From Squalus acanthias (taxonomy: Eukaryota), in contig CM059432.1 in the NCBI GenBank assembly GCA_030390025.1, positions 84,446,001-84,510,000 of the forward strand: a stretch of 64,000 nt of DNA, written 5' to 3'. The position numbers and the translations under genes were made by a program. Below are positions 1-64,000 of the stretch, piece after piece (position 1 is the first letter of the stretch; the number at the start of each line of letters is the position of its first letter). The notes below the pieces were generated by a model. It did not search any database. It saw only the letters and a list, made by a program, of their open reading frames with translations, and was not told the origin of the DNA.

Positions 1-939
1 TGTTGATGTTGAGTACTGAGGCTGTTGCAGCGATGCCGTCATCGTGGGGGATACTGGTGTAGAGTGCCGATACGTCCATCGTGGCAAGGAGTGTTCCTGG
101 TTCAACTGGTCCGTGGGTGCTGAGTTTCTGTAAGAAGTCTGTAGTGTCGCGACAGAAGCTGGGGGTTCCCTGTACGATGGGTTTCAGAATGCCCTCGACG
201 TATCCAGAGAGGTTCTCACACAGGGTTCCATTGCCTGATACGATAGGACGTCCGGGTGTGTTGGCTTTGTGTATCTTTGGGAGGCAGTAGAAGTCTCCCA
301 CGCGGGGAGTACGTGGGATGAGAGCGCGTAGGATGTTTTGAAGGTCTGGATCGAAGGTCTTGATCAGTCTATTGAGTTGGCGGGTGTGTTCTTTGGTCGG
401 ATCTGCGGGTAGCTGTCTGTAGTGTTCCTGGTTGTCCAGTTGTCGGTATGCTTCTTTACAATAGTCCGTTCTGTTCTGTATGACGATGGCTCCTCCTTTG
501 TCCGCTGGTTTGATGACAATGTTGCGGTTGGTCTTGAGAGCGTGGATGGCGTTGCGTTGTGCTCGGGTGACATTCTGGACTGTCTTGTGAGTGCGGCTGA
601 TGAATCTGGCGTTGATGCATTTCCTGACAGCTTGAGCATACATGTCAAGCTTGGGGCAGCGACCCTCCGGAGGGGTCCAGTTTGACTCTTTTTTCTTCGG
701 TTGCTGCACTGCGAGTCCCTCTGTCTGCTGTTCTGGATCATTGATTGTCTCATTGGGTTTGTTGCTGACATCTTGGGATTTGTGGAAGTATTCCCGGAGC
801 CTCATTCTCCTGATGAATTCCTCCGTGTCTGCCGCGAGACCGATGGGGTCCATTTTGGTGGTTGGGCAGAACTTGAGCCCTAGGGCGAGAACTTTGATTT
901 CGTCTGGTTGAAGGGTGTGGTCCGACAGGTTGACGATGG
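1..939 (-). mobile_element. Inverted copy of the 5' part of the Penelope-like ORF; runs off the window start
   Basis: Reverse complement of 958-1896 (paired coordinates sum to 1897). Mirrored ORFs in the track have identical translations, e.g. 81-290+ and 1607-1816-, 364-771- and 1126-1533+. Confidence 0.95.
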
Positions 940-3188
940 TTGCAACCACAGGGAAGTCCATCGTCAACCTGTCGGACCACACCCTTCAACCAGACGAAAT
1001 CAAAGTTCTCGCCCTAGGGCTCAAGTTCTGCCCAACCACCAAAATGGACCCCATCGGTCTCGCGGCAGACACGGAGGAATTCATCAGGAGAATGAGGCTC
1101 CGGGAATACTTCCACAAATCCCAAGATGTCAGCAACAAACCCAATGAGACAATCAATGATCCAGAACAGCAGACAGAGGGACTCGCAGTGCAGCAACCGA
1201 AGAAAAAAGAGTCAAACTGGACCCCTCCGGAGGGTCGCTGCCCCAAGCTTGACATGTATGCTCAAGCTGTCAGGAAATGCATCAACGCCAGATTCATCAG
1301 CCGCACTCACAAGACAGTCCAGAATGTCACCCGAGCACAACGCAACGCCATCCACGCTCTCAAGACCAACCGCAACATTGTCATCAAACCAGCGGACAAA
1401 GGAGGAGCCATCGTCATACAGAACAGAACGGACTATTGTAAAGAAGCATACCGACAACTGGACAACCAGGAACACTACAGACAGCTACCCGCAGATCCGA
1501 CCAAAGAACACACCCGCCAACTCAATAGACTGATCAAGACCTTCGATCCAGACCTTCAAAACATCCTACGCGCTCTCATCCCACGTACTCCCCGCGTGGG
1601 AGACTTCTACTGCCTCCCAAAGATACACAAAGCCAACACACCCGGACGTCCTATCGTATCAGGCAATGGAACCCTGTGTGAGAACCTCTCTGGATACGTC
1701 GAGGGCATTCTGAAACCCATCGTACAGGGAACCCCCAGCTTCTGTCGCGACACTACAGACTTCTTACAGAAACTCAGCACCCACGGACCAGTTGAACCAG
1801 GAACACTCCTTGCCACGATGGACGTATCGGCACTCTACACCAGTATCCCCCACGATGACGGCATCGCTGCAACAGCCTCAGTACTCAACATCAACAACAG
1901 CCAATCTCCAGACGCCATCCTACAACTCATCCGCTTCATCCTTGACCACAATGTCTTCACCTTCGACAACCATTTTTTTACCCAAACACACGGAACAGCC
2001 ATGGGGACCAAATTCGCACCCCAATACGCCAACATCTTCATGCACAAGTTCGAGCAAGACTTCTTCGCTGCACAGGACCTCCAGCCAACGCTGTACACCA
2101 GATACATCGACGACATTTTCTTCCTTTGGACCCATGGCGAAGGATCACTGAAAAGACTACACGATAACATAAACAAGTTCCATCCCACCATCAAACTCAC
2201 CATGGACTACTCCTCAGAATCGGTCTCATTCCTGGACACACGAATCTCCATCAAAGACGGACACCTCAGCACTTCACTCTACCGCAAGCCCACGGACAAC
2301 CTCACGATGCTCCACTTCTCCAGCTTCCACCCTAACCATGTTAAAGAAGCCATCCCCTATGGACAAGCCCTGCGAATACACAGGATCTGCTCAGACGAGG
2401 AGGAACGCGATGGACACCTACGGACGCTGAAAAACGCCCTCGTAAGAACGGGATATGACGCTCGACTCATCGATCGACAGTTCCGACGGGCCACAGCGAA
2501 AAATCGCATAGACCTCCTCAGAAGGCAAACACGGGACACAACCAACAGGGTACCCTACGTCGTCCAGTACTTCCCCGGAGCGGAGAAACTACGACATGTT
2601 CTTCGCAGCCTTCAACATGTCATCGATGACGACAAACACCTCGCTAAGGCCATCCCCACGCCTCCACTACTTGCCTTCAAACAGCCGCCTAACCTCAGAA
2701 GTACCATCGTTCGCAGCAAATTACCCAGCTTTCAGGATAACAGCGACCACGACACCACACAACCCTGCCATGGCAAACTCTGCAAGACATGCCAGATCAT
2801 CAACACAGATACCACCATCACACGTGAGGACACTACCCACCAGGTACATGGTACATACTCATGTGACTCGGCCAACGTTGTCTACCTCATACGTTGCAGG
2901 AAAGAATGCACCGCGGCATGGTACATCGGCGAGACCATGCAGACACTGAGACAACGTATGAACGAGCACCGCGCAACAATCGCCAGGCAGGATTGTTACC
3001 TCCCAGTCGGGGAACACTTCAGCAGTCAAGGACATTCAGCCTCGGATCTGCGGGTAAGCGTTCTCCAAGGCAACCTTAGAAACACACGACAACGCAAAAT
3101 CATCGAGCAGAAACTGATAGCCAAGTTCCGAACTCATGAAGACGGTCTCAATCGGGATCTTGGGTTTATGTCACGATACATGACGTGA
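936..3188 (+). CDS. Penelope-like reverse transcriptase + GIY-YIG endonuclease (750 aa from ATG 936)
   Basis: Uninterrupted frame with YCLPKIHK, PGRPIVSG, MDVSALYTSIP, GTAMG, RYIDD, FLD, YRKPT, Cys linker PCHGKLCKTC and endonuclease motif VVYLIRC...WYIGET...R...EH. Confidence 0.93.
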   Translation: MVATTGKSIVNLSDHTLQPDEIKVLALGLKFCPTTKMDPIGLAADTEEFIRRMRLREYFHKSQDVSNKPNETINDPEQQTEGLAVQQPKKKESNWTPPEGRCPKLDMYAQAVRKCINARFISRTHKTVQNVTRAQRNAIHALKTNRNIVIKPADKGGAIVIQNRTDYCKEAYRQLDNQEHYRQLPADPTKEHTRQLNRLIKTFDPDLQNILRALIPRTPRVGDFYCLPKIHKANTPGRPIVSGNGTLCENLSGYVEGILKPIVQGTPSFCRDTTDFLQKLSTHGPVEPGTLLATMDVSALYTSIPHDDGIAATASVLNINNSQSPDAILQLIRFILDHNVFTFDNHFFTQTHGTAMGTKFAPQYANIFMHKFEQDFFAAQDLQPTLYTRYIDDIFFLWTHGEGSLKRLHDNINKFHPTIKLTMDYSSESVSFLDTRISIKDGHLSTSLYRKPTDNLTMLHFSSFHPNHVKEAIPYGQALRIHRICSDEEERDGHLRTLKNALVRTGYDARLIDRQFRRATAKNRIDLLRRQTRDTTNRVPYVVQYFPGAEKLRHVLRSLQHVIDDDKHLAKAIPTPPLLAFKQPPNLRSTIVRSKLPSFQDNSDHDTTQPCHGKLCKTCQIINTDTTITREDTTHQVHGTYSCDSANVVYLIRCRKECTAAWYIGETMQTLRQRMNEHRATIARQDCYLPVGEHFSSQGHSASDLRVSVLQGNLRNTRQRKIIEQKLIAKFRTHEDGLNRDLGFMSRYMT

Positions 3189-3612
3189 TCCGGACTCGAG
3201 TCGTCGTTAGCTTGTTCACAGATGTGATTCCCAGTAAAAAAGTAAAAATTTTCCCAGTAAAAAAGTAAAATTTTTTTTTAAAGCTTTTCGTTTTACATAC
3301 AGACGGCAGCTTTTGACACGTTGGAACCCCTGCGACTACACCTCATTGTCTCAGTTGTATCTTGCTATGTCTTTTGATGTGGTACCTTCCTGGCTGACTT
3401 AATTAACTTTATCACACCTCGGCAGATAGTCAGGATGATTTAATTTATTGGTCTGCAATTGTAAAGTACACATGCTTTTTTTTCCATCTATATATGCTCT
3501 GGCGATTCTGTATCCAATTTACTTCACCTGAGGAAGGAGTGATAGCTCCGAAAGCTTGTGATTTCAAATAAAACTGTTGGACTATAACCTGGTGTTGTGC
3601 GACCTCTCAATT
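940..3612 (+). mobile_element. Penelope-like retroelement (Neptune-type), 5'-truncated, with 3' pLTR at ~3189-3612
   Basis: RT + GIY-YIG ORF followed by a pLTR with a hammerhead motif and AATAAA. The pLTR is homologous to the solo copy at ~61960-62308. Confidence 0.92.
3524..3561 (+). ncRNA. Minimal type-I hammerhead ribozyme in Penelope pLTR
   Basis: TCAC-CTGAGGA-A-GGAG(tgatag)CTCC-GAAA-GCTT-GTGA: stem I, CUGANGA core, stem II, GAAA and palindromic AAGCTT in place of stem III. Confidence 0.8.
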
Positions 3613-3630
3613 ATGTAGTTTTAACACAGC

Positions 3631-4392
3631 GGCCCGGAATTTGTGGTCAGCAGCAAAGCGAAGGCGTTTGCCACTGGCCCCGAAGTAATCTTCGCACAAA
3701 GATCTCACGATCTCTGTGTCGAGAAGTTTGGGTTTTCTGACATTTAGTTCAAATCAACGGAGTATAGTGGGGATCCCCTAGTGCAAGCTGCTGTGACGTC
3801 TAAGCAGCCAATCAAAATGTAGAATTCTCACAGACAGCGTACAAGTAAGTGGGTAAGCTCTTAAAATTCTAACTTTTTAAAAATTTTAGAGAGAGCAAAA
3901 CAAAGATTGGGGCTCTCTCATGAGGAAAAGGCAAACCTGAAATAAAGATGAACATACTTTAAAAAAAATTAAAATTTTTTAAAAATGTTCTTAAAAGTTT
4001 TAACTTTTATTAAAATGGATACATTTCACACTGGACAAAATTAAAATTAGTTTTTCAGGCCTATAACCTTTGTCTAGCAGTCAATATGCTGTTAAAACCC
4101 CAGTTACACCTAATCCCTTTGGGTCTAACTTTTAGTGGGGAATTTAACAACGTCATTACTGCAGAAGAGCCAAAGTTCTCGTCAGTTTCTCTGATTTTAG
4201 TGCTTACACTGATTACCGGCTCTGTGGCGAGGTTGGTGGGAGTGGGGGGGGGGGGGGGTGGTGGGCATGGTGGGTGGGGACGCATAGCATGCATCTGCAC
4301 ATGCGCCAAATCCCGAAGTTGCAGTTAGTTTCAAAGGTGGAATGACGGCAAGCGCTGCCAGTTCGCCATCATCCAGACCGCAAATTCTGCCC
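3631..4392. mobile_element. Harbinger-type MITE
   Basis: Imperfect TIR ggcccggaatttgtggtc / gaccgcaaattctgccc; 3-bp TSD AGC on both sides; AT-rich centre. Confidence 0.75.
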
Positions 4393-7300
4393 AGCTTAAA
4401 AATCTCAATTCATACATTATCAAGAAATCAAGTGGATCAACAATATGTGGCAGATTTGTAACTGGTACTATGATAATGTTGGAAACTTTATGGCAATTAA
4501 CAAAAGCTACAAAAAAGTGCCTTTCCCTCTCCATGGGATATGCTTCACCTCCACAACATTCTGATTATAAATCTTGCAGTTCTCCCTATCCAGGGTGTCA
4601 CTGAAATTTACCAGCAAGTGACTTCAGCTTGGAATCATAAAAGTGAAACAGACAGACTTAATTTGAGTTCCAGACTTCTAGGAAATTCAACTAAAATATT
4701 TGTAAAATTTTGCTGAAGGAAGAGGAAATTGTTAAAATATGTGTATTATAATATGTCTGCAATTCAACACAGCTCGCTCCTTTGCTAGCTCTTGGGTGCC
4801 ACCCACTGATTGATTTAGCATTAATTCTACAAACTTGAGATGCAACACAACCCCAGCCTGAGTCAGATAGCTGTGATCACATAAATATGCATTTAAATAA
4901 CATTTGACCTATGATGATGATGACATTGCTGTTAATTCACTTCCTAGAAATAATTCTTACCATTTTCAGACAATTAAATATCCAGGTGGACATTTGCAAA
5001 ATTCATTAAATTTTTTACTGTTCACCATAGAGATAATATGATTGCAGAATGTAGATCAGTGGGGAAGCATAGCATAGCAACTGAGTGATATTGAGGTACC
5101 AGCTGTGCTAGAGATAAATAAGACTTTTTAATGTTGACTTAAACTCTGCAGCTGAAGAGCTAATAGTCACATGCTAAAGAAAATAAAAATCAGGTTGTAG
5201 CCACTGAAGGAATAGTCACTTCACACATCAAGCTAAATGCTGTTCAGTCTGTGTTATGCACAAATGAGGCACAGTCAGCACTAACCTATGCTCCTCATAT
5301 ATGTTATAAACAGCTGTCATGACAGCCCTGAAGAATTACTTGAAGCTGAGTGATAGGGGTAATAAAACACAACTCCCCCAAAAATATTTCAAGCACAGTT
5401 TGACTCTGGTGTCTGAAGTAAGGTTTCCAAAATAATGACTTACAAATATTGAGCGGAATTGTTAAGGCAGCTGTTGTTTGAATACACTCATCACCGTTCA
5501 TGCAGTTATAATAAGGCTACAATTTTAAATGATCCATCAGGCTAAAATCTGAAATTAGGGCAGGTAGGTAATTAAAGAAGAATAGCACAAAAATACCTTC
5601 AGTGCAAAGTATTTTCTTCTTTTATGTCTGTGTTTAAAGTTTAAAAAAAATTCTATTCAGCATCTTCAAAATGTTCCAACATCTTGTGCTCAGATGACAT
5701 TAGTGATGAGCATGGTCACTGAATATCTGTAGTGATGGAATAGAGCCAGTCATTCTATTTCTTTATGGGTGCAGATTGAGAGCTAACAATTATTCCTTAA
5801 ACCAGTACCAGCTAAGTACACAGTGCAGTAATCAAAATCACAATTTCTCCTCCTAACAGAAGGATTTATAAAGCATTTGGTTAGAATAAAAGGTACAAAG
5901 GCTCTGCACAGAAAGTGCTCCCCCCTACAGTACCATTCTCCTTCAAAGCACAAAAGTGCTTTAATTATCTCAAGATCCCCCATTTCAGCATAACATCTGC
6001 TGAATCATGCAGGGCAGCCATTAATACAAGATTCAGGAAGAGTCATTTTTACACTAATTTTAGGTAAATAGTTATGTTATGTTTTTCTGTTGATAACTAA
6101 GAATTTGGAATTTACCTTTGGGATGTTTTTGCTGTTTTATGTCGTCTATTTAAAATTTTAGAATTTGTTATTGCATACTTAACTCATTATCAGAAGTTAG
6201 AGATTGCAGTCAGCCATTCGCAACATACAGTTAATTTACTCATATATTAATAGGGATTAACATGCATATTACTGAAGTCTAGTGATCTTATTGACTGAAA
6301 AAGCAAATATTAATGTGTGATAACACCTACGTTGTTGAATGGATTTGGATGCCACACTTCGGTAGTTACAGCACTATCTACTTACTAAGGGTCCCAGCAG
6401 ATGTTATGCCTCATGTTTTAATTAGCACTGTTTCCTGTTTCAATATAAAACATGCTGGAATATGTTATTCTAACCATGATAATTTTGATATTTAAAAATA
6501 GAAATAGTTAAATATGTAAAACTTTTACATCTGGTAATTATCAGAAATGAACCTTAACAAAAAGGCTTCAATTAATTTATTATAGCCAGTTAAAAGGCAT
6601 CTTTTTAAAAATAAGAAAGCATTTTAAATAGTTATATAACAGATTAAAGCTGTTAATAATAAAATACTACAGCCTGCATTAGGTATTAAAATTTTTGACT
6701 ATAAAATTATGCAAATCTTTTAGGTTATGATGTTTGAAAATGTAAAATTGATTCTCCATAAAGAGTGTCTGCTACAATTGTTGCCCTAGTTTGAATGAAT
6801 GTTTCCAAATGTGCTTTGATAGATGAAATCTGATTTTATATATTCAAAGGGTCATAAATGTCCAAGTTACTGCTGCAAAAGAAACCTTCCCAAGTGTGCC
6901 TTATTTACTTGGCAGTTTTTAAGGGGAATTTAGCTCAAGGTCTCGATACAGATAAGTTTAAAGACTGCCTATTGTTCTTGATCAGTCTTCTGGTGTCTGT
7001 CCAACTGTGCAATACTGCTGGGACAGAACATTCACACAGACCTTTCAGTGTTTGAAGACTATGGCACTACAAGGTTGATTTCTTTTTCACATGTAACAAA
7101 TAATGGTGAATAGAAATTTGTTATTAAGTACATCTCCTGTATTATTGATTGCTGACGACTGTGAAGGAAGTTCTTACAACAGGAAATTGTTTATAATCAT
7201 AGTAGCACATTTAAGGAGGAATTTAATTTGGGCTCTTCCTAACTTTCAAAAAACAAACTTGATTTCATGTAACTTCCATCACCGATGTTCATTCTTATAG

Positions 7301-7469
7301 AGTCAATGGGCTAAAAATTCAGTTGGTTGCGCCTCCCGTTAGCGCCTTAAGAGGGCGCTAATGGGGCGCAAAGCCAGGCGCGCCGAAGTTTGCGCCGCTC
7401 GCGAACTTAACTAGACATTTTGCGGCGGCGCTAAACTTAATCGCCGCGATCTCCTGCGCACGCAGATTC

Positions 7470-7614
7470 TGACGTCATACGAGGGTGCAACGCCCTTGTG
7501 GCGCCCCAGAGCAGAAATTGAGTGGCGCCCCCATCCTTACCGCCTGGCGCATCCAACGACCGGAAGACTGGAACGCTATCAATCGCTGTGGGGCTGGGGG
7601 GGGCGCTATTTAAA
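7470..7614 (+). promoter_or_regulatory. Putative transposase promoter (CRE TGACGTCA 7470-7477, TATA-like TATTTAAA 7607-7614)
   Basis: Both motifs lie upstream of ATG 7807 and are retained in the three related MITEs. Confidence 0.5.
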
Positions 7615-7806
7615 GGGGGCCTCTTCCTGTCTTTCTCTGTGGTTGACATTTTTGCACCACTCGTTCTGAGAGAGAGAGCGATTCGGAGAGAGAGAAAGAG
7701 AGACTTCTGCATTGAGTCAACGCTGTGTGAGGTAGTTTTGGCTACTGATCATAACTTCGCTGGTACTTTGGTTTTTGGCCTTCATAACTTTGCTTGCTAA
7801 GAGACT

Positions 7807-8837
7807 ATGGGGGCTGCACTGATTGGGGGCGTCGTCCTGCGCCAGCTGAATCGGAGGACACAGAGACGCAGAGAGAGAGTGGCAATGATGGCCAGACGGA
7901 GGAGGGCCAACAGGCGTCTGTACAGGAGAGCTTACCCTCCCAGGGTATATCGTGACCAGCTCTCCTACATTCATATGTCTGATGAGCAGTGTTTGCGAAG
8001 GCTGCGCTTCAGCAAGGAGGTGGTCACTGAGCTCTGCCACCTGCTGCAGCCAGATCTGCAGCCTCAACTGAGGTCCAGGACGTCTCTGTCGGTGGCAGTG
8101 AAGATCACAGTGGCTCTGAACTTTTATGCTACTGGCTCATTTCAATCTGCTGCTGGGGACCTCGCCAATATCTCCCAGTTCGCGGTGCATTGCTGCATCC
8201 GTCACGTCACAAATGCCCTCTTTAAAAGGAGACGAGAGTACATCTCTTTCCCCATGACCCCAGACAAGCAGCATGAACGCGCTCTGGGCTTTGCGAGGAT
8301 AGCGGGCTTCCCCATGGTGCAGGGCGCCATTGACTGCACGCATGTGGCTTTGCGTGCTCCGCATGAGAATGCCGAGGATTTCCGGAACAGAAAGGGGTTC
8401 CATTCCTTGAATGTTCAGTTGGTCTGTGACCACAGACAGCTGATACTCGCTGTCAATGCCCACTATCCTGGCAGCTGCCACGATGCTTTCATCCTGCGCC
8501 AGACTACTGTGGCAGAACTTTTCGAGGCACCGCATCAGCCAGCTGGTTGGCTTCTCGGGGACAAGGGGTATCCACTGAGCACCTGGCTGATGACACCGCT
8601 CCATACGCCCAACACCCCTGCTGAGCTGCGGTACAACGAGAGCCATCAAGCTACCAGGAACATCGTTGAGCACACAATCGGCGTGCTGAAGCAACGGTTC
8701 CGCTGTCTGGACCATTCTGGAGGAGCCCTGCAGTACTCGCCTGAGCGAGTTTCCAACTTTGTAGTTGTGTGCTGCATGCTGCATAACATGGCAATCGTCA
8801 GGACCCAGCCAATGCCACCAGGCCTTGGAGCACCACC

Positions 8838-8868
<31 letters not shown>

Positions 8869-8967
8869 GAGGAGGATGATCATCAGCAGCACCAAGGCGT
8901 GAGGGCGGCCCACAATGGTGAAACTGCAAGGGCCGTCCGTCAACGGCTGATAGCAAGCCGCTTCTAG
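7807..8967 (+). CDS. Harbinger (HARBI1-like, DDE_Tnp_4) transposase, 386 aa
   Basis: [53 protein letters not shown]; acidic C-terminal tract; no stops. Confidence 0.95.
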
Positions 8968-9278
8968 GCCCCTGCTGTGGAAATGGCTTCTGCCATTGAG
9001 AACAACATCAATGAACCCAACACGCAAACCCTAAGCCGGCCAAGGCACCAATGATTCCAAACACCAAACATGTATATTTTGAATACAGAAACTTATTTAT
9101 TTTACAAACTCTGTGTGTGTCATTTCTTCATGACAAACTAATAGAAATAAACACAAAAAAACAGTCATTAACATAACTGGTTCTCACAACCTGGAGATAA
9201 TGTCCAAAACACTAAACAAAAGTTTGACCACGAACCTCGGCCTTTAATAAAAAAATGACCAACATTTTGTCACACCTC

Positions 9279-11098
9279 CTACTTTTTGCCCTTCGAGGGT
9301 GATCTCCTTCCCTTGCGCACTTCCCCCCTTCTTACCCTACTGCTCCTCCGTAATGGGACCTCAGTGGCTGCAGCAAGGCTGGTGGAAGGCTGCTGATTGT
9401 CAGACCCTGACACTGCAGAAGCCCTTGAAGGACGGCCTCGACCAGTTCTGGGCCTGGAGGGCCCGGCTGCAGACTGCACCAACTCTGCATGGGCGGCAGC
9501 AGTCTGTCCTACAGGCGGTGGCAAGTGCAGTGGAGAAGTGACAGTGTTGGCAGCAGGAATGCTGTCATCTTGAGAGAGGACAGCAACTCCCTGCTCGACC
9601 GACACACTGGCACTCCCACGGGGCAGCACTTCAGCATCCGGAACAATCTGCTGGAGCACAGATTGCTGGCCTGCTGCGGCGCGGTGAGAGCCCCGGGGAA
9701 ATGTGAACGAACCATCGAGGATGGCAGCAGTCAGTGCTCGCGTGGCCTCAATCTGAGTCTGCATGAGAACAGTCAGAGATGGGATCACGGCAGCCAGTGA
9801 CTGAATTGCAGCACTAAGCTTTAGTGTGGCATCCGCCTGTGCTACAGCGAAGTGCTCCACACTCCTTGCCAGTGATTCAATGCATTCGGGCACCCTTCCC
9901 ACTGCACCCATGAGCTCAGTGTGCATGTCCACTGCCTGGGTGTTCATTTTAGCGATCAGCCGCTCCTCCTCTGCGTCCAGTGCAGTAGGACTCGCTGGCA
10001 TACTCTCACTCCGGGGAGAAGGCCCCCGTTCTTCCCTACCCCCATGGCGTTGCTGCAGCCCGCTGGGTCCTGGAGCTTCACCCTCATCAGACCCTTCCCC
10101 CCTGCTCCCCTCCAGGGAAGGCGTGTTCTCAGTGTGGGCATGGGCTTCCTCGGGAGAGGGTGGCACTGATGCTCCGCCTTCATCTTCCTCCTCGGCTGCA
10201 GCTTCACTTCCACTGGCAGCTTGAAGGCCCGTCTCCTCAGCTGGTGAATCACCATCTGAAAGCAGGGAGGTACAAGAGTGGCTTTAGCGTGAGGACAGGG
10301 TGGCAGTAAGGGAGGAATAAGTGCAGCGATTTAGTAAGTTGGATTGAAAGTGTCAAAGGCTGGTGTTGTGAGGGACAAGTGGAAGGACAGAGGACAAAAA
10401 GGTGATGACCTTACCATTGCTGTCCAGAACGGGGTCGGCGTCTCCAGTGGCGACGGGACCGATCACCCGGCTTGCCACAATCCTGTGGATGCGCTCCTCA
10501 AGATCGCTGAGGGGTTGCAGCTGAGGCCGCCCTCCACCCGTCCATTGCTGCTGTCTCCTATTATGAGACAGCTTGGCCTGCAAGAAAAAGGACGGCGTCT
10601 GAGTAAATATACAGCCATGGTCTTGCCTGATGTGCCTCCCATAGGTGAATAGCCCTTACTGTATGCAGCCGTGGTCTTGCCTGATGTGCCTCCCATAGGT
10701 GAATAGCCCTTACTGTATGCAAAGTGTGGAATGTGTGTGTGTGTTTCATGAAAGGGCCATAGGTGTTGGATGAGTGTTGTTAATTGGGGTTTTAAGACCC
10801 TCTGGCCATAGAGTGAGGTTGAGATGGAGGGATGGAGAGGTATTGAAAAAAAGCCACTCACCCTGACGACCCGAGTGAGGTCGTTGAACTTTTTTCGGCA
10901 TTGTACATGGGTCCTGGGCACCAAGCTCCTGCAGGAGACGCTCTGAGCCACCTCCCTCCACACTCTTCTGTACTCGCGCGGCAAAGGCCTCCTGCCACTC
11001 TCAGGGAAGAGTATAGATTTTCTGCGCTCCACCGCGCCAACCAGAGCATCCAAGGCCCGCTCGCTGAAGCGCTGAGCTCGTTCTCTCACCCTCTCCAT
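9279..11098 (-). CDS. Harbinger Myb/SANT-like DNA-binding protein, 3 exons (11098-10862, 10577-10415, 10255-9279), 458 aa
   Basis: Exon 1 MERVRERAQRFSERAL...W.EVA..V...RT..QCRKKFNDL; exon 2 contains TGGG. GT-AG junctions (agg|gtgagt, ttgcag|gcc, aatg|gtaagg, tttcag|atg) join in phases 0 and 1 into one open frame. Confidence 0.85.
10612..10721. repeat. 54-bp tandem duplication in intron 1 of the Myb gene
   Basis: cagcc(a/g)tggtcttgcctgatgtgcctcccataggtgaatagcccttactgtatg twice, starting at 10612 and 10666. Confidence 0.9.
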
Positions 11099-11459
11099 AG
11101 TCCTTGGCTTGAAAATGTAATCACAGGTCTCTCCAGGTCGAGATTCAAGGCTCCAATGAACAGGGTGTGGCTGGAGAGCAAGATCGACCCTCCCCTTTAA
11201 GAACTGGCCGGCGCCAGTGTGTCTGTGTTCCATCGCTAACTGACATCACCTGCGCTGCGCCCGCGCTCTGAGTTAGCGCCTCACTCCTCGGCCTTTGCGC
11301 CTTAAGACAGGTGTGCAGCGCCTGATTTAGCGCTCCAATCACCTCCCGGGACATTAAAAGTCAAGTTTGCAGTCAGTGGCGATAATTAGCGCCAGGCGCT
11401 AATCTTTGCGCCCGGCCGATAATTGCGCCCCAAATGGGGTGATACTGAATTTTTCCCCC

Positions 11460-14400
11460 ATTGAGTCATAGAGTCATACAGCACAGAAGGAGGCCATTCA
11501 GCCCATCGAGTCCGTGCTGGCTCTCTGTAGAGCAATCCAGTCAGTCTCATTCCCCTGCTCTATCCCCATAGCCCTGCAAGTTTATTTCCCTCAAGTGCCT
11601 ATCCAGTCTCCCCTTGAAAACATTGAGGCCCAGAAATTGCAGTGTGAGGGTTCGTGCGAGGGTAAGCCCTTCCCGCGATGTCTCACTGCGCGTTGGCTTT
11701 TTCAGTCCCAGCTCGCTGGAACTTCATGTTCCAGCCATCAGCTGCGAGTGCATCGTGATCCCACAGTGCGGAGTTAGTTCGAGTGCACTGTGGGATCACG
11801 TGACTGAGTTACAGCCAATGGCAGCACACCAAGCTCTCATTCATAGAATTCACAGCGGCCATTGAACTGCTGTGAAAACTAGGAATACAACAAGCCCCCA
11901 AAAGAAGAGCTAAACCTCCATTAAATTAAAAAAAAACCCCATCACATAATTAAAATAAGTGTAATTAAATAAATTAACCTTTTTAAACAAAAAATAAATT
12001 TTTGAAAAAATTTTAAATCTTTTAAAATGTTATAAAAATAAACTTACCTGTCTTTAAAGTCGCTACTAAAGATTTACCTGTAAAAAAAAATTCTAAATAC
12101 TACTTAATTATGTACTTACCTGGTTAAAAGTGTCTCCTGCGCTTCCTTTTTTCTTTTCCAGATTCTTCAATACTTACCTGCGTGCGCAAGCGATGAAGTG
12201 CACTGCGTGCGCGCAGCCTGTAGCGCGCACGCGGTGCACTGAGGACCCGCCCCCTTTTCGAAAGATCAATTGCCGGTTTTCAGTGCATGCGCAGTGCATG
12301 CTGAAAACCGGCAATTGAAGTCTGGCTGCGTGAGTGTACACTGTGCGTACTCTCGCGCAGCCGGATCAATTTCTGGGCCTGAGTGTCTCCGCTTCCACCA
12401 CTTCCATCAGCAACGAATTTCAGGTCCTCACCACTCGCTGCGTAAAAATGTTTTTCCTCACATCCCCCCTGTATCTCTTGCTCAAAACCTTAAATCTGTG
12501 TCCCCTAGTCCTTGTACCATCAACTAGTAGGAACAGCCTTTCCCCGTCTAGCTTATCCAAACCTGTCATAATCTTGTACACATCTATCAAATCACCCCTC
12601 AACCTCCTTTGCTCTAATGAAAACAAATCCAGCTTCTCCAACCTGTCCTTGTAGCTAAGATCCCCCATCCCCAGAACAATTCTGGTAAATCTCTTCTGCA
12701 CCCTCTCAAGGGCCTTCACATCCTTCCTAAACTGTGGTGACCAGAACTGGACGCAATACTCCAGTTGTGGCCTAACCAACGCTTTATAAAGGTTCAGCAT
12801 AACTTCTCTACTTTTGTACTCAATACCTCTATTTATGAAGCCTAAGATCCATATGCTTTGCTAACCACTCTCTCAATATGTCCTGCCACCTTCAGGGATC
12901 TATGCACATTAACTCCCAGGTCCCTCTGTCTCTGCACACTCTTTAAAACTGTGCCATTAAGTGTATATTGCCTCTCCCTGTTCCTTCTGCCAAAATGCAT
13001 CACCTCACACTCCTCTGTATTAAATTCCATCCGCCACTTGTCTGCCGGTTCTGCTAGCCTTTCTATGTCCTGTTGCAGTCGATCGGTATCATCATCACTG
13101 TTTGCCACAGCCCCAAGTTTGGTGTCATCGACAAATTTAGAAATTCTACTCTGTATTCCAATATCCAGGTCATTTATATATATCAAAAAAACCAGTGGCC
13201 CCAGCACTGTCTACCATCCTCCAGTCTGAAAAACAGCCATTTACCACAACTCACTGTTTTCTGACCTTAAGCCAATTCCTCATCCAAGCTGCCACTGACC
13301 CACCTATTCCATGAGCCTCAATTTTGTTAACCAGCCTTCTATGTGGTACTTTATCAAACGCCTTCCGATAATCCATGTAGACAACATTCATTGCATTCCC
13401 TTCATCAATCCTCTCTGTTACTTCATCAAAAAATTCAATTAGATTAGTCAAACACGATCTGCCTTTTACAAATCCATGTTGGCTCTCCTTAATTAGCTTA
13501 AACCTTTCCAAGTGCCCGTTAATTTTTTCCTTGATTATTGTTTCTAAAACTTTACCCACGATTGATGTTAAACTGACCGACCTGTAGTTATTACGATTCT
13601 CCTTACACCCTTTCTTGAACAATGGTGTCACATTTGCCACTTTCCAATCCTCAGGCACCTCCCCCGCATCTAGGGAAGATTGGAAAATTATGGCAAGCCC
13701 TTCCGCTATCTCCTCCCCCAATTCCCTTAGCAACCTAGGATGCAAGCCATCTGGACCAGGCGACTTATCCACTCTAAGCATACCCAGCCTTTCTAGTACA
13801 TCCTGTTTATCAATTTTCACCCCTTCCGTTGCTTCTACCTTTTCCACTTCTACCAATATTTTGTTAGTATCCACCTCCTTAGTAAAACCGATACAAAGTA
13901 CTCATTGAGTATTCTAGCCTTACCCTGTGCCTCTAAGCATATATCACCTTCTTTGCCTCTAATAGGCCCCACCCCTCCTCTTACTACCCGCTTACTGTTT
14001 ACATGCCGGTGGAAGATTTTTGGGTTCCCTTTTATGTTAACCGCTATTCTACTCTCATATTCTCTCTTTGCCAATCTTATTTTCACATTCAGTTCCCCTC
14101 TCAACTTATTGTATTTGGTCTGGTTCTCCCTTGAAGAATTCACCTGGCATGCATTATACACCCTCTTTTTTTGTTTCATCATCTTCTCTATCTCCCTCGT
14201 CATCCAAGGAGCCCTTGCTTTGGTTCCCTTACCCTTCCCTCTTGTTGGAATGTACCTAGCCTGTATTTGGAACATCTCCTCCTTGAAGATCATCCATTGT
14301 TTCATTACAGTTTTTCCTATCAGTCTTTGGTTCCATTTTACCCTGGCTAGATCCTGTCACATCCCATTGAAGTTAGCCATATTCCAGTTTAGAAGTTCCA

Positions 14401-14645
14401 CTCTAGATTGTTCCTTGCTCCTCTCCATTGCTAATCTAAATCTTATGATACGATGATCGCTCGTACCCAAGTGTTCTCCCACAGACACTTGGTCGACCTG
14501 GCCCACCTCATTCCCCAGCACCAGATCCAGCAATGCCTCCTTCCTAGTTGGGCCAAGAACATATTGGTCAAGGAAATTCTCCTGAACACATTTCAGAAAT
14601 TCCTTCCCCTCCTTTCCCTTTACCCTAGCATTATCCCAATCGATA
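11460..14645 (-). mobile_element. CR1 LINE, 5'-truncated and degenerate, interrupted by a MITE
   Basis: ORF2 fragments (LDLVLGNE, KSPGPDGLHP, YMDYRKAFDKV, FVDDTK, RPQLEYCVQFWSP); (catagagt)n tail. Confidence 0.92.
11627..12379 (-). mobile_element. Harbinger-type MITE, multi-hairpin family, copy 1
   Basis: Perfect 13-bp TIR ggcccagaaattg / caatttctgggcc; TSD TGA; homologous to 34621-35269 and 49628-50393. Confidence 0.88.
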
Positions 14646-14796
14646 TGTATAACTGGATAAAAATGTAAAAATAAGAATAGTAAATGACCACATTTACAAT
14701 TAGGAGTGAGTTGCATTTTGGTGAAATACTCTTCTGATGGACAAATTCATCCACCTGGCGGAAATGTCACACTTCTTAACTCAGATTGAACAGGCT

Positions 14797-15050
14797 TTTG
14801 GAGCAGTGGTAGCATTCTCGCCTCTGGGCCCTAAGATGCAGAGTTCAAACCCCACTCCAAACAGTCCCGGCGAGTGGAGTTGGAGTTCCGGCTTTGAATT
14901 CTGGGTTGACATCCAGCAGGATACACTTGTCCGGTGGGTGTGGGTGCCCCCCCCCCCCACCCCCACCCCTCATCGTGCAGGTTGTGGGAGTCCATAAAAC
15001 TCTCCCGTCGTATAGAACCAACCACCCTCTCGGCTGGTATAAAGATGGTT
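14797..15050 (+). mobile_element. tRNA-derived SINE-like element
   Basis: A-box-like TGGAGCAGTGG and B-box-like GTTCAAACC; head resembles the SINE at 63553; 3' limit uncertain. Confidence 0.5.
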
Positions 15051-15474
15051 ACAGTCAAGGAAGAAGTGTTAATGTGGCCAGTCAGACTGTTAATCAGCCT
15101 GTGAATTCTTCCACTACTTCACACTGTTCCCAAAGGGAACAGTGAGAAGACACAAAAAGACTCAGATTGAACAGCACTAGCAAAATGAATCCTTTGTTAG
15201 TCCTTTAAAATTGACTAATCACACCAATACAAATAATTCTAATCCACAATTTACTTTGCTGGTGCCATCAAGACCTGGAAAAATTGTAGGCATAAAAGAG
15301 TGAGAAAACTTACAAACTCAATTAAACATGTGGAGCTGCTTATTTTTCTGAGTGAGATACAACAAAAGAGGTCAATTTTAAGTGCACAATAGGTGAGTCT
15401 CACTGAGTGAGACTTCATAGATCTAGATACTAGATCATGTAATATGTTCAGATGATAATGAGAAATCTACCCAC

Positions 15475-15610
15475 TTCTTTGACCAAGCCTTTGGACACCA
15501 CTTCTAATCGTTGCCTCGTTGACTTGGATTATGTTTTTCCTTACGTCTTTGTGAAATGCCTTGGGATGTTTTTCTACATTCAAAAGTGCTATATAAATGC
15601 AAATTGGTGT
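15475..15610 (+). mobile_element. L2-type LINE 3' tail fragment
   Basis: ctttgaccaagcctttgg...gtgaaatgccttgggatgtttttctac...gtgctatataaatgca, similar to 63627-63760. Confidence 0.6.
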
Positions 15611-16275
15611 TATAATGACAATCTATAGCATAACTTTACAACTTCCAATTGTGCCCTGTGAATAGTCATTGCGATTCCAGAGGAAACTCAGCTAATTATG
15701 CCTTTTCATGTCCCATATGAAGGTCACTTGACGTAAAAGAACAATCCATTAGGTGTAGATTTCATGCCAGAACAAATTTGTAAATAAAATGTGTAAAGAA
15801 GAGGCAAATTTCCTTTCCAATATTAACTTCTCAGCAATCCTATCATTGCCTCTGTGACATTACTTGCCATAGCAAGCCACAGCACATGCCATGGTTTCGA
15901 CAAAGGGGAGGCAACCTTTAGAGAACTTACAGTGTATACTGGGTCATTTAATTGAAACTCACATCCATATCCTGAATCCAAGCACTGGAGTCTCCTACAG
16001 GATAAACAGAGCAAAATGGAACTTCTGATCTAAACTAAACTTTTACACACCTACTGTCAGGTTACGTTTTTGTAGGAAATAGCAATGCGACCACTGCCAA
16101 TTGCATTCAACATGAACATATATACATAATGAACCACCATGAGACTATGGAATCACAAGAGGCAGAGGGCAATTGTTTACCAATTGGGGGCATTAGCCCT
16201 CTTAAAGCAGAATGTAAAATTTTAATTGAAAAACATCGCAATGATATTCAGATCATCTGAGTTCCAGTTAGATAC

Positions 16276-16369
16276 AAAAGCAAAATACTGCGGATGCTGG
16301 AAATCTGAAATAAAAACAGAAAATGTTGGAAATATTCAGCAGGTCAGGCAGCATCTGTAGAGAGAGAAA
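16276..16369 (-). mobile_element. Short solo Penelope pLTR 3' fragment
   Basis: Reverse complement of the pLTR end at ~41033-41130; flanked by 12-bp direct repeat ccagttagatac (16264-16275, 16370-16381). Confidence 0.8.
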
Positions 16370-16444
16370 CCAGTTAGATACGCTTTTACAATCACATAGA
16401 ATTACATTTAAGATTTATTGCTAATAAATATGGTAAAGGTAATT

Positions 16445-16713
16445 ATGCATAGTTACACCACAGAAACAGCCCATTCAGCCCAATCAGTCCATGCCACCTC
16501 CACGTTTACCCACCACACGAGCTAATAGTTCCAATCACATTTACCACTCTGTTCCCATATCCCTTAAATCCCCTTTCCTTCATCCACTTATCCAATCTGA
16601 TCTTGAATGTTGACATAATTTCCACCTCAAACACTAACCCTGGAAGTGAATTCCACTGCCTCACAATTCTGTAAAGACATTTTTCCTGTCCTCTGCTATA
16701 AACCTGTTACATG
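16445..16713 (-). mobile_element. Old CR1 3' fragment, cut by the Tigger element
   Basis: cacagaaacagcccattcagccca hairpin tail and C-terminal ORF2-like sequence. Confidence 0.6.
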
Positions 16714-16780
16714 TACAGGAAACTTTCGTTTATCCGGCACCCAAATATCCGGAATTCTCGCTTAACCGGCAAAAATCATC

Positions 16781-16889
16781 CTCCGAAAACTCCTCTCAAA
16801 TAACCGGCAATGTTGCCGAGTCGCAGTCGAGTCTCCGCGAATGCCGAGTACTCCGAAAACTCCTCTCAAATAACCGGCAATGTTGCCGA
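16781..16889. repeat. 39-bp direct repeat in the Tigger left subterminal region
   Basis: ctccgaaaactcctctcaaataaccggcaatgttgccga at 16781 and 16851. Confidence 0.9.
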
Positions 16890-17029
16890 TCCCGAGTCCG
16901 AGTCCGAGTCCGCAAACGGCGATTTAGTCAGTAGGGGTACTTTTCAAAAGTGCCACTACTCGGCCTCCTGGCGCTGTCGGAAGTCCAAAACATTGCAGTA
17001 GCAGGTGTAGATTCTCCCGCGCTGCCTGG

Positions 17030-17325
17030 AGTCTCTTCTGATCGGCCATTTTGCTGGGTGTCTCCCACAATGCTGGTACTGTAGTCTCTTCTGATACACC
17101 ATTTTGCTGTGTGTCTCCCACGCTGCTGGTACTGTAGTCTCTTCTGATACACCATTTTGCTGTGTGTCTCCCACGCTGCTGGTACTGTAGTCTCTTCTGA
17201 TACACCATTTTGCTGTGTGTCTCCCACGCTGCTGGTACTGTAGTCTCTTCTGATACACCATTTTACTGTGTGTCTGCCACGCTGCTGGTAGTCTCTTCCT
17301 AGCCACCATTGTTCTGTGTGTCTTT
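17030..17325. repeat. 53-bp minisatellite (~5.5 copies) upstream of the Tigger ATG
   Basis: CCATTTT recurs at 17046, 17099, 17152, 17205 and 17258. Confidence 0.92.
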
Positions 17326-17362
17326 CCATCTTCATCGGCAATTATCTCCTCCATCTTGCATT

Positions 17363-19129
17363 ATGGAATTCCCAAAAGCTGGTCCAAGCAAAAGGAAGAG
17401 AGTGGTCTTAACTTTAAAACAGAAAATCGAGATATGCCAACGACTAGAAAGGGGAGAGAAGCGTATCAACATTATGAATGAATTCAAAATCGGTTCGTCA
17501 ACAATCTACGACATCAAATCGCAGAAGGATAAGCTGCTCAAGTTTTATTCAAGCTCGGAGACATCTAAGAGTGTAGAGAAACGGCGTACGCTTCATAAGC
17601 CTAAGCTTGAAGAGCTGGATACCGTGCTTTATGAATGGTTTTCTCTTAAGCGTTCAGAGGGTGTTCCAATTTCCGGACCCATGCTAATCGAGAAAGCGAA
17701 GGATTTCTATGAAAGGATGGAGCTCACTGACAAGTGTGCTTTCTCCGATGGATGGCTAACGTGCTTCAAGTTACGGCACGGGATATGATGACTCGATATT
17801 TCCGGGGAGAAGAAATCAGCTGATTACGACGCCGCAGAAGAATACTGCAATTATTTCAATCGGATTGTGCAGCAACATGATTTGTCGCCAGCACAGATAT
17901 ACAATGCCGATGAAACTGGCTTGTTTTGGAGGTTTTTGCCAGAATTAACGCTTGCTGGGGCTAGTGAGGCTAATGCTTCAGGTTACAAGAAAAATAAAGA
18001 TCGTGTAACCGTGCTAACATGTGCGAACGCTGCTGGATCACACCGGGTTAAGCTTCTTGTTATCAGGAAGTATAAAAATCCCCGTGCATTTAAAAATGTG
18101 AGGCACTTACCTGTTGAGTACAAAGCTCAAAAAGATGCTTGGATGGATAAGGAAATCTTCTCCGATTGGTTCCATCATATTTTTGTTCCATCTGTGAGGG
18201 AACATTTCCGCAAAATAGGGAAACCTGAAGATAGCAAATGCATTTTATTGCTTGATAATTGCAGAGCCCATCCGCATGAATCCCAGTTGGTTTCGGGAAA
18301 TATTTTCACCATTTATTTGCCACCAAATGTAACTTCTCTCATCCAACCCATGGACCAGGGCGTTATCCAAAATCTGAAGTGTCATTACAAGAAAGACTTC
18401 CTACGTAAACTGATAAGCCAAGATGACAATATTCAAGAATTGCAGAAGGAATACAATATTAAAGATGCCATCTATAATGTTGCATGTTCCTGGAAATTGG
18501 TGAAAGGTCACACTCTGAGGCAAGCCTGGCGCAAATTGTGGCCTTCTGTAATGTTTGCTGAAGGTTCTTCTTCAGAGGAGGAATTTCATGGGTTCAGTGT
18601 TCGTCCCAAGAAGAGTACAATAATGGAAATGGCTGGAATGGTGAAAAATGCAGGCCCAGCAAACCCTCTACGTCACCTCAGTGAAAGTGATATCGAGCAG
18701 TGGGTTGATGCAGATAGAGAAGTTGGTGTTGTGCATATGCTAAGTGATGATGAAATAATTGAGAATGTTTTGAATCCAAAGAAAGAAAAGGAAAGTGAGA
18801 TGGAAAGTGAAGAGGATGAGATTTCTGAAGAAGAGAAGATTTCTTGGGCTAAAGCTGCAGAAGGATTTTCTACAATCCTCAAATTTGCTGAAAGGCAGAA
18901 TTGCTACTCTGCACAAGAAGTTATGCAACTCCATATTCTGCATTCCACCTTTCTACAGAAAAGGCAAGAGTCCACTAAGCAAACCGATATCCGCAACATG
19001 TTTAAGAAAGCTTCTAAAAGAGTCGCAGCAGCGGAAATGCCTGAAGAATCTGTGGCATCGGTGGAACTGCGTGATCCTGATGACCCAGTTGGCACGGATA
19101 TTTCTGATGAACCAGATGACTCGGAATAA
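17363..19129 (+). pseudogene. Tigger/pogo transposase (CENP-B-type HTH + DD32D), 588 codons with two adjacent in-frame stops
   Basis: [35 protein letters not shown]. Both ORF-track pieces are in one frame, separated by TGATGA at 17786-17791. Confidence 0.9.
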
Positions 19130-20503
19130 GTGTACAGTCAACTACAGTACTGTAGACAGTCGTTTTGAAGTTTTGTTTTACTGTTAAGTAATTAAAGAGT
19201 TATGGATTATCCTCAACTGGCAGTACTGTACTTAATCAAGCATCTTCCACTATCCATTTAACACAACATTCTGTAGGTGAGTACCCAAATACTGTATACT
19301 GCACATTTCTTGATTTATTTATTTTTCTTTGTTAAAAATAGCCTCGGTAGATATAACTCTCCGTTATCCGGTACTTTCGATAAACCGGCACCACGCCGGT
19401 CCCGTCGGTGTCGGTTAATAAAGAGTTTCCTGTAGTAAAATACGGAACTAAAAAGTTTCATAGTTAATAGTGTTTTGAGAAGAAAGCCACTCATGACTTT
19501 TCAACAAATATTATTGTTTAAATTGTGATCGCAATGCCTTTTTTTATTTTTGCCTGAAGGCAATGACCTACTCGCAAGAACTTGACACTTGAATCAGCTC
19601 TGAAGCTCAAGCTATTCAACTGTATCCTGGATTTGTAGGTAAAATTTGTCTTGCTGCAGTCTGTTATGTTACTGCAGACATTCTCACAGGACATCAGCCG
19701 ATAATGTGTTGTGTCTGACTTTCAATGTACGGGCGCCAGCATTTAGCTCAAAAACGCTTCAACAAAAATTCAACGTTAACCACAACAGTGTCTCACATTT
19801 TTAAACCTGTGTGCACAAGAATCATGTAGTGGTTTTACAGAGTTTCTGACAATGTAACGTGGAACTTTAGTCTTGAAATTAAATTTCTTAATTGGTACAA
19901 AAATCAGAGAAATATTGGTAGAAAACTTTAAACATTTCTAACTCGAAACAAGTGTAAAACAGGGCAGGATACAATTTTTTTATGCTGGTACTAAAAATAC
20001 TTGACTTAAGAAGGACAAGGACATGGTGTGCACGTGACACATCAAGTGCAAGTAACAGACATCACGACATCAGAGTTGCATAAGCCCCACCTCAGCAGCA
20101 CTAACCGACCACCTTGGTGCTGGTTTAATGCCACCATTTTTCAAAGAAAATCAATTGAAGTTGGCACCATTGAGGCAAAGGCTTGAATTACCGTTGCACC
20201 ATTCACAACGTGTTATTCCGTAAGTTATAAAACTCAAATTTTAGCTGAGTAGAGGGTCCTTAACCTACTGTTGAGATGTGTAGCCATTGCTTCCCAAAGA
20301 ATGCCAGAATTAAAACAGTGGCTGTGTTGCATAAGTGAACTTTTAAGTATAAGTAAAGTAAAATTTATGTACACAAGCAACAGCTTAATATTGCTCTGTG
20401 CCACACAGTGCAATCGTATCTTTGCACTTTTGCACATGTGTTCATTGTTAGAAAATATTGGTGCTGATCCTCATTCTAATAGCAAGTACAGAATTAAATC
20501 AAT

Positions 20504-20964
20504 GGGATAGAATTTCTGTGAGGGTTCTCTGACTTCCCACTGTAACTGTGGCATCAGTGCCCACGAAACTGTCAGATTGTCGTAAAAACCCAACTGGTTT
20601 ATTAACATCCTTTAGAGAAGGAAGCCTGCCGTTCTTACCCAGTCTGGCCCATATGTGACTCCAGTCCCACACCAACGTGGTTGACTCTTAACTGCCCTGT
20701 GAAGTGGCCTAGCAAGCCATTCTGTTGTATCAAACCACTACAAACATGGGGTGCAGCGGTTCAGGAAGACCACCCCTTCAGGGCAATTAGGGATGGAAAA
20801 TAAATGGTGGCTTTGCCAGCGCTGCCCACATCCTGTAATGAATTAAAAAAAACCCTGGAGCAACACTATAAATGGCCATTTACACCGTTTCTCCGGGGTT
20901 TCCACCGATCTTCCACTAAAGTTAAGGCGGGAAATCAGGAGAATCCCCATAGAAATTGCTGGCG
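20504..20964. mobile_element. Short degenerate MITE containing a SINE insertion
   Basis: Inverted ends aatttctgtgagggttctctg / caggagaatccccatagaaatt; AAT on both flanks. Confidence 0.5.
20567..20853 (+). mobile_element. SINE 3' portion with LINE-derived tail
   Basis: tgtgactccagtcccac...gggcaattagggatgg...aataaa...poly(A); related copy on the minus strand at 54475-54862. Confidence 0.7.
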
Positions 20965-21639
20965 AATATATTGTAGCTTTAATTTGTGTTGTTATAATTT
21001 CATGAAATACCTTTCTGTGATCATCTCAAGACACAGACATTGACAGCCCTGTTGTTAGGAAAATGTTTTTATTTGTTGATAAATATCCAATATGACAATG
21101 TTATTCACAGTCCAATGAAGGCCAGAATATTCACATTGTAGAGCGTGCGGGTTTGGGAGCGGGTAGGTAGTTAAAAGCACTGAAATTGACAGCGCACCGG
21201 GAACTCGCCATCATCCACTGACTTCCGTATTTAACTATGGCACGTTTCGAAGTGCGCTATGGACCCGCTCGGGAGAGGCGGGCGACTTTATTGAGGTAGT
21301 TAACTGCTCGTTGAGAGACCCTTAAGAGGCTTTTTAACATAAGGTTTCACTTTAACTGGTTGCACACAGGATTGCCCCTCAGGAAGCTTGCCTATGAAGG
21401 CAATGCAGGAGCTCAGTGGTCATTGTGCTACTTCATTAAGTGACAGCTGAAAAAAGCACATAAATACACACACCTTACACCTGTTTCCTCTGCCCATTTT
21501 GTGCAGAGACTTTGCTTTCAGGAGTTTGCAGGTGATTTCTGCAACCTCGGAAGCCACTCTCACCACATTGCAAGTCACTCTCACTACATTGGAGAATTGT
21601 GCCTCTGATCTCCACTTTACCTGCCATCTATCAGATCAG

Positions 21640-22837
21640 CATGGATCAGATTCGGACCAAGATGAGCCCCAGCACCAACAACAGCAGCCACAACACCAGC
21701 AGCAGCAACAACATCAGCAGCCTTCTCCTCAACAACCTGATGCTCCACAGGAGAGAGGGGGTCAGCACAGGGGTGCATTGCGCCGGAGGCGATAACTCCA
21801 ACACAGGGTATACAGGCAGAGGATGAGCTTTCTGGGGATGACGGAACAGCAGTGCTTCAGGAGGCTCAGGCTATTGTGCCAGGGCATGGCAGACATTTGT
21901 AACTTGCTGGAACAAGACCTGCTGCCCAGAGGACCTGGTGGACACTCCTTACCAGTGGCTGTCAAAGTCACTACCGCCCTCAACTTCTTCGCCTCAGGCT
22001 CCTTCCAGGGATCTGCAGCAGACATTTGAAGGATCTCGCAGTCAGCCGCCCACAAATGCATCACCCAGGTCACCGATGCCATGTTTCACAAGTCATCCAA
22101 TTATGTAAACTTTGCCACTGATGAAGCCAGTGTTACTGAGCGGGCGCTTGGCTTTGTGGCTCTGGCTGAATTCCCACAGGTGCAGGGCGTCATCGACTGC
22201 ACACATGTGGCCATGAAGGCACCCCATCATCACCCAGGAGTGTTTGTGAACCGCAAGGGATTCCACTCCCTCAATGTGCAGCTCGTCTGCAACCAAAAAA
22301 AAGATAATCATGAACATGTGTGCCAGATTCCCAGGGAGCTGTCATGACTCTTTCACGCTGCGCCAGTCCACCCTCCCTCAGCTCTTTGCACCTCCGAACA
22401 GGCTTACCGGCTGGCTGCTTGGAGACAAGGGCTATCCACTGAAGACGTGGCTCATGACATCCTTGAGGAGGCGAAGCAATGAGGATGAGGAGCACTATAA
22501 TGAAAGCCACCTGTTGACCTGATGTGTCATACAGCAAGCAATTGGCATGCTGAAGATGCACTTCAAATGCCTTGACAGATCTGGAGGAGCCCTTCAGTAT
22601 GCACCAGCCAGGGTCTCCAGACTCATTGTAGTATGCTGCACGCTGCACAACAGAGTGCAGCAGTGAGGATTGGAGCTCCAGGAGGAGCAAGGCGCAGAGT
22701 GCATAGCCTCTTCAGAGGAGGAGGAGGAACAGGTGGAACACGAGGAGGAGGAACCTGAGGTGGAGATGGCACCAGCAATGGTGCACATTGCTGCCCGGGA
22801 GGCCCAGAATAGCCTCATAATGGCCCAATTTACTTAA
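21640..22837 (+). pseudogene. Harbinger transposase pseudogene
   Basis: [48 protein letters not shown]; several stops and frameshifts; start approximate. Confidence 0.9.
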
Positions 22838-23138
22838 GTTGCACCAGTGCACTCATCTGGCTTCCAGATGCTGTACCAACTCCCCCCCCCACCCCCCCAC
22901 CAACACCACAAAGCAATCCTAAAATGACCAAATCATTTCTGTAAAACAAACCCCCATTACTCAAGGTTAAGTAACGTCTCACCATTCACTCCAAGTGACA
23001 AGGCCACTTCCCAGGTAGCAGGCAAAAATGGACAAGAGGGGAAAGTAGTGCAAAGAAATAAATTTATGTGGGTCATAAATAGAACTGAAGCTTAACACTA
23101 ACATTTTGGGAAATACCCATGTGCGTACCCTTGTGCTT

Positions 23139-24367
23139 CTACGATTGTGTCTTTTTGCTTTTCCGAGTGCTTCTACGAGGTGCAACCCATGTGGCTTCAG
23201 CAGAGGTAGAGGCAGGCTGCTCACTTCGCTGCTGCGACTGCTTCGACACTTTTGGCGGATGTCCTCTGGGTTTTGAAACCTGTGAGGGCCCCGCCAAAGA
23301 CTGCTCCTCCTGCAATTGTGCAGGGGCAGACTCGGCCATCGGGATCCGAGGTAGCATGTGGGGCTCTGACTGAGGGGGAGGCAATGGGGGAGAAGTGTGA
23401 GCACTTTGAGCAGAGCCCCCACTTCCATGTCCCCTCTCACCATCATCCCTCTAATGGGCCACCCGCACTTCCCTGCTAGCAAGAAGCTGGAGAGCACCTT
23501 GCTGCACAACAGTGGGGCGACGAATGGCCAAGTCTACATTGGTATCCCTCCTCGAGATGAGTTCAATAAGAGTCTGCAATCTGTTGTTCACAGCAAGCAT
23601 GTTCTCGTTCAATTGGTGCATTAGCTGCTCCTTGCAGGTGGCCATCCTTTCCATGGAACAGCACATCATCGCCATTGACTCCTCCGTTCTCTGTACAATC
23701 GCGCACATTGCGGCTGAAAAAGCAGCCAGAGCCTCATGCATTTGTTGCTGCTCCTCCAAGATCACCCTCTTTGTCGACGGCCCCTGAGGTTCAGCATCTG
23801 CATCCAGCTAAGCAGAGCTTCGAGCGTCCTGCGCCCTCTGGCGAGGAGTCTCCACTGCTGTCCCTGTCAACATCATCTGCTCTTGCTCACTTGTAATGTG
23901 TGAGACTCCAGGTGACAACACTACTCTTGCAGGTGCCCGTATCTGCACTGGTGATGGGTGTGTATGGGTCTGGTGACGGTGTACCATCAGAGAATGAAGC
24001 TTCCTCTGAGGAGTCGTCTTCCTCCTCTGGCTGGACAGTAGGGAGGGACACTTGATGGACCTGTGGGAGAGTAAAGACATGAATTATACCTCTTATGATC
24101 AGAATGTGTAACGTTACCATTATGCACATGATGGTATTTCACTGGCTGCTGACATCAGTCACCATGAGTGGCTGTTGTATGCCATGTGAGATATTTAATT
24201 CTGTCACCAGGTTGCTGGGAGGTCCCCCGCTCTCCGTCTCCCACCACCAGCAGCTCTGCCACTCCACTTATTTCGAGAGCATCCTCCTCTGCTGGCATCA
24301 AATTGTTATAGATTGGAGGGCTACCTCCTGGTCTTTCTCTCTCTTTCCTGTTCTGCACTCTCTTCTC
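23139..24367 (-). pseudogene. Harbinger Myb/SANT gene remnant A (exons 2-3; exon 1 missing)
   Basis: ccctgcag|EKRVQNRKERERPGGSPP; C-terminal AGPS...PRRSTRK like the intact gene. Confidence 0.7.
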
Positions 24368-24599
24368 CTGCAGGGAGGGACAGAAGAGAACTTTGAGTGA
24401 GAGTGATAGAATGAGTGTATGTATGGGCTACATCTGTAAAGGATGACAATGAGGGAGTGGCATGACATTGCCAAATAGCCTCCTTCTGTGGCATTACTTT
24501 GTAGGATTGCATTAGGCTGAGGTTGAGTGTCAGTGGTGGTTAGTCAGATGGGGATGTGAGTAGGTGCATAGACAGTGAGGGACAGGTGCACCTTCCAGG

Positions 24600-25900
24600 T
24601 AGGTTGGTGTGAGGAGTGACATGCAGGCTTCATTTAGGGGGAAGGTGTCATCACCCCTCAGCCAGGTTTCCATCAAGGCCATGATGTCGATGCAATCATC
24701 CATGGATGGCTAGGGTCTTGTTCACAAGTGAACGGACATTCTGGAGAGAGATGCGGAGAGGGGAGGTGATAGCTGATCCGCTGCCAGAGTCCACAGGGTC
24801 AGCACTGCAAGGGGTGAGTTGGACGGGGAGGAGATTGGCAAGATTAACCCCCAGCGGGCATGCTGGGTAGGAAGGTCAGCAAGAGAGTAGAAAGGGGCAG
24901 TTGGGGTTGCTGCTCTTAAGGAGGCAGTGACGAGTGCCTCGATGGGCCCTTCGGAGGATGCCAAGAGAGGCACAGAGGGAAGCTGTAGGCTTATCTAAGA
25001 GGGAGTCCAGCCTGGGACGGCGGCAGGAGAGTAGGAAGGTTGAAGAGTAATGAAGGGTTGGAGTAGGGATTTGGAAGGACAGAGTACCCGAGAGGGGAGA
25101 AATGAAAGGAGGCATGATGACAGGAGAGAGCAATCAATGAGGAGTAGAGAGTAAAGAAAAGGGGGGGGAGAAAAAAGTGGAAATAGAAGTGGTGGGCTCG
25201 GGTCCGGAGCAGCATGGAGCATCAACAAACTGTTGTCCAAGTTCGGCGACAGGTGTAGCGGGCAAGTAAAATCCAGAAGCTATTTGAAGGGTAGAGTATT
25301 GGAGGATGGAGGTATTTCCATGGGAATGAAGATCCAGGAGATGTGCAGAGTTGGTTGCGGGGCAGAAAGATGATGGCGAAGTTGGAGGTCACCAAAAGAT
25401 CCAGAAGCAACGGAGAAATGTACTTCGGCCCAGGCGAGTGAAACACTAGTCAGAAACCAACAAAGTTGAAAAAACAGTAGAACGAGTCAGCCAATCACAG
25501 GCTCAGCAGAGAACAGCAGTGGTGGGGAAAGGACTGTAGCTGTCCAAAGTTACTTTAAAATTTAAGCATCAGAGCAGCAGATAGAGACATAGCAGAGGAG
25601 TCTTACGGTGTAGTCCAGTGCAGAAGTGCAGTCTTGATGTCCAGAGAAGTCCAGGAATTTGGAAGCCAATTTGAGAAGAGAATTCAGGAGCTCAGTGAGA
25701 GAACCAGAGAGCAGGCATTGGGGGTTGGAGATGGGCAATGGCGGTTTAAAATAGCAGTTAATCTTGTAGTTAACTTGTAGTTAGGACTAAAATGCGCCCA
25801 CTAATAGAGCCAGGGGAACTTAAACAGTGGAAGCGAGGAGATTTGGGAGAGAAAGAGTAAAGAATGGCAGAAGGCTCCCATGGATAGAGGTGTACAATGA
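24600..25900 (-). mobile_element. L2-clade LINE fragment around the start of the ORF2 endonuclease
   Basis: Minus-strand LQNVRSLVNK and IDIMALMETWLR motifs of an AP endonuclease; boundaries approximate. Confidence 0.6.
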
Positions 25901-25939
25901 AGAGCTCTGTAGGGAGCTGCCAGCCAGGAGCCATCTTGA

Positions 25940-27710
25940 ATCCTTAGAATCCAACCACTTCGATGTGGTGCATCTGCGTAGTTTGAACAGAGGTAGAGGC
26001 AGGCTGCTCAGATCCCTGCCCTGACTGCTGAGATGCTTTTGGCCTACGACCTCTGAGTTTTGGAGCCGCTGAGGACCCCGCCAAAGACTGCTCTGCATGC
26101 ATCTGTGCGGGGCAGACTTGGCCATCGGGAGATGAGGCAGCATGTCAGTTACTGGCTGAGGGTGAGAAGTGGGAGTGCTTTGCATGGAGTTGGCACTTCC
26201 ATGTCCCCTTTCACCACCATCCCTCTCCTGGGCCAGCGCCACATCACTCCTATCACTCTGCTGCAGACCAGCTTGGTGAAGATCATTTTAAGGCCACTGA
26301 TTTAGTATCTGTCATCCTGTTTAAGGCAGCAGACATCTCCTGCACGGCCATGGTCATGGCCTGCATGGACTCATTTGAGAGCCGTGCTTGAAGCTCCATG
26401 GAGGTGACCACTCTCTCCATGGCAGATATTTTTGCAATTCCCTGCATCACCAATCCACTAACGATGGAGTTGGACTCCTCCATCCTCTCCGCTATTGTGG
26501 AGAGTGTGTGTGGCATGACTGTCAGTACCTGGCTAAGTTGCTGATGCACCTCTAGCATTCTCCTTCTCAAGGATAGTTCTGGGGTTCAGAATCTGTGTCC
26601 AGCTGAGCAGAGCTTGGAGAAGATTGCACCCCCTGTTCGAACTCTCCACAGCTATCCCTGCCACCAGTGTCTGCTTGTGCTCACTTGTGAGGTGCAAATC
26701 ACCAGGTGAAAACCCAACTAATTCTCTTAGTGGACTCACCAAAGTGTGAGTATTTGTGCTGGAGCATGGCTGTACGTCCTGTGATTGTGCACCCTCAGTA
26801 GGAATGAGGTCCTCTGAGGAATCGTTCTCATGGATGTCCTGCGACATATGCTGTACGCATGAAGGCCCTGCAAGACAAAAGAAAGGGATATGATTTAGTC
26901 GTGGCAAAGTCACAATCTTGACAATCACCCTACTCCATCTTCTCATAGTTCAATTATTAATGAAATAAAATCAGCACAGTGCGTCAGAGATACTTGTAAT
27001 TCTATCACCATTCTATGTGAGTTCCCTGTCTCTCCATCTCTGACTGAAAGGAATGCAGATGTGTCTCTCATCTCCAGGACCTCCTCTTCTGCAGCTGTTA
27101 GCTGGACTAATTGTGGTGGGCCACCTCCAGTCCTCGCCCTCTCTCTTGCTTTTTGCGTTCTCTTCTCCTACAAGGGGCTAAAAAGCAGACTTGTGAGTGA
27201 ATGAAGATCATGTATACTCCCGATGGATGCAATGCATTCGGTGAGGATTACAATGAGATAGATGCATCCCATTGCATAAGGATTGGGGTGAGTGGCAACT
27301 GTGGATGGATAAATGGGGAGATGATGACGTGCATAGAAATTGAAGTCTGGGTGCTGCTGAATGTTGAGTGGGTGTGAGAAGTGATGTGATGGAGAACGTT
27401 TAGCAAGACAGAGTGAAAGGGGGTGGGGGCTTAAACCACAGGATGTAGTTGAATCAGCAAATGTACTCAATTTTCCTGACCTGCTTAGGTCATTAAACCA
27501 CCACCGACATTGCATCCAAGACCTGGGCACAACCCTCCTGCTGCTCACCTCCTCAGTTACCTCCAACAATGCCTTTTTGGTGAGAGCCACACGTTTCTTC
27601 CTCCCATTGCTGGGGAAAAGTATGTCACTCCTGCTCCTGACTGCACCCAGCAGTAATTCCAGCAATGTGTCTTTGAATCTGGGTCTTGCCCTTGCACTAT
27701 GTGCACAATC
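25940..27710 (-). pseudogene. Harbinger Myb/SANT gene remnant B (3 exons), followed by a probable element end near 27957
   Basis: ARPRFKDTLLELLLGAV...WMQCRWWFNDLSRSGK; exon 2 ARERARTGGGPP; exon 3 similar to remnant A. Confidence 0.75.
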
Positions 27711-28394
27711 CATCGTGAACAGCTCCAATTTCCATTTGTGCATTGTCCCTTTAATAACAGCTGAGATCGCATCATGTGGTGCGCATCATGGCCCCTGCGC
27801 AGCTTGGAGATGCGAAACCCGGAAATCAAAATTAATTGATTCAATTGCGTTGCGATCGCAGATTCCGACCCGCTGAGTTAACTTCCAGGTTTCGCCCACA
27901 CAATTCCACCACCCCCCCCCACTCGGAAGCCACTTTCAGATTAATACCAGGGCCCCTGTTTCCCTCATTGCGTCATTATCAGCTTGCACTCTAAGCAAAT
28001 TAGTGGGCAAACATTTTTTGAGTTGAAGAGGGTAGGGACAAAATCTGGCCCAATGTTGCATCTGGGGGCATTGTGATAAAATATTGAATAGCTGCTCATA
28101 ACTGGTTCCATCCCCCAAATGCCAATGATTCCCCATTAACATATCTAGTTCAGAATGACAACCTTGTGGTCCAGCTTCCAACAGTACAGAGTAAATCAGT
28201 CTTAGGAGAGCATTTGCACTACATCAGTGAGAAATTTATTTTTACAGTTGTAGTGTACATGCAACCTAAATCTGAAGTCAGCTTGAGCCTAGACTTCTAC
28301 ATGGTAGAATTCGCTGACTTCGCTTTCAAACCAATGGAAAATGAGTTGCACCCAACAATGGTCTGGAGAGGTATTTAAACGAGGCTTTCCTAGA

Positions 28395-30120
28395 ACATAA
28401 TATAAGAACATAAGAAATAGGAGCAGGAGCAGGCCATTCGGCCCCTCGAGCCTGCTCCGCCATTTAATGAGATCATGGCTGATCCGATTTTGGCCTCAAC
28501 TCCACTTTCCTGCCTGCTCCCCATAACCCTTGACTCCCCTGTTGCTCAAAAATCTGTCTATCTCAGCCTTGAATATATTCAATGACTCAGCTTCCACAGC
28601 TCTCTGGGATAAAGAGTTCCAAAGATTCATGACCCTCTGAGAGAAGAAATCCCTCCTCATCTCCATCTTAAATGGGCGACCCCTTATGACCCCTCGTTCT
28701 AGATTCCCCCACGAGGGGAAACATCCTCTCAGCATCTACCCTGTCCAACCCCCTCAGAATTTTATATATTTCAATAACTCCAATGAGTATGGGCCCAACC
28801 TGCTCAACCTTTCCTCATAAGACAACCCTTCCATCCCAGGAATCAACCCAGTGAACCTTCTCTGAACTGCCTCCAATGCAAGTATATCCCTTCTTAAATA
28901 AGGGGACCAAAACTGTACGCAGTACTCTAGGTGTGATCTCACCAGCACCCTGTACAGGTGTAGCAAGACTTCCCTACTTTTATACTCTATCCCCCTTGAA
29001 ATGAAGGCCATTTGCCTTCCTAATTACTTGCTGCACTTGCATGTTAACTTTTTGTGTTTCATGTACGAGGACACCCAAATCCCTCTGTACCGCCGCATTC
29101 TGTAGTCTTTCTCCATTTAAATAATATTTTTCTTTTCTATTCTTCCTACCAAAGTGGATAACTTCACATTTTCCCACATTATACTCCATCTGCCAAATTC
29201 TTGCCCACTCACTTAACCTGTCTGTATCCCTTTGCAGACTCTTTGGGGGGAAAATTTGGTTGCTTTGCGCCTCCCGTTAGCGCCCTAAGAGGGCGCTAAC
29301 AGGGCGCAAAGCAAATAACACCCGGGCGCCGCCAACGCCACCTGCGAAATTCAGTGGGAGGTTAGCTGCGGCAGTAACCGTTAGCGCCCCGTGGTGCTGC
29401 GACATGTAGCGCTGCGATATTCCCTCGCAGCGCCCCAAGAGGGAGGCGGGGCGCTTCCAGTAGTGCCCCGCTTCCCTCTTGGGGTGCTACCACTCAATTT
29501 TGGCCACGGGGGTGCTAATTTTTCCGGGGCGCTACTTTTAGCGCCCCGGCAAAGTTAGCGCCCCAAAGGGGGCGCGACTCAATTTTTCCCCCTTTATGTC
29601 CTCCTTACAACTTGCTTTCCCACCTATCTTTGTATCATCAGTAAATTTGGCAACAGTACACTCGGTCCCTTCATCCAAGTCATTAATATAGATTGAAAAT
29701 AGTTGAGGCCCCAGCACTGATCCCTGTGACACCCCACTAGTTACAGATCCTGAAAATGACCCATTTATCCCAACTCTCTGTTTTCTGTTAGTTAGCCAAT
29801 CCTCTATCCATGCTAATATGTTACCCCTAACACCATGAGCTCTTATCTTATGCAGTAACCTTTTATGTAGCACCTTGTCGAATGCCTTTTGGAAATCCAA
29901 GTACACTACATCAACTGGTTCCCCTTTATCCATCCAGCTCGTTACCTCCTCAAAGAACTCTAATAAATTTGTCAAACACGATTTCCCTTTCATAAAACCA
30001 TGCTGACTCATTTTCCAAATGCCCTGCTACTACTTCCTTAATAACGGATTCGAGCATTTTGCCAATGACAGATGTTAGGCTAACTGGCCTATAGTTTCCT
30101 GCTTTCTGTCTCCCTCCTTT
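28395..30120 (-). mobile_element. CR1 LINE 3' portion, interrupted by a MITE
   Basis: [27 protein letters not shown]; aagaacataagaaatagg tail. Confidence 0.92.
29245..29592 (+). mobile_element. 348-bp Harbinger MITE related to the left end of 7308-11459
   Basis: TIR ggggggaaaatt / aatttttccccc; TSD TTT; shares gcgcctcccgttagcgcc.taagagggcgctaa. Confidence 0.88.
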
Positions 30121-30490
30121 TTCCTGGGTCCACTTATTTACATATCCATTGCAGTAGTGATTGGCATAAAAGCCATGTAAAATGGGAGTAATGTGCTGGA
30201 AAGCATGGAAATTAGAGTGCAGCCTTGAAAAAGCCAGTCCCAGCTGAAGTTCGCAGCACAAGACTGTGGGAGTGAGCTTGACCGGATAGGGTAAATATCC
30301 ACATGGTGCGTTGCGCCACTTTCACACCAATGGAAAAAGTTTTGCGTCTGCCGGTGGTCTGAAAAGGTATTTAAGCAAGAGTTTCCTGGGTCAGCTTATT
30401 TGTGTATCCATTGCAGTAGTGACTGACATAAATCCCGTGTAAAACAGGTGTATTCTGAATAGAAATTGGAATGCAGCCTTTAAAAAGACA

Positions 30491-32223
30491 GGCGGGGATT
30501 TTACTAACCTGGGCGGGTCTGTGGCGGGCGACGTCGGTGGCGGGTCCCGACCCTGCTGCTGGCTCCATCCCGCTCTGTGAAATGAATTTCCCTTGATCGG
30601 GCTTGTTCAGCTCGTCCAGCGCTTTTCCCGGCCAATTAGAGGAAGTGGATGACGCATCATCAGCCAGTTTCCTTAAAGGGACCACGGCCAAATTTATTTT
30701 GACAGTTGTGCTGTCAGTGTTCTACAGCATTGAGGTACAGCAAACACTGGCAATCACTGCACAGAGGTGCACAGCTGCACCCAGGCTCTCCCATGATTCC
30801 CTCCATATGCTTATGGAGGGAGTCACAGCATGCAGGGAGGTCCTCGTCCCTTCCCATGGGCAGAAGACACCTCACCAGGAATCAACACAGCCTGGTTATA
30901 CATTGCAGAGGAGGGCACAAGCAGGGATGTGGTCAGGAGGACCTGGGTGCAGTACTGCAAACGTTTCAATGATCTCAGTAGATCACAAAACATTAGTACA
31001 AAGCCACACTCAACCTCATCCTGCTGTGACTCTCATCACGTCCCCATCAATCTGCCTTTCCTACCCTACCCTACCCCTGCACATCCTTACTCACACCAAC
31101 TTATCTTGGACCTCCACCCATCTCTCTCTATCTATATTATCACATCCCCATCTCATTAGCCACCCCTCACACTCACCCTTATCCTAGTGCAATCATACCA
31201 ACTAACAACACACAAGGGTGTTTTATCCAATGTTCATGTAAAGTTTCTGTTAATGTGGTGTCAAACATTGAAACCTTTATTTTCAACACTGTGTTCTTGG
31301 ACAGATTTGTGTGCACCTTTGGAAGTGGCTTAGTGAGTTGCAGTGAATGGTGAGACATAACAGTACCCCCCGCAATGGTGATGAGTGTGAAAGGAATGGC
31401 TTGGGCATTGTAGGGATGCTTTTTGGTGTTGGTGTGGGGTGGTGCCAACCTAGCGCATCATGTGGCAACCAGGGTGTACAGCGTCAAGTGAAGTAAACCT
31501 GGCCATGGTGAGGCCATCCCTGGCCTCCCGGGCAGCAATGTGGTCGAGTGCTGATGCCCTCTGTCCTGTGCAGCCTCAGTTGATTGCGGAGAAGGTTGGT
31601 GGTGTTGTTGTTGGTGCTGCTGGTGTTGGGGTTGATCGTGGTGGAATTCTGAGGACCAAGGTGAGAGAGTATAAAGGGCACCGATGCTGATGGAATAGAT
31701 GGCTGGTGAAGTAGATATGACAGAAGCGATCTGTCAATGGTGAGAGAGGTAATGAGGTCAGACTGGATGGAGACTTGTGTAAAGACTTGCAGCATCCTGA
31801 ATCTGTAGTGGAAATGCAGTGAGGAAGAGCTTGCGGCCGAGGGAAGATATCTTTGTAAGGTGGGAGCTTTTGCTTTACATTTGAAGCTGTCAACTCATCA
31901 GCTGATTCAATGTCCACTGACCTCCCACCTCAGCTTGACAGACATGGTCCACGACCAGCGTGGACCCTGTGGGCAAGCTGTCAAATGCAAAAGTTAAGCT
32001 GAAAATCATTCTTAAGTGGCTCTAAACAAGCCACTAATTACCTGAATTGGGTCCCCCGCCGTTGCGTGTCGGGTCTGCTCAGCGCTGACAGACCCGACAT
32101 CGGAGAAAAGCGCGTGGCGGCGGGTTGACAGTAGGGTCCTGACCCGCTGGGGAACAAAAACACTTTCCCACCCGACCTACCACCGATCGCGCCAGCTGAC
32201 CCCCCCCCCGCAAAATCCCAGCC
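30491..32223 (-). mobile_element. 1.7-kb non-autonomous Harbinger (Myb exon-1 remnant on +, transposase end remnant on -)
   Basis: TIR ggcggggatttt / aaaatcccagcc; TSD ACA; RTWVQYCKRFNDLSRS; homologous to 58836-60624. Confidence 0.85.
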
Positions 32224-32981
32224 ACAGTGTTAGCTGAACACTGCAGCAACAGACTGGGCGACAAGTAGGTAAGGAAGGAGCAGTGCTTGGCTCACTCACC
32301 TGACTCACAGCTAACTTCACGGCATGTCTCAGCAATCTTTTTCTGATATTTCGCTAGAATATCTACTACAGGAGCAACTAGCACACACAGCCAAATAAGG
32401 CAGGCCATGGCACACAAGTGCAGAAGAAGAAGCTGTATTTCCATAGACTCTGATCTTTGCTGTCCTTGCTGAGTTCAAAGATCTGCATGGCTCACCCCAA
32501 GTGGCCATATTATTCCCTTTGATTATCTGTGAAATGGCTTATTTGTTATCAGAACAAAAACACAAATCAATAGACAAATATTTAGCCACGTGTATATTTT
32601 AACAAAATACTATTTCTTTCATTTCAATTAAGCACCACTCTGTGACACTTAGACTGAGGAACAACTAGTATAAACTTAAATTTACTGTGGGCTCAACAGA
32701 GGCTCTTTTTAATTCTGTACTTTTAGTGACAGGTGACCTCAGTATTCACAGCAACAAAAGACCACCTTGGAGTTATCAGCACTAATTCTCTTTGATGTCT
32801 GAATAATTGACAGGTTATTTGATACTTTATCAGATAAGACCGTTCTGTCTGAGAAAGGACAGCATATGACTGTCCATCAAATGATGTGAGCCATTTACAG
32901 CTACCACAGTCTAGCGACTTACTTGTTGGCATATTTAATGAAGGCTACTACAATGCCTAGCAATTTTGAGTTAAAGATAAA

Positions 32982-34500
32982 AGCCTTGAAATCCAATCGC
33001 GCCTATAATCAGGTGTGCAATGGGCAGGATGCCTGTTACAATTAACTCAGGCAGCATGCAATATTTGTGCTGCCCGATCATTTTAATCACACAGGCGTGC
33101 CACTACTCATTGGTTGCACCCCTGTAGTGGGGGCAGATATTGGGCGTTTATGATGCCACTTCAAGGCAGGCAGCACCTCATAATGGGTAAATGCATTCTG
33201 GCTGCAGACACCCAAGGAAACGCTTTTGGAAGTAAAGATATGGCTGAAGCAAGCGCTGAGAGAGCACCAAGGTTTATGGATGCTTCCTTGGAGGCCCTGG
33301 TGCAGGCAGTGGACAGGCGGAGAAATGTTCTCTTCCTCCAGACATCAATTCTGTTGACAGTGGGAAGAGATTGCAGAGTAAGTGAATGCCTGAAGCCTAG
33401 CACCCAGGACATTGCTGCAATGCCAGAAGAAGTACAATGATCTCACTAGAGTTCTTACTCTTGCTATTGGCTCGCACCTCTACCATTTATAGGCTCACTA
33501 ATCATTAGACTCACTATTACTCACAAGACTGTCCTCCCTCACTACCCTTCTCTCCTACAATCATACACAGATGCTGACTGAGGGGCCAGGCTACCAAAGA
33601 AGGCTGCAAGGTATCTATGAGGAAATTCTAGTTGCACTGGGCAGCCTGCCAGAGAGCTTGACTGCTGCCATGTACTCTCAGATGGCTGCTTTCTTGGCTC
33701 TGGGGATCAATGTCAACAGAGGCCTCCAAACCATCACAGCAGTCTTGCACTCTGTATTCTCACAGAGCCTTCGGAGTGCTGAGAATGGCCACGGCTCAAT
33801 AGGAGAGCCATATCTGCTCCCCCAACAGCCACTACACCAGTACCCTTGTTAGTGCCACACAGCCAGCCAGGCCAGACTGTGTGTATTGGGGATGAGCGGG
33901 CTGATTTAGGTGAAGCACTCCATGATGAGCTGGTCTCTGAGAGCTCTGGGAGGGAGGGCTCCTGCTGGTTGCTGCCTCTTATCCTCCATGGATCGTGTTG
34001 TAAGCCTGCTCTGCAGCTGTGCGTGGGTTCCTGACAGGAGTCATGAGCCATTTCCGGAGGGGATAGCCTTTGACACTCAGTAGCCAGCCTGTAACTTGGC
34101 AGGTGGTTGAAATAAAGGCAGCACAGAGGACTGGCACAGGATGAAAGAGTCATGACTGCTGTTAGGGTAGCAGGCACAAGCCTGCATGAAGCGTTGCCTG
34201 TGGTTGCAAACCAGCTGTACATTGAGGAAGTGGAATCCCTTTCAATTGATAAAGATGCCACACTGGTAATAGCGAGCACGCAAGGCTATGTGTGTGCAGT
34301 CTATGGCACTTACTCCTTGGGGAAGCCTGCCATGCAGGCGAAACCTAGTGCACGCTCGTCCTGCTCCTCCCTAGCTCAGTCAAAGCTCTTGATTTGCTCA
34401 TGGTTGGTGACCACTAGAAGCTCAGGCCTGATAGGACCCAGCTGTAGACTGCAGAATTTCAGCATCTGCCCAGTGCCTTTCTGGCACTCCTAGTACTTCT
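32982..34500. mobile_element. Highly degenerate Harbinger remnant
   Basis: MAEASAERAPRFMDASLEALVQAVDRRRNVLF and QCQKKYNDLTR Myb motifs at ~33240-33450; limits uncertain. Confidence 0.55.
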
Positions 34501-34620
34501 AATGGTCTGCGGGAGAGCAGACTGTAGGACTGATCCAACTGAAGTCCCTATCCATTCAGTCTCCCAGTCTGTCCAAGGCAGAGGAGATGGTTGAGCCCAA
34601 AGCAAGCATCGAGAGATATT

Positions 34621-35269
34621 GGGCCGAAAATTGATCCCGGGACGCGAGAGTACGCACTGCATACTCTCGCGTATTCCCACTCCAATTGCCGGTTTTCTGC
34701 ATGCCCTGCGCATGCGCTGAAAACCGGCAATTGCTCTTCCGAAAAGGGGGCGGGGCCTGGGTGCATCGCGTGCGCGCTACAGGCTGCGCGCACGCTGTGC
34801 ACTTCATGCTTTGGACGCGCAGGTAAGTAGGGAAGATTTTGGAAATGTAAAAAGGAGGAGTAAGACCCGCTTTTAAGAAGGTAAGTAGTGAATTAAGTAT
34901 TTTTTTGAATTTTTTTTTACAGGTATATCTTTTTTATAGACTTTAAAGACAGGTAAGTTTATTTTTATAACTTTTTAAAAGATTTTAAATTTTTTCAAAA
35001 ATTTAATTTTTTATTTAAAATGGTTAATTTAATTAACTATACTTATTTTATTAATGTGATGGTTTTTTTTTAATTTAATTGAGGTTTAGCTGTTATTTTG
35101 GGGGGTGTAAGATTCATAAGTCTCACAGCCATGTTGTGAGACTTATGAATGGAAGATGGTGTGCTGCCATTGGCTCTAACTGAGTCACGTGATCCCACAG
35201 CTCGCACGAATTCACTACGCCGCTGGGATACGCAAGCCCAGCACAGCTGATGTCTGGAACATCAAGTTC
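34621..35269 (+). mobile_element. Harbinger-type MITE, multi-hairpin family, copy 2 (right end lost)
   Basis: gggccgaaaattg end; colinear with the reverse complement of 11627-12379 up to ~35269. Confidence 0.85.
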
Positions 35270-35355
35270 TCTACATTCTGGAAGCTGCCTTGAAGGCAGT
35301 CCAATGCATTCAGCAATTGCTGGTGCACAGAAATAATCTTTCTTTTAAAGACTAA

Positions 35356-36246
35356 GGGGGAAAAATTCAGTTGGTTGCACCTCCCGTTAGCGCCTTAAGA
35401 GGGCGCTAATGGGGCGCAAAGCATCTAGCGCCCAGGCGCGGCGATGTTTGCGCCGCTCGCGAAATTAACTAGACATTTTGCGGCGGCGCTAAACACTACC
35501 GCCACGATCTCCTGCGCCGGCAGATCGTGACGTCAGTCGAGTGCGCAACGCCCTGGTATCGTCCCGGAGCAGATATTGAGTGGCGCCCCCTGCCTTACCG
35601 CCTGACGCTAGCAACGACAGGTTGAGGGGAGCGTTTTGCAGTCATGAAGGGACTGGGGGAGCGCTATTTAAAGACGACTGCTTCCTGCCTTTTATTGTTG
35701 GTGCCATTTTTGAACCATGCATTCTGAGAGAGAGAGAGAGACTTCTGGAGAGATTCAACGCTGTGTGAAGGAGTTTTGGGTACTGAGCAGCACTTTGCAG
35801 GTTCATTTTGATTTGCCCTTCCTTGTATCGATTTAGAAGAGACTGTGGGGGCTGCACTCTAAGCTCTTTCCCTGGTACTCTCCATTGTTCTTTCCAGCAG
35901 ATTTGATGTGCAGGTCTCTCCAGGCCAGGATTCAAGGCTGCAATGAGCAGGATGTGGATGGAAAGCAAGTTCAACCATCCCCTTTAAGAACTGGCCGGTT
36001 CCATTGTGTGTGTGTTCCATTGCTGACTGACATCACATGAGCTTCGCCAGCGCTCTGAGGTAGCGCCTCGCTCCTCGGCCTTTGCGCCTTAAGACAGGTG
36101 TGAAGCGCCTGATTTAGCGCTCCAATCACCTCCAGGGGTGATAAAAGTCAAGTTTGCAGTCGGTGGCGATAATTAGTGCCAGGCGCTAATCTTTGCGCCC
36201 AGCCGATAATTGCACCCCAAATGGGGCGATACTGAATTTCTCCCCC
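35356..36246 (+). mobile_element. 891-bp MITE derivative of the 7308-11459 Harbinger family
   Basis: Same TIRs and subterminal sequence; TSD TAA; nested in an older Myb-like remnant (RFSDAAVEMLIE on the minus strand at ~36290-36320). Confidence 0.93.
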
Positions 36247-36677
36247 TAAGTCCCCAAAGTCTTTTTGATGGTTATGTATTCTATTAGCATCTCTACTGCT
36301 GCATCGGAGAACCTTGTTGTGATACTGCTGGAACTTGTTTTTGCTGCTGCACAATCTGGCTGATCTCTGTCCACCACAAGAAAATGCACCACTCCTTTAA
36401 GCTGAATTTGGGAGCGGAGACTTAAAACAGGCATTAGGCTCCTGATTAGAAGTTTCAAAGGGCATAACACATGTTTCAGATGTGCGCCCTGGACACTTGG
36501 AAGGTACCACTGACCAAAATTCATCCTTCACACACTCATTTAGCGGCCAGAAATTGGGTGTGACGCCAACCAACTTCTTCCCTTTTTTCAGCAAAGTATA
36601 TGTAATTCCTTTAGAGGTGAGGACTGACTGAATTCAGAATGAAATAAGACATTTTAAGTGACACCTTGAAGAGGTTG

Positions 36678-38752
36678 TTAGAAACATAGAAACATAGAAG
36701 ATAGGAGCAGGAGTAGGCCATTTGGCCCCTCGAGCCTGCTCCGCCATTCAATGAGATAATGGATGATCATCCAAATTTAGTACCCTGTCCCTGCCTTTTC
36801 CCCATATCCCTTGATCCCTTTAGCCTTAAGAAATATATCTAACTCCTTCTTGAATATATTTAATGAATTGGCCTCCACTGCCTTCTGTGGTAGAGAATTC
36901 CACAGGTTCACCACTCTCTGGGTGAAGAAATTCCTCCTCATCTCTGTCCTAAATGGCTTAACCCTTATCTTTAGACTGTGACCCCTGGTTCTGGACTCCC
37001 CGACCATCGGGAACATCCTTCCTGCATTTAGTCTGTCCAGTCCTGTTAGAATTTTATAAGTTTCAATGAGATCTCCTCTCATTCTTCTAAACTCCAGCGA
37101 GTATAAGCCCAATCGACCCAATCTCTCTTCATACGTCATTCCTGCCATCCCAGGTATCAGCCTTGTGAATCTTCGCTGCACTCCCTCCATGGCAAGAACA
37201 TCCTTCCTCAGATAAGGCGACCAAAACTGCACACAATACTCAAGATGTGGTCTCACCAAGGCCCTGTACAACTGCAGCAAGACATCCTTGCTCCTGTATT
37301 CGAACCCTCTCGCTACGAAGGCCAACATACCATTTGCCTTCTTAACCGCCTGCTGCACCTGCATGCTTACCTTCAGCGACTGGTGCACAAGGACACCCAG
37401 GTCTCGTTGCACTTCCCCTGCTCCCAATCTATTGCCATTCAGATAATAATCTGCCTTCCCGTTTTTGACACCAAAGTGGATAACCTCGCATTTATCCACA
37501 TTATAATGCATCTGCCGTGATTCTGCCCAATCACCCAACCTGTCCAAATCATACTGGAGTTTTTCGGCATCCTCCTCACAGCACACACACCCACCCAGCT
37601 TTGTGTCATCTGCAAACTTGGAGATATTACATCTAGTTCCCTCGTCTAGATCATTAATATATATTGTGAATAGCTGGGGTCCTAGGACCGATCCCTGCGG
37701 TAACCCACTAGTCACTGCCTGCCACTTGGAAAAAGACCCGTTTATTCCAACTCTTTGCCTTCTGTCTGCCAACCAGTTCTCTATCCAAGTCAATACCTTG
37801 CCCCCAATCCCATGTGCCTTAACTTTACACGCTAATCTCTTATGCGGGACCTTATCGAAAGCCTTCTGAAAGTCCAAATACACCACATCCACTGGTTCTC
37901 CCTTATCTATTTTACCAGTTACATCTTCAAAAAAATTCCAGTAGATTAGTCAAGCATGATTTACCTTTTGTAAATCCATGTTGACTTTGTCCGATCCTGT
38001 CACTGTTTTCCAAGTGCTCTGCTATTACATCTTTTATAATGGACTCCAGCATTTTCCCCACTACCGATGACTATAATTCCCCGTTTTCTCTCTACCACCT
38101 TTTTTGAATAGTGGGGTAACATTAGCTACCCTCCAATCCATGGGTACTGTTCCAGAGTCTATCGAATGTTGGTAGATGACCAGCAATGCATCTATTATTT
38201 CTAGGGCCACTTTCTTAAGTACCCTAGGATGTAGATTATCAGGCCCTGGGGATTTATCGGCCTTCAATCCCGTCAATTTCGCTAACACCATTTCCCTACA
38301 AATACTGATTTCTTTCAGTTCCTCCCTCTCATTAGACCCTATGTTCCCCGACATCTCTGGGAGGTTATTTATGTCCTCCTTTGTGAAGACAGAACCAAAG
38401 TATATATTTAATTGGTCTACCATTTCTTTGTTCCCCATTATAAATTCCCCTGATTCTGACTGCAAGGGACCTACGTTTGACTTCACCAATCTTTTTCTCT
38501 TCACATATCTATAAAAGCTTTTACAGTCAGTTTTTATGTTCCCTGCAAGTTTACTCTCATACTCTATTTCCCCCTCTTAATTAATCCCTTTGTCCTCCTT
38601 TGCTGAATCCTATACTGCTCCCAATCCTCAGGTTTACTGCTTTTTCTGGCCAATTTATATGTCCTCTCCTTGGATCTTATGCTATTCCTAATTTCCCTTG
38701 TTAGCCACGGTTGAGTCACCTTTCTTGTTTTATTTTTATGCCAAACTGGGAT
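36678..38752 (-). mobile_element. CR1 LINE 3' 2 kb, relatively young
   Basis: (agaaacat)n tail; ORF2 fragments 38061-38504 and 36777-37892. Confidence 0.93.
36777..37892 (-). pseudogene. CR1 ORF2 reverse transcriptase C-terminal fragment (371 aa open)
   Basis: [30 protein letters not shown]; frameshifted upstream. Confidence 0.9.
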
Positions 38753-39499
38753 GAATCAAAAGGTATATTGCAGCATCTGTAATCTCAAATGAGGGTAAAA
38801 ACCTTGATCCAGGTAACACACTGGTAAAAAATAAAACAAGTTGAATATAAAGTGGAAAAAACAGGACGAGATTAAAAGGGTGTCGCTAAAATAGTTCATG
38901 TTTAAAATGGATGTGAGATCTGTATGCAATCTGCCATCCATTTTGAACACTAAACTGGCAGATTTCAAAACTCTGAAGCAATCTGAAGTCACCTGATACC
39001 AACTGAATGACAATTTTAATCAGTTCAATATAAGCATTTTATAGAAATAGGATTTTGTTAAATTTTACATTTGTAGTTTATTTTCAGTTTAAGCCTTGCA
39101 AGAAGAAACAAATAACCAGTAGTAAATTTGATGAGCGGAAGGACAAGCCAGCGACAAGAGGGTGTCATTTTTTTTGTTACTTTTATGAAACATCAGGAAA
39201 ATGGATGTCAGATGAAATAAAATTGGCACACAGTCTGGCATTTCTTTTGAATAGTAAGTGAACATTTTTTGAACATTAAATCCAGAGTGCAGCAATAACA
39301 GAAACTTACATTCCAATATCAGAGCAATACCACTGCCATACAAAGACAAAAAATGCAAGGATCATTGAGGGTTACAAATAAGTATCTGTAATTTCAGTGA
39401 TGGCAACTTGCAGTGAGAATAGAATACTCTGTTGGAGTTTGTAAACCCTTTGAGGATGAGGCCTCCATTAAATTCCAAACACAAAATCAACTAAATTGG

Positions 39500-41132
39500 A
39501 AATAAACACAGAAAATGCTGGAAATACTCAGCAGGTCAGGCAGTACCTGTAGAGAGAGAAACAGAGTGAACGTTTCAGGTTGATAACCCTTCGTCAGAGC
39601 TGGAAAAAGCTGGAGATGTAACAGATTTTAAGCAAGTGTAGGGGCAGGAAAGGGGGGAGGGGAGGAAAGAACAAAAGGGAAGGTCTGTGGTAGGATGGAA
39701 GGTAGGAGAGATTAAGAGACATTAAGAGAGAATAAGAGATGGTGCAAGGCAAAAGGAGATGGTAATGGGACAAGTTAAGAAACAAAAGATGGCTCTAGAT
39801 GAAGTGTAAATGGCACTGGCAGAATGAAAGACAGCTGCCATGTGGGAGAGAGAAAAAAATAAATGGAAAAAAAAAGGATAGGGGCAGAGGTTATGGTCTG
39901 AAATTGTTGAACTCTATGTTGAGTCCAGAAGGATGTAAAGTGCCTAATCGAAAGATGAGATGCTGTTCCTCGAGCTTACGTTGAGCTTCATTGGAACAGT
40001 GTAAGAGGCCGAGGATGGTGAGGTCTGAGTGGGAGTGGAGCGGAGAATTAAAGTGACAGGCGACCGGAAGCTCGGGGTCACCCTTACGGACTGAATGGAG
40101 GTGTTCCACAAAGCGGTCACCCAATCTGCGTTTGGTCTCCCCAATGTAGAGGAGACCGCATCGTGAGCAGCGAATACAGTATACTAAATTGCAAGAAGTA
40201 CAAGTAAATCGCTGTTTCACCTGGAAGGAGTGTTTGGGGCCCTGGACAGTGGGATGGGTGGAGGTAAAAGGGCATGTGTTCCATCTCCTGCGCTTGCACG
40301 GGAAGGTGCCGGGCGAAGGGGAAGGGGTGTTGGGGGTGATAGAGGAGTGGACCAGGGTGTTGCGGAGGGAGCGGTCCCTTCAGAATGCTGAAAGGGGAGG
40401 TGAGGGGAAGATGTGTTTGGTGGTGGGATCACGCTGGAGGTGGCAGAAATGGCAGAGGATGATCCGTTGAATGTGGAGGCTGGTCGGGTGAAAGGTGAGG
40501 ACAAGGGGATCCCTATCGTGGTTCCGGGAGGGAGGAGCAGGGGTGAGAGCAGAAGTGCGGGAAATAGAACAGACACGGTCAAGGGCCATGTCAACCACAG
40601 TAGAGGGGAATCCTCGGTTGAGGAAAAAGGAAGACATGCCGGAAGCACTGGTATGGAAGGTGGCATCGTCAGAGCAGATGCGACGGAGATGAAGAAACTG
40701 GGAGAATGGAATAGAGTCCTTACAGGAAGCGGGGTAGGAGGAAGTGTAGTCCAGGTAGCTGTGGGAGTCAGTGGGCTTGTAGTGAATGTTAGTCAATAGC
40801 CTATCCCCAGAGATGGAGACAGAGAAGTCGAGGAAGGGAAGGGAAGAGTCGGAGATGGACCATGTGAAGGTGAGGGAAGGGTGGAAATTAGAAGCAAAGT
40901 GAATGAAATTTTCTAGTTCAGGTTCTTTCCTCCCCTCCCCCCTTTCCCTGCCCCTACACTTGCTTAAAATCTGTTACATCTCCAGCTTTTTCCAGTTCTG
41001 ACAAAGGGTCATCGACCTGAAACGTTAACTCTGTTTCTCTCTCCACAGGTGCTGCCTGACCTGCTGAGTATTTCCAGCATTTTCTGTTTTTATTTCAGAT
41101 TTCCAGCATCAGCAGTATTTTGCTTTTGTATT
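39500..41132 (-). mobile_element. Penelope-like element (second family), 5'-truncated, bounded by inverted pLTRs
   Basis: HYKPTDSHSYL, LVYCIRCSRCGLLYIGET; pLTR ~39500-39672 (-) mirrored by 40921-41132 (+); 11-bp TSD aactaaattgg (39489-39499, 41133-41143). Confidence 0.9.
39566..39600 (-). ncRNA. Minimal hammerhead ribozyme motif in pLTR
   Basis: Minus strand gct-CTGACGA-agggttatcaacct-GAAA-CGTT-cac; stem I imperfect. The mirror copy at 40995-41029 has the core mutated to CTGACAA. Confidence 0.65.
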
Positions 41133-41777
41133 AACTAAATTGGGTTAGTTCAGGTTAATTCCCCAAATATCTGAAATGGCATACTCAATATTCTTTGAGG
41201 TAAAAATTGGTTATGGCCCATCTTTCTCGCATAACTGACAGCATGCGCAAAGCACACCTCAACTGGGAGGCCCAATGGTCACCTGAAATTGGTCCTTGCC
41301 TCATTTCAACAAATTGGGTGAGCTGCCAGTGCCTGCCGCACCTCCAGAAGGAGCTCCTCCCATTGTCAGCATTCCAAGTCCGGGGGATGGCTAACAGGAG
41401 GGGTGTGCGATCGTGGCTCAGCAGCCTGCTCCTCCTGGCTCCACAGGAATGTTTTATGGCCGTAATATGGGTGCAACAGGATTCCTTTGAATTGGCACCT
41501 ATCTTCCAAAAAAATTCCCTGTACAAAGACTCAAAATGCTGCCACTCTCCCACTCCTCTTTGTCAAGGCAGTGGCCAAGGTGAACCGGTGCCATCTGTTG
41601 GTAGAGCCGCAGACACAAAACCTAAGGATCTGAAATTATATATTGGATAAAACATCAAAAATTCATCTCTGCTCTTTAAGTAAAGACCCTCATCCATTTA
41701 AATTAACGGAGAGAAAAATTTGGATGCACTACAGCATAATTTCAAGGCGGAAGTGTTTTATTTTTAAAATACAACAA

Positions 41778-42275
41778 AACATTAAGAACATAAAAAATAG
41801 GAGCAGGAGTAGGCCATACAGCCCCCCGAGCCTGCTCCGCCATTCAATAAGATCATGGATGATCTTCGAACTCAACTCCACTTTCCCGCCCGATTCCCAT
41901 ATCCTTTGATTCCCCTAGAGTCCAAAAATCTATCGATCTCAGCCTTGAATATACTCAACGACTGAGCATCCACAGCCCTCTGGGGTAGAGAATTCCAAAG
42001 ATTCACAACCCTCTGAGTGATGAAATTCCTCCTCATCTCAGTCTTAAATGGCTGACCCCTTATCCTGAGACTATGCACCCTAGTTCTAGACACTCCAGCT
42101 AGGGGAACGAATCTGTCACCATCTACCCTGTCAAGCCAGCTCAGAATCTTATAAGTTTCAATCAGATCACCTCTCATTCTTCTAAACTCCACAGAGTATA
42201 GGCCATTCTACTCCATCTCCCATCATAGGACAACCCTCTCATCCCAGGAATCAATCTATTGAACCTTCTTTGCAG
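41778..42275 (-). mobile_element. CR1 LINE 3' fragment
   Basis: EFRRMRGDLIETYKIL...LWNSLP; CR1 hairpin tail. Confidence 0.9.
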
Positions 42276-45073
42276 CTGTGAGGAGGGATGATATGTTCGA
42301 AGGATCATCAAATGAGGCCATATGGGTTGAACTGAAGAACAAAAAAGGGGCAATCACACTGCTGGGAGTGTACTATAGACCCCCAAATAGTCAGAGCAAG
42401 ATAGAAGAGCTAATATCTAGGCAAATTTCTGAGAAGTGCAAAAACAATAGGGTAGTAATAGTAGGGGATTTCAACTACCCTAATATTAACTGGGATAGAA
42501 TCAGTGTAAAAGGTATAGAGGGTACAGATTTCTTAAAATGCATTCAGGAGAACTTTTTAGCCAGTACGTAGCAAGCCCAACAAGAGAGGGGTGGTTCTGG
42601 ACTTAGCTTTAGGGAATGAAGCTGGGCAGGTGGAAGGGGTATCTGTGGGAGAGCATTTTGGTGGTAGTGATCATAATTCAGTTAGATTTAGCACAGTTAT
42701 GGAAAAGGACAAAGGTAGACAAGGTGGAAAGGTTCTCAATTGGGGAAAGCCCAATTTTACTAAGCTGAGATGTGATTTAGCAAAAGTGGACTGGAAACAG
42801 CTACTTGAAGGTAAATCAGTGTCAGAGGCATTCAAGGAGGAGATAGTGAGAGAAAATGCTAGAAATACTCAGCAGGCCAGGCAGCATCTGTGGAGATAGA
42901 AACAGAGCTAACGTTTCAGGTCGATGAGTATTTCCAGCATTTTCTCTTTTTATTTCAGATTTCCAGCATCCGCAGTGTTATGCTTTTGTAGAAGATATTG
43001 AGAATTCAGAGCAAATATGTTCCCACAAAGAAACAGGGTGGGACTCCCAAATCTAGAGCCCCCTGGATGTCAAAGGGCATACAGGGTAGGATAAGGTAAT
43101 AAAGGGAAGCTTATGTCAGATACTGAGAGCTAAATACTGCAGAAAGCCTAGAGGAGTATAGAAAGTGCAGGGGTGAAATTAAAAAGGAAATTAGGAAAGC
43201 AAAGAAAGGGCTTGAAAAAATATTGGCAAGTAAAATCAAGGAAAACCCATGGATGTTTTATAAATACATAAAGAGCAAGAAGATAACTAAAGAAAGAGTA
43301 AGGCCTATTCGAGACCAAAAAAGTAACCTGTGTCTGGAGGCGGATGATATGGGTATGGTTCTTAATGAATACTTTGGGTCTGTCTTCACAGAAGAGAGGG
43401 ACGATGCAGACATTGCAGTTAAGGAGGAGGAGTGTAAAATATTAGATGAGATAAACATAGTGAGAGAGGAAATATTAAAGGTTTAGTATCTTTGAAGGTA
43501 GATAAGTCGCCCAGCCCAGATAAAATGTATCCCAGGCTGTTAAGAGAAGCAAGAAAGTAAATAGCGGAGGCTCTGACCATCATTTTCCAATCCTCTCTGG
43601 CTACAGGTGTGGTGCCCATGTACAGGAGGACTGCTAAGTTTGTACCGTTGTTTAAAAAGGGAGAAAGGTATAGACTGAGTCATTACAGGCCAGTCAGCCT
43701 AACCTCGGTGGTGGGCAAATTATAAGAAAACATTCTGAGGGACAGTATTAATCAGCATTTAGAAAAGCACGGATTATTCAAGGACAGTCAACATGGATTT
43801 GTTAAGGGAAGGTCGTGTCTGACTAACTTGATTGAAATTTTTTGAGGAGGTAACAAGGAGGGTTGATAAGGGTAGCACATTTGATATAGTCTACATGGAT
43901 TTTAGCAAGGCTTTTGATAAGGTCCCACATGGCAGACTGGTCAGAAAAGTAAAAGTCCATGGGATCCAAGAGAAAATGGCAAGTTGGATCCAAAATTGGC
44001 TCAGTGGCAGGAAGCAAAGGGTAATGGTTGACGGCCGTTTTTGTGACTGGAAGGCTATTTCCAGTGGGGTTCCGCAGGGCTCAATACTAGGTCCCTTGCT
44101 TTTTGTGGTATTTATCAATGATTTAGACTTCAATGTAGGGGACATGATTAAGAAGTTTGCAGATGATACAAAAATTGGTTGTGTGGTTGATAGTGAGGAA
44201 GAAAGCTGTAGGCTGCAGGAAGACGTCAATGGACTAGTCAAGTGGGCAGAAAAGTGGCAAATGGTATTCAATCCGGAGAAGTGTGAGGTAATGCATTTGG
44301 AGAGGGCTAACAAGGCATGGGAATATACAATAAATGGTAGGAGACTGAGAAGTGTAGAGGAACAGAGGGACCTTGGTGTGCATGTCCACAGATCCCCAAA
44401 GGTACTAGGACAGGGATATAAGTTGGTTAAGAAGGCATACGGGTTACTTTCTGTTATTAGCCGAGGCATAGAATATAAGTGCAGTGAGCTTATGCTTGAA
44501 CTGTTTAAAACACTAGTTATGCCACAGCTAGAGTACTGTGTACAGTTCTGGTCACCACATTACAGGAAAGATGTGATTGCACTAGAGAGGGTACAGAGGA
44601 GATTTACGAGGATGTTGCCAGGACTGGAGAATTTTAGCTATGAGGAAAGATTGGATAAGCTGGGTTATTTTCATTGGAACAGAGGATGCTGAGGGGAGAT
44701 TTAATTGAGGTGTATAAAATTATGAGGGGCCTAGATAGAGTGAATAGTAAGGCCTTATTTCCCCTAGCAGAGAGGTCAACAACCGGGGGCATAGATTTAA
44801 AGTAATTGGTCGAAGGATTAGAAGGGAGTTGAGGAGAACTTTTGTCACCCAGAGGGTGGTGGGGGTCTGGAACTCACTGCCTGAAAGGGTGGTAGAGGCA
44901 GAAATCCTCACTGCATTTAAAAAGTACTTGGATATGCATTTGAACTGCCATAACCTACAGAGCTACAGAGCAAGAGCTGGAAAGTGGAATTAGGCTGGAT
45001 AGCTCTTTTCCGGCTGGCACAGACACGATGGGCTGAATGCCTCCTTCTGGGCTGTAAATTTCTATGACTCTAT
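42276..45073 (+). mobile_element. CR1 LINE ORF2 (endonuclease to 3' tail), degenerate; tail resumes at 46259-46270
   Basis: GVYYRPPN, IVGDFNYP, YMDFSKAFDKV, FADDTK; (ttctatga)n tail. Confidence 0.92.
42851..42990. mobile_element. Inverted pair of short Penelope pLTR fragments inside CR1
   Basis: Minus-orientation pLTR to ~42926 fused to a plus-orientation pLTR end; degenerate flanking repeat agatagtgaga / agatattgaga. Confidence 0.75.
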
Positions 45074-46258
45074 GGGGTAAAAATTCAGTTGGTTGCGCCT
45101 CCCGTTAGCGCCTTAAGAGGGCGCTAATGGGGCGCAAAGCCGCTAATGCCCGGGCGCAGCGATGTTTGCGCCGCTCGGGAACTTAACTTGACATTGTGCG
45201 GCGGTGCTTAAACTTACCGCTGCGACCACCTGCGCGCGCAGATTGTGACGTCATTCCATGGTGCAACGCCCTTGTGGCGCCCCGGAGCGGAAATTGAGTG
45301 GCGCCCCCTGCCTTACCGCCTGGCGCATCCAACGACCAGAAGACTGGAACGCTATCAATCGCTGTGGGGCTGGGGGGGGGCGCTATTTAAAGGGGGCCTC
45401 TTCCTGTCTTTTATTGTTGGTGGCATTTTTGAACTACGCATTCTGAGAGAGAGAGGGAGAGACTTCTGGACAGATTCAACGTTGTGTGAAGGAGTTTTGG
45501 GTACTGAGCAGCACTTTGCAGGTTCATTTTGATTTGCCATTCCTTGTATCGATTTAGCAGAGACTGTGGGAGCTGCACTCTGAGCTCTTTGCCTGGTACG
45601 CTCCATTGTTCTTTCCAGCAGATTTGATGTGCAAGTCTCTCCAGGCCGAGATTCAAGGCTGCAATGAACAGGATGTGGATGGAAAGCAAGATTAACCATC
45701 CCCTTTAAGAACTGGCCCGTGCCATTGTGTGTGTGTTCCATTGCTGACTGACATTACATGAGCTTCGCCAGCGCTCTGAGTTAGCGCCTCACTCCTTGGC
45801 CTTTGCGCCTTAAGACAGGTGTGCAGCGCCTGCTTTAGCGCTCCACTCACCTCCCGGGGCGGTAAAAGTGAAGTTTCCAGTCAGTGGCGATAATTAGCGC
45901 CAGGCGCTAATATTTGCGTCCAGACGATATTAGCGCCCCAAATGGGGCGCGACCTAATTTCTACCCAAATTTCTATCCAAAAATGTGTGGGTTAGGTTGA
46001 TTTGGCTATGATAAATTGACCCTTAGTGTTAGGGGGGATTAAATATGTGGGGTTATGGGGATAGGATGGGATATGTTAGGGGGAATTAAAAATGTGGGGT
46101 TACGGGGGTAGGGTGGGATATGTGTACTGTGGGGATTAAAGCAGGGACAGGGTACTGGATTTGGATGATCAGCCATGATCGTATTGAATGGCGGAGCAGG
46201 CTCGACGGGCCGAATGGCCTACTCCTGCTCCTAGATTCTATGTTTCTATGTTTACCCC
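45074..46258 (+). mobile_element. ~0.9-kb MITE derivative of the 7308-11459 family with a SINE in its right TIR
   Basis: ggggtaaaaattcag left end; terminal tttacccc displaced to 46251-46258; TSD TAT. Confidence 0.88.
45977..46250 (+). mobile_element. 5'-truncated HE1/V-SINE-like element
   Basis: ccaaaaatgtgtgggttaggttgatttggctatgataaattgacccttagtgt resembles the V-domain 3' part; CR1-type tail ggccgaatggcctactcctgctcct. Confidence 0.7.
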
Positions 46259-46618
46259 TATGATTCTATGATAAGGAGACCAAAACTGTGCACAGTACTC
46301 CAGGTGTGGTCTCACCAAAGCCCTGTACAATAGTAGCAAGACTTTCTTACTCTTGTACTCCAACCCCTGTTCAATAAAGGCCAACATGCCTTCCTAATTG
46401 CTTGCTGTACCTGAATGCTGAATTTCTGTGTTTCTTGTACGAGGACACATAAATCTCCCTGAACACCAACATTTAATAGTCTCCCACCATTTAAAAAATA
46501 TACTGTTTTTCTATTCTTCCTACCAAAGTGAATAACCTCATATTTCCCCACATTATACCCCATCTGCCACCTATTGCCCACTCACTTAACCTGTCTATAT
46601 CCCTTTGCAAGACTCTTT

Positions 46619-47511
46619 AGGGGAGAAATTCAGTATCGCCCCATTTGGGGCGCAATTATCGGCCGGGCGCAAAGATTAGCGCCTGCCGCTAATTATCGCC
46701 ACCGACTGCAAACTTGACTTTTATTGCCCCTGGAGGTGATTGCAGCACTATATCAGGCGCTTCACACCTGTCTTAAGGCGCAAAGGCCGAGGAGCGAGGC
46801 GCTACCTCAGAGCGCTGGCGAAGCTCATGTAATGTCAGTCAACAATGGAACACACACACAATGGCACGGGCCAGTTCTTAAAGGGGATGGTTAATCTTGC
46901 TTTCCGTCCACATCCTGCTCATTACAGCCTTGAATCTCGGCCTGGAGAGACTTGCACATCAAATGTGCTGGAAAGAACAATGGAGAGTACCAGGCAAAGA
47001 GCTCAGAGTGCAGCCCCCACAGTCTCTGCTAAATCGATACAAGGAATGGCAAATCAAAATGAACCTGCAAAGTGCTGCTCAGTACCCAAAACTCCTTCAC
47101 ACAACGTTGAATCTCTCCAGAAGTCTCTCCCTCTCTCTCTCAGAATGCGTAGTTCAAAAATGGCACCAACAATAAAAGGCAGGAAGCGGTCACCTTTAAA
47201 TAGCGCTCCCCCTTTCCCTTCATGACTGCAGAACGCTCCCCTCAACCTGTCGTTGCTAGCGTCAGGCGGTAAGGCAGGGGGCGCCACTCAATATCCGCTC
47301 CGGGGCGATACCAGGGCATTGCGCACTCGAGTGACGTCATGATCTGCTGGCGCAGGAGATCGTGGCGGTAGTGTTTAGCGCCGCCGCAAAATGTCTAGTT
47401 AATTTCGCGAGCGGCGCAAACTTCGCCGCGCCTGGGCGCTAGATGCTTTGCGCCCCATTAGCGCCCTCTTAAGGCGCTAACGGGAGGCGCAACCAACTGA
47501 ATTTTTCCCCC
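46619..47511 (-). mobile_element. 893-bp MITE derivative of the 7308-11459 family
   Basis: Reverse-complement homologue of 35356-36246; TSD TTT. Confidence 0.93.
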
Positions 47512-48383
47512 TTTGTATCTCCTCACAGCTTACTTTCCCACCTAACTTTGTATCATCAGCAAACTTGAATACATTACACTCGGTCCCTTCATCTAAGTCA
47601 TTAATATAGATGGTAAATAGCTGAGGCCCAAACACTGATCCTGGAGGCACCCCACTAGTTACAGCCTGCCAACCTGAAATTGACCCATTTTTCCTTACTC
47701 TCTGTTTTCTGTCCATTAACCAATCCTCTATCCATACTAATATATTACCCCCAACCCCATGAGCTCTTATCTTGTGTAACAAACTTTTATGTGGCATCTT
47801 ATCGAATGCCTTTTGAAAATCCTTGTCAAACACGATTTCCCTTTCATAAAATCATGTTGACTCTGCCTAGTCTTATTATGATTTTCTAAGTGCCCTGTTA
47901 CCACTTCCTTAATAATAGATTCCAGCATTTTCCCGACGACTGATGTCAGCTTAACTGGTCTGTAGTTCCCTGTTTTTTCTCTCGCTCCTTTCTTGAATAG
48001 TGGTGTTACATTTGCTACCTTCCAATCCACTGGGACCGTTCTAGAATCTAGGGAATTTTGGAAGATCACAACCAATACATCCACTATCTCTGCAGCCACC
48101 TCTTTTAGAACCCTCGGATGTAGGCCATCAGGTCCAGGGGATTTGTCTTTTTCTCTACTGATGTTAACTACTTTAAGTTCCTCACTCTCATTAGCTATTG
48201 TGTCTCCACTATTTTTGGTATGCTTTTTGTGTCTTCTGCTATGAAGACAAATACAAAATATTTGTTTAAAGTCTTTGCCATTTCCTTATTCCCCATTATA
48301 ATTTCTCCTGTCTCATCCTCTAGGGAACCAACATTTGCTTTTGCTATTCTCTTCCATTTTACGTACTTGTAGAAGCTCTTACG

Positions 48384-49200
48384 ATTACATAGGATTACAT
48401 AGGATATACGGCACAGAAACAGGCCATTTGGCCCAACCATTCCGTACCGGTGTTTATGCTCCACTCGAGCCTCCTCCTGTCGTTCTTCATCTAAATCTAT
48501 CAGTATAACCTTCTATTTCCTTCGCCATCATATGCTTGTCTAGCCTCCCCTTAAATGCATCTATACTTTTTGCTTCAACCACTCCACATTCTCACCACTC
48601 TTTGGGTAAAGAAGTTTCTTCTGAAATCCCTATTGGATTTCTTGGTGACTATCTTATATTGATGGCCTCTAGTTATGCTCTTCCCCACAAGTGGAAACAT
48701 TCTCTCTGTATCCACTCTATTAAACCTTTCATAATTTTAAAGACCTCTAGTAGGTCACCCCTCAGCCTTCTTTTTTCAAGAGAAAAGAGACCCAGCCTAT
48801 TCATCCTTTCCTGATATGTATACCCTCGCATTTCTGGTATCATCCTTGTAAAGCTTCTCTGCACCCTCTCCAGTGCCTCTATATCCTTTTTATAATACGG
48901 CGACCAGAACTGTACGCAGTACTCTAAGTGTGGTCTAACCAAGGTTCGATACAGGTTTAGCATAACTTCCCTACTTTTCAATTCTATACCTCTCGAAATA
49001 AACCCTAGTGCTTGGTTTGCTTTTTTTATGGCCTTGCTAACCTGTGTCGCAACTTTTAGTGATTTGTGTATTTGTACTCTGAGATCCCTTTGTTCCCTAT
49101 CCCATTTAGACTCGCACCCTCCAAGTATTAAGTGACCTCCCTATTCTTTCTACCAAAATGTAATACCTCACATTTATCTGTGTTGAACTTCATTTGCCAA
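48384..49200 (-). mobile_element. CR1 3' fragment nested in the older CR1
   Basis: (attacatagg)n tail; LNLYRTLVRPHLEYCVQFWSP. Confidence 0.85.
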
Positions 49201-49627
49201 TCTGTGTTTATATTTCTTGTTAATTTACTCTCATATTCTATTTTCTTCCTTTTTATCAGTTTTTTGGTTATCCTTTGCTGGTTTGTAAAACTCTCCCAAT
49301 CGTCATGCTAACTACTAATCCTTGCAACATTATAAGCCTCTTCTTTAAATCTAATACCATCCTTAACTTATTTGTTAGCCATGGATGGATCACTTTTCCC
49401 ATGGAGTTTTTATTTCTCAATGGAATGTGTATTTGTTGACAATTTTGAAATATTTCTTTATATGTTTGCCACTGCTTATTTATCATCATACCTTTTAATC
49501 TATTTTCCCAATCTACCTTAACCAATGTGCCTATATTACCTATGTAATTGGCTTTATTTAACATTAAGACTCTAGTTTTGTACTTAAGTATGTTACTCTC
49601 AAACTTAATGTGAAATTCTGTCATAAT

Positions 49628-50393
49628 GGGCCAAAAATTCGGCACTTGCCGGGTGAGTACGCGTTGTGTACTCACCCGTAAGGCCTCCTGAAGTGCCGGT
49701 TTCCTGCATGCACTGCGCATGCGCGGGAAACCGGAACTTCCGGTCTCGTGAAGGGAGGGGTTGAGAGGTGAACCATGTGCGTGGGAGAGGCTGCGCGCAT
49801 GCAGCGAACTTAGGTTTTTTTTCAGGTTTCTCCGGGAAGGTAAGTATGGAAGAAGCTGCACATTTAAAAAGGAGGTGCAAGACCCGTTTTTAACAAGGTA
49901 AGTGGTTAATTAATTACAATTTAAATTTTTTTTCAACAGGTTTACCTTTTTTAGATACTTTAAAGAAAAGGTAAGTTTATTTTTAGCACTGTTAAAAAGT
50001 ATTTTAACTTTTTGAAAAATTTAAATTTTTGTTTAAAGTAGTTAATTTATTTAACTTATAGTTATTTTAAAAATGTGATGTTTTTAAAAAAAATTATTTG
50101 AAGTTTAGGTGTTGTTTTGGGGCCGATTTCAATTCATAGATTTGACAGGTCTTCCTGTCAAATCTATGAATGAAAGATGGTCTGCTGCCATTGGCTCTCC
50201 ATAGCCCACCTGATCCCAAGGGACGCATCGCACTAACTACGCCCCTGGGATACACAAGCACTGCGCGCCGGCAGCTGCAGGAGGCCCAGGAGCTGAAGTC
50301 CCCGTGGGCCCAGAGGTCAACGGCAGGCGCAGTAGGTAGGTGCGCGCGGGATCCTTTCACCCGCGGGAAGCCAGGGAGCCTAATTTCTGGGCC
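49628..50393 (+). mobile_element. Harbinger-type MITE, multi-hairpin family, copy 3
   Basis: TIR gggccaaaaatt / aatttctgggcc; flanks AAT / ATT; same motif order as copies 1 and 2. Confidence 0.85.
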
Positions 50394-52898
50394 ATTATGA
50401 TCACTCTGCCCCAGAGAATCCTTTACTATGAGATTACTAATTAACCCTGTATCATTACACAATACAAGATCTAAAGTAGCCTGTAGCCTGTCTTGAATGC
50501 ATTCCATGAACTTGTCCTCCAGATTACCTTTGTCAATTTTATTTGTCTAGTCTGTATGCAGATTAAAGTCCCCCACGATTATTGCATTACCTTTGTTACA
50601 AGCTCCTATTAATTCTTGATTAATACTCTGTCCAATGGTGTAGCTACTGTTAGGGGGCCTATAAACTACTCCTACCAATGTTTTCCGCCCGTTGTTATTC
50701 CTTATCTCCACCCATACTGATTCTACTTCCTGATCTTCTGAGCCAAGATCCTTTCTCACTACTGTCCTTATGTCATCCTTTATTATCAGTGCAACCTTCC
50801 CCCGCCCCCCACTTTCCCATTCTGCCTGTCTTTTCTAAGCGTCATGCACCCTGGAATATTAGTAACCAACCTTTCTCACCTTGCAACCACGTCTCTGTAA
50901 TGCCTTTTAGATCAAACCCATTTATCTCTATTTGTACCACTAGTTCATTTATCTTGTTACGAATGCTTTGTGCATTTAGATAGAGTCTTTCATTTTATTT
51001 TACCATTATTCCCTGCTTTCACCTTATTCGCTGATGCACTATTACCATTAAACTCTCTGTCCCTTCTGTCACACTCTGCTTATCTTTACCCAAACCGTTA
51101 CACTGCTCTATTGCTTTGACTTTTCTCTTTAGAGTTCTAAATGTCCCCTCACCAGGCCCCTCACCTCCTTTTCGAGTTTAAAGCCCTATCTACAGCCCTA
51201 CTTATTCGATTTACCGCCCGGTTTAAGTGTGGCTCATCCCAACGGAACAGCTCCCTCTTTCCCCAGTACTGGTGCCAGTGCCCCATGAATTGAAACCCCC
51301 GTCTCCCACAGCACTCTTCTGAGCCACGCTTTTAACTCTCTGATCTGCTTGACCCTATGCCAATTTGCACGTGGCTCAGGTGGTAATCCAAAGATTATTA
51401 CCCTTGAGCTTCTACTTATTAATTTAGATTCTAGCTCCCTAGATTCGTGGATAGCACTCTATTGCGAGGCTGCTATTTCTGCAGGGTTAGTGGAAGCATC
51501 AGACATGGTTCCGGTTGATGTCTTTAAGGGAAATTTTGCCCCTTAAAACAATTTAAACATTTATCAGAAGATGAAGTAGCCATAATTTGTGGCTAATGGT
51601 GGGCTGAGTGGTTCATTTGCTCGTGTGTGGGAACAAAGCTGTTCTGTGCTTTCTGCTGTTTACATATGTCTGTTCTGCAGCCACTGGGGAAGGAACAAAA
51701 TGATGGATCACAACTTCAAAAAAATTGTATATAGCAGTTGTTTTTAACTCTATTGTAACAACTACCGTGCAATATAAATGTGGTGGTTCTCACATCAATA
51801 GGACCTTGAAGTATAATTGCAGAACTGTTTCTTCAAGCAATTCTGTAACATAGATACTGCATTCGTTTGTTTTTCTTATTTCCTGAGCTGAGTCACCCTT
51901 ATTATTCTGTGTTCTAGCTTTAACATCTCATTTCCAGCAGGCTGAAAGGTGGGGTTTTGCAACCATTACCCTTCGATTAGCAGCCTATTTCCTTTAATCT
52001 TTTAGATAATCCTCTTAATCTCCACTTTTATTTCCTATCTTTTGATCTCAGATACAGGATATATAGATATATTATTAAAAAGTCTGCTTTGTTTCAGACT
52101 AATGATGGATATAAATTTGTGTTTTTGAGGTGGTGTTGGAAGTTTCTCATTTCAAAGTGACGTCAGTGAGCCTCCTTCTCACATAGATTCTTCACCAGCT
52201 GACTTCCAATTTTCCTTCAAATGTACTGGTAATAATGATGACTGGGCAAAACTCTCAATGAGTAACAACAGCCAAAGATTTTCCTTACATTGTATGTAAA
52301 CTTTGATCAGCTTCCTAGGCCCTGGTATCAAAACTGTAATAATATGCTTATTACAAAGAGAATTAAAATTTGACGCTAATTAAAATTAATTAAAGTGCAA
52401 CAGGACAATAATTTGACAATATGCCACTTGGTATTTTAAATATTTCTTTGTAGTGTTACTTGTGGGAATGTTTCTGATTTCTAATTTATGTTTTTCTTCT
52501 CTTTTTATTTCTGTCTTGTGTACCTTTCATTCCTTTAACAACAAATACAGTATTAATTTTGCATGATCATGGATTGATGCCATGGATAAGACTCAGGTAG
52601 ATCATGGAAGAGACTGTGATGAGGATAATTGGAGGTAAAATGAGCAGTATAAGAGTGACATGAACTTGTCAGCGAGACGCACAATGTGTTGAGGTTTTAA
52701 AGTAGTCTAGTTCACACGCTAAGTAAAAGGATGTGCTGCATTTATTAAGCAAGACTTAGTTGAATAAGTTTACTTCCAAACAATTTTAACAGATGGCAGT
52801 TTCCATTTACAGATCAAATCTATTATGATTTACATTCTAAAATTAAGGTTCCTGTGAGGATGCTGTAAGTTACAACTATTATTTTATTGGCAAATATT

Positions 52899-53030
52899 GG
52901 CGTAGATCTTGACTTTGTGCAATAGTGTAAAGCGGGTGATAGGGAGTTGGCAGCCCGTTTTACATTTGTCCCATTTTTTATTTCCATTGACTTCCCGTTT
53001 TACATTTCGCACAAAGACAAGATCTACCCC
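52899..53030. mobile_element. 132-bp miniature Harbinger-type MITE
   Basis: 22-bp TIR ggcgtagatcttgactttgtgc / gcacaaagacaagatctacccc; TSD ATT. Confidence 0.8.
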
Positions 53031-53574
53031 ATTGTGGTTTTATCCTCTCTCAATTTTCCCTCCAGTTTTTGTCCCTTACCTCTCATCACCTGAAAGCAAG
53101 AAGTCATACTGGGGTAAAGTTCCTCTGGTGAACGCAAGCCAATGTTCACAATATATGAGTCTGTACAGTGACTGTCAGTAAATAGAATGGCCATGGAGGT
53201 TTTCATAGTCGAGCAAGATCCTGTCATCATCTAGAGGCTTAATTTCCTCTGGTGGTTAACTTTCTTGTGAAAAATTCCTTTGTGTACTATTTTAACCCAG
53301 TCTTTAATCTGTTTACTTTAAACAAGCTAACAATTGCATTAAAATACTTGACAAAAATAATTTTATTCAAAAGCATGAAAAGTACACTACAAGAGGAAAT
53401 TAAACACCTTGATGGACATACATACAGATTTCCAGAGCAGATTAGTAGATTGTCCATCTCCATAACTTAAGACACTGAGACCAATGCCCTGATATTTACT
53501 TGGATCTTTCCCACAACTTTCCCACAACTCCATCTTTCCCACAACATGGAGTTGTGGGAAAGATGGGCATGGAT

Positions 53575-54245
53575 TTAGGAAGCAACAACACGTTTAACAA
53601 CTTTGGAGAGGTGTGGTAGGTTGCAGGTAGGCAGTAATTCGGTAATTTGCAAGGACAGAGGAGTCAGGTGTGAGTTTTTTGAGGAGGAGCTAATGATGGT
53701 GGTTTTGAAAAAAATGGGGATAATACCTGAGGAGAGGGAACCACTTACAATGTCAGCTAGCATAGGGACGAAGAAGGGAAGTTGGGTGGCCAGCAGTTTG
53801 CTCAGTGTGAGGGCAATGGAGCAGATGGTGTGGGTCTCATGGACAAGATGAGCTTAGCGAGGACATGTGGGAGATAGGAGAGAAATTAGAGAGAGGGCTC
53901 AGGGAGGGGGAGAGCCATAAGGAGGTTCGGCTCGCTTGGCAAGAGGAAGGGGGAAGCAGCTGAGGCAGCTGAACAGATGGTCTCAATCTTTGTCACAAAG
54001 AAGTCCATGAATTCCTTGCATTTGTTGCTGGAGGTATGGGTGGTAGCATGGGGGAATAGGGGTTTGAGAAGATAGTTGGTGTGGAGAGAAGAAACTGGGG
54101 GTTATCTGTTCTCTCTAGGATGATCCTGGAATAGTGAATGGTTTTGAAAGAGGCCCAGTAGTGTTTGATGTGGTCCAGACAGATCTGGTGATGGATGACT
54201 AAACAGACTATATAGATACACATATGTCTGCACCCCTTGGACTTG
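53575..54245 (-). mobile_element. L2-clade LINE ORF2 fragment
   Basis: LADIVSGSLSSGIIP..FK...; NLPHLSKVVKRVVAS. Confidence 0.65.
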
Positions 54246-54299
54246 AGCAAATGACTTGTTCTGTTCTGGCATTATTAGTTGAAAAATGAATGTGGACCA

Positions 54300-54935
54300 G
54301 GGCACTGGGAGAATGCTCTGCTCTTCTTCCAATAGTTCCATGGAATCTTTTACATCCACCTGACTAGGCAGGCAAGGCCGTTTAGTGTTTCATCTGAAAA
54401 ATGTCAATCCAACAACGCAGCAGTTTCTCAGTATTGCACTGAAATGTCAACTTAGATTTTTGGGGTAGGGGTAACACTGGCAAGGCAGTATTTATTGCCC
54501 ATCCCTAATTATGTTGCGTGTATTAAGAGTCAATCACGTAGTGTGAGATTAGAGTCAATCATATATAGTGGGCCTGGAGTCATATGTGGCTTTCTTCAAT
54601 AGTACTTCATTGGCTGCAAAGTGCTAATGGGACGCCCTGCAGTCATGAAAGGCGTTATATAAATTCAAGTCTTTCTTTTTTTATTCAAGACAGACCAGCT
54701 AGGGGTGGCAGGTTTCCTTCCCTGAAAGGCATTAGCGAACCTGTTAGTAATTTTCTGGTGCTAACCCACAAATTACCAGATTTATTGAATTCACTTTCAC
54801 AACTTGATCATGGTGGGATTTGAACTCACAAGCTCTGGGTTGCTAGTCAAGTGCCATAACCTAAATTATGTGGAGTAGGGCTTCAGCCCATAATCTTCTG
54901 ACTCAATAGTGAGAGGGCTACCACTGAGCCAAACT
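54300..54935 (-). mobile_element. DeuSINE (SacSINE1-like) with a second SINE nested at ~54475-54862
   Basis: Reverse-complement similarity to 63553-64000; the nested element resembles 20567-20853 and has a tRNA-like head. Confidence 0.7.
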
Positions 54936-55192
54936 AACACTTGGAGGTCTGTAGGAGGGAAGGCTATATAAAAAAGTCCTGTATTTAAACATGGCACATA
55001 AACAAGACCAATATGTCCTGTTGTACAAATGCTGAAGAAGGAAAGCTGCCAGTTTAACTATTTTCCTGAGACAGAAAAGCAAACCCTCTAACCCAATGGT
55101 TCAGTCTGTTGCTTGACTTTTGTAGGTAAGCTTCAGTTTGTTCACTGTCTCTGGAATGTATTATAACTTATATTAATTTTTTTCAGAATATT

Positions 55193-55788
55193 GGACTGGA
55201 AATTCCTGGGATTCTGCTCTGCTGGCGGAAGTGTGACGGAGCCCTCGCCCAACGCCAGTGACCATGCCCCAAATCTGAGGATGAGATCTTTTGCAGAGCC
55301 TGGATGGTCCACTGGTGCATACCAGGGTGCATCAGCAGCGGCTGCCCCAGACTGAGCTGATCTGCCTTTATAAGGTGGAACAGTGCCCTTCCAAGGCTCA
55401 AATAGGCAGAAGAAAAATGTATTTTTCAATCTTTAGCTCACATTGGAGTCACCTGATGCTAAAGGTTATCGTTCTCCTCCAGGATCAGTTACCTTATTCT
55501 ACTAAAAGTTAGGGGCCTTCAAAAGACTTGAAAGGGATTCACGTCAGGTCATAACTGTTAGGAGTTCCGCTGAATCCTTTCAAGGGCATAAAGACAAGCA
55601 TTTCCTGGGGAAGCCTGTGAATTCCTTTAGACATGCCCTCTTGACATGAGATGTGGACAGAAGATCTGCCTATGGCCCCCTTGAGCAGAATATAAAGTTC
55701 CAGTCTAAACAGGCCAAAATGCCATTAGAGCTCATATTCCGGGTATAAATGAGAATTACGCCCTGTTCAACCCAGGAATTTTGAGGCC
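55193..55788. mobile_element. Harbinger-type MITE
   Basis: TIR ggactggaaattcctggg / cccaggaattttgaggcc; TSD ATT. Confidence 0.75.
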
Positions 55789-55987
55789 ATTTTATTTGTT
55801 TTTACACTGATATGTAGGAAGCATGGAAAAGATCTTAAAGGAGGCTATTCAATATCTGCAACTATTAGTTTGCTGAGAAATCCCTATTATTTGAGTTTTT
55901 TGATCTTTATAGTGTAATCAACTGGATAAAATCACTTCAGTGTCACATGAAACCTGTTTTAATTACATTTGGCTGACTCCTGTGCCT

Positions 55988-56560
55988 AATCTTCCTTTGT
56001 GCTAGGTATGACTCCAGCCAGTGGAGAGTTTTCCCTCTGATCCCCATTGACTTCAGTTTTACTAGGGCTTCTTGATGCCACACTCTGTCAAATGCTGCCC
56101 TAATGTCAAGGGCAGTCACTCTCACCTCACCTCTGGAATTCAATTCTTTTGTCCATGTTTGGACCAAGGCTGTAATGAGATCTGGAGCCGAGTGATCCTG
56201 ACAGAACCCAAACCGGGCAATGGTGAGCAGTTTATTGGTGAGAGTAAGTGGCGCTTGATAGCACTGTCGATGACACCTTCCATCACTTCGCTGATGATTG
56301 AGAGTAGGCTGATGGGGCTGTAATTGGCCAGATTGGATTTGTCCTGTATTTTGTGGACAGGACATACCTGGGCAGTTTTCCACATTGTCGGGTAGATGCC
56401 AGTATTGTAGCTGTATTGGAACAACTTGGCTAGAGGCGCGGCTAGTTCTGGAGCACAAGTCTTCAGCACTAGAGCCAGGATGTTGTCAGGGCCCATAGCC
56501 TTCGCTGTATCCAGTGCACTCAGCCATTTCTTGATATCACGTGGAGTGCATCGAACTGGC
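55988..56560 (-). mobile_element. CR1-group LINE RT fragment (different family)
   Basis: GPDNI...CAPELAAPLAKLF, NYSPISLL, ALDIRAAFDRVWH. Confidence 0.8.
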
Positions 56561-57115
56561 TGTGGAATTTTGAGAATCCTACCAGTCAGTGAAGGTTCTG
56601 AACACTGCTAATGCCTCCTTTCTACAGGCAAAGTGATGAAAATGTTGCCCCTTGTAAACACCGGAGTAGAATTTCCACAGTGCTTTCCCAATCTCTCACT
56701 ATAACTTTGTCGAAGATTGGCAAAACTCCAGAGAAACTACATAAATGGCAGTTTTTTGCCCATTTTCATAATTTTCTGGGGGGTTTCTGTCAAGCTTCTG
56801 CCAAAATTACAGCGGATGATAGGGAGGACCACCTTCGGAACTTCCAGGTGTAGCTATTGCTTGTTTGATGCATGTGTGCACTGCAGACTGGCTGACCGAC
56901 AGATGACGCCTACAGTGGCTTAAAAGGATCCAGTAACATAAAAGCTTATTGCAGTAGTAATCTTTATTGCTGCAGGAAGAGTGGTCTCGGCTCTAGATGT
57001 TGTCTACAGTTCAGCCTGCAACACATGGCAAAGACAGCTCTCATCTAATGCATCTAGATATGTTTATAGAGTCTGTACATGCAGATTCTGGAATAGTGAT
57101 AGGTGTGGACATTGT

Positions 57116-57943
57116 GAGCTGGATTTTGTCAGCCCCGAGGAGGCGGGTATGGAGGCGGGACTGACGGTAAAGTTGCAGGATTTGGGGGCGGCTGGCAAAC
57201 CCGTCCCCAACCCGCCTCCGTGCCCTTTTGTCCTGCCCCGGGTCCCATCTCCTCAAGGCGGGAAAGGGATTAAATCCTATTAACTGCCTGTTAACAGGTA
57301 GTTAACAGGCAGAAAAAAGGATTATCCCTATTTTTAGCTCCGAAGTGCAGGCTTCCCAACCTCGGAGAACCCCGCCAGGGTGCAGGAGACAAGAAGGAGG
57401 TCGGAGGGGGTCAGAGGGGGTCTGAAAGTGAGATGTAGAGGTGAGTGATGGGTGCAAGTGTGGAGTGGTAAGTATGTAAGGTGAGTGTTAAGTGTTATAA
57501 AATGTTCACTTACCTTTGTTTCTGCCTACAGCCTTCAGCCGCTGTGGATCCGGAGTCCCAAAATCTTCATTGTAGATTTCACAGACTGGCTGTTGGATCC
57601 TCCGAACCAACAGCCAGGTGATTTCTGCAAAGTTGAAAGGTTTGATGAGTCCTGAACATAAGGTCTCATCAAACTACACAGAATGTTAGTGTTTGACAGC
57701 TTCACAGAGCTGTCAAATGCTGACATTTCTTCTTTCAAGAAATCTTGATGGATGGCACATCAGACGTTGACCTGCTCTGTCAGTGACTTCCACCTAATTG
57801 GCCTGTTGAGCCCGCTGGGCGGGCTTAACAAGGTCAATCAGGGGAAAATCCCACTGGTTGGCCAGAAGCTGATGGAGGCGGGATTGAAAGCTGGCAAGCA
57901 GCAGTCCCGCCTCCAAAAGCTTCCCATTGAGAAAATCCAGCCC
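57116..57943 (+). mobile_element. Harbinger-type MITE with internal hairpins
   Basis: TIR gagctggatttt / aaaatccagccc; homologous in inverted orientation to 58028-58794; TSD not intact. Confidence 0.72.
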
Positions 57944-58027
57944 AAAGTCTCACATGTCATTGAAACATTATTTACTGGAAATACTCAGCAGGTCAGGCAG
58001 CATCTGTGGAGAGAGAAACAGAGTTGT

Positions 58028-58794
58028 GGGGGGTGATTTTGCTAATGGGGACGTGATGGAGGCGGGACTGCTGCTTGTCAGGTTTTAGTCCCGCCTCCAT
58101 TGACGTCCGGTCAGCCCACCCTATTTTCCCTTGTTTGACCTTGTTAAGCCCGCCCAGCGGGCTTAGCAGGCTAATTAAGGGAAAGCCAGTTACTGGTGAC
58201 GTCAGCGAGTGATGCTTCATCTGTCAAGAGCTTTTGACAGATGAAATGTCAGCATTTGATGGCTCTGTGAAGCTGTCAAACACTGACAATCTGTCTTCTA
58301 AGTTGAGTAGTGGGACACAGGCTTACTTAGAGATCTGTCCTGAGCTGAAAGCAGAAGGCTGGTGCATTTGAGAATGCAGCGGCCATTCTGCTTTCTCTGC
58401 TGGTGAGATGAGGGACTCCCGAGGCCTGAAGGGTTGAAGCCTGGAGGAAGAAGCAAAGGTAAATAAAGCTTTTAAAAGACTTAAGACTCACCTCACACAC
58501 TTACCTCTGGACACATGCACCCATCACTCACCTGCACACCGGACATCTCGGCCCCTCTGACCCCCACAGACCCACGGCTCGCCTCGTTGACCCTGGCGAG
58601 GTTCGGAGCCGTCGGGAAGCCCACACTTTAGGTGGCAAAATAGGGATTATCCAAAAAACTGCCCGTTAACTACCCGCCTCCTGGGAAGATGGCACGGAGG
58701 CGGGTTGGGGGTGGGATGGGTACCCGCTCCCAGATTCTGCCATTTTCCCAGCAGTCCTGCCTCCATACCCACCTCCCCAGGGCTGGCAAAATCA
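58028..58794 (-). mobile_element. Harbinger-type MITE with internal hairpins
   Basis: gggggtgattttgc / gcaaaatca ends (terminal bases lost); related to 57116-57943. Confidence 0.72.
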
Positions 58795-58835
58795 TGTTTC
58801 AGGTTGATGACCCAGGGTCATCGATCTGAAACGTT

Positions 58836-60624
58836 GGCCGGAATTTTGCCAGCGCTCAGAGGGCGGGTTTGGAGGCAGGTGAGCTGCCAAAATAGCAAAG
58901 ATTGACAGCGACTAGGAAACCCGCTGTCAACCCACCTCCACGCGAGTCTCCCAGGTGTTGGGTCTGTCAGTGGAGAGCTGACCCGACACCAAGCAGCGGG
59001 GGAGACAATTGAGCTTGTTAAATGCTTTGTTAAGAGCCAATTTAATGGTATTTTGAGGCATCCTTCCAATTTTACGTTCTCCCCCACGGGTTACCTGCTG
59101 CTCGGGGAACACGCCAGGTCACCCTGGCGTGAGTTGTGTCTGCTCTGATGTATCTGATAAGCTGACAGCTGCAGAAATGGTGTAAAGGATGCCATGTTGC
59201 AGATGTTCAGTTTTAGAGCGCAGAAACTTTTGGTTACTTCATTTGTAATACATACAGAGATTTCTTTAGCTTGCAAGTGTTTAGAGGCAACTATATGTCC
59301 AGTGCCACCTCATTGGAACAACCTCTCTCACCATTGACAGATCGCTTCTGTCATCTTACCTGCAGCTGCCATCTATTGCAGCAACATTGGTGCCCTTGAA
59401 AAATCAGACCTTGGTCCTCTGAATCCTTCCATGATGAGCCCCAACACCAACATCACCAGGCACATCAACATCACCAACCTTCTCCGCCATCTCCTGATGC
59501 TGCAGAGGACACAGGGCATCAGCCCCTGACAGCACTGCTGCCTGGGAGGCCAGCGATGGCATCACGATGGCCAGATTTACTTCACTTGACGCTGTTAACC
59601 CTGGCTGCCACATGATGCGCCAGTTTGACACAATTCCACACCAGCACCGTGAAGCATCCCTTTAATGTCCAAGCCATTCCATGCAGACACATCACTATAG
59701 TGGGGGGTGGGGCGCAGGGGAGGGAGTTATATCTCAACATTCACTGGAACTCAGTAAGACACTTCTCAAGGTGCGCACAGATCTGTCCATGAAGGGGCAG
59801 TGTTGGATAAATAGATTTCACTGTATGGCAACACATTACCAGAAACTTCACATGGACATTGGCTAAACCTTTCAAGTGTCTACCCTTGTGTGTTGTTAGT
59901 TGGTATGCTTGCAGTAGGATGAGGGTGAGTGTGAGGGGTGGCTAGTGAGATGGGGAAGTGATAAAGTAGATAGAGAGGGTTGGGTGGAGGTGCAAGGTAA
60001 GTTGGTGTGAGTAAGGATGTGCAGGAGAAGGGTATGGAAGGCAGAGTGATGGGGATGTGTTGAGTGGCACAGCAGGGTGAGTTTGAGTGTGGCTTTGCAG
60101 TAACGTTTTGTGATCCACTGAGATCATTGAAAGGTTGGCGCCACTGCAGCCAGTGACCCCTGATGACATCCCTGCTTTTGCCCTCCTGTGTAATGTGCAA
60201 CCAGGCTGCGTTGGTGTCCTGGGGAGGTCTCTTCCACCCTTGGAAGGGAAGAGAACCTCCCTGCGTGCTGTGACTCGCTCCATAAGCATATGGAGGGAGT
60301 CATTGGAGAGCCAGGGTGCAAGCGTCCACCTTTGTGCAGTGCTTGTCAGTGTTTGCAGCACCTCAATGCTGTCAAACACTGACAGCACAACTGTCAAACT
60401 CAATGTGGCCTTGGTCCCTTTAAGGAAACCGGCTGATGACGCGTCATCAAATGACGTCATCAGACCCGCTTCCTGTTAATTGGCTGGGAAACCCGCAGGG
60501 TGGGCTTAACAAGGCCAATCAAGGGAAAATCCCTTTGACAGAGCGGCTGCAGCCAGGATCATGACTGGAATCCAGAAATCAGCTCTCCCGCCATTATCCC
60601 GGCACCGCTGAGAAAATCGCGGCC
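58836..60624 (+). mobile_element. 1.8-kb non-autonomous Harbinger
   Basis: TIR ggccggaatttt / aaaatcgcggcc; TSD GTT; inverted homologue of 30491-32223. Confidence 0.87.
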
Positions 60625-61244
60625 GTTAACTCTGTTTCACTCTCCACAGATGCTGCCTGACCTGCTGAGTATTTCCAGCATTTTCTGTTTTTATTTCAGA
60701 TTTCCAGCATCCGCAGTATTTTGCTTTTGAACCATTATTTGTTCTTCCTTCATGAATTCAACCTCTTTATCTAGTTCGTCAGCACTATCAGTATCCTCAA
60801 AGGAATTCCTATCTTTCTTGGTGCAAGTTGAATTGTATCAGCAAGCAACAATACTGGAAAGAAAGCAATGTCACACTCCCAGGCAACAAAAACTAATACA
60901 AGCAAAATATAACCAAAATATCAATGTTAAATGGAAAAAAAAACAGAAGTTTGCAATTAAGTTTTGTAATAGTGACCTCACTTTAAGAATCCAACTTGAA
61001 CAATCCAAGGCAACGGATTAGTTATGTACCCATTGTATATGAGCAATCTCAGTGCAGGGATGGAACTGGCTAAAAACATCTGAAATCATGAGGGATCTAG
61101 TTACATAATTCGCGTGCCTTTACTGATACTTCCACTTGCCAGCAGCGCAGTCTCTGGAAATGACACCAAAATATTTACTGCAAAATTGACACGTTGTGCG
61201 TTGGATGCCCATCCCATTCTGTGTCTGTAGCACAGCTTCACAAA

Positions 61245-61830
61245 ATCTACCCTTATACATTTAGATTTTAGCAAAGCTTTTGAACTAGTACCTCAAAAGC
61301 GATTGGTCCATAAGATCAAAAGGCATGGATTGGATGATCAGAAATTGGCTCAATTAGAGGAAGCAAAAGATATTTGTACATGGAATTGCATGAGAGAGGA
61401 AGAAGGTGTTTATTGGGGTGCCTCAGGGATCTATGCTTACAATCTTTATCGTTTACATTGCATATAAATAATTTGGAATTGGAGACAAAAACAAAGCTGT
61501 CTAATTTTGCTAATAATGTAACACCGGAGGCCTGGGAGCTACAACTAAAGAAGGGAAAAACAAAATTTAGATAGAGGACTGAGCTGACAGTTATGGATTA
61601 ATCTGGTAAAATGCAAGGTGATGAGATTAGAGAAGGGAAATAAGGAGTGAGAATATAAAATAAATGTTAGTGAAGTACATCACACATCATAAGAGTGGGA
61701 TATGAAGGTACTGGTAGAACACTCATTGAAACTATTAGTACAGTGTGTGATACCAATTAAAGGAGGAAAACAGAATCTTAGAAGGAATAGCCGGAGGGAT
61801 GGAATGCAAGTCCCAGGGCGTAATATATCA
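61245..61830 (+). mobile_element. Very old CR1 RT fragment
   Basis: IHLDFSKAFELVPQKRLVHKIKRHG, gggtgcctcagggatct, SNFANN. Confidence 0.6.
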
Positions 61831-61959
61831 CATGTGCACCTGATGTGTATGAGACTATGTGATAACTATGACATCATTGTTACATTACTGTAAGAATAGC
61901 CCTCAGCTAAACATCTGAAGCCATTTTCTACAACCCAAGGGTTTATGAACAAAGGTTAT

Positions 61960-62308
61960 CAGGCAGCATCTGCCACATTAGACCCCTTGTGACCCCACCT
62001 CATTGTCTTTGTTGTATTTTGCTATCGTCTTTGATGTAATGTCTTCCTGACTGACCTGGTTGGACACCATCCACACCTTTGATTGCCGTGATTGTCTCTC
62101 TGCCGAGGTGTGATAAAGGGCAGTTAGAAAGATTAACTGTAGTCGTCTGGCATTGTTCTCTGCACAGGCATTGTGCTTTGTCTATATATGCTGTGCCCAT
62201 TTGTATTTCTTCACTTCACCTGACGAAGGAGCAGCGCTCCGAAAGCTTGTGATTTCAAATAAAGCTGTTGGACTATAACCTGGTGTTGTGCGACTTCTCA
62301 CTTTTGTC
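61960..62308 (+). mobile_element. Solo Penelope pLTR related to 3189-3612
   Basis: Shares cctcattgtc...tctatatatgct...gatttcaaataaa.ctgttggactataacctggtgttgtgcgac. Confidence 0.85.
62216..62252 (+). ncRNA. Minimal type-I hammerhead ribozyme
   Basis: TCAC-CTGACGA-A-GGAGC(agc)GCTCC-GAAA-GCTT-GTGA. Confidence 0.82.
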
Positions 62309-62312
62309 AAAA

Positions 62313-62538
62313 GTATGAAGGGGAATTCCCTTCTTTCATTGGCTCGCCTGGCCCACGTGATCCCAGGGACGCTTGCGAACCGCATGCGCCCCTGGGATCC
62401 TGGGCCCTGCGCATTTTGACTGTGGAGAGACCCAGGATCGGAAGTGTCCGGACCTCGGGAGCCCTCAGGTAAGGGCGTAGATTTTTCCCGATAGGAGGCA
62501 TCCGCACGCAGGAAGCCTCCGATCGGAAATTACGGGCC
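62313..62538 (+). mobile_element. Right end of a MITE related to the multi-hairpin family
   Basis: cattggct...cacgtgatcccaggg...ccctgggatc hairpin; aaattacgggcc terminus. Confidence 0.65.
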
Positions 62539-63552
62539 AATATCTTCAGTGCACGGAGAAAGCTGTTCAGTGACATTAGTGTTGCTTAAAATCTCTGTTA
62601 CCAAGGCTCAATTACCAACACAAAGAGCAAAAGAGATTGATGGTATCTATGTCTATTTCCCTTATGAAAAAAGAATTGTTGCAGATTGCTCATGTGTTGG
62701 GTATAATATGTGCATTCATCTGCAATATAACATCCCAATACCAAACTCTTAAGTGGTCCAATCATGAATTGCCAAATAATGTGGCTGAAGCCCTTCTCAG
62801 TATCATTGGGAAGGAAATGTTTTTCATGTCAGCAATGGGTGGCACGATGCATGTTAGTTAAATACTTCCTCACATTGTTTTGCAGATCAAGTCTTCAACC
62901 ATGTTGTATTGTCTTCCCTTAATAAACTATGCTTAATCTAAGTGTATACATTTCATAATATAGCCTTAAGTCTTATGACTAATACTTTGCCCAGAATTTT
63001 GAGATAAACTTGACTGGTTTGATAGGTTTAGGATATAGATGGCTCAGTTCAGATTTCCAGAAAAACAAACGGTTTCTGTTTGTCACAAAATGCAAAGTAG
63101 CACCTGCTGAATAATTTGGCATTGACTGCGCTATGTGTTAATGTGTAGTCTCTAGCTTCTCAGATTGGGTTGTTTGGATTTGGATTAGAGTTCAATAGCC
63201 TAGGATCAATTAATTGACCTGAAAATCCAAATCATGACCAGTTTGTTCACTACAAGCTCTGTTTAAGAATTAAAGGATCCTCAAATGTGAAAAAAATAAA
63301 ACTAATAATGGTGTATTTTCCTCTTTAGGTACCTGCTGGATGCCCACCAGATACAGTGTATTGGAGGTACGCTGCATCTGTAGAAGGAGTGGTTTGTGCA
63401 ATTTTCCTGTTCTGGGACATATGCATGGCCCAGGCACATTAACAGCACAGGTCCGTTTCTTGGCAAGGTTAGGGATCCGGGGTAGCAACAAGACTTTAGG
63501 AGGATTGAATATATAAATTGAAAATGGGGACTGAATTACATCTGAATGTCTT

Positions 63553-64000
63553 GGGTCAGTGGTAGCACTCTTGCCTCTGAGTCAGAAAGTCATGGGTTCA
63601 ATTTCCATTCTAGGATTTAAGTACATTATGCTTTTGGTCATCTGCCCTAATTTCTCCTTATGTGGCTCGGTGTCAGATTTTTTGTCTTATAACACTCCTG
63701 TGAGGCGCTTTGGGACGTTTTACTATGTTAATGGTGCTATATAAATACAAGTTGTTGTTGTACATAACCTCAGCTGACACTCCATTGCAGTACTGAGGGA
63801 GTGCTGCACTGTCGGAGGTGCCATCTTTTAGATGAGATATTAAACCGACGCCCCATCTGCTCTCTCAGGTGGATATAAAAGATCCCATGGCACTATTCGA
63901 AGAAGAGCAGGGGAGTTCTCCTGGTGTCTTGTCCATCATTTATCCCTCAACCAACACCACTAAAACAGTTTAATTGGTTATTTATCTCACTGTTGCTTGT
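63553..64000 (+). mobile_element. DeuSINE (SacSINE1-like) with an L2 tail inserted at ~63627-63760
   Basis: tRNA-like head tcagtggtagcactcttgcctctgagtcagaa; Deu-like core gtggatataaaagatcccatggcactattcgaagaagagcagggg; insert flanked by gtacat repeats. Confidence 0.8.

Follow-up and report, generated by a model that had tools for sequence, protein, structure and literature searches.

Internal Dyads with Matched Arm Changes in a Non-autonomous PIF/Harbinger-type Element Family of Squalus acanthias

Introduction

Transposons of the PIF/Harbinger type are directed to short, group-specific target sites, one of which is TWA. Further targets recorded for groups of this type include ANT, CWG, and C|TNA|G (PMC4482050). 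The term MITE has been applied to an element as long as 1,002 bp (PMC12676858). With respect to cartilaginous fish, a survey of the elephant shark detected no Harbinger, and a check of other members of the group has been called for (PMC9179366). From a different field, template switching has been found to create and mend hairpins, including by changes of several bases (PMC8794818), and in yeast, the repair of double-strand breaks perfects an 18-bp quasi-palindrome, its mutagenicity being about 1000 times that of replication (bioRxiv 10.1101/2023.08.09.552703).

The present analysis concerns 64,000 nucleotides of Squalus acanthias (GCA_030390025.1 CM059432.1:84446001-84510000), referred to as the window, together with an original prediction made from this sequence, in which a MITE family composed of a chain of covarying hairpins was described. 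The material consists of four copies within the 64-kb window and the contigs of four public runs mapped to copy 1. Copies 1−3 and a fragment constitute a non-autonomous PIF/Harbinger-type (Tourist-like MITE) family, which is an abundant, non-coding, and ordinary kind of mobile element, and thus one more non-autonomous Harbinger in a genome full of them. The original prediction had proposed an undescribed system; the element is instead of a known kind, and internal palindromes have been reported in a Xenopus Harbinger MITE (PMC12676858), as well as being found in a second Harbinger family in the window.

Structure and Abundance of the Family

The copies predicted at 11627-12379, 34621-35269, and 49628-50393, with a fragment at 62313-62538, were confirmed as one family by their ends and by alignment. 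Copy 1 (11627-12379), which lies on the minus strand and is inverted relative to the other copies, is a complete element of 753 bp bounded by perfect 12-bp terminal inverted repeats (11627-11638 and 12368-12379). On the plus strand, it is flanked by TGA at 11624-11626 and again at 12380-12382. Related empty sites across a copy-1-type element, recovered among the contigs of the public run X1, read T-[A/T]-A, which together with the TGA flanks confirms a 3-bp target-site duplication. Copy 3 (49628-50393, plus strand) is a complete element of 766 bp from a diverged subfamily; its terminal inverted repeats agree at 10 of 12 positions, its left end equals that of a full-length Harbinger in the window at 11 of 12 bases, and its flanks, AAT and ATT, agree at two of three bases. 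Copy 2 (34621-35269, plus strand) has lost its right end, and the diverged right-end fragment (62313-62538, plus strand) carries one terminal repeat, so that each of these offers one end. The TGA of copy 1 fits TNA and the AAT/ATT of copy 3 fits ANT, a comparison drawn from two complete copies only. Copies 1 and 2 are 82% identical, and copy 3 is 71−73% identical to both over the aligned part.

No stop-free frame of at least 120 codons was found inside copy 1, and the three such frames that overlap copies 2 and 3, which lay outside the Pfam scan, extend into flanking DNA. Neither the transposase nor the Myb protein encoded in the window matched any of the copies, and no longer element containing the internal sequence common to the copies, i.e., no parent, was found within the 64-kb window. 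The element is likely mobilised by PIF/Harbinger proteins made elsewhere.

Copy 1 is a member of a young, amplified subfamily, as it is matched in run X1 by zero-difference contigs of 89−191 nt at depths of 1244−1498. A total of 5306 contigs of this run align to copy 1, with a summed depth of up to 1.5 million (which is not a copy count), and a stretch of copy 1 is present in 20 runs from 8 studies. None of these runs is on record as RNA, which has no bearing on expression. In a run with a different organism label, copy-1-type sequence is nearly identical, with 0−1 differences over 82−187 bases. Pattern scans for further copies returned none in viral contigs (two scans) and none in prokaryote genomes; two metagenome loci returned by a pattern scan matched over 22−26 bases only and were rejected as chance.

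The window as a whole is repeat-rich vertebrate DNA. The full-length Harbinger mentioned above (7308-11459), which belongs to another family than copies 1−3, appears intact and carries convergent genes for a DDE_Tnp_4 transposase (7801-8967, plus strand), whose nearest named relatives belong to sharks and rays, and a Myb/SANT-like protein (minus strand). Its flanks, AAT and ATT, display the same mirror-image mismatch as those around copy 3. This second Harbinger family is also represented by non-autonomous derivatives at 29245-29592, 35356-36246, from 45074 onward, and 46620-47511, the shortest of which has far more perfect dyads than the longer ends. This 348-bp MITE (29245-29592), which served as a control, contains three near-perfect dyads around a repeated 8-base motif; its dyads pair at 23 of 26 and 24 of 27 positions, compared with 12−16 in three longer ends, with 1−3 compensated pairs each.

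Several other features were observed in the window. At its start, a perfect inverted repeat of 939 nt (1-1896) covers the head of a 758-codon reverse-transcriptase frame (RVT_1), presumably Penelope-like, and represents either an assembly fold-back or an inverted element head. A further element, at 3631-4020, resembles the family in its terminal motif and also contains a CCAAT motif and donor-like motifs; its AT-rich core matches that of copies 1−3 over about 40−60 bases. A long imperfect inverted repeat at 57270-58680, with arms of about 640 bases that are 72−77% complementary, has its own chain of short dyads. Additionally, a Tigger/pogo-type transposase occupies two adjacent frames at 17303-19129 (CENP-B_N, HTH_Tnp_Tc5, DDE_1) and is adjoined by a 53-bp tandem repeat at 17026-17290.

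Internal Dyads and Their Matched Changes

All of the internal hairpins named in the original prediction, H1 to H4, were located, and a fifth stem that it had missed, H2b, was added. In copy 1, all on the minus strand, H1 (12324-12362) has 16-bp arms with 2 mismatches; H2 (12266-12318) is perfect over 18 bp and surrounds an NRF1-like motif; H2b occupies 12197-12240; H3 (11839-11886) extends over 18 bp with 3 mismatches common to the amplified subfamily; and H4 is perfect over 16 bp, its right arm containing three bases inserted relative to copy 2. The last of these stems, predicted at 11755-11801, is real and lies one base away, at 11754-11800. Copy 2, on the plus strand, comprises H1 (34642-34672), H2 (34683-34733), H2b (34761-34802), an H3 that is perfect over 16 bp (35112-35150), and an imperfect, bulged H4 (about 35188-35233). 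In copy 3, also on the plus strand, H1 (49650-49678) is perfect and H2 is present at 49690-49740, although the arms given for it in the prediction carry one G-A mismatch; an H3 that is perfect over 18 bp lies at 50132-50171 and H4 at 50213-50251. H2b is broken in copy 3, where 9 of 17 pairs are not Watson-Crick, and contributes no compensated pair. The right-end fragment retains H4 (62359-62399) and a 16-bp subterminal dyad (62488-62526).

The number of strong stems (score of at least 9) is 6, 6, 5, and 3 in copies 1, 2, 3, and the fragment, respectively, compared with a shuffled mean of 0.2−0.3 and a shuffled maximum of 3 (30 dinucleotide shuffles per copy). Every copy mixes perfect stems with broken ones: H2 and H4 are perfect and H1 and H3 broken in copy 1, H3 is perfect and H4 bulged in copy 2, and H1 and H3 are perfect and H2b broken in copy 3. 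Four dyads hold the same places across subfamilies that have diverged by about 28%. With regard to a tandem-repeat origin of the dyads, just a weak repeat of 17−19 bases was seen in the AT core.

The prediction that homologous stems differ in sequence and yet stay paired was upheld, and the matched arm changes between copies are a real effect. They were counted in an alignment of three rows with 63 gap-free pairs in H1, H2, H2b, and H3, from which H4, aligned on its own, and the short H5 dyad were excluded because of gaps. In this alignment, both members had changed in 11 pairs, including one that became U-G, compared with 4.0 two-sided pairs in column shuffles (none of 500 as high) and 0−1 in slid registers; the column shuffle can be beaten by relatedness alone, and the count involves three sequences and a null that is not tree-aware. 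Between copies 2 and 3, the two most distant copies, the 63 pairs divide into 39 without change, 14 with a one-sided change (10 of which lie in H2b), and 10 with changes in both members, no two-sided change being left unpaired. All 10 two-sided changes are thus complementary, where 1.5 were expected (binomial P of about 3e-6; 0.015 under a generous null). The corresponding values are 6 compensated pairs between copies 1 and 3 (P of 9e-4; generous null 0.12) and 2 between copies 1 and 2 (P of 0.04; generous null 0.22), all of these pairwise P values being optimistic since the stems were picked for pairing. Neither an excess of transversions among the matched changes nor the proportion that could have passed through G-U was significant, the latter being 4 of 10 (6 of 10 could not), versus 61% in rRNA according to PMC8794818 (P = 0.15). 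The variant table of run X1 was not used for the covariation count, as it is unphased and palindrome contigs align either way; in it, a common H2 change at 12304 (31% of the depth) has no partner change among the 40 of 50 variant rows covered.

The state of the stems in the amplified subfamily bears on whether pairing is needed for spread. The three H3 mismatches of copy 1 sit on a 148-nt zero-difference contig of run X1 at a depth of 1498 (neighbours 1244−1398), which indicates that the subfamily was amplified in the broken state. At the two H1 mismatches of copy 1, most other contigs carry the pairing base, which accounts for 93% of the X1 depth at 12335 (T>A) and 31% at 12331 (T>C). The most-shared parts of the family are the CCAAT block, the AT core, H2b, and the H2 loop, with summed depths in X1 of 0.5−1.5 million, and H3 and H4 are among the least-shared parts, with summed depths of 11,315 and 3,662, respectively (not copy numbers).

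Promoter-like Ends and Splice Signals

The left 210 bases of the element have a CpG observed/expected ratio of 0.99−1.15, versus 0.45 for the window, and contain motifs that we regard as NRF1-like and GC-box-like on the basis of consensus patterns rather than weight matrices. Near the right end of copy 1, E-box-like (11797-11802) and CCAAT (11815-11819) motifs on the plus strand, likewise named by consensus patterns, face inward from that end.

Three AGGTAAG splice-donor motifs (12173-12179, 12115-12121, and 12043-12049, minus strand) and an acceptor-like tract (about 12077-12090, minus strand) are kept in the three long copies, the donors standing at 34821, 34879, and 34951 in copy 2 and at 49838, 49896, and 49969 in copy 3. 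The window contains the donor pair three times, and none of 100 shuffles contains it. Contigs of two runs, X5 and X12, which belong to different studies and organism labels and whose designation as RNA is in both cases a guess, stop precisely at 12120, the final exon base of donor 2. The X12 contig, of 2230 nt, follows copy 1 without a difference over 82 bases and departs at donor 2 into other sequence; a contig of a DNA run crosses 12120 unbroken. Sense transcripts probably cover part of the element, and the breaks at donor 2 hint at a spliced leader. The donors and the acceptor-like tract likely represent the spliced leader of the parent element.

Origin of the Matched Changes

In our assessment, the chances are somewhat better than even that the dyads are kept in step by occasional copying from arm to arm at the DNA level in master elements, with weak selection on motifs helping. 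The arms of one copy are more alike than the same arm is across copies; the H3 arms, for instance, differ by 1 base within copy 2 and by none within copy 3, and the same arm differs by 5−6 bases between copies. In H4, copies 1 and 2 have identical left arms over the first 13 bases, and the right arm of copy 2 agrees with that of copy 3; the right arm of copy 1 alone has gained three bases at two places, which make it a perfect mirror of its own left arm. Two independent insertions that both match the left arm are difficult to obtain by point change and easy to obtain by one templated event, which argues for template switching. It is chiefly these one-sided insertions that make arm-to-arm conversion, offered in the original prediction as the neutral alternative, the better fit. 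Since the excision of a cut-and-paste element leaves a double-strand break, gap repair is a plausible occasion for such copying.

On this basis, a course of events can be proposed. The element would correspond to the two regulatory ends of a Harbinger parent, namely a left one made up of a promoter and a spliced untranslated leader and a right one whose promoter faces inward, and its dyads may have started as inverted pairs of protein-binding motifs. In master elements, repair synthesis would sometimes use the other arm as its template, so that a single step converts a change in one arm into a matched pair, the occasion likely being gap repair after excision or replication. Each burst of a subfamily would then fix the mix of perfect and broken stems that its master happened to have. 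Weak selection on the motifs probably helps to hold the dyads in place, perfect pairing being unneeded for spread. Some observations weigh against arm copying as the whole explanation: the comparison spans only three full stem sets, loop inversion, which is a hallmark of template switching, was not observed in the compared copies, and the places of the dyads are constant over about 28% divergence, which requires neutral switching to be frequent enough. Change rates at stem and other positions are 0.12 versus 0.20, 0.23 versus 0.32, and 0.27 versus 0.26 in the three comparisons, and the lower rate of stems in two of them fits some selection. Template switching also operates in true RNA genes, so its signature is compatible with function.

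That the matched changes arose by chance, by an alignment effect, or through the picking of stems that pair appears very improbable, because complementarity holds for every two-sided change between copies 2 and 3, in gap-free cores, and slid registers give next to none, even though three sequences are few, the copy 1 comparisons are weak under the generous null, and H2b shows no compensation. A transcribed structured RNA, either microRNA-like hairpins or a folded leader, in which pairing is selected, would account for matched changes that are real and for the fact that runs guessed as RNA hold contigs over 29 of 30 bins, both breaking at donor 2, but it is nevertheless quite improbable. Both strands of the whole element fold much more stably than shuffled sequence and to a similar degree, with a z of -14.7 versus -17.1 (20 shuffles each), the sense strand is more stable in 6 of 12 hairpin segments, and 189 cells contain 6 G-U, 6 A-C, and 10 other mismatches, so that the strand asymmetry of G-U pairs suggested as a check in the original prediction amounts, in these small numbers, to a ratio of 6:6 and no bias. 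Locally, G-U pairs do favour the sense strand in H2b of copy 3 (-18.8 versus -9.3 kcal/mol), and in the second family, four of five copies carry two sense-strand G-U pairs at one of the dyads. Rfam gave no match at threshold in the 64 kb; seven weak matches, among them microRNA hairpin models, scored 15−26 bits against thresholds of 40−100. The intact stems are long and bulge-free. Read along the sense strand, H3 and H4 follow the donors and would fall within an intron. DNA transposons do not pass through RNA, so a fold would give the copies no gain in spread. The original proposal of a structured RNA under constraint is not supported, given the absence of strand bias and of an Rfam match and the amplification of a subfamily with broken H3 and H1.

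Selection may instead act on the dyads in DNA, either as inverted pairs of sites for the Myb-like protein of the element or for host factors, or as cruciforms that aid end pairing, with the arms changing together as specificity drifts. This is a serious if rather unlikely possibility, and it is compatible with arm copying, which may supply the changes that selection keeps. In zebrafish, the Myb-like protein of Harbinger3_DR binds a 9-bp subterminal motif (PMC9710019), and mPing carries internal regions with promoting or inhibiting effects on its transposition (PMC9921582), although the mPing study found no shared sequence-specific promoting region and pointed to G+C content. Within the window, the ends of the second family hold the 8-base motif in inverted pairs, with 7−9 matches per end region, and the conserved positions of the four dyads and the somewhat better conservation of stems in two of three comparisons point in the same direction. 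Against it, a subfamily with three H3 and two H1 mismatches has spread widely, no single motif recurs across H1−H4, and the left and right ends of one copy have 6 and 12 short words in common, numbers that lie inside the shuffled range or at its limit (maxima of 10 and 11 in 60 shuffles); a comparison of the H1 motifs with the far end of the same copy pointed clearly neither toward nor away from covariation.

Taken with arm copying as the preferred explanation, the family provides a caution that changes with the look of textbook compensation can be produced in DNA with no RNA fold involved. Being abundant, with several long dyads and many subfamilies, it is also a test bed in which arm-to-arm copying could be quantified in a vertebrate. 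If the hint of splicing is true, the copies also serve as mobile first exons. A more far-reaching view, which we hold to be unlikely, is that the palindrome chains of shark Harbingers evolve in concert through transposition-coupled template switching and are at the same time selected parts of a portable promoter-plus-spliced-leader cassette made more mobile by cruciform or dyad binding. Were this true, the MITE would spread ready-made first exons through the genome, and thousands of dated copies would allow the rate of template switching to be measured in the germ line of a vertebrate.

Comparison with Described Systems

The changes described here resemble template-switch (quasi-palindrome) mutation, in which one arm overwrites the other and produces apparently compensatory changes, multi-base changes, and insertions (PMC8794818; bioRxiv 10.1101/2023.08.09.552703). 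The process has been described for rRNA, microRNA loci, and yeast reporters, and the words 'transposon' and 'transposable' are absent from the main text of PMC8794818; its operation in transposon masters is what we infer here. Arm-coupled change inside a vertebrate MITE was not found in the literature searched, which mostly excluded subscription journals.

Zebrafish Harbinger3_DR, with its Myb-like protein that binds subterminal motifs, is a model for the repeated subterminal motifs (PMC9710019, PMC2836001, PMC3016246). It is a two-protein element whose target consensus, with a CWG core, differs from that of the present element, in which comparable binding may occur. Harbinger-N12A_XT of Xenopus tropicalis is a vertebrate Harbinger MITE with internally repeated palindromes and enrichment of NRF sites (PMC12676858); it measures 342 bp, and the description consulted mentions for it neither matched arm changes nor splice donors.

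The family also resembles the Tourist-like MITEs and other PHIS elements, exemplified by mPing with Ping/Pong, with which it shares short terminal inverted repeats starting with G, a 3-bp duplication, the absence of coding sequence, a high copy number, and the presence of Harbinger transposases in the same genome (PMC2836001, PMC4482050). In contrast to Tourist-like MITEs, which are usually 100−500 bp long, it measures 753−766 bp, its copy 1 is inserted at TGA rather than TWA, and it possesses an array of splice donors together with 4−5 long internal dyads.

Follow-up and report, generated by a model that had tools for sequence, protein, structure and literature searches.

Independent Harbinger MITE insertions at the homologous base of two CR1-like copies in shark DNA, and a palindromic target motif as their probable cause

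All characterised members of the Harbinger superfamily have an extended target preference, which measures 9 bp for plant members and 15 bp for those of vertebrates (PMC2836001, accessible text). In zebrafish, Harbinger3_DR and Harbinger3N_DR form a two-gene system with non-autonomous partners, a 3-bp duplication of the target site (TSD) and a long palindromic target, AAACACCWGGTCTTT (PMC3016246, accessible text; Sinzelle et al. 2008 is cited via this paper and PMC2836001), and the original prediction had named such a preference for Harbinger3_DR. In plants, MITEs of the PIF, Ping/Pong and mPing type are moved by a transposase together with a Myb protein and have an A/T-rich 3-bp TSD (PMC2836001 and PMC4561436, in excerpt). 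The account available from Han et al. 2015 (PMC4482050) gives the TSD as TWA for the narrowly defined PIF/Harbinger group, ANT for Pangu, CWG for NuwaI and TNA within C-TNA-G for NuwaII. Repeated insertion at one position of a multicopy sequence is known from Dada and Pokey, which belong to another transposase superfamily, and Pokey prefers rDNA and inserts elsewhere too (PMC3706591, accessible portion). Independent nested insertions of MITEs into other repeats have been reported from plants, and in rice MITE insertions into class I elements were surprisingly rare (PMC5172404, accessible portion). For cartilaginous fish, the available part of PMC9179366 reports no Harbingers in the elephant shark and recommends other cartilaginous fish for examination, and that of PMC8437027 holds nothing on targets. 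Among the mainly open-access papers covered here we found none that treats a shark Harbinger target motif or a Harbinger hot spot in CR1.

In the window, by which we mean the whole stretch of 64,000 nucleotides of shark DNA that was analysed, two MITEs occupy the homologous base of two LINE copies. MITE A (29245..29592, plus strand, 348 bp) has Harbinger-type ends and its own internal hairpin, and lies between a TTT at 29242..29244, preceded by GACTC, and a TTT at 29593..29595, followed by ATGTC. MITE B (46619..47511, minus strand, 893 bp) is inverted relative to A and lies between a TTT at 46616..46618, again preceded by GACTC, and a TTT at 47512..47514, followed by GTATC. The coordinates, TSDs and opposite orientations in the original prediction were confirmed. 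Host A (28391..30123) is a decayed, 5′-truncated CR1-like LINE that is broken ~12 codons past the FxDD motif, and host B (46264..48382) is a truncated and decayed CR1-like LINE of the same subfamily; both have RVT_1 reading frames on the minus strand, and both are dead fragments with different truncation points. We provisionally take them to be CR1 from familiar CR1-type ORF2 motifs together with their earlier label. After in-silico removal of the MITEs and one TSD each, the hosts align over 647 columns at 82% identity, and the TSDs of A and B coincide at one position, ~12 codons downstream of the FxDD motif in the reverse transcriptase, with a one-base indel just left of B. The claim that the two elements sit at the same nucleotide of two separate CR1-like copies is therefore a confirmed observation.

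The descent of both elements from one duplicated insertion, which the original prediction had named as its own refutation, was checked. Under such a history a segmental duplication, the retrotransposition of a MITE-bearing CR1 or a conversion copied one ancestral insertion, with later divergence or replacement, and the shared position and TSD in hosts of one subfamily speak for it. Against it, the two elements stand in opposite orientations and differ in length (348 versus 893 bp), their ends, compared on the minus strand, agree at 73% of ~160 bp and at 77% of 64 bp, and their interiors are essentially unrelated, with scattered matches of at most ~50 bp each and A gapped over ~540 alignment columns. 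Judged by its sequence, MITE A is no simple deletion derivative of MITE B. Furthermore, MITE B has an identity of 95% with the copy at 35356 and of 89% with that at 45074, versus only 82% between the hosts, and the outer flanks beyond the two differently truncated CR1 pieces gave no BLAST match to each other at E<=1e-3 (with the left flank of B covered over only ~290 bp). Because of the opposite orientation, the unlike interiors, the closeness of B to a copy elsewhere and the unmatched flanks, a single duplicated insertion is excluded and A and B are independent events, as had been predicted. The reading of one copied ancestral insertion is largely refuted, and we give it next to no credence.

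Five copies with these ends are present in the window. The largest is a full-length two-gene Harbinger of 4152 bp (E1; 7308..11459, plus strand) that lies in a LINE tail repeat at a site with 0 mismatches to the target motif described below; it shares the ends of the MITEs and bears out their assignment to the Harbinger type. Its ends match those of B at 76% over ~510 bp and 89% over 335 bp, identities low enough to make E1 a relative of B's parent and not the parent itself. The transposase of E1 (7807..8967, plus strand) is an open frame of 386 aa with a DDE_Tnp_4 domain (PF13359, E=1.9e-41). At E<=1e-30 a protein search yielded 385 relatives, of which the 120 listed are nearly all shark or ray 'putative nuclease HARBI1' and the best 10 of the 385 are shark and ray proteins at 52-67% identity; a solved-structure search gave 7 matches, none below E=0.15. 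The second gene, with a Myb/SANT-like domain (10856..11095, minus strand; Myb_DNA-bind_5, PF13873, E=2.3e-9), appears to be split by introns and is probably spliced. Copy C (35356..36246, plus strand, 891 bp, TSD TAA) lies outside the LINE intervals at a site with 1 motif mismatch and no repeat match within the window. Copy D (45074..45966, plus strand, 893 bp) lies in the 3′ tail of another CR1 subfamily, with the triplet TAT on its left and an irregular right junction (45967-45980), where the second TAT and one terminal C are absent and the element abuts the LINE-tail repeat, a state consistent with a 4-bp deletion.

The terminal inverted repeats (TIRs) of A, B, C and E1 are 16-bp pairs with 1-3 mismatches. 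Since the empty CR1 site in public contigs holds a single TTT, three bases were duplicated on insertion; a 2-bp TSD for A and B was rejected, given the three T at the empty site. No empty paralogous sites were found for C, E1, D or the other-family element F3. E1 (7305-7307 / 11460-11462) and F3 (49625-49627 / 50394-50396) both carry AAT at their left border and ATT at their right, so that the triplets are inverted counterparts and not a direct duplication, and this middle-base mismatch occurs twice among nine elements, in two that belong to different families. Repair between the paired ends may have produced it, or else the duplication comprised only 2 bp, AT. Collectively, the family has a DDE_Tnp_4/HARBI1-type transposase, a Myb/SANT second gene, TIRs, a 3-bp TSD and an extended palindromic target, traits by which A and B can be assigned to the PIF/Harbinger (PHIS) superfamily. 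The family's triplets (TTT, TTT, TAA, TAT and AAT/ATT) fit TWA in 1 of 5 cases, ANT in E1 and CWG in none, and the C and G that flank the NuwaII triplet resemble those of the shark family (PMC4482050, available account). Decayed Harbinger transposase or Myb remnants of other families lie at 21805-22651, 27465-27680, 33246-34387 and 56908-57063, and the superfamily is very heavily represented in the window.

From the family's insertions we derived a target motif, RASWC-WWW-GWSTY, a 13-bp palindrome around the 3-bp TSD. Among the ten half-sites, read outward from the TSD, position -1 is C in 8, -2 is A/T in 10, -3 is C/G in 8, -4 is A in 8 and -5 is G/A in 10/10. The five family sites have 0, 1, 1, 1 and 2 mismatches to it; only 15 of the 9541 A/T-triplet sites in the window have at most one, and four of the five family sites are among them. 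This motif comes from the same insertions that it describes, its width was picked post hoc, and the sample is small, with five family and four other-family insertions from one window. We trained a leave-out profile on E1, C and D only, with 5 bases per side, and scored hosts emptied of their MITEs. At widths 5 and 6 it ranked the A site first of 245 and the B site first of 250 A/T triplets, and profiles built from three random sites equalled these ranks in 18 of 3000 trials. With all six half-sites at widths 3, 8 and 10 the ranks were 3-17, and with C alone, the one non-LINE site, at width 5 they were 17-18 for A and 4 for B. E1 and D are not fully independent of each other, as both lie in similar LINE tail units. 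These results make a palindromic flank preference of the family well supported.

An independent line of evidence comes from TIR elements of other families. The search for such elements yielded 30 candidate TIR pairs, of which five rows belonged to the focal family (E1, C and, with three variant boundaries, A) and four (F1-F4, without assigned strand) were kept, each backed by a homologous second copy; the other 21 were discarded as chance or cross pairings and their flanks disregarded. F1 (11627..12379, TSD TGA) lies in the 3′ part of a LINE, F2 (30491..32223, TSD ACA) contains a Myb-like remnant, F3 (49628..50393) has the flanking triplets AAT / ATT, and F4 (58836..60624, TSD GTT), which also contains a Myb-like remnant, lies in a SINE-like repeat where its TSD is backed by three empty paralogous sites. 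F1 and F3 were assigned to their family by their ends only. F1-F4 represent two other TIR families, and their flanks agree with RASWC at 31 and with RASWY at 35 of 40 positions, the relaxation from C to Y having been chosen after the flanks were known, and none of 50000 random draws matched either form as well. A profile made from F1-F4 alone ranked the A site first of 245 and the B site 3-5 of 250. As the triplets TGA, ACA, AAT/ATT and GTT of F1-F4 indicate, the centre of the motif is looser than its flanks. Top or near-top ranks under both the leave-out and the other-family profiles substantiate the original claim that the family is sequence-selective.

These data bear directly on whether the shared position is a coincidence, with nothing preferred beyond an A/T-rich triplet and the case picked out by scanning many windows. 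In favour of coincidence, the events number only two, and scanning on a large scale does bring a look-elsewhere effect. Speaking against it, the 9541 A/T-triplet sites of the window include 1959 homologous pairs, and the probability that any two of five random A/T-triplet sites are homologous is ~4.3e-4, so that chance under an A/T-triplet preference alone is unlikely for a single window. Furthermore, the site scores at the top under profiles trained without A and B, and the same flanks recur in other families. Given the motif, the probability of the coincidence rises from ~4e-4 to 0.05-0.19. We regard pure coincidence as very improbable.

Several other structures were observed in the window. 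A perfect 939-bp inverted repeat with an 18-bp spacer stands at its start (1-1896), overlapped by an open RVT_1 frame of 758 aa (912-3188) that presumably is Penelope-like, to go by its motifs; the inverted repeat is either the terminal structure of a young element or an assembly fold-back. An almost uninterrupted DDE_1 (Tigger/pogo-like) transposase, spread over two consecutive frames (17303-19129), is preceded by a 53-bp tandem repeat (17013-17323). An imperfect 1.7-kb palindrome (57122-58793), with arms ~70-80% identical and a short SINE-like piece near its centre, is possibly a fold-back MITE or a pair of head-to-head Harbinger remnants.

The state of CR1 copies without an insertion is informative about how the site is used. 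Within the window, CR1 copies of other subfamilies (12381..14356 and 36682..38779, both on the minus strand) lack the motif at the homologous site and are empty. The original prediction had pointed to the copies at ~13080 and ~37560 as empty and different in sequence at that place; both statements stand, but these copies are not true empty controls. Together with the copy at ~44200 they are only 57-70% identical to the hosts, with 4-5 motif mismatches at the homologous place, and all three were rejected as controls since they belong to other subfamilies. The insertion site codes for residues that vary among CR1 subfamilies, and the three other subfamilies in the window differ there.

Genuine empty copies of the host subfamily come from public contigs only, for which 4 of 24 runs (two of one organism and two of relatives) were aligned to host B at 80% likeness. 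The consensus of loose ends at 46609 reads GACTC, TTT, GTGTC, with 0 motif mismatches, in runs X1 (at least 230 contigs), X19 (256) and X22 (at least 321), and in X5 (170 contigs) it is one base off the empty-site sequence; agreement within these consensuses is 0.54-0.64. Joints that skip the MITE (46609 -> 47519) were found in at least 37, 17, 40 and 38 contigs of the four runs. From this consensus and the skipping joints it follows that the ancestral site agrees with the motif without a mismatch, that the TSD is 3 bp and that many copies are empty. The empty form predominates among the joints and loose ends listed in all four runs, and none of the 15 joints (of 660) and 24 loose ends (of 7221) listed is a filled or strand-switching junction at the site. 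In run X1 the summed depth at 47517, just outside the end of B, is ~27,000 versus a bin mean of ~1.9 million, which, depth not being copy number, is a weak indication that only a small fraction of the junctions is filled. A pattern for the family terminus had 0 matches in JGI metagenomes and viral contigs, and one for the CR1 flank had 0 matches in metagenomes.

A low occupancy genome-wide, with both copies filled here, would also be expected if the motif preference were combined with a regional effect such as local hopping or a permissive region. The five family copies within 64 kb fit this, and the low depth in X1 is a weak hint in the same direction. However, A and B are not of the same family, and the divergence of 5-11% among B, C and D means that none of these is a direct local copy of another. 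Such a regional contribution seems to us quite improbable.

The original prediction went further and proposed that the family in effect parasitises CR1. Under dedicated targeting, the specificity would be tuned to CR1, or a longer CR1 context or a CR1-bound factor would be recognised, and CR1 would serve as a safe haven, the role that small RNA genes play for Dada. Both site-spanning copies of the host subfamily in the window are filled (2/2), and four of the five family copies lie in LINE DNA versus a LINE share of 21% (P=0.008, or 0.03 when A and B are taken as a single copy). Among good free sites the LINE share is raised as well (4 of 11 or 13 of 31, compared with 21%), which explains the excess in part and brings P to ~0.06-0.10 by hand calculation; the enrichment of the motif in LINE DNA covers most but not all of the LINE excess, and a mild excess remains.

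Other evidence runs against dedicated targeting. The flank motif equals the flanks of zebrafish Harbinger3_DR and therefore needs no CR1 origin. Targets of the Dada type are conserved ones (PMC3706591, accessible portion), whereas the residues coded at this site vary between CR1 subfamilies, three of which have other residues and 4-5 mismatches here, and the conserved FxDD motif lies ~12 codons off. Insertions are not confined to one position, as those of Dada are, with two of five copies at this site, two in LINE tails and C outside LINE DNA, and F4 entered a SINE-like repeat that has three empty paralogues. Empty copies are abundant in the four public runs, hosts A and B are dead fragments, and no longer shared context is apparent, because the profile ranks worsen at widths 8-10 relative to 5-6. 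With the motif serving as a target in LINE tails, at 35356 and also, for a related family, in a SINE-like repeat, the claim that CR1 is parasitised outruns the data, and we consider dedicated CR1 targeting improbable. The same low standing applies to a related proposal, that the preference was kept or tuned so as to steer insertions into the most abundant LINE, at its reverse transcriptase site and its tail repeats, as a self-renewing safe haven with occupancy above what the motif predicts.

We therefore favour as the probable explanation a hot spot that is passive and made by the motif, in which a preference for a 13-bp palindrome meets a CR1 subfamily that carries a perfect copy of it. Harbingers are mobilised by a two-protein machinery, a DDE transposase and a Myb/SANT protein, which also moves non-autonomous elements. 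Given this biology and the ends that A and B share with E1, we infer that a transposase and Myb/SANT pair of the kind found in E1 mobilises both in trans as non-autonomous PIF/Harbinger elements. This machinery would read some five bases to either side of the 3-bp cut; the palindromic preference near the motif is itself shown by the statistics on nine insertions in the window. An abundant CR1 subfamily, whose perfect motif is seen in the empty-site consensus of public contigs, bears it by chance in a variable stretch of the reverse transcriptase, and retrotransposition would have multiplied this one good target, so that different MITE families could reach the homologous base independently and in either orientation. 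On this basis we infer a hot spot at the site that is passive and owed to the motif. Repeats in LINE tails are likely a second one, because the tail unit used by E1 and D scores 0 mismatches. Several TIR elements within one LINE region were observed at 11460-14356 (E1 and F1 in one copy) and at 47512-50560 (B and F3 in adjacent pieces).

Compared with zebrafish Harbinger3_DR, the closest described system, the shark family is likewise a two-gene system accompanied by non-autonomous elements, its TSD measures 3 bp and its target is a long palindrome. By inspection, the flanks AACAC and GTCTT of Harbinger3_DR fit RASWC and GWSTY at 10 of 10 positions, whereas the central triplet is CWG in zebrafish and made of A and T only in the shark family (TTT, TTT, TAA, TAT and AAT/ATT). 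The preference is resolved over ~13 bp here and over 15 in Harbinger3_DR, and the nearest transposases of the shark lineage, among the matches listed, are those of sharks and rays, unlike Harbinger3_DR. A LINE hot spot is not mentioned for Harbinger3_DR in the accessible text of PMC3016246 and PMC2836001. With the plant PIF, Ping/Pong and mPing elements the shark family has in common the probable movement of MITEs by a transposase and a Myb protein, a 3-bp TSD rich in A and T, and a preference that reaches beyond the TSD and in plants is 9 bp long (PMC2836001 and PMC4561436, in excerpt). Dada and Pokey resemble it in repeated insertion at one position of a multicopy sequence, and Pokey also in inserting elsewhere, but they differ in transposase superfamily and, for Dada, in a TSD of 6-7 bp versus 3 bp; their targets are conserved RNA genes (PMC3706591, accessible portion), whereas the shark family uses, without exclusivity, a generic short palindrome within a retrotransposon stretch that varies. 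The shark-lineage case is thus the expected outcome of a known Harbinger trait meeting a high-copy repeat.

Taken together, and on the probable reading, these results are of modest use: they provide a target motif for Harbingers of cartilaginous fish and suggest that the flank preference is common to them and zebrafish Harbinger3_DR, with the central triplet changed. This split between flanks and triplet bears on the question, raised in the accessible text of PMC2836001, of which Harbinger protein reads the target, and the open-frame transposase of E1 nearby renders the motif testable. If dedicated targeting were true after all, the family would be a DNA transposon specialised on a retrotransposon, in parallel to Dada. 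On the probable reading, the amplification of a retrotransposon can also create homoplasious hot spots, which calls for caution in the dating of repeats by nesting and in the use of insertions as phylogenetic markers.
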